Shown one piece after another: positions 1-32,000 of a DNA stretch of 32,000 bases. Position 1 is the first letter of the stretch. Every line of letters starts with the position of its first letter. Both the position numbers and the translations under genes were made by a program. The notes beneath the pieces are model-generated. The model did no database searches. It was not told the DNA's origin and saw nothing but the letters and a program-made list of their open reading frames with translations. Source of the DNA: Sorangium cellulosum So ce56 (GTDB taxonomy: Bacteria > Myxococcota_A > Polyangia > Polyangiales > Polyangiaceae); NCBI RefSeq assembly GCF_000067165.1, contig NC_010162.1:8747989-8779988 (forward strand), read 5' to 3'.

Positions 1-308
1 AGCTCCGCCCGCCGGAGGTCCGGCCAGGCATTCCGGGATCGCCGCGCTGGCGGGCGGCCTGCCTGGCCCGCCCGGCGCTTGCCCGGCGCGCGCGGCGATC
101 CGAGGCGCGCTCGTGGATTTCGGCGCTGGCGACGGCGCGGTCCCGGCCGTCCGCCATGGGCCGGCGCGCCGTCATTGCCTTCCCGGAGGCGGACTCGCTA
201 AAGTAGTCCCGCCTCGCTGAGGAGGCTCGTACGGCGAGCGGTGGGTGGCACGGATCCACAGGGGCTCGCGGGGCGAGCCTGGCCCCGCCCGAGTACCCCG
301 AACCCGCT

Positions 309-1820
309 ATGTGGAAGCTGACGATCGAGGATGACGAGGGGAAACAGACGGGGCTCCCCCTCGCCCATGAGGAGTACGCGCTCGGACGCGGAGAGTCGAA
401 CTCGATCCGGCTGACCGATCGCAACGTCTCGCGCACCCACGCCACGCTGGCCAAGAACGGCCAGGGCTGGGTCATCCGGGATCTCGACAGCTACAACGGC
501 ACGTACGTCAACGGCGGGCGCGTCACCGGCGAGCAGCACCTGCGCCACGGCGACCTCGTGCAGCTCGGCGACTACCGCATCGAGATCGTCGATGAGGCGC
601 TCTCGTCCGCCGTGACGAGCCCGACGCCGCCGCCGGGCAGCCGCAGCACGGCGCACCTGCCGCTCCACACCCGCCCGAACCGGCTCGTCATGGTCGTCGG
701 CCCGACCCCCGGCGCGGAGTTCCCGCTCGACGGCGAGCGCTTCACGATCGGGCGCTCCGAGGACGCAACCATCTCGATCAACCACAGCTCCGTGAGCCGC
801 CTGCACGCCGAGCTCATCAGCCTCGGCAGCGGCCGCTACGAGGTCGTCGACAAGCAGAGCGCGAACGGCGTGCGCATCAACGGCGTCGAGCTCAAGCGGG
901 GCCTGCTCGAGGCGGGCGACGCGCTCGAGCTCGGCGACGTCCGCCTCCGCTTCGTCGCTGCTGGCAAGATCTTTCGCGCGGGGCCGGACGGCGGGCCTGG
1001 CGTGGCGCCGGGCGCTTACGGGAGCGTGGCCCCCTCCGCGCAGTCGTCCCGCTCGCTCGGCGGGGCGAGCAAGGCGATGGGGCTCCTGCTCGCGGTCGCG
1101 TTGATCGTCGTCATCGCCGTGATCGTGGCCACGCGCGCCCGGTCGCACGGGTCCACGACGCCCGAGCCGGACGTGAGGCCCGTGGTGGCGGCGCAGGCGG
1201 GCGACGACGCGAAGATCCTCGACGCGGCGCAGGAGCACCTCCGCTCGGGGGACATCGACGCCGCGCACCGGAAGCTGCAGGAGATCGCCGAGACGTCGCC
1301 GGTCCGGGAGACGCCGCGCTTCAAGGAGATCGAGGAGCGCTGGGCGGAGGGGATGTTCCGGCAGGTCGAGCAGGCCGGGACGAAGGAGGAGAAGCTCGCG
1401 CTGCTCAACGAGATCGCGAAGACGACGGGCGTCCCGACGGCGCTCCGCGCGCGGGTGGCCGAGATGCGGCGGCAGGTCGACCCCGAGGCGCCGCCCGAGC
1501 CGGAGCCGGCGCCGGCGCCGCAGCACGTCGGCTCGCCGGCGGCCTGGATGCCGCAACCCGCGCCTGCGCCTGCGCCTGCGCCCTCAGCTTCGGCCTCGGC
1601 GCCGGCGCCCTCGGCCTCGGGCGCCGCGCCGGCGAGCTCTGGCCTCGACTCGAGCTCGTACCCCGCGCAGCGGCGGGCGCTCGAGCCGAAGGTCTGGAAC
1701 GGGAAGGCGTCGGCCGGCGAGATCAAGCTGCTGCGCGCGATCTGCATCCACCAGGGCGACGCGGTCTGCCGCGACAAGGCGACGGCGGCCCTGGACAAGC
1801 TCGACAAGAAGGGCCTGTAG
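309..1820 (+). CDS. FHA domain-containing protein (two FHA modules, one TM helix)
   Basis: ATG at 309. Two FHA-like modules: 'LGRGESNSIRLTDRNVSRTHATL...SYNGTYVNG' and 'TIGRSEDATISINHSSVSRLHAEL...SANGVRING'. Hydrophobic helix 'LLLAVALIVVIAVIVA'. Pro/Ala/Ser-rich linker near the C-terminus. GC3-rich frame. Confidence 0.85.
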   Translation: MWKLTIEDDEGKQTGLPLAHEEYALGRGESNSIRLTDRNVSRTHATLAKNGQGWVIRDLDSYNGTYVNGGRVTGEQHLRHGDLVQLGDYRIEIVDEALSSAVTSPTPPPGSRSTAHLPLHTRPNRLVMVVGPTPGAEFPLDGERFTIGRSEDATISINHSSVSRLHAELISLGSGRYEVVDKQSANGVRINGVELKRGLLEAGDALELGDVRLRFVAAGKIFRAGPDGGPGVAPGAYGSVAPSAQSSRSLGGASKAMGLLLAVALIVVIAVIVATRARSHGSTTPEPDVRPVVAAQAGDDAKILDAAQEHLRSGDIDAAHRKLQEIAETSPVRETPRFKEIEERWAEGMFRQVEQAGTKEEKLALLNEIAKTTGVPTALRARVAEMRRQVDPEAPPEPEPAPAPQHVGSPAAWMPQPAPAPAPAPSASASAPAPSASGAAPASSGLDSSSYPAQRRALEPKVWNGKASAGEIKLLRAICIHQGDAVCRDKATAALDKLDKKGL

Positions 1821-1854
1821 CCGCCGCTTCCATCCGTCTTTCCCACGTGCGTCG

Positions 1855-3441
1855 ATGACCTCCAGGAGCAGCACCAGGGCTCACGAGCCGGCCGTCCGCG
1901 CGCCGGATGCGCGCGAGGACCACGTCCACGAGGCGCCGCCGCCGGGCGGGCGTGATGGGCCTCCGGCCGGGCGCGACGGAGGCTCCGTGACCGTGAGCTC
2001 GCCGGCGCGGAACGGGCTCGCCTCGCCGGCTGCCCGGGCGATGGCGACGCTCGCCCTGCTCGTGCTCGTCCCCTACGCGCACCCGAGCCTGTCGCGGCTG
2101 CGGGTGCTCACGCCGCTGCCCGAGGGGGAGGGGCTCGTCGTGGTCCCGGCGCCGGCGCCGGTGGCGTCGGTCGGCGAGACGACGCTCGTCACCGAGACCA
2201 CCGAGCAGGCCGAGCTGCGCCAGCCCGAGGAGGTCGCGCTGCCGGCCGCGGCCGCCGAGCTCATGCCGGCGGCGGTCGCCTCCGAGGGCAAGCCGCCGCG
2301 GCCGATCGAGGACCCGAGCGGCAAGGCGATGGCGCCGTTCTTCCGCGCGCTCGCGGCGGTGGAGCGCAAGGCGCCGCAGTCGATCGCGCGCATCACCTAC
2401 TTCGGCGACTCCATCGTGGCCAGCGACTTCGTGACGGCGACGCTGCGGCGCAAGCTGCAGAAGCGGTTCGGGGACGCCGGCCACGGGTTCATGCTGATGG
2501 CGAACGCCTGGCCGGGATATTTCCACAACGATGTTGTCCGCTTCGCCGGCCCGGGCTGGCAGGTGAGCCGCGTGGTGGGCCCGTTCGCCAAGGACGGGCT
2601 CTACGGGCTCGGCGGCGTGTCGTTCCGGTCGCAGGGCGCGGGGGTGTTCTCGCGCTTCGCCACCGCGGAGTCGGGGACCTACGGGCGCGCGGTCTCGCGG
2701 TTCGCCGTCGATTACCTGAAGCACCCCGAGGGCGGGCGGATGGAGGTCAAGATCGACGGCGAGAGCCGCGAGATGATCGACACGCGCGCCGACGCGGCCA
2801 GCTCGGCGATCGCGACCTACGAGGTCCCGGACGGGCCGCACTCCATCGAGGTGCGGGCGCACGGCCCGGGGGTGCGGGCGTTCGGCGTCTGGATGGAGCG
2901 GGACACGCCCGGGGTGGTGCTCGACGCCATCGGCATCCAGGGCTGCCGCATCCGCTTCCTCGACAAGAGCGACGACGCCCATTTCGCCGAGCAGCTGCGC
3001 GCGCGGAGCCCGTCCTTGACGGTGTTCCACTACGGCATGAACGAGAGCGAGGACGGCGAGCTGTTCCCGCTCGATCAGTACGAGTCGACGATGAAGGCGG
3101 TGCTCGAGCAGGTGACCGCTGCGCTGCCCGGGTCGTCGTGCCTGCTCGTGGGCCCGATGGACCGCGCCGACAAGAAGGGCGAGGTGTACCGGAGCCGCCC
3201 GGTGATCCCGAAGCTCGCGGCGATCCAGCGCAGGGTGGCCGGGCAGGTCGGCTGCGGCTACTTCGACACCTTCGGCGCGATGGGCGGCTCGGGCTCGATG
3301 GGGATCTGGGTCCAGCGCGGGCTCGGCGGCGCCGATCTCGCGCACCCGTCGGGCGCGGGGGCCGAGGTCATCGGCCGCTGGCTGTACCTGGCCTTGATGG
3401 ACGCCTACGAGGGCTGGAAGGCGAACGCCGCGCGGCCCTGA
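1855..3441 (+). CDS. SGNH/GDSL-family hydrolase
   Basis: SGNH blocks in order: 'YFGDSIV' (block I), 'YGMNES' (block III), 'DLAHPS' (block V). An alternative start at ATG 2041 precedes a signal-like 'MATLALLVLVPYA', so the N-terminus is uncertain. Confidence 0.7.
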   Translation: MTSRSSTRAHEPAVRAPDAREDHVHEAPPPGGRDGPPAGRDGGSVTVSSPARNGLASPAARAMATLALLVLVPYAHPSLSRLRVLTPLPEGEGLVVVPAPAPVASVGETTLVTETTEQAELRQPEEVALPAAAAELMPAAVASEGKPPRPIEDPSGKAMAPFFRALAAVERKAPQSIARITYFGDSIVASDFVTATLRRKLQKRFGDAGHGFMLMANAWPGYFHNDVVRFAGPGWQVSRVVGPFAKDGLYGLGGVSFRSQGAGVFSRFATAESGTYGRAVSRFAVDYLKHPEGGRMEVKIDGESREMIDTRADAASSAIATYEVPDGPHSIEVRAHGPGVRAFGVWMERDTPGVVLDAIGIQGCRIRFLDKSDDAHFAEQLRARSPSLTVFHYGMNESEDGELFPLDQYESTMKAVLEQVTAALPGSSCLLVGPMDRADKKGEVYRSRPVIPKLAAIQRRVAGQVGCGYFDTFGAMGGSGSMGIWVQRGLGGADLAHPSGAGAEVIGRWLYLALMDAYEGWKANAARP

Positions 3442-3443
3442 GG

Positions 3444-5066
3444 CTACGCGGCCTCGAGGTCAGCGGACGCCGCCGGCTCGTCCGCGGCGCGCCGCCTGTG
3501 CTCCCGGGCGATGCCGGCCACGACGCCGAGCCACACGAGCGCGAGGGCGATATTGACCATCGCGAAGTGGCGTGTGGAGAGCGCGAGCACCTGGCCGGCG
3601 ATCACCCCGCCAGCGGCGAGCACGTCGCCCGCGCGGACGACGAAGGTGTCGATGGCCGCCTTGGCGCTGTACTTGGCGGCGCGGCCGACCGGCAGGAAGA
3701 GCGCCTGCCGCGCGGTGTTCTGGATGGAATAATCGGCGCTGTTCTCCGCGATCTTCGCGACCCGCACGACGGCGAGCGCCGGCAGGACGGCGAGGGACGC
3801 GTAGCCAAGCAGAGCGATGGCCGGGAGGATGAACAGGGCGAATCGCACGCCGAGGTACTTGAAGATGCGGGAGACGAAGAAGAGCTGCAGGACGACGCCG
3901 AACGTGTTGACCCAGTAAAAGAAATCCCCCTTGAAGGTCCCGATGATCGCGCCGAGCGCCGCCTTTTTCCCCTTCTCGGTGCGCGGGTGGACGAGCCCCG
4001 CCCCGGCGCCCTCGACGACTTTGCCGCCTGCCTCGACGTCGAACGCGCCGCCCTTGACGGCGGCGATCTTCCCTTCGAGCAGGCGCGAGGCCTGCGGATC
4101 GACGAGGTAGACCGCCGCGCCCGCCGCGAGCGGGGCGCCCGGGGCCGCGCCGGCGGGGGCCGCGTCGGGCGCGCCGCGCTGCTCGCTCCCCGTGTCGAGC
4201 GCGCTCGTGGCGGACTCGATCAGGGTGCGATCGAGGATGTACTCGCCTGTCGAGTTCACCCAGTTGAGGACGAGCGTCAGTCCGGCGATGAGGAGCAGAT
4301 AGCGGTCGCGCGCGATGATCTTGAAGCCGCCCGCCGCGCCCCCGGGCGGCGCGTCGGCCTTGTCCGCGGCGTCCTTCGAGCCCGCGAGATCGTCGCGGTG
4401 GACGAGGTAGGTGAGCCCCAGGCAGGCGAGCAGCACGCCCGCCGCGAGGAGCATCATGTTGTAGGGGCCGATCGGCACGTAGACGCGCTTCGCGATCTGC
4501 GCGCCGAACATGGCGCCGAGCGAGCTCCCGATGCCGACGATGGCGAAGAGCCGCTTGCCCTGCTCGGGCGTGTAAACATCGTTGGCGAAGGACCAGAACT
4601 GCGCGATCACGGTGAGGTTGAAGCAGCCCACCCACAGATAGAAGGGCACCCCGAGGGGGACGCCGAGGCGCGCGAGGAGGAAGAAGAGGACGAGGTTCGC
4701 GGCGAAGAAGAGCGTGAGCGCCGTGGTGAGCTGCATGCGCCCGAAGCGCCTGGCCAGGGCGCCATAGGCGCGGACCACGCCCACGAGGAAGAGCGCCTGG
4801 CCCGCCGCCGCGTAGGCCTTCACCTCGGCGCCGTCGAGGTCGAGCCGCCGCCCGCCGATCTCGAGCCCGCCGCCCGCGAGGATCAGCGGCTCGCGGACCA
4901 CCTTGAGGAGGTAATAGCCCGTGAGCAGGAGGAATACGTTCAGCGTGAGGACGAGGACGCTGAAGACCTCGCGCGGCTTCACCTCGGCGAAGATCGCAAG
5001 GAGCCTGTGAAGCACGCCCCGGGCCCGTGTCTCGTTCTCGCCTGAGCTCGCCACCCGCCGCTCCAT
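3444..5066 (-). CDS. TLC / ATP:ADP-antiporter-like (Npt1-type) MFS transporter
   Basis: Multi-TM protein with 'FWSFANDVYTPEQGKRLFAIVGIGSSLG' and 'LLTGYYLLKVVREPLIL', which are typical of the TLC nucleotide-transporter family. I prefer ATG 5066 ('MERRVASS') over the ORF-track start at 5186. Confidence 0.7.
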   Translation of the reverse strand: MERRVASSGENETRARGVLHRLLAIFAEVKPREVFSVLVLTLNVFLLLTGYYLLKVVREPLILAGGGLEIGGRRLDLDGAEVKAYAAAGQALFLVGVVRAYGALARRFGRMQLTTALTLFFAANLVLFFLLARLGVPLGVPFYLWVGCFNLTVIAQFWSFANDVYTPEQGKRLFAIVGIGSSLGAMFGAQIAKRVYVPIGPYNMMLLAAGVLLACLGLTYLVHRDDLAGSKDAADKADAPPGGAAGGFKIIARDRYLLLIAGLTLVLNWVNSTGEYILDRTLIESATSALDTGSEQRGAPDAAPAGAAPGAPLAAGAAVYLVDPQASRLLEGKIAAVKGGAFDVEAGGKVVEGAGAGLVHPRTEKGKKAALGAIIGTFKGDFFYWVNTFGVVLQLFFVSRIFKYLGVRFALFILPAIALLGYASLAVLPALAVVRVAKIAENSADYSIQNTARQALFLPVGRAAKYSAKAAIDTFVVRAGDVLAAGGVIAGQVLALSTRHFAMVNIALALVWLGVVAGIAREHRRRAADEPAASADLEAA

Positions 5067-5260
5067 GCCCGGAAAACCGCCGTTCTGGCGGCACCGGCAC
5101 AGGACCGATGCCGAGCGCGCGAGGCTATCGAGCCTGGTCCCGGCCGGCAACCTCCCTCTCGCCGCCGGGCGTGTGAACCGCCGCACTCGCCGCGCCGTCG
5201 CGCTGGACGCTCGACAGGCGCGCCGCGCAGACAGGCGTCTCCCGGGTCGAGAACTCCGCT

Positions 5261-6796
5261 ATGCTCCCGCGCCGCGACGTGTTTCCGTGCGAGAGGCGAG
5301 GCGGATTGGGCACCAACGAGAAGGGACCGACGCGCGCGCTCGGCACGGCCTTTCGGCGGCGCGCGGCCGCGCTCGCGAGCTGCGCCGCGCTGTCGCTTTG
5401 CGCCGAGGCACAGGCCGCGCCTCCGGCGGGGGGCGCCGCGCCGCCGCCCGTGGTCCCGGGGGCTCTGCCGGCGGCGCCTCGCGCGCCGGCAGAGCCTGCT
5501 ACGCCGCCGCGTCCTCCCGCCGCGGCGCCGCTTTCGCCCGGCGCGAAGCGCCCTGTGCCGGACTACGACGGTCGCCCGGACGAGGCGACGAGCGCCGGCG
5601 ACGCGCTGCTCTGGGTGCCGCGCGTCGTGTTCTTCCCCGCCTACCTCGCCAGCGAGTACCTGGTCCGGCGGCCGCTCGGCGCTCTCACCGTCGCGGCGGA
5701 GCAAGGCGAGTGGATCAAGGAGCTCAAAGACATCTTCACCTTCGGGCCGAACAACGACATCGGCATCGTCCCGACGGCGCTCTTCGACTTCGGCTTTCGC
5801 GCGAGCGTCGGCGTTTACTTCTTCTATGATGATCTGTTCGTCCCCGGCAACGAGCTCCGCGTCCACGCCGCGACCGGCGGGGTCGACTGGTGGCGGCTCA
5901 CGCTCGCCGACCGGATCCCCCTCGGCGGGCGCGCTCACCTGAAGCTCCGCGGCGAGGCGGACATCCGGCCTGACTGGCTGTTTTCGGGGATCGGCCCGAG
6001 CTCGCTGGAGCGCGACTGGGCCCGCTACAGAGCCCGCAGCGTCGAGGGGACCGCGACGCTCCACGCCGATTTCGGTGCGTTCAGCTTCGTCGAGGCGATC
6101 ACCGGCGCGAAGACCGTCGACTTCCACGACATCTGTTGCAAGCCGACGGTCGGCTTCCGGGTGGCGCGCGGCCGTTATCCGATGCCCCCGTCGTACGACA
6201 CGGGGTATACGGCCTACCGGATCGGGGGCCGCGCCGGCCTCGACTCGCGCCTGCCGCGCCCGGCGCGGGGCAACGGCGTCCGGCTGGAGCTGTCTGGAGA
6301 GCACGCCGCCGACCTGGAGCGGCCGCTGGAGAGCCGGTGGATCCGCTACGGCGGCTCGCTGGGCGGGTTCGTCGATCTCACCGGGCACGATCGCATCGTG
6401 AGCCTCGTCCTCTCGGCGGCGTTCGCCGATCCGCTCGGCGCCGCGGAGGTCCCCTTCACCGAGCTCGCCGAGCTCGGCGGCGACGCGCCGATGCGGGGCT
6501 TCCGCGAAGGGCGCCTCCGCGGGCGGAGCGCCGCCGCGGCGACGCTCGAGTACCGTTATCCGGTCTGGGCGTTCGTCGACGGCACGGTGCAGGTCGCCGC
6601 GGGCAACGTGTTCGGCGAGCACCTCCGCGATTTCGATCTCGACCTGCTCCGCATGTCGTTCGTGCTCGGCCTGCGCACGAGCGGCGAGCGCGACCACTCC
6701 ATCGATCTCCTGATCGGCTCGGCGACCGAGACCTTCGAGCAAGGGGCCGGCCTCCAGGAGCTGCGGTTCATGGTCGGCGCGACCCACGGTTTCTGA
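5261..6796 (+). CDS. Omp85/BamA-type outer-membrane beta-barrel protein
   Basis: Signal-like 'AAALASCAALSLCAEAQA'. C-terminal barrel motifs 'GGDAPMRGFREGRLRG', 'LEYRYPV' and 'FVLGLRT'. Terminal 'ATHGF' ends in an aromatic residue, as usual for OMPs. Start codon uncertain. Confidence 0.6.
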   Translation: MLPRRDVFPCERRGGLGTNEKGPTRALGTAFRRRAAALASCAALSLCAEAQAAPPAGGAAPPPVVPGALPAAPRAPAEPATPPRPPAAAPLSPGAKRPVPDYDGRPDEATSAGDALLWVPRVVFFPAYLASEYLVRRPLGALTVAAEQGEWIKELKDIFTFGPNNDIGIVPTALFDFGFRASVGVYFFYDDLFVPGNELRVHAATGGVDWWRLTLADRIPLGGRAHLKLRGEADIRPDWLFSGIGPSSLERDWARYRARSVEGTATLHADFGAFSFVEAITGAKTVDFHDICCKPTVGFRVARGRYPMPPSYDTGYTAYRIGGRAGLDSRLPRPARGNGVRLELSGEHAADLERPLESRWIRYGGSLGGFVDLTGHDRIVSLVLSAAFADPLGAAEVPFTELAELGGDAPMRGFREGRLRGRSAAAATLEYRYPVWAFVDGTVQVAAGNVFGEHLRDFDLDLLRMSFVLGLRTSGERDHSIDLLIGSATETFEQGAGLQELRFMVGATHGF

Positions 6797-6859
6797 GCGA
6801 GCGGCGGCGAATGTCCGGCGGGGATCGGAAGCATCCCCTCGAACTTTCGGGGAAATTCA

Positions 6860-6940
6860 CAGGGAGGCAGGGAGACGGGGAGTAAAATCCCCAAAATCTC
6901 CCCGTCTCCTCGCCTCCCTGTTCAATTTCTCTCTAAAAAT
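6860..6940. terminator. bidirectional hairpin terminator between convergent genes
   Basis: The 22-nt arms at 6860-6881 and 6899-6920 pair at 20/22 positions, with a 17-nt A/T-rich loop. T-rich 'ttcaatttctctctaaaaat' follows. It lies between the stops at 6796 (+) and 6966 (-). Confidence 0.55.
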
Positions 6941-6965
6941 GAGGGCCATTGTCAGGGTGAGGACC

Positions 6966-8741
6966 TCAGTTGGGCGGCTCGGCGTCGTCGGGGCGCTCGA
7001 TGCCGACGAGCTTGTAGCCGCGGCGCGGCCCGAGGTCGTAGAGGTGGGCGCGCAGCGGACCGGGCGCCTGCCCGTTCAGCACATCGACGATGGCGTAGCG
7101 CGAGGGCGCGTCGTCGGGCGCGCCGCCGTCCGCGGCGATGTGGGGGAGCGCGAGGCACACGCGGCCGTCCGGCGAGGGGCGCACGACCGGCCGCGCGCGC
7201 AGGGCGAGCGACTCGCCGGCGTACATCGCGGCCTCGTAGCGGAGGTCTTGCGGGCGCGCGACGCCGGTGCGCCGCGCGAGATCGACGCCGCACAGCGCCG
7301 CCGGCGAGGCCAGGGCGACGTCGGCGATGGGCGACAGGCGCGTCAGGTACCGCGCCATGATCGCGCGCTGTCGCGAGAGGAGCTTGCCGATCAGGAACGC
7401 CGTGTGGCGCGGCGCCGTGAAGTCGCCGGTCTTCACGGCGGCCTCGATGAGCTCCGGCGTGAAGCGCGCGAGCGTCCGGGCGGCCCACGCGCCGTCGAGC
7501 TCGGTCATCCGCCCGAAGGCCGGGTTGGGGTAGCCGCCGCGCCAGGCCTCCGGCCGGAAATCGCGATCGCTGAAGAAGCCGAAGATGTCGCCTTGCGGAT
7601 CGTGGCTCGCCCGGTCCCAGGGCCGCTCGGGGATGCCGAGCGTCACGAAGTCGAGGAGCGCGTACTCGGCGTCGAAGTAGAAGGCGTGGCCGAGGCGCTT
7701 CGAGATCTCCTCCCATTCCCACTCGCTGCCGAAGCAGTCGCCGAGATCGATGGTGTAGTGGCGCACGTGGCCCGGCGACGCGTCCTTGTCCTTCGGGTCC
7801 TCGGCGAGCCAGACATCCATCGAGTTCTGCTCGCGCGAGTCGAAGTGGTTGAGCCAGGCGGCGAGCAGGCGCCCCCCGCGCAGGTCGCGCCGGTCCTCGT
7901 GCGGGATGACGTCGTTCGGATCGTCCTCCCGGGTCCCCTCGTACCTGAACGGGCCCATGGCGCGGCCCGGGAGCCAGCGCGAGGCGACCATGCGGACCCG
8001 GTCGCCGCGCTTCGAGGCCTTGGCCAGCACGCCGTCGAGCGCCGCCTGATCGAAGGGCCTGGCGACACCGCTGTTGTCGGTCACGGTGAGCCCGGGCGAC
8101 AGCTTCAGGATCGACGGCTTCAGGTAGACCACGCTGTCGCACGGCGCCCAGAAGCCGGCGGCGTGGTAGAGGCGCGCCGCGATGGCGGTCGCGCCGGTGG
8201 CCCGCTCGGGCTGGTCCGAGGGGTCGGCCTTGAGCATGAACTTGCCGACGCCCTCGACCTTGATCCGGAAGCCAGGGTTCGCGCCGTTCGGCTTGCCCAT
8301 GTCGATGACCCAGGACCCGTCCGGCGCCTCGGGATCCAGCGTCTTGTCGTCGCACGGCCCGCGCACCAGCTCCTCGGCGGAGAGCGGCCGCTTGCCGATG
8401 CGGTTCGTGAACCAGCTGGAGTCCGGCACCTCGTCGACGCTGTTCACGTTGGCCGCCTCGCCCCCTGGCTCCACGGCGAAGAACCGCGACACCGGGCGGA
8501 AGACGAGGTTGTCGGCGGCGTCCCACGCGAACGAGGACTCGTAGGGCGCGGGCGAGCAGAGGCGGTGCTGCGGATCGTCGCTGGGCGCCTCGGGATCGGG
8601 CCGGCAGGGCAGCGAGACGGGGTTCAGGTCGGCGTCGCGCCAGACCGGATCGCGCAGGGGGAACCGGCGCACGTCGCCGCTGCACGCCGCGCTGAGCAGG
8701 GCGAGCAGCGGGAGAGCGCGGGTGAGCGGCGCCTCGAGCAT
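6966..8741 (-). CDS. secreted/lipoprotein-like protein with kinase-like catalytic motifs (function unknown)
   Basis: ATG 8741 gives 'MLEAPLTRALPLLALLSAAC' (signal peptide followed by Cys). Internal 'WLNHFDSREQN' fits HxDxxxxN and is followed by 'IDLGDCFG'. The ORF-track start at 8825 is less likely. Confidence 0.7.
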   Translation of the reverse strand: MLEAPLTRALPLLALLSAACSGDVRRFPLRDPVWRDADLNPVSLPCRPDPEAPSDDPQHRLCSPAPYESSFAWDAADNLVFRPVSRFFAVEPGGEAANVNSVDEVPDSSWFTNRIGKRPLSAEELVRGPCDDKTLDPEAPDGSWVIDMGKPNGANPGFRIKVEGVGKFMLKADPSDQPERATGATAIAARLYHAAGFWAPCDSVVYLKPSILKLSPGLTVTDNSGVARPFDQAALDGVLAKASKRGDRVRMVASRWLPGRAMGPFRYEGTREDDPNDVIPHEDRRDLRGGRLLAAWLNHFDSREQNSMDVWLAEDPKDKDASPGHVRHYTIDLGDCFGSEWEWEEISKRLGHAFYFDAEYALLDFVTLGIPERPWDRASHDPQGDIFGFFSDRDFRPEAWRGGYPNPAFGRMTELDGAWAARTLARFTPELIEAAVKTGDFTAPRHTAFLIGKLLSRQRAIMARYLTRLSPIADVALASPAALCGVDLARRTGVARPQDLRYEAAMYAGESLALRARPVVRPSPDGRVCLALPHIAADGGAPDDAPSRYAIVDVLNGQAPGPLRAHLYDLGPRRGYKLVGIERPDDAEPPN

Positions 8742-8858
8742 CGGCGGGGGATGGTAGTGGAGAGGGCGGCCGCTCGGGGCGGTTTTCGGCGAATCTTGCG
8801 CGGACGAGAGCGGACGAGCGCGCACGAGCGCGGGTGCGCGCGGACGATGGCGGGCTCG

Positions 8859-9962
8859 TCAGAAGCCTTCTTGCCGGAGCCGCGCGATCACGGAGCGGTA
8901 GAAGTCGATATAGAGCCAGGGGTTCCCGTCGCCCGGACTCTGTCCGAAGAGCTGGCCTATCTCGTCGAAATGGTCGGCCGGGATACAGCCCCAGAAGTCC
9001 CCCCACCGCGCGTCCCGCGCGCGCACCAGACCGTCGTTCGGGAACGACTCGCCGATGCCGCCGTCGAGCAGGGTCTCGGTCAGCGACAGCAGCGGGTGGA
9101 CCGGATCGAGGCCGTCGTCGAACTGCGCGACGAAGGGCGCGGGGGTGAGCGTCGTGCAGTCCCTGCCGCCGCGCGCGCGGTTCGTCCGCCCGCCGAAGGA
9201 GGCATAGAACACCCCGGGGGAATCGGTGAACCTCGCGTTGAACTCCGCGATGCCGGGCGTCGAGAACTGCTCGAGCGCCGCGAAGACGCTCGTCTCGTTG
9301 CCTATCTGATCGTAGAGCGGCGCGCCGATGGCGTTGATGAGATCGTCCAGGATGTCCTGCAGACGCTCGTGGGCGACGAGCTCGAGCGCCACGTCGGCGA
9401 CCTTCGAGCCCAGGTGGGGTGTGGCGACGGTGACGATGGAGGCGACGAGATCGGGCCTGTCGTGCGCGACAACGCGCGCGTCGAGCCCCCCCTGCGAGTG
9501 GGCGATGATGTTCACCTTCTCGTGGCCTGTCGCGTCCAGGATCTGCTCGATCCGCGCGAGCAGCTGCGCGCCGCGGACCTCGGAGCTGTTGAACGGGTCG
9601 ACGGCGGGCGTGAAGATCGTCTCGCCGCTCTCGGCGAGGGTCTCTTTGACGTTGTAGAAGTAGCTCACGTATCCAGCGCCCGCGAAGTCCTCGAATCCGA
9701 AGAAGCCGTGAGCGAACACGATGGGATACGGCGGCCCGAGCTTCCCTGACGGCCAGCCGCCGCCGACTTCGCCCGGGTCGTCCGATAAGCCCGACGAGCT
9801 CGCCCAGCCGCCCGAGGCGGAGCCGCCCCCCGCGCCCGTGAGCACTTCGCCGGTGCTCGCCGGCGGATCGAACTGCTCCCCGGCCGCGCTGCAGCCCGCG
9901 AGGAGCGCACAGGAGACGACCATCGCACACCCTACGAGACCAGCGATCACCCACTGTCGCAT
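8859..9962 (-). CDS. secreted triacylglycerol lipase (alpha/beta hydrolase, family I-like)
   Basis: 'YPIVFAHGFFGF' oxyanion region and 'NIIAHSQGG' nucleophile elbow (GxSxG), as in Pseudomonas/Burkholderia LipA-type lipases. Lipobox 'LLAGC' follows ATG 9962. GTG 9989 is an alternative start. Confidence 0.8.
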   Translation of the reverse strand: MRQWVIAGLVGCAMVVSCALLAGCSAAGEQFDPPASTGEVLTGAGGGSASGGWASSSGLSDDPGEVGGGWPSGKLGPPYPIVFAHGFFGFEDFAGAGYVSYFYNVKETLAESGETIFTPAVDPFNSSEVRGAQLLARIEQILDATGHEKVNIIAHSQGGLDARVVAHDRPDLVASIVTVATPHLGSKVADVALELVAHERLQDILDDLINAIGAPLYDQIGNETSVFAALEQFSTPGIAEFNARFTDSPGVFYASFGGRTNRARGGRDCTTLTPAPFVAQFDDGLDPVHPLLSLTETLLDGGIGESFPNDGLVRARDARWGDFWGCIPADHFDEIGQLFGQSPGDGNPWLYIDFYRSVIARLRQEGF

Positions 9963-10270
9963 TGACGAGCCCCCGTGTGAGACTTGCACTTACGCGAACC
10001 ACCAACAGGCGATGACGAGGATGCTTACGAAGAAAGATCCAGCACGACCACCTCCTGCCGGAATCAGCTCAGACTCTGCTGATGGGATGCTGATGTCAAG
10101 CGCTGTCGGAAATTTGAACCATTCAAGGCCTTCGGGGCTTTGCGTTGGGGGCGGCGGTGGGCGTCCTGCAATGCGCCACGGGTTTTGACGCCATGCTGGC
10201 GCATTGCGTCGCGGCTCGGCGTTGTTTTTCCATGCGGAGGGGCGGGCTGGCTCCGGTAGGTTCGTGGGCC

Positions 10271-11053
10271 ATGCGATCTGTCCAGAGCTCGTTTGCGCTT
10301 GTCCTGGTGGGTACCCTGGCCGCTTGCGGTGGCGCGGCGCCTCCTCCGTCGGAGCCGGATCGTGCGGAGGCCGAGGTGGCTGCTGCGGCGCCGGCCGCGA
10401 AGGAGGGTGAGGCGGCGGAGGGTGAAGGTGGGAAGAAGGAGGAGGACGCCGCGGCGGAAGCGTCACGGCAGATCCCGACGACGTGCGAGCAGCGGGGCAA
10501 CGAGTGTTTGCCGCCGGTGGCGTTCGTGAAGCGGCTCTGCAGCGGGTTCCATCCGGACGTGGCGCTGACCCTGTTCGCGAAGGGGTCGCCGTTCACGCGC
10601 GGGTACCTGACGCGGGACACCGACGCGGTGAACGCCTCTGGCGGGTCGTCCTCGAACGACAAGCTGGTCTTCGATGAGGAGGTGCTGATCCTCTATCACC
10701 GGGAGCCGGAGACCGGGGGCATGGTCGTGAGCGGCGCCGGCGGCGGATACGAGGTCCTGCGATGGGACGGGACGTGCGCCACGCTGATGGCGGAGGAGGT
10801 CCGGCAGCACGTGCCGCCGAAGCCGAAGTTCGCGGCGATCCCGTGGAAGAGCCTCGATCAGAAGACGCGCGACGCGTTCCTGGCCGACGAGAAGACGGGC
10901 AAGCTCATCATCGAGCGGAAGAGAGAGTGCAAGGGCGCGACGATGGGGGCGGTCACCGCGAAGTGCGAGAAGGTCGACAAGCAGATGGCGGCGGCGCTGA
11001 TCGCGTACGTGCGCAACGGCGGAGCGCTGCCGGCGCCGGGTCCGCTGCCCTGA
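10271..11053 (+). CDS. hypothetical lipoprotein
   Basis: ATG 10271 gives 'MRSVQSSFALVLVGTLAAC' (canonical lipobox LAAC), followed by an Ala/Glu-rich linker and a Cys-containing globular part. No domain recognised. Confidence 0.65.
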   Translation: MRSVQSSFALVLVGTLAACGGAAPPPSEPDRAEAEVAAAAPAAKEGEAAEGEGGKKEEDAAAEASRQIPTTCEQRGNECLPPVAFVKRLCSGFHPDVALTLFAKGSPFTRGYLTRDTDAVNASGGSSSNDKLVFDEEVLILYHREPETGGMVVSGAGGGYEVLRWDGTCATLMAEEVRQHVPPKPKFAAIPWKSLDQKTRDAFLADEKTGKLIIERKRECKGATMGAVTAKCEKVDKQMAAALIAYVRNGGALPAPGPLP

Positions 11054-11144
11054 GGGGCGGCGGGCGGGGGCGGGGCGCTTCCGGATGGGGTGGTTGGAAG
11101 CGCCGCCGGGCCGATGAGGGACGGGGGACCGCGGTCGCGGTCGG

Positions 11145-11435
11145 CTACTCCGGCTTGTCCTTGGGCGCCACGTAGTCGGGCGGGAGCTGCGCGGCCTCGT
11201 CCCCGCCGGTGAAGAAATACTTGTCGAGCTCGGTCATCCAGATCCGCTGGCCGGCCTCGGAGATGAGGTCGAGGCGGTACTCGTTGATGAGCATCTTCGA
11301 GTGCTCGAGCCACATCCGCCACGCCTCCTTCGAGACGTTGTCGAAAATCCGCTTGCCCAGCTCGCCCTTCAGCGGCGGCTTCTCCAGCCCCTCCGCCTCA
11401 CGGCCGAGCTTCACGCACTGGACCATCCTCGCCAT
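11145..11435 (-). CDS. yggX: Fe(2+)-trafficking / oxidative-damage protection protein YggX
   Basis: 'MARMVQCVKLGREAEGLEKPPLKGELGKRIFDNVSKEAWRMWLEHSKMLINEYRL' is collinear with E. coli YggX ('...[31 protein letters not shown]..W...QTMLINE..L'). Confidence 0.9.
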   Translation of the reverse strand: MARMVQCVKLGREAEGLEKPPLKGELGKRIFDNVSKEAWRMWLEHSKMLINEYRLDLISEAGQRIWMTELDKYFFTGGDEAAQLPPDYVAPKDKPE

Positions 11436-11471
11436 AAGTTGCCCGACTCCTTTTCCTTTTCGCGGGCTTCT

Positions 11472-11610
11472 TAGCCGAGCCGCGAGGAGCCGTCGAGAGC
11501 GGGAGGCGTGCCGGCGAGGTCAGCGGGCGGGGGGGCGGCCAGGTAGCTGAGCTGCGAGGAGCCGTCGGTCGGGGCAGGCACGCAGGCGACGTCAGCGGGT
11601 GGCCGACCGG
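11472..11610. repeat. two imperfect tandem copies of a ~72-bp unit
   Basis: Units start at 11472 ('tagccgagccgcgaggagccgtcg...') and 11544 ('tagctgagctgcgaggagccgtcg...'). Both contain 'gtcagcggg' at offset 47. They lie in the yggX-ssrA intergenic region. Confidence 0.6.
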
Positions 11611-11810
11611 ATAGGGGGCCCGACCAGACCAGGCGGATGGGCGGGCGGGCGGGCGGCACCAGGTTGAGGCACGTGGAAACGGGCAAGGCCGACGGAGGCG
11701 CGTGGGGGCAGCTGCAGGCAGGAAGCCCGAAGAATCGGACGAAACGGCCCGACCGGCGCACGGCGACGTCCGCGACGGCGTCAGCGACGGAACGATCTGG
11801 CGCCGAGGGG

Positions 11811-11839
11811 TTGACGGCAGCACGGTTTCTAGCAATATT
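11811..11839 (+). promoter_or_regulatory. candidate sigma-70-type promoter of ssrA
   Basis: 'TTGACG' (11811-11816), a 17-nt spacer, then 'AATATT' (11834-11839). It ends 24 nt upstream of the mature tmRNA 5' end, which would give a short leader for RNase P processing. Confidence 0.45.
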
Positions 11840-11949
11840 CGGTCCGTCTGAACGAACCACGAGGGGGCGATCGGCTTCGACGTGGGGACTGAAGGTCTGT
11901 CTGCGTGCTGGCGGCTCCTGCTCCGCCTATCAAGCGGGACGTTACAAGT

Positions 11950-11985
11950 GCGAACGACAACGCATACGCTGTCGCGGCCTAATAA
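11950..11985 (+). other. tmRNA tag reading frame (ANDNAYAVAA, double stop)
   Basis: GCG AAC GAC AAC GCA TAC GCT GTC GCG GCC TAA TAA. The resume codon is GCG at 11950. Confidence 0.8.
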
Positions 11986-12139
11986 CCGCTAAGCCATCCG
12001 AGGAGAAGGTCGTCCTAGTACTCTAAGGGTGTCAACCACAGGGCTGGGTCGCGTGAGGACGCCCTCGATAACGCGGCCGAGATTCAGTGAGGGATAGGTC
12101 GTAGCCGAATCTACGAACGCCGTCGCCGGCGCATGGCGA

Positions 12140-13411
<1,272 letters not shown>

Positions 13412-13447
13412 GGGTCGGTGTCTCCTTCAGGGCGCGGCCGGCCCGGT

Positions 13448-14149
13448 CTACTTCTGCTTCGCCTCCCACGCGCGCAGGGCGCGCGCGAGGGCTGCCACCT
13501 TCTCCGGGGGCAACGGCGGCTTCGTGGCGCTCTGCGTGTGAAAGCGGCTGATCTGGGAACGCTCGACGCCGGAGAGCTTCGCGAGCTGGGCTTGGGTAAG
13601 GCCCCGCTCGAAACAGCGGGCCATGAGCTCGCGGACGTCGGTCTCGCCGATTTCGCCAGCGGGAGCGCGCGCGGGCGGAGCCGCGGGCGCGGGTTCTGCG
13701 GAAGGCTGGCGCAGCGTCGAGATCAAGCCCTTGATGACCGACGACCGCGACACCTTGTCCGCGAGGCCGGGCGGCGCAATGGCGCGCTGGCGCTCGACCT
13801 CTGCATCCACGGTCTCGACCTCTCCCGGGGTGAGCCGGACGTGGACCATGACACCGGCGACGGTGCTGCGGTCTTCCTTCGGGGGGCGGCCCATGCGTGC
13901 CATGCTCTTGATCCTTTCCTTCACGGCTTCGTCGACTTCTCGACGCTCTTCTCCGGAGACGATGCGAACGATCGCGCAGAACCGCGGCCAGGGCTGCGCG
14001 AGCGCCCACGCGCGGAAAGCGCCAGGCGGGTCCGCGTGCTTCAGGATCTTCTGGCAGAGCTCGCGGCTCGCCGGGTCGGGGTTCGGCTCGGCCAGAGCAT
14101 GCCGAACCGCTGCGCTACCCCATATCTTGCACGCGATGGAGAAACTCAC
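13448..14149 (-). CDS. DNA-binding protein (central 'GRPPK...VHVRLTPGE' RHH/MobC-like segment, C-terminal XRE-type HTH)
   Basis: 'LTQAQLAKLSGVERSQISRF' is an HTH. 'MGRPPKEDRSTVAGVMVHVRLTPGEVE' resembles RHH/MobC-type N-termini. The GTG start at 14149 overlaps the upstream stop (GTGA). An internal ATG start is possible. Confidence 0.6.
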   Translation of the reverse strand: MSFSIACKIWGSAAVRHALAEPNPDPASRELCQKILKHADPPGAFRAWALAQPWPRFCAIVRIVSGEERREVDEAVKERIKSMARMGRPPKEDRSTVAGVMVHVRLTPGEVETVDAEVERQRAIAPPGLADKVSRSSVIKGLISTLRQPSAEPAPAAPPARAPAGEIGETDVRELMARCFERGLTQAQLAKLSGVERSQISRFHTQSATKPPLPPEKVAALARALRAWEAKQK

Positions 14150-14850
14150 TCTCTCGACCTCGCGAGCACCTTTCGCACGGTTTCAGCCGCCCAGCTACCA
14201 CCCCGCTTCGTCCGATACCCCTCGTCGGTGAGCGTGGCTGCGATCTCGCGCAGCGAGAGGCCATCGGCGCGGAGCGCGAGGATCCGATCGACGGTCGCAG
14301 CCTCGTCCTGCACGCAGGCGATGATGCGCCGGCCGTCTGCATCGGCCTCCCCGGTGTGAACCCACCCGAGCGCCGCCCCGCCGAGCCGCACGCCATCGGC
14401 GCGAAGCTGGGCGAGCGCGTCACGCGTGCGCTCGGCGGTCGCTTCGCGCTCCCACTGCGAGACCGACGCAAGCACGTTCAGCACGAGGCGACCCGCGGCA
14501 GAGCGCGTGTCGATCGAATCGGCGACCGACAGGAGCGAGAAGCGATCGGCGAAGTACCCGGCGATCAGCGCGTCGAGGTCGCGCACGCTGCGCGTGAGCC
14601 GATCGAGCTTCACCACGAGCAGCGCGGAAGCCTGGCCAGCGTCGAGCATGCCGAGGGCGCGTTGCAGGCCGGGGCGGTCGAGCGTCTTGGCGCTGACGCC
14701 AGGGTCTTCGATGATGTCCACGAGGTCGAGATCCATGGCCGTCGCGTAGGCTTCGAGCTTCGTCCGCTGCGCCGCGAGGCTCACGCCGCCGTCCGCCTGA
14801 TGCTCGGTCGAGACCCGCACGTACCCGATCGCCCTCGTCCGCTCGCCCAT
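14146..14850 (-). CDS. small serine recombinase (resolvase/invertase family)
   Basis: 'AIGYVRVSTEHQ' (catalytic Ser), 'LLVVKLDRLTRS' and 'VLASVSQWEREATAERTRDAL'. ATG at 14850. The long N-terminal extension in the ORF track (to 15540) is Arg/Ser-rich noise that overlaps the RuvC-like gene. Confidence 0.85.
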   Translation of the reverse strand: MGERTRAIGYVRVSTEHQADGGVSLAAQRTKLEAYATAMDLDLVDIIEDPGVSAKTLDRPGLQRALGMLDAGQASALLVVKLDRLTRSVRDLDALIAGYFADRFSLLSVADSIDTRSAAGRLVLNVLASVSQWEREATAERTRDALAQLRADGVRLGGAALGWVHTGEADADGRRIIACVQDEAATVDRILALRADGLSLREIAATLTDEGYRTKRGGSWAAETVRKVLARSRE

Positions 14851-14881
14851 GTGTACATAATGTATCTCAATATGTATCCGG

Positions 14882-15430
14882 TCAAGGGAGATTGCTATCG
14901 AGCTCTGCCGAGATCGCCCACGGCTGCGACGCGGGCGCAGGCCCCTTCTCGCGGATCGTGCTCCACGCGACCGCGGCGGCGTCCCGCGCGTGCTCGCTCG
15001 ACCGGGCGGGCCATCCGGCAACCCGCGCGCGGATGGCGATGGCGAGCGCGGCGTCCCCTGCTCTGGCGCATCCCAGGGCCGAGCGCACCGCCTGGAGCGT
15101 CGCGGTGCGGACGACGAGCCCCCGTGCCGCCGCGAGGCCGGCAAGCTCGGCCCCGACCCATGACGCGCCACAGAGCTCGCTGGCCATGGCAGCGCAGAAC
15201 CGCGGGCGGGGGAAGACGCGGACGACGCGCTCGACGGCGACCAGCGCCGGGCGGTAGCGCGAGAGCAGCGCCCCTGCGGCCGTGCGCAGCGCCTCGAGCC
15301 CGGGATCGCCCGCGAGGTCGACGGGAAGCACGCCGGAGCCGACGTGCCGCGCGCCTGCCGCGTCCACGTCGAGCGCAGCCCATCCCACGCGGGCGGCACC
15401 AGGGTCGAACCCAAGCACGATGGTGTCCAT
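14882..15430 (-). CDS. RuvC-like Holliday-junction resolvase
   Basis: 'IVLGFDPGAARVGWAAL' (the first Asp motif, cf. RuvC 'ILGIDPGS'), 'LVAVERV' (Glu) and 'EHARDAAAVAW' (the C-terminal acidic pair, cf. 'DAADALAIAI'). Confidence 0.65.
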   Translation of the reverse strand: MDTIVLGFDPGAARVGWAALDVDAAGARHVGSGVLPVDLAGDPGLEALRTAAGALLSRYRPALVAVERVVRVFPRPRFCAAMASELCGASWVGAELAGLAAARGLVVRTATLQAVRSALGCARAGDAALAIAIRARVAGWPARSSEHARDAAAVAWSTIREKGPAPASQPWAISAELDSNLP

Positions 15431-15442
15431 CGGGAAAGCCTC

Positions 15443-15529
15443 ACGTCCCCAGCACGCGGCATGCCGGCCCGCGCTGATTTACTTGCGAGTAAATCAGCGC
15501 GGGCCGGCATGCCGCGTGCTTGGGGACGT
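15443..15529. repeat. 87-nt near-perfect inverted repeat (41/42-bp stem, 4-nt loop)
   Basis: The left arm (15443-15483) is the reverse complement of the right arm (15488-15529) apart from one extra T. The loop is 'tgcg'. It lies between the rep stop (15583) and the RuvC-like start (15430). Confidence 0.9.
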
Positions 15530-15582
15530 CGGAAGAACAATGTCCTAGCACCGCCCTGTCAAGATATTTCGCGTACGAAGAA

Positions 15583-17088
15583 TCAGGCGCCATCGTAGCC
15601 TCGTGGATCGAAGCGGCGGCGCACTCCGTTCGCGTTCCGCTCCGCCTCTCCGCCATGGGCCTGCATGGGCCTGGAAGCCGATGGCGACGAGCACGCGGGG
15701 CCTTGGCTCGCTGCCAGCGTCGCGAGCCGAGCACGACGAGCGCCGGGGCTCGGCGGGGCAGGAACGCCGTTCCGCGCCACGCCGATCTCGACCACCGTCC
15801 CGCGCGGCGCCGCGTCGGAGCCGACAATCCAGCCGAGCGCGTCATACGCGATGCGCACCATCTCGACGTCGCCCGCCACGTGCGCCTTGACCATCCCTTG
15901 AATCAAGTGTTCGGCCATCATCATCCGCGGATTGGCGTGCTCCACACTGGATCTGTCCGCCGCAAGCGCCTCTGCGCTCTCCGAAGCGGCACCGCCCAGC
16001 CGCGCCCATCCGGCGCTCACGCGCGCCGTGAGATCGACAGCCGCGTCCGAGGCACCCACGGCGCGCAGGAATGCTCGGATCTTGCCCTCGGCCGCGTCTT
16101 GGGAGAGCCCGTCTCCGGCCAGGCGTGAGACCATCGCGCCAATGACCTGAGGCCACGTGGCGCCGCCCCGAGCTCGATGCATGCGCACCGCGGGGAGCGC
16201 TCCGGACTGCGTGAACACGGCTTGTTGTAGAACCGCCCAGCGTGGATCCACCTCGCAGCGCTCCTTGCGCGTTGCTGTTCCGGGTAGGACAAGACGCAGC
16301 GTCTTGCGGGTGAACCTCTGCCACACGGGATCAAGATGTTCGGGCAACGACGACGGCGAGCGTAGGCCGAGCTCGGTCAGCTGGCGGCCGCGCAGGCGAA
16401 TCTCCGTCCGCCACACTTGCCCCTCCCCGTCCCAACCGTGCGCCATCCACCCCGCGCGCTCCATAGTGGGGCGGGATGAATCGCGCTTCCCACGCAGGTC
16501 CTCTGTCTTGTTGTAGAGCGCAAAGATCAGGTTTCGCCTGTCGCCTACATGCAAGCCCGTGACTATGGGGCCGTTGCGCGTCCGCCGCATCTCGGTGCGG
16601 AAGCTGCTCATGCGGCGCAGCCGGCCGACGAACGCCTCCCGATCGGCCTCGCTGAACGTCGTACCTGCGAGATCAACGCAGAGATCGAGCTCTTGGACCT
16701 GGCCTGCTGGCGTCTCGGAGTCGGAGCCGGCGAAGTGCGCGGCGATCTCTGCGGCGTGGTTCACGGCTTCCGCCAAGGGGCGCGACGCGAGAAAGGGAAC
16801 CGCGAGATCCACGATGATGCCCCCCTCCCCGACGAAGACCCGGCCGCTCGGACTGACCGCACAGAACGCCTTGCCCCGCCTGCCCTGCCGCTCGACCGCG
16901 AAGCGCTCGCCTGCGAGCACGACGCACGCCCCGCCGCTGCGCGCCTCCAACTTGGCGCGCGCCAGCTCTTGCAGCACTGCGGGGCAGACGCGCATGGGGT
17001 AGCGGATCGCCAGCGCATCCACCCGTGCCCCGACGACGTAGGGGCTGCTCCCGGCGTGCGGGGCGGTGGTGTTTGAACACCCCTTCAT
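15583..17088 (-). CDS. replication initiation protein, Rep_trans-like (rolling-circle type)
   Basis: Ordered motifs resemble the Rep_trans family: 'RVDALAIRYP', 'ELDLCVDLAG', 'GLHVGDRRNLIFALYNKTEDL' (candidate catalytic Tyr) and 'VWRTEIRLRGRQL'. The assignment rests on motif recall only. Confidence 0.6.
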   Translation of the reverse strand: MKGCSNTTAPHAGSSPYVVGARVDALAIRYPMRVCPAVLQELARAKLEARSGGACVVLAGERFAVERQGRRGKAFCAVSPSGRVFVGEGGIIVDLAVPFLASRPLAEAVNHAAEIAAHFAGSDSETPAGQVQELDLCVDLAGTTFSEADREAFVGRLRRMSSFRTEMRRTRNGPIVTGLHVGDRRNLIFALYNKTEDLRGKRDSSRPTMERAGWMAHGWDGEGQVWRTEIRLRGRQLTELGLRSPSSLPEHLDPVWQRFTRKTLRLVLPGTATRKERCEVDPRWAVLQQAVFTQSGALPAVRMHRARGGATWPQVIGAMVSRLAGDGLSQDAAEGKIRAFLRAVGASDAAVDLTARVSAGWARLGGAASESAEALAADRSSVEHANPRMMMAEHLIQGMVKAHVAGDVEMVRIAYDALGWIVGSDAAPRGTVVEIGVARNGVPAPPSPGARRARLATLAASQGPACSSPSASRPMQAHGGEAERNANGVRRRFDPRGYDGA

Positions 17089-17100
17089 AAGGCTTCCCGG

Positions 17101-17487
17101 TCACCTTCGCGTCGTGCGACGGTTCGACGGTCGGAGCGGAATTCCCGCCTTTTCGAGCAGGGCGCGATCGTCGTCCGCGTCGTCTACGGGCTTGCGTTCA
17201 CGACGTGCCAGCTTTCGGCTCTCGATCCAGGTCTCGACGTCGGTCCAGAGCGCGACGACCTCGCGCCTGCGTTTGAACGTGGCGAAGTGCCCGCGGCGCC
17301 CGGCGTCCAGAAACGCCCGGGCGGAGCCGAGCGGGTTCAACTTCGCCGTTGCGTAGCGCGGCGTCAGCTGGACGCTGATGCCGCCTACCTCGATGGCATC
17401 CGCCTGCGCGCGCATCGTGCGGACCTGCACGTCCAGTGCGTCCGCCCCCATGCGTAACAGCGTCGCGACGTGAACCGCGGCGCTCAC
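17101..17487 (-). CDS. hypothetical protein (weak excisionase/HTH-like resemblance)
   Basis: The GTG start at 17487 overlaps the RHH gene stop (GTGA). 'GHFATFKRRREVVALWTDVETWIESR' loosely resembles Xis/AlpA-type HTH C-termini. An alternative ATG lies at about 17451. Confidence 0.5.
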   Translation of the reverse strand: MSAAVHVATLLRMGADALDVQVRTMRAQADAIEVGGISVQLTPRYATAKLNPLGSARAFLDAGRRGHFATFKRRREVVALWTDVETWIESRKLARRERKPVDDADDDRALLEKAGIPLRPSNRRTTRR

Positions 17488-17693
17488 GGCTTACGCTCCG
17501 GTGTGGACTGGGCGCGCTCGATCTGCGCCAGGCGGATTCGGATGCCCTGCTCTGCGATCCTGGATTGCGGGATGCCCGTCGCCTCCGACAGCGCGCGGAG
17601 CCTCTCGCGCAGGTCGATCGGGATCGTGAGGTTCGAGGGGCGGCGCCGGGGCCGCCCCTGTCGACCAGCGTTCTTGTGCGCGTTGCTGTTCAT
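17484..17693 (-). CDS. ribbon-helix-helix (CopG/Arc-type) DNA-binding protein
   Basis: 'LTIPIDLRERLRALSEATGIPQSRIAEQGIRIRL' follows the beta-strand, helix, helix pattern. ATG 17693 is preferred over the ORF-track start at 17732. Confidence 0.65.
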   Translation of the reverse strand: MNSNAHKNAGRQGRPRRRPSNLTIPIDLRERLRALSEATGIPQSRIAEQGIRIRLAQIERAQSTPERKP

Positions 17694-17787
17694 ATGGGCG
17701 CACATCAAGCCGCACGGCCCGACGACGAGCAAGCCGCTACATAACGCACCCCTTCGTCTGTTATAACCGCCCAGGGCCCCCAGCCGG

Positions 17788-18558
17788 TTACGCGCGACGT
17801 TGCTGGCGCGTCCGGAACGCTCTCATACGTTCGTTAGCGTCCAGCGCGTTGTGCGGGTTGATCCCGGCGATCTTGAATGCCTGTCTCGCAACCTCGTCGA
17901 GATCGCTCTCCGGATCGATTCCATTCGGGCCGAAGTGCGCGGCGAGCTTTTCAGCCAGATCCGCGACCTGCTGTTCGATATCGGCCCGCGAGCGCTGGTT
18001 GTGGAAAATTGCCTTCGCAATGAACGCGTAGGAGGGGCCTTGAATCTCCCTACGCCCGTCGTGGGTCAGAGCATAACCGCGTGACCGGAGGGCGTTCATC
18101 ACGGCCTCTCGATGGGTAGGTTTCCGTTGCTTCTGGTACCGCTCGGTCGATCTGATCATGGCCTGAAGGAAGGTTTTTGCGTGGCGCGCCCCACCCTCGC
18201 CGCCATCACGCGCGACATCTCCGATCGCCCGTTGAAGCATAGTTAGGATCCGGCTCATCTCAGGATAGGGATAGCCCGGGTTCGTTCCCTGAATAAAAAG
18301 GTGGAGTCCCAGGTTGTAGGCCTGGAGCGCGAGGGATGCTGTAAAAGGACTGTTGATCGATGCCGCGAACACGGCGAGCATCTCCCCGAAGTCTTCGGGC
18401 GGCAGCTGAGCCGGCTCCGGAACAGCCTCGTGCGCCTTCGGCGCCGCTCCCGCCTTTGGTTGACGCGTGGGAGCGGCCCTGCTCGCCTTGACGCTGTTTT
18501 TCTTCGTCGCCTTGCCCTTACCTGCGGTCGCGCTTACCCTTTTCGAAGCCACAGTCAC
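17788..18558 (-). CDS. hypothetical protein (Lys/Ala-rich N-terminus)
   Basis: A 256-aa ORF with protein-like composition and somewhat lower GC than its surroundings. No domain recognised. Confidence 0.6.
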   Translation of the reverse strand: MTVASKRVSATAGKGKATKKNSVKASRAAPTRQPKAGAAPKAHEAVPEPAQLPPEDFGEMLAVFAASINSPFTASLALQAYNLGLHLFIQGTNPGYPYPEMSRILTMLQRAIGDVARDGGEGGARHAKTFLQAMIRSTERYQKQRKPTHREAVMNALRSRGYALTHDGRREIQGPSYAFIAKAIFHNQRSRADIEQQVADLAEKLAAHFGPNGIDPESDLDEVARQAFKIAGINPHNALDANERMRAFRTRQQRRA

Positions 18559-18787
18559 CTCGCGTGTGATTGTCTGCGGCCGGGAGGCTCCACCCTCGCC
18601 GGCCGCATCCTTTCGAGCCTACAGCATGTGGGAGTGATCTCAGGGCCGCACGGCCGGGGAGCGATCGAACCCCCGGTCTCGTCGGCGGTGGCGATGCTGA
18701 GGCCGACGGGCTGCGCCGCGCTTCGCCAGGCGTGCGTGGGGGCGAGGCTCCGCGTAGCTCGCCCGGCATGCGCCGCCCGTGGAGCGC

Positions 18788-19030
18788 CTACCTGTCGTGC
18801 CGCACGAAGTGCCGCTCGATGGCGTCGAGGATCTGCAAGGCGCCGCGCGCTTCGGCGACGGCCTCGCGGTCCGCGCGAGTCGTCGCGCTCATCTGAGCGG
18901 CAAGCACGGCGGCCCAGAGCCGGTCATGGTCCCAGCGGTGGACGACGTACGGGTCAAGGGCGCGCGCCTGCTCCGCAAGGTAGGCGAGGTCTTCCCGGGT
19001 CAGTGCGCGGCGTGTCTCGCGGTCGCTCAT
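18788..19030 (-). CDS. small protein translationally coupled to the ECF sigma gene (anti-sigma candidate, unproven)
   Basis: ATG 19030-19028 overlaps the sigma gene's TGA stop at 19029-19027 (ATGA). The 80-aa product is 'MSDRETRRALTREDLAYLAEQ...'. No zinc-binding HxxxCxxC anti-sigma motif is present. Confidence 0.45.
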   Translation of the reverse strand: MSDRETRRALTREDLAYLAEQARALDPYVVHRWDHDRLWAAVLAAQMSATTRADREAVAEARGALQILDAIERHFVRHDR

Positions 19031-19587
19031 CGGCGCCACCTCCTCAACTTCAGCGCCAGCGCCTCGCGAGCGATGCGGAGCCTCGACGCCGCGGTGCTCG
19101 GGTTCATGCGCCGCCGCTTGGCGTACGCGACCAGCGACAGCGGGTCGTCCACCGAGAGGAGCGCGTCGCGTTGCCAGGGCGGCAAGCTGGCCATGGCGTC
19201 CAGCACCTCCCGCGCCTCGATCTGGGCGTGCATGTCGATGCCGACTGGCTCGTGCAGCAACCCGAGCGGTTCCGGATGAAGCACGGCGCGCCTCGACCAC
19301 GCGCTGTGGACGTAGTGCGAGGCGAGGCGCCAGGCGATGCCATGGAGCCACTTGCGTAGCGCGTCCCTGGGCTTATCCCGCGGGTCTGGTCTGTAGAGCC
19401 CACGGCGGACGGCGTTCCAGGCGTTGAGCAACACCTCGGCCTCCACGTCGCGGCGGTCGCGCCGCGGGATGCCAGCGAGCGTCGCCAGGACGATGCCGCG
19501 CTCGGCAAGGATCTCCTCGATGCTCGGTCGCTTCCTGGGGTGTCGTGCGGCAGGCGGGCGTCCGGCCCCCTTCCGCCGGGGCTTCAC
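19027..19587 (-). CDS. ECF-type sigma-70 family RNA polymerase sigma factor
   Basis: Region 2-like 'DVEAEVLLNAWNAV...WLHGIAWRLASHY'. Region 4-like 'LPPWQRDALLS...AYAKRRRMNPSTAASRLRIAREAL'. GTG start. Confidence 0.75.
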   Translation of the reverse strand: MKPRRKGAGRPPAARHPRKRPSIEEILAERGIVLATLAGIPRRDRRDVEAEVLLNAWNAVRRGLYRPDPRDKPRDALRKWLHGIAWRLASHYVHSAWSRRAVLHPEPLGLLHEPVGIDMHAQIEAREVLDAMASLPPWQRDALLSVDDPLSLVAYAKRRRMNPSTAASRLRIAREALALKLRRWRR

Positions 19588-19612
19588 GCGCGCCTCCTGT
19601 GGTCCTCGTGGG

Positions 19613-19637
19613 GGAACCGCGGGCCGGCGGGCCCGTC
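19613..19637 (+). promoter_or_regulatory. ECF-type promoter-like motif GGAAC-N16-CGTC
   Basis: 'GGAAC' (19613-19617), a 16-nt spacer, then 'CGTC' (19634-19637). It is on the plus strand, divergent from the sigma gene and pointing toward the gene at 20077. This is a motif match only. Confidence 0.3.
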
Positions 19638-19884
19638 TGCAGAACAGGAAGCGGGCGGGCGAGCGGCCCGTCCTGAAGGCGGATCGGTTCCTTGGCCCGC
19701 CGGGGGGCGTAAGTATACAACGGACATGTCGGACCTCGCTCTATCGGGGTTCGGCCACGCCGCCCGGGGTGTTACCAGCACCCGCGGGCGGCACTTTGCT
19801 TGTCCGGCGAGCTTACGTGGTCAGCACGAGAAGGGCAATCGATACCCACACTCGGAGGCAACCGAATCGCGCCGTCCGGGTTTC

Positions 19885-19912
19885 TGACAACGAGACGCTC
19901 GTCTCGTTGTCA
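19885..19912. repeat. 28-bp perfect palindrome (copy 1)
   Basis: TGACAACGAGACG-CT-CGTCTCGTTGTCA. A 44-bp block (19871-19914) is 37/44 identical to 22168-22211. Confidence 0.9.
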
Positions 19913-20076
19913 CCCCCCTCTCGCAAGGTCCCTGGTCACATTGGCACATACTCGACGTCTACGATGTGAGGGCCAGGCAAGGGCCGGGAGAGGCAAGCCC
20001 TCCCTTTGACTCATTTCCCGAACCGCTCAGAGCATCGCGCACGCCACCGAATGACCGCCTCAAGACATCAACACCG

Positions 20077-21018
20077 ATGGAAGAAATAGCACTCGCGCTC
20101 TTCGGAATCGTCGCCGGCACCGTAGTGTCGCACTACTACTACAGAAAGTCGACGCTCAAGCAGCTCTCGGTGTATAAGTGGCTAAGTGCACGCATATTTA
20201 GCGGCATCGATCCCGATGTTCGGCACCAGCTACACTTCACCTTCCGTGGCGAAGAAGTAGACGATCTTCACCAGCTTGAGTTCTTGGTTGCCAACGACGG
20301 GGAACGCGCGATCAGCAACATCATTGAGCCCTTAACCATGCACCTCCCGCCTGGCATCAGGGTTCTTGACGCATCCATCATTTACCGACATCCCAACGAG
20401 TTTGCCGCCGAGATCGAGGTCTTCGCAGAGCCGAAAACTCCTCCGGCCATAAGACTAATATTCCCCCTCATGAACAAGGGCGAATTCATATTCGTCAAGC
20501 TACTTCTCGGAGGCGCACTTCGATCGAAGGATGTCGAATTTCGCTTACTCGCAGATGACCTACCTCGCTCGCTTAAATTCAAGCATCTGCCGGAGTCGGC
20601 AAATGTGAGAGACAGCTGGTTCGATCCATTCCAATTCTTTTTCGGATCCATAATCGCATGGCTCTCAGCAATTCCGGGGTATGTAGTGTATGCATTTTGG
20701 AAAGCCCAACCTGATATTTCTCCGTACCCTTGGTCAAACTTCAGGTTTTCGCCTGCTTCCATTGCTGCCCTCTTGATGGGCCTCATAGCTCTAATCATGG
20801 CAGCACTTGGCTTAACGATGGTAGTATCAAGCCTCCTTGGAGGCGCACTCTCCCGAGTGCCGCATTTTAAGCTCCCCACCGAGCTGCGGATGCGACAACA
20901 CGGGCTGCTAATCGATTTCGATCCAGAAGATCTTGATTTTCATTTATCGAACCGCGAGGAAGACCGATCGGCCAACACGCTGAAACTGGGCACAGGTCAC
21001 CGCGGTCCAGAAGAATGA
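20077..21018 (+). CDS. low-GC membrane protein of unknown function (1 N-terminal and 2 C-terminal TM helices)
   Basis: ATG 20077 gives 'MEEIALALFGIVAGTVVSHYYY' (TM), then a ~170-aa soluble domain, then 'FFFGSIIAWLSAIPGYVVYAFW' and 'IAALLMGLIALIMAALGLTMVVSSLL'. Hand counts of two 60-nt lines give 32/60 and 29/60 GC, against about 43/60 in a core gene. Confidence 0.7.
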   Translation: MEEIALALFGIVAGTVVSHYYYRKSTLKQLSVYKWLSARIFSGIDPDVRHQLHFTFRGEEVDDLHQLEFLVANDGERAISNIIEPLTMHLPPGIRVLDASIIYRHPNEFAAEIEVFAEPKTPPAIRLIFPLMNKGEFIFVKLLLGGALRSKDVEFRLLADDLPRSLKFKHLPESANVRDSWFDPFQFFFGSIIAWLSAIPGYVVYAFWKAQPDISPYPWSNFRFSPASIAALLMGLIALIMAALGLTMVVSSLLGGALSRVPHFKLPTELRMRQHGLLIDFDPEDLDFHLSNREEDRSANTLKLGTGHRGPEE

Positions 21019-21118
21019 CTTATCGCAGCTGAATCGCTCAAGGCGCGTAAGCCCGAAGCGTGCGAATTCACGGATTGAAGAGGCTACGGTTGACAGCTGG
21101 GGTGAGGACTCGACGGAA

Positions 21119-21545
21119 CTATCCGCCGCGCCGGGCGCGCTCGGCGGCGAGGTCGACCACGCCGGCCGCGTCGGCCCCTGGCGCGCCGAGCAGACGCCCG
21201 ATGGTCTCGTGGGCGATGCGCGCCGCCTCCACGTCGCCCGCCGCGAGCGCCGCCCGAGCTGGCGCTACCCGCCGCGCCGGGCGCGCTCGGCGGCGAGGTC
21301 GACCACGCCGGCCGCGTCGGCCCCTGGCGCGCCGAGCAGACGCCCGATGGTCTCGTGGGCGATGCGCGCCGCCTCCACGTCGCCCGCCGCGAGCGCCGCC
21401 CGAGCTGGCGCTACCCGCCGCGCCGGGCGCGCTCGGCGGCGAGGTCGACCACGCCGGCCGCGTCGGCCCCTGGCGCGCCGAGCAGACGCCCGATGGTCTC
21501 GTGGGCGATGCGCGCCGCCTCCACGTCGCCCGCCGCGAGCGCCGC
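21119..21545. repeat. 146-bp tandem repeat, 2.9 copies
   Basis: Units start at 21119, 21265 and 21411. Copies 1 and 2 differ at a single base as far as I can see (ctaTcc versus ctaCcc). Each unit encodes, on the minus strand, 'ALAAGDVEAARIAHETIGRLLGAPGADAAGVVDLAAERARRGG*'. Confidence 0.95.
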
Positions 21546-21722
21546 TCTCATGCCTTCCGCCAGCTGGCCGAGGAGCACCGTCCGCGGGTCCTCCGGTTTC
21601 GTCCGGGATTCGTCCGGCTCACGAGGTTTCGCGCACTTAGCCGCCGTCGTCGGCACGCTTGCCGCTCCCGTCGCATGCGGAAACCTACGCGATCCCTGCG
21701 GATCCCTACCCTCGGCAGGCGT
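21411..21722 (-). other. displaced 3' coding segment of int (C-terminal tail of the excised-form integrase)
   Basis: In phase with the att core ('VEAPGIE') and open for 103 further codons ('TPAEGRDPQ...ERARRGG*'). The distal 43 codons are very GC3-rich (41/43). Confidence 0.55.
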
Positions 21723-21745
21723 TTCGATTCCCGGCGCCTCCACCA
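21723..21745 (+). repeat. attR core (second copy of the tmRNA 3' end)
   Basis: Identical 23 bp to 12185-12207. Followed directly by an intrinsic terminator. Confidence 0.85.
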
Positions 21746-21748
21746 AAA

Positions 21749-21780
21749 AGACACGGCGAAAGCCGTGTCTTTTTTCTTTT
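21749..21780 (+). terminator. rho-independent terminator (the displaced native ssrA terminator)
   Basis: Stem 'AGACACGGC', GAAA loop, 'GCCGTGTCT', then 'TTTTTTCTTTT'. Confidence 0.85.
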
Positions 21781-22181
21781 GTGGGCTCTGCGGGTGACCT
21801 GACAAAGTTTTGCGAGGTCTGGCGAGGCTGGACGGTGTGAGACAGAGCACCGGCAGCGGATGGCCATAGCCGAACCGGCGGAACGGAACGGGGCGGGATG
21901 GTCGACTGGGGGCCTGCGATCCGGATCCCGGGTCCGCCCTGCTGGAAGCCAGGACCAGTGAAGCGGGACCGGTTGTAGGTGGACCGGAGGCGACCCCGAT
22001 CCCCCTACCTACCCGAGACGATGCAGCCGAGCGGGCGCCTCTTGACACGGGACGGTAGCTCCGCTGACCTCACAGAGGGAGGTGGCCACGAGGATGGCTC
22101 GAGCGGCCATGAGGGCCGGAGAGACGCGCTCTCGGCGCGGACCGCATCCGTCGGCGCGTAGGGTTGTGCCGTCGGATCTTC

Positions 22182-22209
22182 TGTCAACGAGACGGTCGTC
22201 TCGTTGACA
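22182..22209. repeat. 28-bp perfect palindrome (copy 2)
   Basis: TGTCAACGAGACG-GT-CGTCTCGTTGACA. It lies 65 nt beyond the stop of the minus-strand gene at 22274-23590. Confidence 0.9.
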
Positions 22210-22273
22210 CCAAGCCTCCGGTCCCAGTGCTTACGTCGGGAGCTGTAAAAGGCCACCGCATGATGGGAGGAGC

Positions 22274-23590
22274 TTACTTCTTCACCTTGCGCTGCTTGGC
22301 GGCCTTCGCTCGGCGCTGTTTTCGGGGCGCATCGGACATACCGTCTGCGGCATGTTTTGCGACCTTTCGCCGAAGTAAATCCGCGAAACGGCGAGGACTC
22401 GGTTTGCTAAGCATTTTTTCGAGACCAAACGTGTCGACTGCGCCAAGCGTCTGGTTCAGCGCAGCGCCGACCAGTGTGCCGGCGACGAGACCTTCGGGCG
22501 ATCCGATGGCGGTACCGACGATTCCGCCAAGAGCGCTAAACGTCGATAGTCGCACATGCTTAAACCAAACACGATCCTTTAACGGCTTACCATGAATGCT
22601 CGCCAACCATGCTTTCGCAACGGCTTCCGCGTCGCGCGGGTTCGGCTGTCCCCAAAGCCATTGGCGAAATTCAAGCGTTGCAGGGTCATTGCGAAGGCGC
22701 ACCACATCCTGTGGCGTAATAATATTCTGAGCCAAGAGCCTCGGAATGCTCGGTAGGTGTTCCAGGATGAGACCTTTCTCCACAGCCTCAAAAACACCCG
22801 AGTCGTTCACAATCTCCCCGAATCGAAGCAATTGTCTCCATGCCCAGTCGCTCTCATGCAGGTCGAACTCCATGTCATAGAGAACGATCCCTTTCGCAAT
22901 ATCCTCGGCAAGACCAGATAGACGCTTTCTGCCAGCGTCATCCAATTTTTCACGCGACTTGTTCTTGTCGAAGCCAAATCGCTGCAGCGCCCCGCCATCA
23001 TAGGCTGAACGCACCGCGCCGATCGCATCGTGAGGCACGTTTGCGGCGGGCAGATGTGTTCGCTCGGCGGCGAGCTTCGCAAGCCGTTCGAGCTTCGCCC
23101 AGGGCAGACCAGACCATCCTCTAAGACCCATTTCAACCGAGGCCTGAGGATCGCTGTGAGCAGGATCGCTATGATTACCCGCTGCAAGAGGGTCAATGCC
23201 CGTAATCTTTTGTTTCTGCTCCAGCGGCCAGTAAAGCACCATCGGTCGCCACAACAGAAACTGCAGGGAGCTCTCCTCCAGAAGCTGCTCTACACCCTCG
23301 ACACCGAAAATTCTGATAAGTAGACAGAGAGGAACATTTTCGCCGTATACATGGCAGCATACGGCGGGCGACAAGAGGAGAGCTTCTGAAACATGCAGCG
23401 TCTCTGCTGCCGCACCAAGAATCACGGCAGGAGCAAGCTTCGAGGGGGCCTTTGGGTTCTTGAACCAGCGACTCGCGAGCTCGTCGAATCCGGTAGTGTA
23501 AAGGGCGCGCGGCAGTCGGGGCGCCGTCGAACTCACCTTTTCGGGCTCACCTTGCGTGCGGGCGCGGTGCTTCTTTTCACTGCGCTTCAT
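22274..23590 (-). CDS. low-GC hypothetical protein (438 aa; C-terminal glycine-zipper-like segment and Lys/Arg tail)
   Basis: Strong SD 'AAGGGAGGTAAGCG' immediately before ATG 23590. 'FSALGGIVGTAIGSPEGLVAGTLVGAALNQTLGAV' is followed by a basic tail 'RKQRRAKAAKQRKVKK'. One 60-nt line counted 32/60 GC. No domain recognised. Confidence 0.75.
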   Translation of the reverse strand: MKRSEKKHRARTQGEPEKVSSTAPRLPRALYTTGFDELASRWFKNPKAPSKLAPAVILGAAAETLHVSEALLLSPAVCCHVYGENVPLCLLIRIFGVEGVEQLLEESSLQFLLWRPMVLYWPLEQKQKITGIDPLAAGNHSDPAHSDPQASVEMGLRGWSGLPWAKLERLAKLAAERTHLPAANVPHDAIGAVRSAYDGGALQRFGFDKNKSREKLDDAGRKRLSGLAEDIAKGIVLYDMEFDLHESDWAWRQLLRFGEIVNDSGVFEAVEKGLILEHLPSIPRLLAQNIITPQDVVRLRNDPATLEFRQWLWGQPNPRDAEAVAKAWLASIHGKPLKDRVWFKHVRLSTFSALGGIVGTAIGSPEGLVAGTLVGAALNQTLGAVDTFGLEKMLSKPSPRRFADLLRRKVAKHAADGMSDAPRKQRRAKAAKQRKVKK

Positions 23591-24100
23591 CGCTTACCTC
23601 CCTTGGTTAACTCCCGATCGCTTCGACTTGTGCTTATGTCGTGTTGAGCTAGATGTGACTGAGCGAGTGGCAGACTAGGTCGTCCAAGCGATCCCGCGGG
23701 CGCCATCTGAGTTGGACAAGAATGACTCTCCGGAGAATACATCGCTTGCGTCGACCTGCGACCCTCTTGAGAGTCCTGGTGAAGCGGTGGACACAGTGAG
23801 TTTTGTCGTAGTGCTAGACTTGACTGTGGATTTGACTTCAATGAGCCTATCCTATCTAACTAGCGGAACCGGTGTCTGGGATTAGATGTGGCCATGGGCT
23901 GGCTCCCAACGCAGCGTACAAGTGAACAGCGCGCGGATTGGTGTGCTCAGCATCAGGCATATTCCAAGTGGCGACATTGACCTATTATGTGAGATAGTGG
24001 TATCTTGACGATGCAGACGATGCTGGCCCACCACCAAACGATGAGCCGAAGTTATATACCGTGCCGGCTGCGCTCTGCCGCAAGATCCATGACGCCACGC

Positions 24101-24283
24101 GACGACGCCGGCCGCGTCGGCCCCCGGCGCGCCGAGCAGGTGTCCGATGGTCTCGTGGGCGAGGCGCGCCGCCTCGACGTCACCCACGGCGAGCGTCGCC
24201 CGCGCGGGTGCTACCCGCCGCGCCGGCTGCTCTCGGCGGCGAGGTCGATAACGCCGGCCGTGTCGGCCCCTGGCGCGCCGAGC
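24101..24283. repeat. diverged 1.25 copies of the 146-bp int-tail repeat, truncated by IS66
   Basis: Same 146-bp register (the unit boundary 'ctacccgccgcgccgg' is at 24211). Minus-strand reading gives 'GDVEAARLAHETIGHLLGAPGADAAGVV' and 'GAPGADTAGVIDLAAESSRRGG*'. The IS66 left end cuts the right edge at 24283/24284. Confidence 0.75.
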
Positions 24284-24358
24284 GTAAGCGCCCGACCAAC
24301 GCCATCGTGATCGTCGGCGTGGCGCCGGTTACCTATCCCCATCGCGAAGGAGGAAGCG

Positions 24359-24697
24359 ATGGCGACGAAGGCGGAGTGGGCCGAGCGGGTGGAGCGATGG
24401 GAGCGCAGCGGGCTGAGCGCCGAGAGGTTCGCGCGGCGTGAAGGATACAAGCCGAAGCAGCTCTACTGGTGGCGCTGGAAGCTGCGAGCTGACCGGCCCT
24501 CACAGCCCTCGCCGTCGTCGTTGACCGAAGCACCGCGCTTTCTGCCGGTCCACGTGGTGGCGGACGCATCGATCGTCGCGCCGGAGCCGATCGAGATCGC
24601 GCTGCCCAACGGGCGGGTGGTGCGGGTCCGGCCGGGCTTCGACCCGGCCACGCTCGAGCGGGTCCTGGCGCTCGCGGCCGAGGAGACGCCATGCTGA
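24359..24697 (+). CDS. tnpA: IS66 accessory protein TnpA (orf1)
   Basis: 'MATKAEWAERVERWERSGLSAERFARREGYKPKQLYWWRWKL' is typical of IS66 orf1. SD 'GAAGGAGGA' lies upstream. Confidence 0.85.
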   Translation: MATKAEWAERVERWERSGLSAERFARREGYKPKQLYWWRWKLRADRPSQPSPSSLTEAPRFLPVHVVADASIVAPEPIEIALPNGRVVRVRPGFDPATLERVLALAAEETPC

Positions 24698-25113
24698 CGC
24701 TGCCGCCGTCGGTGCGCGTGTACATCGCAGCCGAGCCCACGGACCTGCGCAAGAGCTTTGATGGGCTGTCGGCCTTGGTCTCTCAGCGCTTCGGAGCTGA
24801 CCCGCTCTGCGGGCATCTGTTCGTGTTCAGGAATCGGCGTGGTGACCAGGTGCGCGTCTTGTTCTGGGACCGCACCGGCTACATGATCGTGGCGAAAAAA
24901 TTGGCCCGCGGGCGCTTCCACCTCGCCCGCGACCTGCCCAAGGGGGCCACCCACGTCGAGGTCGAGGCGGCCGAGCTGTCGCTGATGCTCGAAGGGTTCG
25001 ACCTGTCCGAGGCCGTGCGGCGCAAGCGCTGGAGACCCAGCGTGAGAAAAATTGCTCCGTCGAAGCAAAGCTTGATGGATGCGCGTGGGATAGCTATCTC
25101 GCGCGCCACGTGA
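24691..25113 (+). CDS. tnpB: IS66 accessory protein TnpB (orf2)
   Basis: 'VYIAAEPTDLRKSFDGLSALV...LFVFRNRRGDQVRVLFWDRTGYMIVAKKLARGRF' is the characteristic IS66 Orf2 sequence. Its start overlaps the tnpA stop. Confidence 0.9.
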   Translation: MLTLPPSVRVYIAAEPTDLRKSFDGLSALVSQRFGADPLCGHLFVFRNRRGDQVRVLFWDRTGYMIVAKKLARGRFHLARDLPKGATHVEVEAAELSLMLEGFDLSEAVRRKRWRPSVRKIAPSKQSLMDARGIAISRAT

Positions 25114-25385
25114 CCAGTCCTCTTCAGTCCCAGGCACAACTGCCCGCCGATCTGGCGGACGTGCGGAGCAAGCTCGAGCAGCTGGCGGCCGCCGGGCAGC
25201 TTCCGGAGCTCATCGACCTGGTGCTCGGACTGCTGGTCCAGCTGCGCGACAAGAACACCGCGCTCTCGGCGAGGCTCGCAAGCGCGCTGCGCGAGCTCCC
25301 CCCGTGTCAGAGAAGTTGGCGCCCGATCTGATCCGCTTACGCACGATCAGGTCACCGCGTTCGGGGAGCGGAGACAGGCTTTGAG

Positions 25386-25919
25386 GTGAGAGAGTACTCA
25401 GAATCCTTCAAAAGAAAAATCGTCCAACGGCTGCTCGCCCCAGGAGGACCGACGGCGGTGGCGCTGTCCGTCGAGACGGGGGTGCATCAGACGACGCTCT
25501 CGCGCTGGCTTCGCGATGCTCGTAGCCTCGCGCCCATGTCCGATGACGCTCACCGCTCCGCGCCCCCGCCTCCTGCCGCTGCTCGCCGCCCGGAGGACTG
25601 GACCCCGGAGCAGAAGCTGCGCGCGGTGACGGAGGCGGCCGCGCTCTCCGAGCGGGAGCTGGGCGAGTTCCTCCGCCGCGAGGGGCTGCACGAGGCGCAG
25701 CTCGGCGAGTGGCGCAAGGCCGCGCTGGAGGCGCTGGGCGGGCCGGCAAAACCAGGGCACGGCACGGCCCCGTCGCGGCGGGTTCGGGAGCTAGAGAGGC
25801 AACTGCGGCGCAAGGACAAGGCGCTGGCCGAGGCGGCGGCCATTCTGGTGCTCCAAAAAAAAGCCCAGGCCATCTGGGGGGACGGGGACGACGACACGGA
25901 CCCGGAGACCGACAGGTGA
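25386..25919 (+). CDS. IS3-family transposase OrfA (HTH)
   Basis: GTG start. 'SFKRKIVQRLLAPGGPTAVALSVETGVHQTTLSRWLRDA' is an HTH, followed by a coiled-coil-like 'RELERQLRRKDKALAEAAAILVLQKK'. Confidence 0.8.
   Translation: MREYSESFKRKIVQRLLAPGGPTAVALSVETGVHQTTLSRWLRDARSLAPMSDDAHRSAPPPPAAARRPEDWTPEQKLRAVTEAAALSERELGEFLRREGLHEAQLGEWRKAALEALGGPAKPGHGTAPSRRVRELERQLRRKDKALAEAAAILVLQKKAQAIWGDGDDDTDPETDR
25855..25862 (+). promoter_or_regulatory. A8 slippery run, candidate -1 programmed frameshift site (orfA-orfB)
   Basis: 'CAA AAA AAA G' in the orfA frame. The orfB frame is -1 relative to orfA and is open across this site (from 25709). Confidence 0.5.
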
Positions 25920-26938
25920 CGCTCGAGCTCATCGACGAGGCCGTCCGTGGCGGCGCCACACTCGCAGCGGCCTGCCGTGCGCTCGGACTCAGTGAGCGTA
26001 CCGTCGCCCGCTGGCGAGGGGAGGCTGGCGGCGAGGACGGTCGAGCCGGACCGCACCACGCGCCGGTGCACAAGCTGACCGAGGCGGAGCGTCGAAGGAT
26101 CGTCGAGACGGCCAATAGCCCCGAGTTCCGCAACCTCTCGCCCAAGCAGATCGTCCCGCGTCTGGCCGACCGCGGCGTGTATCTGGCATCGGAGTCGAGC
26201 TTCTACCGCGTCCTGCGCGAGCAGGGGCTGCTGGCGCACCGCAATCCGGCTCGACCAGCGAGCGCCCATCGTCCTCGGGCGCTCGTCGCCAAGAGGCCCA
26301 ATCAGGTGTGGTGTTGGGACATCACCTACCTGAAGAGCGCGGTGCGCGGTGCGTTCTATTTCCTGTACCTGATCGTGGACGTCTACAGTCGCAAGATTGT
26401 CGGCTGGTCGGTCGAGACCGACGAGTCGATGCTCGCTGCCGCTCGTCTCGTCGAGCAGACCTGCCGTCGCGAAGCCGTGGGCTCCGGCTGCCTGGTGCTG
26501 CACGCGGACAACGGCGGCCCGATGAAGGGCTCGACCATGCTCGCCACCCTCCAGCGCCTGGGCGTCGTGCCCTCCTTCAGCCGCCCTCGCGTCAGCGACG
26601 ACAACCCGTACGCCGAGGCCCTCTTCCGCACCCTCAAGTACCGGCCCGAGTACCCACGCCGCCCGTTTGCCACCGTGGAGCAGGCACGCCACTGGGTTGA
26701 GCGCTTCGTCGCCTGGTACAACGGCGAGCACTTGCACAGCAGCATCCGCTTCGTCACGCCCGACGACCGACACCGGGGGCGCGACGGCTCGCTGCTCGCC
26801 GCCCGCCATGCCCTCTACCAGCGGGCCCGCCGCAGGACGCCCCTGCGCTGGACCGGCCAGACACGCAACTGGACCCCGATCGGTCCCGTGACCCTCAACC
26901 CCCACACTCACGAGGCTCAAGCACTCACGAGGATGTGA
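25916..26938 (+). CDS. IS3-family transposase OrfB (DDE/rve integrase core)
   Basis: 'VWCWDITYL...YLIVDVYSRKIVGW...LHADNGGPMKG...NPYAEALFRTLKYRPEY...YNGEHLHSSI' gives the DDE spacing. GTG 25916 overlaps the orfA stop (GTGA). It may instead be made as an OrfAB fusion by frameshifting. Confidence 0.8.
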   Translation: MTLELIDEAVRGGATLAAACRALGLSERTVARWRGEAGGEDGRAGPHHAPVHKLTEAERRRIVETANSPEFRNLSPKQIVPRLADRGVYLASESSFYRVLREQGLLAHRNPARPASAHRPRALVAKRPNQVWCWDITYLKSAVRGAFYFLYLIVDVYSRKIVGWSVETDESMLAAARLVEQTCRREAVGSGCLVLHADNGGPMKGSTMLATLQRLGVVPSFSRPRVSDDNPYAEALFRTLKYRPEYPRRPFATVEQARHWVERFVAWYNGEHLHSSIRFVTPDDRHRGRDGSLLAARHALYQRARRRTPLRWTGQTRNWTPIGPVTLNPHTHEAQALTRM

Positions 26939-28639
26939 CCGAATCAACGGACAACTATCTTGACACCCACCGAGCTGTACGGCCGCAAGAGCCAGCAGGT
27001 CTCTACCGAGCAGCTGATGCTGATGTTCGCCGAGCTCGGGGCGGAAGCTCCGCCGGGGGCGGCGGGCTCGGAGCTCGGCGCGGACGCTGCGCCGCAGCCG
27101 GAGCAGGGGCTGGTGCCGCAACCCCCTGAGCCGCCGAAGCCGCCGCGAGGACGGGGCGGGCGCGCGCCGCTTCCCGAACACCTTCCGCGTGAGACGCGCG
27201 TGGTGCCCGTCCCCGAGGCCGAGCGGACGTGCCCGCAGTGCGGCGCGGACAAGAAGTGCATTGGCCATCGTACGAGCGAAGTGCTCGAGTTCGTGCCGGC
27301 GCAGTTCAAGATCATCGAGGAGCAGCGGGAGAAGCTCGCCTGCCCGCGCTGCCCGGAGCAGGGTGTAACGACGGCGGACAGCGAGAAGGTGATGGACCGA
27401 GGGCGTCCGGGACCGGGGCTGCTCGCCAGCATCCTTGTCGAGAAGTTCGAGGACTCGATGCCGCTGTACCGGCAGTCGCAGCAATACGCTCGCTTCGGCG
27501 TGTCGCTGTCTCCGTCGACTCTGGGCGACTGGTCGGCCTTCGCGCTCGACGTGCTCGCTCCGGTGGCTGAGAGGATCGCGGAGCGGGTGCTGGACTCGTT
27601 CTACTTGCGCGCCGACGACACGGGGATGCGGGTGCTGGATCGAGATCATCCGGCGGGGGTGAAGCGAGGTCATATCTGGGCCTTCGTCGGGGCGGGTCTC
27701 GTGGCGTTCCTGTACGCACCGGACTGGAAGGCGAAGCATCCAGCCGCGCTGCTGCAGGGCTTCACCGGCTACTTGCAGGGCGATGGGTACGCGGGCTATG
27801 GCGCGATGCTCCGCGGAGGCGACGACGGCGAGATGATCGTGCCCGAGGAGCGTCGGCTCGGCTGCGGGATGCACATCCGCGCCAAGTTCGAGAAGGCGGC
27901 CAAGGGTGGCGACGCGCGAGCGGCGGTAGCGCTCTCGTACTTCAAAGCCATCTACCGAATCGAGTCGACCTGCAAAGAGGAGGCGCTGTCCACGGAGGCG
28001 CGGCTGGCGCGCCGGCAGGAGCGGTCGCTCCCCGTTGTGGACGAGCTGTATCAGTGGATTCACGAGCTGCACCTTCGGCTCGTACCAGGTACGCCGCTCT
28101 GCATCGCTACCCAGTACGCCATCAATCAGGCGGCTGCGTGGCGGCGCTGCTTCACGGATGGACGCTTCGAGATAGACAACGGCGAAGTCGAGCGGCAGCT
28201 AAGACGTGTAGCCCTCGGAAGAAAAAACTATTTATTCGCGGGCTCCGATAAGGGCGCTCAGCGCCTGGCCATCGGCTATACGATCTTCGGCTCGTGTCGG
28301 ATGCACGGAGTCAACCCGCTCGCCTGGGCGACAGACGTCATCGGCAGGTTGCAGGCGGGCTGGCAGCGCGACCGCCTGGACGAGTTGCTGCCCGACGCAT
28401 GGGCGAGATCGTCGCGCGCTGCTCCGAGCGCCGGCGATACCGACGCGACCTGAACAACGCGAGCCTCGGCCGGCGACGCAGGCGGATGCCGCTTCGCCGG
28501 GCCTTCTTTCAGGACCGTCTGTGCCCGCGCCGAGTCGTGGGCCGACGCCGCCCCGCGCCCAGCATCGTCGACCCCGGCGAGAGCCGCAAGGGGCTGTGCC
28601 CATGGCGTTGGCCGGGCGCTTACGACCAATAACCTCGAC

Positions 28640-29878
28640 ATGTTTCTTCCCGATGACACTTTCACCTTTAATCATCCTCCTCTGAATAGTTCAGGCGACA
28701 TCTATCATACTGTGGCTCTGCTGTTGGTCCTGAAACACCTGGGGCTTCCGCTGCCGAAGGTCAGAGTGGGCTACTTCGATGTTCCCGACGGCTGCTTCAA
28801 GACTGAAGGGAAGCTCAAGGCTACAGAGCTTCACGCGACCCGAGCGACGAGCTTTGCGTCAGCGCTCGGCTTTGATGCCCAAGTGCAGATGATCAAGGTG
28901 AACCTTCCGAGGTGCGTCCGCATCAACTCAAGGCTCAAAGCTACGCGCGAGGCAATTTTCCGCGAGGATTCATCCGCGAAAGTGCTCGATCAGAAAGTCT
29001 CTACCGGCCTGTTAGCGTTGATCGCAGACCACCTCGGTAGCACAGCTGTTACTGATATCATTCGCACGGGGTTCACAACCTATGCGAGCCCACTCACGAC
29101 TCAGTTAGACGCGGCGTCGAAACGTTGGCTGGATGACGAGTACGAGAAGGTTCGCAAACATGCAGCACCCGATGCACAGATAGTCATCTTCCACGAGCGT
29201 CTGGCGGACAATCAAAATCAGAACAACTCGACTGGCCGCGCGTTCGACGCGATAAGGAAGAAGATCAAGGCTCTCGCCAACGTGCGACAATTCACCTTCC
29301 GAGCAGGCCCAGCTCCGACCTCTTGGCCCAATAGCTCTCGTTCAAGGGCGTACGGGGACTGCGATGAGACATGCTCCAAGGGTCTCACAGAGCACTGCGT
29401 TCACCAGGTACGGTATCTCCAGCTTCTTGCACGTCTCAAACGAGAGCTAATCACCCACGATGGAGGAAGCCGCTTCTTGGGAATTTATGGTTCCAGTTCG
29501 GGCACACTCGACGCACCCAGCTTTATGGGATTGCGAGCGCTCTCCTTCCATCAATTTGCCGATGGCCCCCACGGCCGGAACGAGAGCAGACGCGATACAG
29601 TTCGCAATGCCCAGGACCAGAGGGAGGCCCTGATGTCTTGCTTCAAATCAGTTGCTGCAAAAACCCAAAGGCACAAGGATGCTGCCGACATCTTCGCGCA
29701 GTGGATGGCCGGGAGCTACGAAGGCCTCAAACTCGTCGCGACCCCCAGTGTCGACCGAGTCTACACTCAAGTTCATACGCGACCAAGGAAGGGGCGTAGG
29801 TCGCGAGAAGTCGCAAAAGACATCGCAGGAATCGATAAAAAGCTATGCACGCTACTAAGACGGTGCCTAACACGGTAA
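28640..29878 (+). CDS. low-GC hypothetical protein (412 aa), possibly 5'-truncated by IS66
   Basis: The ATG is 17 nt from the IS66 right end, has no SD, and the frame stays open back into the IS. One 60-nt line counted 28/60 GC. No domain recognised. Confidence 0.6.
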   Translation: MFLPDDTFTFNHPPLNSSGDIYHTVALLLVLKHLGLPLPKVRVGYFDVPDGCFKTEGKLKATELHATRATSFASALGFDAQVQMIKVNLPRCVRINSRLKATREAIFREDSSAKVLDQKVSTGLLALIADHLGSTAVTDIIRTGFTTYASPLTTQLDAASKRWLDDEYEKVRKHAAPDAQIVIFHERLADNQNQNNSTGRAFDAIRKKIKALANVRQFTFRAGPAPTSWPNSSRSRAYGDCDETCSKGLTEHCVHQVRYLQLLARLKRELITHDGGSRFLGIYGSSSGTLDAPSFMGLRALSFHQFADGPHGRNESRRDTVRNAQDQREALMSCFKSVAAKTQRHKDAADIFAQWMAGSYEGLKLVATPSVDRVYTQVHTRPRKGRRSREVAKDIAGIDKKLCTLLRRCLTR

Positions 29879-30558
29879 TGCAGCCGACAAGCCCCGACGC
29901 TGCGCAGAGTGTCATTCTGCCACTCTGCTTGCTTTCGTGGCTTGCAGCTGATTACCACGTTCGGCCCGCACCCGCCACGGGCGACTGCGCGCCTCGTGAT
30001 CCGAGCGCGGCGGCCGCACAAGGAGGCCGCCGCGGCGCGGCGCGCGTGGCTCGCCGGCCGCCCGCCGTCGCGCGGAGTCGCGAGCTCTCGCGCAGCCGCG
30101 CGCCGCTTCCACCGAGCGCGCTCGCGGCGCGCGCCCTCGGCGCAGGCGTGGTCTCCCCGGCGCTCCCGCCCGCGCCGCACCCAGGCCGAAGGCCCGCGCC
30201 GCAGCCCCTCGCAGGCGCTCCCGAAGCGGCCAACGCGCGCGTCGATGAGAACCTGGCGCGGCTCGCCGACTTCGTGCGGTGCCTCGCGCGGGGCGCGGAG
30301 CAGGTCAACCTGGTCTTCCCGGAGGAGAGCCCTGCCGTGGCGGAGCGCGATCGGCTGAGCGAGGCGCTCCTGCCGGAATGACGGAGGGGTTGCGGCGGGT
30401 CCGAAGCGCTAGCGCGCCGCGTTCTCGATCCGGCGCGGCGTCAGACCGGCGCGCCTGTCGGCTCGACCGGCGCAGGCTCGGGCGGCGCAGGCTCGTCGGG
30501 CGCGGCGGCGCTGCCGCGGCGCTTCGGGCGGAGCCGCCGCAGGGCGCTGCGGAACGAG

Positions 30559-30768
30559 GTGGCGCTGAAGCGGCGCTTGCAGTATTACGAGGGGTATCTC
30601 GTGCCGTATATCCTCTATGGCATCAGAGCCATCGACCTCGACGCGACCAAGGCGATCCTCGCTCCGCAGATGATCGACGAGTTCCGGGTCAACACCGGCC
30701 TCGACGTGGTCCCCGCGGACAAGATCGACGCCTATTACGACTTCCTCAGCTCGATCGGCGCGCAGTAA
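30559..30768 (+). CDS. small hypothetical protein (69 aa from GTG; N-terminus unresolved)
   Basis: Clean protein-like sequence 'LKRRLQYYEGYLVPYILYGIRAIDLDATKAILAPQMIDEFRVNTGLDVVPADKIDAYYDFL'. The frame stays open and GC3-rich upstream to an in-frame TGA at 30379. Confidence 0.45.
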   Translation: MALKRRLQYYEGYLVPYILYGIRAIDLDATKAILAPQMIDEFRVNTGLDVVPADKIDAYYDFLSSIGAQ

Positions 30769-30985
30769 CACCGCGTTGGCCAGGACGAGTTTGCCGTGGC
30801 AAACCGTCCCCCACCTCCCGTCTCCCTTCGGCGAGCGCGCTCGGACCTTCGGCGAGCGCGCCCCGACGGGATCGATGCCGCCGAGCGCACGCGAGCCGGG
30901 CGCAGACCGTCACCGCCGGTCCCGCGCGGCGCGGCCTGGTGATCCGGTCGGGGATGCCTGGTAAAGGTGGAGCAGGAGGCTCTCC

Positions 30986-32000
30986 CTGAAGATCTCTCGA
31001 CGGCTTTCGCCCTTCACCTTGGCGCTGCTCGCGATCTCGTGTGGTCCTGCCGCCGGTCCGGCTCCAGCGGCGCCCGCGTCGGTCGCCATTCCTCCCGCCC
31101 CGCCGGAGGCGTCGGTGCGCGCCGAGGGCGGGCCCGCCGGCGGTCCCGTCGATCCGTCGGCTCCGCTGGTGTTGCCGGCCGCCGCGATCCCGCCTGCGCC
31201 CTGGATCGAGCCGCCCCTCGACGAGCAGGAACGCGAGCTGGCCGAGCGGGACCTGTTCCGCGAGCACCGCGAGATCGCCCTCGGCGCGCGCGTCGCGGTC
31301 TTCGCCGCACCTGGAGACGGCGCCGGCGCCGCAGGGCGAGCCGGCGGTGCGAGCGGCGCCGGCGCCCCGGGCGCAGCCGCTGTCGGCGCCTTCGCGGTCC
31401 ACCAGGACCTCGGCGTCGTCGGCCCCTTGAAGCTGCCCGCGGGCTTCATCTGGGTTGGCGTCGCGGGCCAGCGGGACGACGCCCTCTACGCGGCGACGCC
31501 CGAGGGCGCGCTCCACCGCGCCGCCGACGTCCACGCCGCGCTCCGGCCCGACGGCTTCGAGCTGCGCGGCAGCGTCCCCGGCGCGACGGCCTGGGACGCG
31601 GCCGGCGGCCTCATCGCGGCCGCGGCGGGGGAGCGCGTCAGCGTCTCCGCGGACGAGGGCCGCACCTTCACCTCGGCCGTCGTCGCGCCGGGCAAGCCGG
31701 TGCGCGCGGTGCTCGTGCGGCCCGACGGCGTGCTCGTCGCGCGCGTGCCCGCCGAGGCGCCCTCGCACGGGCGCCCGGCGCCGCCGGGGCGTGCGGCGCC
31801 CCCGGGCACGTTCGTCTCGTCGGATCGCGGGCAGACCTGGGCGCGGTCCACGTTCCAGCCGCGCACGCTCGAGCGCGCGGGCTCCTGGATCTGGAACGGC
31901 GATCCGGACTGCCCCGCCGTGCTGAGCCGCGACGGCCGGGCGTGGACCCGGGCCGCTCCCGCCAACCTGCTGTACGACCTGCCGCCCTTCGGCCTGGCGC
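30986..32000 (+). CDS. Asp-box (BNR) repeat secreted/lipoprotein-like protein, 3'-partial (runs off the window)
   Basis: This frame is absent from the ORF track, presumably because it has no stop inside the window. It is GC3-rich. The signal-like N-terminus is '(M)KISRRLSPFTLALLAISCG'. Asp-box motifs are 'SADEGRTFT' and 'SSDRGQTWA'. SD 'AGGAGG' lies 6 nt before CTG 30986. The start codon is uncertain. Confidence 0.6.
   Translation, partial: MKISRRLSPFTLALLAISCGPAAGPAPAAPASVAIPPAPPEASVRAEGGPAGGPVDPSAPLVLPAAAIPPAPWIEPPLDEQERELAERDLFREHREIALGARVAVFAAPGDGAGAAGRAGGASGAGAPGAAAVGAFAVHQDLGVVGPLKLPAGFIWVGVAGQRDDALYAATPEGALHRAADVHAALRPDGFELRGSVPGATAWDAAGGLIAAAAGERVSVSADEGRTFTSAVVAPGKPVRAVLVRPDGVLVARVPAEAPSHGRPAPPGRAAPPGTFVSSDRGQTWARSTFQPRTLERAGSWIWNGDPDCPAVLSRDGRAWTRAAPANLLYDLPPFGLA

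Follow-up and report, generated by a model that had tools for sequence, protein, structure and literature searches.

Judging from the comparison of island sequences, a 28-bp palindrome marks the start of variable, often anti-phage cargo in Sorangium islands that are inserted at the tmRNA gene. We tentatively favour, at somewhat less than even confidence, the reading that this palindrome together with an 18-nt left flank may serve the origin or DNA-processing region of the island as recognition site for a symmetric protein and double as a hotspot for breaking and joining DNA. Two copies occur in the analysed stretch of 32,000 nucleotides from Sorangium cellulosum So ce56 (NC_010162.1, positions 8,747,989 to 8,779,988; here "the window"), and these are orthologous sites of two tandem islands, not the two ends of one element (Table 1).

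Two tandem islands at the tmRNA gene of So ce56

Two islands lie in tandem at the ssrA locus of So ce56, and the second of them is a decayed mini-island. Island 1 has a length of 9.5 kb and is integrated at the tmRNA gene. It holds copy 1, which a preliminary description of this DNA had already placed inside the island. It is recognisable as a tmRNA-integrating island by the 23-bp repeat of the ssrA 3' end, with an attR that indeed lies between the two palindromes and is identical to attL, and by a Phage_integrase domain, and the island of So ce381 has an identical structure of ssrA repeat and integrase. Copy 2 had been placed outside the island; it does lie outside of island 1, yet it is part of another island of this family, which is degenerate. 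The full layout of such mini-islands, i.e. tmRNA flank, palindrome, cargo and 146-bp repeats, is preserved in So ce426, So ce1153 and So ce185, and in So ce56 it is truncated by an IS66-family element. The left part of the So ce56 mini-island, termed LB flank, shares 90% identity with So ce426 and 80% with So ce1153, palindrome included. Mini-islands do not possess the LA region, the conserved non-coding DNA to the left of copy 1, nor the candidate nick hairpin therein. LA is found with 73-92% identity in 10 other islands, and it neither matched Rfam nor showed covariation that would support an RNA.

This architecture does not agree with the earlier suggestion of a small mobile unit between 19.9 and 22.2 kb, as that interval spans attR and the boundary of the two islands, and no other strain carries the segment as such a unit. 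Ends of an IS200/IS605-like or MITE-like element were considered as well and rejected, since islands elsewhere have one palindrome each and no HUH (Y1) transposase gene is adjacent.

Table 1. Features of the two tandem islands (positions in the window; a dot marks features without strand)
Feature	Position	Strand	Remarks
tmRNA gene (ssrA)	11863-12207	+	integration target
attL	12185-12207		at 3' end of tmRNA gene, identical to attR
Tyrosine integrase, island 1	12140-13411	-	
HTH_31 protein, 233 aa	13448-14149		adjoins serine recombinase gene
Serine recombinase, 234 aa	14146-14850	-	catalytic domain and part of Recombinase domain, like CcrB N-terminal half
RuvC-like protein, 182 aa	14882-15430	-	
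Rep_trans-fold rolling-circle initiator or relaxase-like protein (predicted), 501 aa	15583-17088	-	
Ribbon-helix-helix (RHH) protein	17484-17732	-	upstream of Rep gene, same strand
Sigma-70/ECF-like protein	19027-19587	-	transcribed divergently from palindrome region
LA, conserved non-coding region	19620-19884	.	left of copy 1
GC-rich hairpin	19759-19792	.	13 bp, one bulge, loop TTACCAG, ~90 nt left of copy 1
Oriented left flank, 18 nt	19867-19884	+	GCGCCGTCCGGGTTTC-TG type
Palindrome copy 1	19885-19912	.	13-2-13, centre CT, island 1
Cargo slot, island 1	19913-21118	+	low-GC membrane-protein gene 20077-21018
146-bp tandem repeat, 2.9 copies	21119-21545	-	right boundary of island 1 cargo slot
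attR	21723-21745	+	23-bp copy of tmRNA 3' end
LB flank, left part of mini-island	21746-22181	.	
Palindrome copy 2	22182-22209	.	13-2-13, centre GT, arms TGT...ACA, tandem mini-island
Cargo slot, mini-island	22210-24099	-	low-GC gene 22274-23590 (-)
Remnant of 146-bp repeat, 1.3 units	24100-24283	-	mini-island; cut by IS66 left end
IS66-family element	24283-28624	+	23-bp inverted repeats, nested IS3-family element

A selected palindrome with an invariant core

Copy 1 reads TGACAACGAGACG-CT-CGTCTCGTTGTCA and copy 2 reads TGTCAACGAGACG-GT-CGTCTCGTTGACA. A re-reading of the sequence bore out that both are perfectly self-complementary with 13-bp arms, that they differ by an A:T to T:A change at arm position 3 that is compensated at the partner position 26, and that their similarity extends to a block of 44 bp (19871-19914 versus 22168-22211; 84% identity, 37/44). 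The two copies also differ in the first central base. The distances of 165 nt from copy 1 to the ATG at 20077 and of 65 nt from copy 2 to the stop of the gene at 22274-23590 were correctly stated, and so was the absence of a U-tract on either side of both copies and on either strand. There is no further match to the core in the window when up to three mismatches are allowed. The chance expectation in the window is 0.01 (100 dinucleotide-preserving shuffles), and none of the shuffles contained two or more matches. The 18-nt left flank of copy 1 is conserved at copy 2 (22164-22181) and at most Sorangium copies.

In a scan of 185,579 species-representative genomes, the exact core with the 2-nt spacer was found almost exclusively in Sorangium, namely at eight loci in five genomes with one to three copies each, and all flanks are related. 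The scanned viral contigs gave no match, and the matches in metagenomes were unrelated hairpins only. As the palindrome is Sorangium-specific, with one to three exact copies per genome that are all linked to islands, it is not a dispersed REP-like element, which had been one of the original suggestions. The inner 20 bases do not vary among 16 copies from 13 strains, with the exception of two decayed copies, and no further degenerate palindromes with up to seven mismatches occur in the 16 loci. Because eight of the 16 copies had been obtained by the exact core match, only the islands that were sampled via homologues of a small ORF, independently of the palindrome, constitute an unbiased set; eight of the nine Sorangium loci in this set have the palindrome, six of them with intact inner 20 nt and two with a decayed left arm. 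In pairwise comparison, the inner 20 nt are 100% identical, and the 150 nt to the left are 80% identical in the unbiased set and 75% identical in all LA-type loci. The palindrome is also retained in mini-islands that are stripped of all backbone genes. This distribution supports the view that the palindrome is under selection and specific to the islands, rather than a product of chance.

We consider it highly improbable that the palindrome is a functionless by-product of intrastrand template switching or hairpin-templated repair, or a generic REP-like repeat. Templated correction is an established mutational mechanism that can yield "compensated" changes in one event, and perfect and imperfect palindromes do coexist in the islands. 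However, the inner arms stay unchanged in strains with 20-25% divergence of the flanks, the position in the island architecture is fixed, only one to three copies occur per genome, all of them island-linked, and the chance expectation in the window is low, so that copy number and conservation pattern largely refute this view.

The covariation of the two window copies had been taken as evidence for a selected stem-loop or a strictly symmetric dimer-binding site. The selection and the symmetric protein site are in line with the wider comparison, but the constancy of the inner 20 nt, which concerns the sequence itself and goes beyond the pairing, speaks against a pure stem-loop. Variation is seen in the outer 3 bp, where some changes are compensated and others are not, and compensatory variation is confined to outer position 3/26. 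So ce26 (L018) has TGG...CCA where the 95.5%-identical L022 has TGA...TCA, and this independent compensated pair does support a restored symmetry. The covariation argument is nevertheless weakened by uncompensated combinations, which are TGT...TCA in L044 and CGT...TCA in L046, both close relatives of copy 2, and TGA...ACA in So ce381. Moreover, the partner base in copy 2 may have come with the new flank, as it is located only 3 nt from the recombination junction.

These observations also bear on the idea that the palindrome functions as RNA hairpin, either as a terminator or insulator that has no U-tract or as a 5'-UTR stabiliser between backbone transcription and cargo, in which case the symmetry would be maintained for the sake of the stem. 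We consider this decidedly unlikely. The stem is indeed very stable (RNA fold of -24 to -27 kcal/mol, z = -4.4 to -5.2, on both strands), there are two compensated outer pairs (T:A in copy 2, G:C in L018), and the palindrome sits between transcription units, e.g. past the stop of a convergent gene at copy 2. Yet the inner 10 pairs show neither covariation nor G-U wobble despite the 20-25% divergence of the flanks, which points to selection on sequence and not on pairing, and outer mismatches without compensation are tolerated in L019, L039, L044 and L046. The Rfam search found nothing near the gathering score, covariation contributed an unfavourable term (+4.18), and consistent pairing was limited to the palindrome itself. 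An intrinsic (Rho-independent) terminator in particular was rejected, since the stem is present but no T-run follows on either strand in any of the 16 copies; a canonical tmRNA terminator with a U-tract exists in the same genome (21745-21774).

The palindrome as edge of the cargo slot

The palindrome is positioned between the conserved non-coding region and the variable cargo gene or genes. Homology with at least 10 islands stops at 19912 (within 3 nt) and restarts at 21119, where the 146-bp repeat begins. The genes in the two slots of the window have no family match, and the slot contents in other strains include Abi, AIPR, GmrSD, AAA-ATPase (AAA_15/21) and FRG genes. Each 146-bp unit codes for the C-terminal end of a small ORF (21411 to about 21640, minus strand), a paralogue of the C-terminal domain found in the Rep protein. 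In So ce119, two cargo units have a 146-bp unit between them. Eight different right-hand junctions are located at -2 to +3 nt from the right edge of the palindrome, and the mini-island relatives L044 and L046 match copy 2 to the very end of the palindrome and differ from there on. The left-flank types LA, LB, LC and LD are all found joined to one right flank, RA. In seven loci of other strains, the palindrome is followed by one or two exact 42-bp iteron-like units, and the 42-bp unit forms three tandem repeats in all three loci that were examined for repeats (L016, L037, L010). Neither this right-flank region nor the 42-bp iterons are present at copies 1 and 2 of the window.

In many islands, the start codon of the first cargo gene follows 18-65 nt downstream of the palindrome, a spacing that suits a plain operator and a 5'-UTR hairpin alike. 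At a plain operator, a dimeric island repressor (RHH, Xre/HTH_31 or other) would silence the neighbouring cargo gene, in many cases a toxic defence gene, or the divergent sigma gene; a role in DNA processing would not be involved, and the sharp junction would simply be the last element that is preserved by selection. The invariant sequence with its dyad symmetry is in agreement with this, as is the spacing, in that the palindrome precedes a conserved ATG by 28 nt in RA-type loci, an RBS with ATG by 18 nt in L019, and the FRG-domain gene by 65 nt in L018. RHH and HTH proteins are encoded in the island backbone, and relatives of the small ORF are fused to XRE HTH domains (P0015, P0020). On the other hand, fully conserved half-sites of 13 bp would be uncommonly long for operators of RHH or Xre proteins, each island has a single site and no auxiliary operator, and the adjacent cargo gene is oriented toward the palindrome at copy 2 and in L022. 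Selection for an operator alone would also leave unexplained why eight independent junctions fall in a 6-nt span and why mini-islands that encode no regulator retain the palindrome. A mere operator thus seems unlikely to us.

The mosaic flanks, with every left-flank type being combined with one right-flank type, could alternatively result from a serine recombinase that uses the palindrome as crossover site, with 13-bp half-sites around a 2-bp overlap (GT, CT or GA). In this case, the 234-aa enzyme, possibly together with the 233-aa HTH protein, would catalyse a central exchange that re-assorts the flanks and thereby swaps the cargo. The 13-2-13 geometry fits such a site, as it is the geometry of resolvase site I (28 bp), of the invertase sites hix and gix, and of the central dinucleotide of large-serine-recombinase att sites. 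The backbones of the window island, of So ce119 and of So ce381 have the recombinase gene as a conserved component, and its 234-aa form is conserved in L036 and L039. The hybrid arms TGA...ACA, TGT...TCA and CGT...TCA would suit an exchange of this kind, and the degenerate left arms that are joined to perfect right arms in L033 and L034 resemble an attL/attR hybrid with a pseudo-site. We regard this mechanism as rather unlikely, because the recombinase is truncated to positions 8-228 of the 542-position CcrB model and thus comes without zinc ribbon and coiled coil, and because the right arm is perfect where cargo directly adjoins the palindrome, which a central crossover with foreign DNA would not create. 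The two window copies could not recombine productively with each other, as their centres CT and GT differ in either orientation, and there is a single site per island with no identified accessory subsites or enhancer.

A Rep_trans-fold initiator and a possible binding site

That the inner 20 bases never vary suggests an origin or recombination site that is recognised by a protein, and as the island encodes a Rep_trans-fold initiator, a Rep-linked symmetric protein site is among the best readings. The AlphaFold model of the 501-aa protein (pLDDT 78) has its best Foldseek match with 4CIJ (E = 9e-10, probability 1.00, target TM 0.6), and it also matches 4CWE/4CWC (E = 3e-7 to 9e-7, probability 1.00). 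The residues D135, D139, Y192-x-K194, E210 and R227-x-E229 are invariant in 36 homologues and fit the DDE, YxKxxE and xRxE motifs that characterise Rep_trans proteins (PMC5714925). PF02486 is matched by five of the 36 remote homologues, and the window protein itself is below Pfam significance. By its modelled fold and its motifs, the protein has the characteristics of a Rep_trans-fold initiator, and the tmRNA-integrating islands of this family carry genes for such a rolling-circle initiator or relaxase and for a tyrosine integrase. The genes for the RHH and the Rep protein probably form one operon.

Rep_trans and MOBT systems have a nick hairpin and a separate inverted-repeat bind site, which in case of ICESt3 is IR2 with two 13-bp arms. 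IR2 follows the nick at a distance of 68 bp, and accessory factors in these systems are commonly RHH proteins (PMC9371924). The geometry of the palindrome with its 13-bp arms is compatible with such a bind site. The palindrome cannot be a classical Rep_trans nick hairpin, which has CT'AA in its loop, because its own loop comprises only 2-4 nt. The GC-rich hairpin to the left of copy 1 is a weak candidate for the nick hairpin: it folds in the window and in L030, but not in L016, it differs in L037, and its loop is invariant (minus strand CTGGTAA) and does not contain CTAA; a convincing nick motif was not found. The palindrome is 2.8 kb away from the Rep gene, and a perfect 78-bp palindrome directly beside that gene could be the real origin element. 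If instead the right flank with the 42-bp iterons were the origin, the window islands would keep the palindrome without an origin.

Mechanistically, the favoured origin or DNA-processing site would be bound by a dimeric protein that recognises the palindrome and the oriented left flank in a sequence-specific manner. Most likely, it would act as the "bind" inverted repeat in a dso or oriT of the Rep_trans/MOBT type, comparable to pT181 ICRIII or ICESt3 IR2, and the binding protein might be a Rep dimer or an accessory RHH or HTH protein. Cleavage and rejoining at or beside the bound or extruded palindrome would turn its right edge into the joining point for new cargo, with Rep-mediated strand transfer or an action of the RuvC-like protein on a cruciform as candidate cutting activities. 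Due to the location 18-65 nt upstream of the first cargo start, the occupancy of the palindrome could in addition gate cargo transcription.

It is also conceivable, albeit fairly improbable, that the island is a cargo-capture platform with the palindrome as fixed acquisition point. An island protein, which might be the Rep_trans initiator by strand transfer or the RuvC-like resolvase by acting on a cruciform, would cut at the palindrome edge, foreign single-gene defence modules would be joined there, and the 146-bp small-ORF repeat would serve as distal recombination partner. If true, this would represent an integron-like collecting of cassettes by rolling-circle or junction-resolving enzymes that needs no integron integrase, and mini-islands would be explained as trans-mobilised cassettes.

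Comparison with known systems

With the oriT and dso regions of Rep_trans/MOBT systems (pT181 ICRII and ICRIII, ICESt3 IR1 and IR2, the NicK oriT of ICEBs1), the Sorangium site has in common that it belongs to an integrative element encoding a Rep_trans-fold initiator and that an RHH gene precedes the Rep gene on the same strand. The palindrome is a perfect inverted repeat in a non-coding region, with arms of 13 bp as in ICESt3 IR2, and the GC-rich hairpin ~90 nt upstream parallels the 68 bp between IR1 and IR2 (PMC9371924). The differences are that the host belongs to the Myxococcota and not to the Firmicutes, that the arms of the Sorangium site are separated by 2 bp and not by 9 bp, that the CT'AA nick motif was not found and the candidate nick hairpin is conserved in only part of the relatives, and that the island has no conjugation genes and a site distant from the Rep gene.

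Serine-recombinase sites such as res site I, hix/gix and att likewise have inverted half-sites of ~13 bp with a 2-bp centre as the sole asymmetric part (GT in the att sites of the large serine recombinase Bxb1), and the island carries a serine recombinase gene and mosaic flanks, but the truncated recombinase, the differing central dinucleotides, the lack of accessory sites and the unexplained right arms set it apart. P4-like satellites, PICIs and ICE hotspots share the conserved backbone with one bounded slot for strain-varying defence genes, and in the excised circle the Sorangium slot would adjoin att and the integrase gene. Unlike in these hotspots, the left boundary is one invariant 28-bp palindrome with junctions within 3 nt, and on the right the slot is bounded by a 146-bp tandem repeat that derives from the 3' end of a gene; no link to capsids, packaging or helper phages was found for the Sorangium island. 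The variable single-gene cargo that starts from a fixed site resembles integron attI/attC systems, and So ce119 appears cassette-like. However, there is no integron-type integrase, the cargo has no fixed orientation, there is one palindrome per island instead of one per cassette, and the 146-bp unit is coding sequence, unlike the imperfect palindrome of attC. A GC-rich, perfect and intergenic hairpin is shared with REP/BIME elements and Rho-independent terminators, but the former differ in copy number, island linkage, GTAG-type head, RAYT association and sequence invariance, and the latter in their U-tract.

Implications

The analysis corrects the local annotation in that ssrA of So ce56 carries two tandem islands and not one, and it provides a concrete case of a palindrome that defines a recombination junction. 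The interval from the palindrome to the 146-bp repeat is candidate cargo, and its exact boundaries are a landmark for finding new myxobacterial defence genes. The 44-bp block could serve as probe for a precise putative cis-element of a Rep_trans-type system outside of the Firmicutes, in which such systems have, to our knowledge, mainly been studied. If our reading is right, the 28-bp site would be a handle for the replication or processing of these islands and for the swapping of their anti-phage cargo.

Two islands in tandem at the tmRNA gene

In the window, which has a GC content of ~70%, the last 23 bp of the tmRNA gene are repeated at 21723-21745, and the two att copies bound a 9.5-kb island, here called island 1. 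A 265-bp non-coding stretch lies to the right of its sigma gene, between that gene and copy 1 of the palindrome. Inspection of the sequence confirmed both palindromes as given in the preliminary description, together with the 44-bp block around them (37/44 identical) and the lack of a further copy in the window, where the core matches at these two places alone, even at ≤3 mismatches (shuffle expectation 0.01).

Features of island 1 and the adjoining mini-island (window coordinates)
Feature	Position	Strand	Remark
tmRNA gene	11863-12207		
Tyrosine integrase	12140-13411	minus	island 1
HTH_31 protein	13448-14149	minus	island 1
Serine recombinase, 234 aa	14146-14850	minus	island 1; like N-terminal half of CcrB
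RuvC-like protein	14882-15430	minus	island 1
Rep protein, 501 aa	15583-17088	minus	island 1
RHH protein	17484-17732	minus	island 1
Sigma-70/ECF-like protein	19027-19587	minus	island 1
Palindrome copy 1	19885-19912		TGACAACGAGACG-CT-CGTCTCGTTGTCA
Membrane-protein gene	20077-21018		low GC; after copy 1
146-bp tandem repeat	21119-21545		2.9 copies, then attR
Palindrome copy 2	22182-22209		TGTCAACGAGACG-GT-CGTCTCGTTGACA
Gene of mini-island	22274-23590	minus	low GC
146-bp repeat remnant	24100-24283		1.3 units of this repeat, 89% identical
IS66-family element	24283-28624		tnpA, tnpB, DDE transposase; cuts off mini-island
Inverted repeats of IS66	24283-24305, 28602-28624		23 bp
IS3-family element	25386-26938		nested in IS66

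Right of attR, the element order of island 1 is repeated, as a flank of ~440 bp is followed by copy 2, a low-GC gene and the 146-bp repeat. The stretch 21746-22209 shares 90% identity with So ce426; this similarity lasts to the final base of the palindrome and is lost beyond it. The mini-islands of So ce426, 1153 and 185 consist of the tmRNA, ~450-500 bp, the palindrome, a right flank termed RA with iterons, one cargo gene and finally the 146-bp repeat with a small minus-strand ORF and att, and they have no backbone genes. From this shared architecture it follows that copy 2, previously placed outside the island, is part of a second, decayed mini-island. Island 1 integrated later, into the attL side of this mini-island, and the idea that the two palindromes are the ends of one mobile unit is not upheld. 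As no additional att copy bounding the mini-island occurs in the window at ≤3 mismatches, and as the IS66 flanks have no 8-bp target duplication, the right end of the mini-island has probably been lost; the missing duplication suggests its removal by a deletion or rearrangement. A low-GC (57%) ORF of 412 aa at 28640-29878, starting 16 nt past the right end of the IS66 element, may be more island cargo. Its product and the cargo proteins of both islands belong to no Pfam or PADLOC family; the latter two also have no match in PHROGs, and the membrane protein of island 1 none in NCBIfam. In So ce381 (L039), three copies of the tmRNA 3' end (8094-8116, 9903-9925 and 19530-19552) delimit a 9.6-kb island and then a 1.8-kb att-bounded segment without palindrome, and tandem accretion at ssrA thus appears to be common in the genus Sorangium.

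A variable cargo slot begins at the palindrome

The DNA that begins at 18509, 19496 or 19628 aligns with other islands at 73-92% identity, and all these left-side alignments end at 19912 ±3 nt. Homology restarts at 21119, where the 146-bp repeat begins and where the ORF copy on the minus strand has its stop codon, and continues through attR. The DNA between these boundaries differs in each strain and is mostly of low GC content. As it encodes an AIPR protein in So ce375, an AAA_15/21 ATPase with a GmrSD_N protein in So ce134, and an FRG-domain protein in So ce26, the slot constitutes a hotspot of defence-type cargo.

RA, a conserved flank, follows the palindrome in 10 of 18 copies and starts with ATCTTCGCGAACGyTCTGGACTCCAAGC-ATG; in So ce119, this ATG opens a 247-aa gene. 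After RA, seven loci contain one or two exact copies of a 42-bp iteron-like unit with the core CCTATTCrCGGGAATACGCAGATA. In several strains, L044 and L046 included, this unit lies ~180-310 nt right of the palindrome, and it is repeated three times in tandem in each of the three loci inspected for repeats (L016, 671-795; L037, 10904-11029; L010, 1933-2056). Both islands of the window are devoid of RA and of the iterons. The left flanks are of four types, namely LA, a non-coding region of the backbone, LB, which is typical of mini-islands (copy 2 of the window, So ce426 and So ce1153), LC (So ce375 and So ce185) and LD (So ceGT47), and each of them has been found joined to RA.

The copy number of the 146/147-bp repeat at the other end of the slot ranges from 1 to 7 (window, L033, L036, L018, L022). 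Each unit contains the last ~47 codons and the stop of the small minus-strand ORF, and since the period is no multiple of 3, only one copy is in frame. The small ORF is paralogous to residues 368-440 of the Rep protein (31-35% amino-acid identity), and its metagenomic relatives P0015 and P0020 are fused to N-terminal XRE-type HTH domains, a hint that the shared domain may serve DNA-binding regulators as a module for dimerisation or for contact with a partner. In So ce119 (L036, 10250-12555), a lone 146-bp unit lies between two cargo units, an SprT-like gene and a 247-aa gene, and this arrangement looks like a cassette array.

Distribution of the palindrome

A scan of 185,579 species-representative genomes with CAACGAGACG-N(0-6)-CGTCTCGTTG yielded 32 loci, 11 of them with a 2-nt spacer, and 8 of these 11 lie in five Sorangium genomes, at 1-3 per genome and with flanks related to those of the window; the flanks of all remaining matches are unrelated. 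The core was found on no viral contig, and four hairpins from a metagenome scan were all unrelated. The palindrome is thus specific to one Sorangium island family, and the collection scans led us to reject the dispersed, REP-like element considered earlier; that the palindrome might be a REP-like repeat or a mutational by-product is highly improbable. A cos/pac site common to a helper phage, also considered, is unsupported, as no viral contig has the core.

As these loci had been ascertained by exact match, a second sample was drawn without reference to the palindrome, from the genomic surroundings of genes homologous to the small ORF whose end lies in the 146-bp repeat. Here the palindrome was at the expected place in 8 of 9 Sorangium loci (So ce375, 185, 119, 429 and a near-identical sister strain, 381, 426, 1153), So ce1151 being the locus without it. 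The site has at most one mismatch, at an outer position, in So ce119, 429 and its sister, 381 and 426, and two such mismatches in So ce1153, while in So ce375 and So ce185 the left arm is decayed and the right arm perfect. A literature search for a published account of the Sorangium tmRNA island found nothing relevant.

A dyad with an invariant inner part and clustered junctions

Among LA-type loci, identity is 75-80% in the 150 nt that adjoin the palindrome on the left and 100% in the inner 20 nt of its arms, the latter also in the unbiased subset. Variation is confined to the centre (GT, CT or GA) and the three outer positions. The outer combinations are TGA-TCA in most copies, TGT-ACA in copy 2, TGG-CCA in So ce26b, and further TGT-TCA, CGT-TCA, CGT-ACA, TGA-ACA, TGA-TAA and AGA-TCA; compensation therefore occurs, but it is not obligatory. 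The compensated change described for copy 2 is present, but its closest relatives carry an uncompensated TGT/CGT...TCA, and as the junction with novel DNA is 3 nt away, the partner base may have come in with this DNA. Compensation is seen more cleanly in So ce26b, where both partner bases are changed in comparison with a 95.5%-identical relative.

Could the palindrome act as an RNA hairpin, i.e. as terminator, insulator or UTR element? Both copies can form a 12-bp stem with a 4-nt loop as RNA or ssDNA, and RNA folding energies are -24 to -27 kcal/mol (z ~ -5) on either strand. Against this stand the lack of any Rfam match even at E up to 5 and an unfavourable covariation term in RNAalifold on 8 sequences, which also led us to reject a structured RNA ending in the palindrome. 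Neither copy is followed by a T-run on either strand, and we consider the RNA reading quite improbable. The invariance of the sequence and the lack of covariation in the inner stem suggest that a symmetric protein recognises the duplex DNA in a sequence-specific way; they do not suggest a hairpin of RNA or ssDNA with a purely structural role. Of the earlier proposal of a selected stem-loop or symmetric site, the symmetric site is upheld in part, and a pure stem-loop is disfavoured.

A symmetric site next to genes could be a plain operator for the adjoining cargo or sigma gene, a reading that we regard as unlikely. Sigma-70 promoters and terminators were found at neither palindrome, and their regional counts are at or near shuffle expectation. 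When sigma-54 and ECF-type promoter motifs beside the palindrome were sought by eye, the candidate -35 region varied between loci, and the promoter reading was dropped for this reason.

Eight different right-hand junctions lie at -2 to +3 of the palindrome edge, and one left-hand junction, in So ceGT47, at its first base. We infer a mechanistic break-and-join hotspot, because selection that spares an essential element would not put all junctions there. The palindrome might also be a crossover site of a serine recombinase, such as the one encoded in island 1. A search for extra half-sites that could serve as accessory subsites of a resolvase or operator revealed no cluster near the palindrome, and we judge a crossover site to be rather unlikely. 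The recombinase gene is split alike in three islands (window 13448-14850; L036, 17387-18789; L039, 16887-18289). In each of them, the catalytic part (234 aa) overlaps with the beginning of a protein of 233 aa that has HTH_31 as its C-terminal domain, so that either a frameshift is common to all three or two separate genes are conserved in this order.

A Rep_trans-type protein and candidate origin elements

The 501-aa protein had no match in Pfam, PHROGs, NCBIfam, PADLOC or PDB sequence searches, and a first AlphaFold model from 13 sequences (pLDDT 58) gave an empty Foldseek result. Its identification became possible by the deeper alignment from an exhaustive HMMER search, which uncovered a large family with 2159 representatives at E ≤1e-3; PF02486 Rep_trans is matched by 5 of 36 remote members, and one homologue is named “Replication initiation factor” in UniRef. 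A second model from a 36-sequence alignment (pLDDT 78) retrieved, at a probability of 1.00, 4CIJ (E = 9e-10) and 4CWE/4CWC, all of them Rep_trans initiators, and the predicted structure shows a Rep_trans fold. The residues D135, D139, Y192-x-K194, E210 and R227-x-E229, invariant in the family, agree with the Rep_trans motifs DDE, YxKxxE and xRxE (PMC5714925).

Rep_trans initiators and the related MOBT relaxases of ICEs nick DNA in the loop of a hairpin and have a separate bind site formed by an inverted repeat. In ICESt3, this bind site is made up of two 13-bp arms and is found 68 bp downstream of the nick, and RHH proteins are frequent accessory factors of such systems (PMC9371924). The palindrome resembles the ICESt3 bind site in its 13-bp arms, and it is the best-conserved non-coding element of the island family, being kept even in mini-islands. 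For these reasons, and because its loop is too small for a nick, it fits a candidate “bind”-type element better than a nick hairpin. Within the conserved non-coding stretch, ~90 nt left of the palindrome, there is a GC-rich hairpin (19759-19792) whose loop, TTACCAG, is invariant. The window and So ce1335 sequences form it well, but that of So ce134a does not fold and that of So ce429 is different, which makes the hairpin a weak nick-site candidate. Another, near-perfect palindrome of 78 bp (15447-15524), with 37-bp arms and a TGCG loop (folding energy as DNA -61.5 kcal/mol, z = -17), is located between the stop of the Rep gene and the start of the RuvC-like gene. Its conservation extends to So ce381 and So ce119, and it could function as single-strand origin, as nick element or as terminator.

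We tentatively favour, at somewhat less than even confidence, the reading that a protein recognises the palindrome as a symmetric site within the origin or DNA-processing region of the island, and that this site would at the same time serve as cargo junction. The pattern of conservation, the position of the site, the clustered junctions, the Rep_trans fold and the tandem islands are what the analysis establishes; the identity of the binding protein, and any cleavage at the palindrome edge, are what we infer here. An origin site, an operator and a recombinase crossover site have in common a DNA site bound by a dimeric protein, and this shared element we consider quite probable. Some probability is assigned to none of the readings named here. 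The element would be of a known kind, a cis site formed by an inverted repeat in an integrative element of the Rep_trans type. What is different is its setting, as the island belongs to a myxococcote, integrates into ssrA without conjugation genes and has mini-island derivatives, and as the palindrome delimits a slot for defence cargo to the nucleotide.
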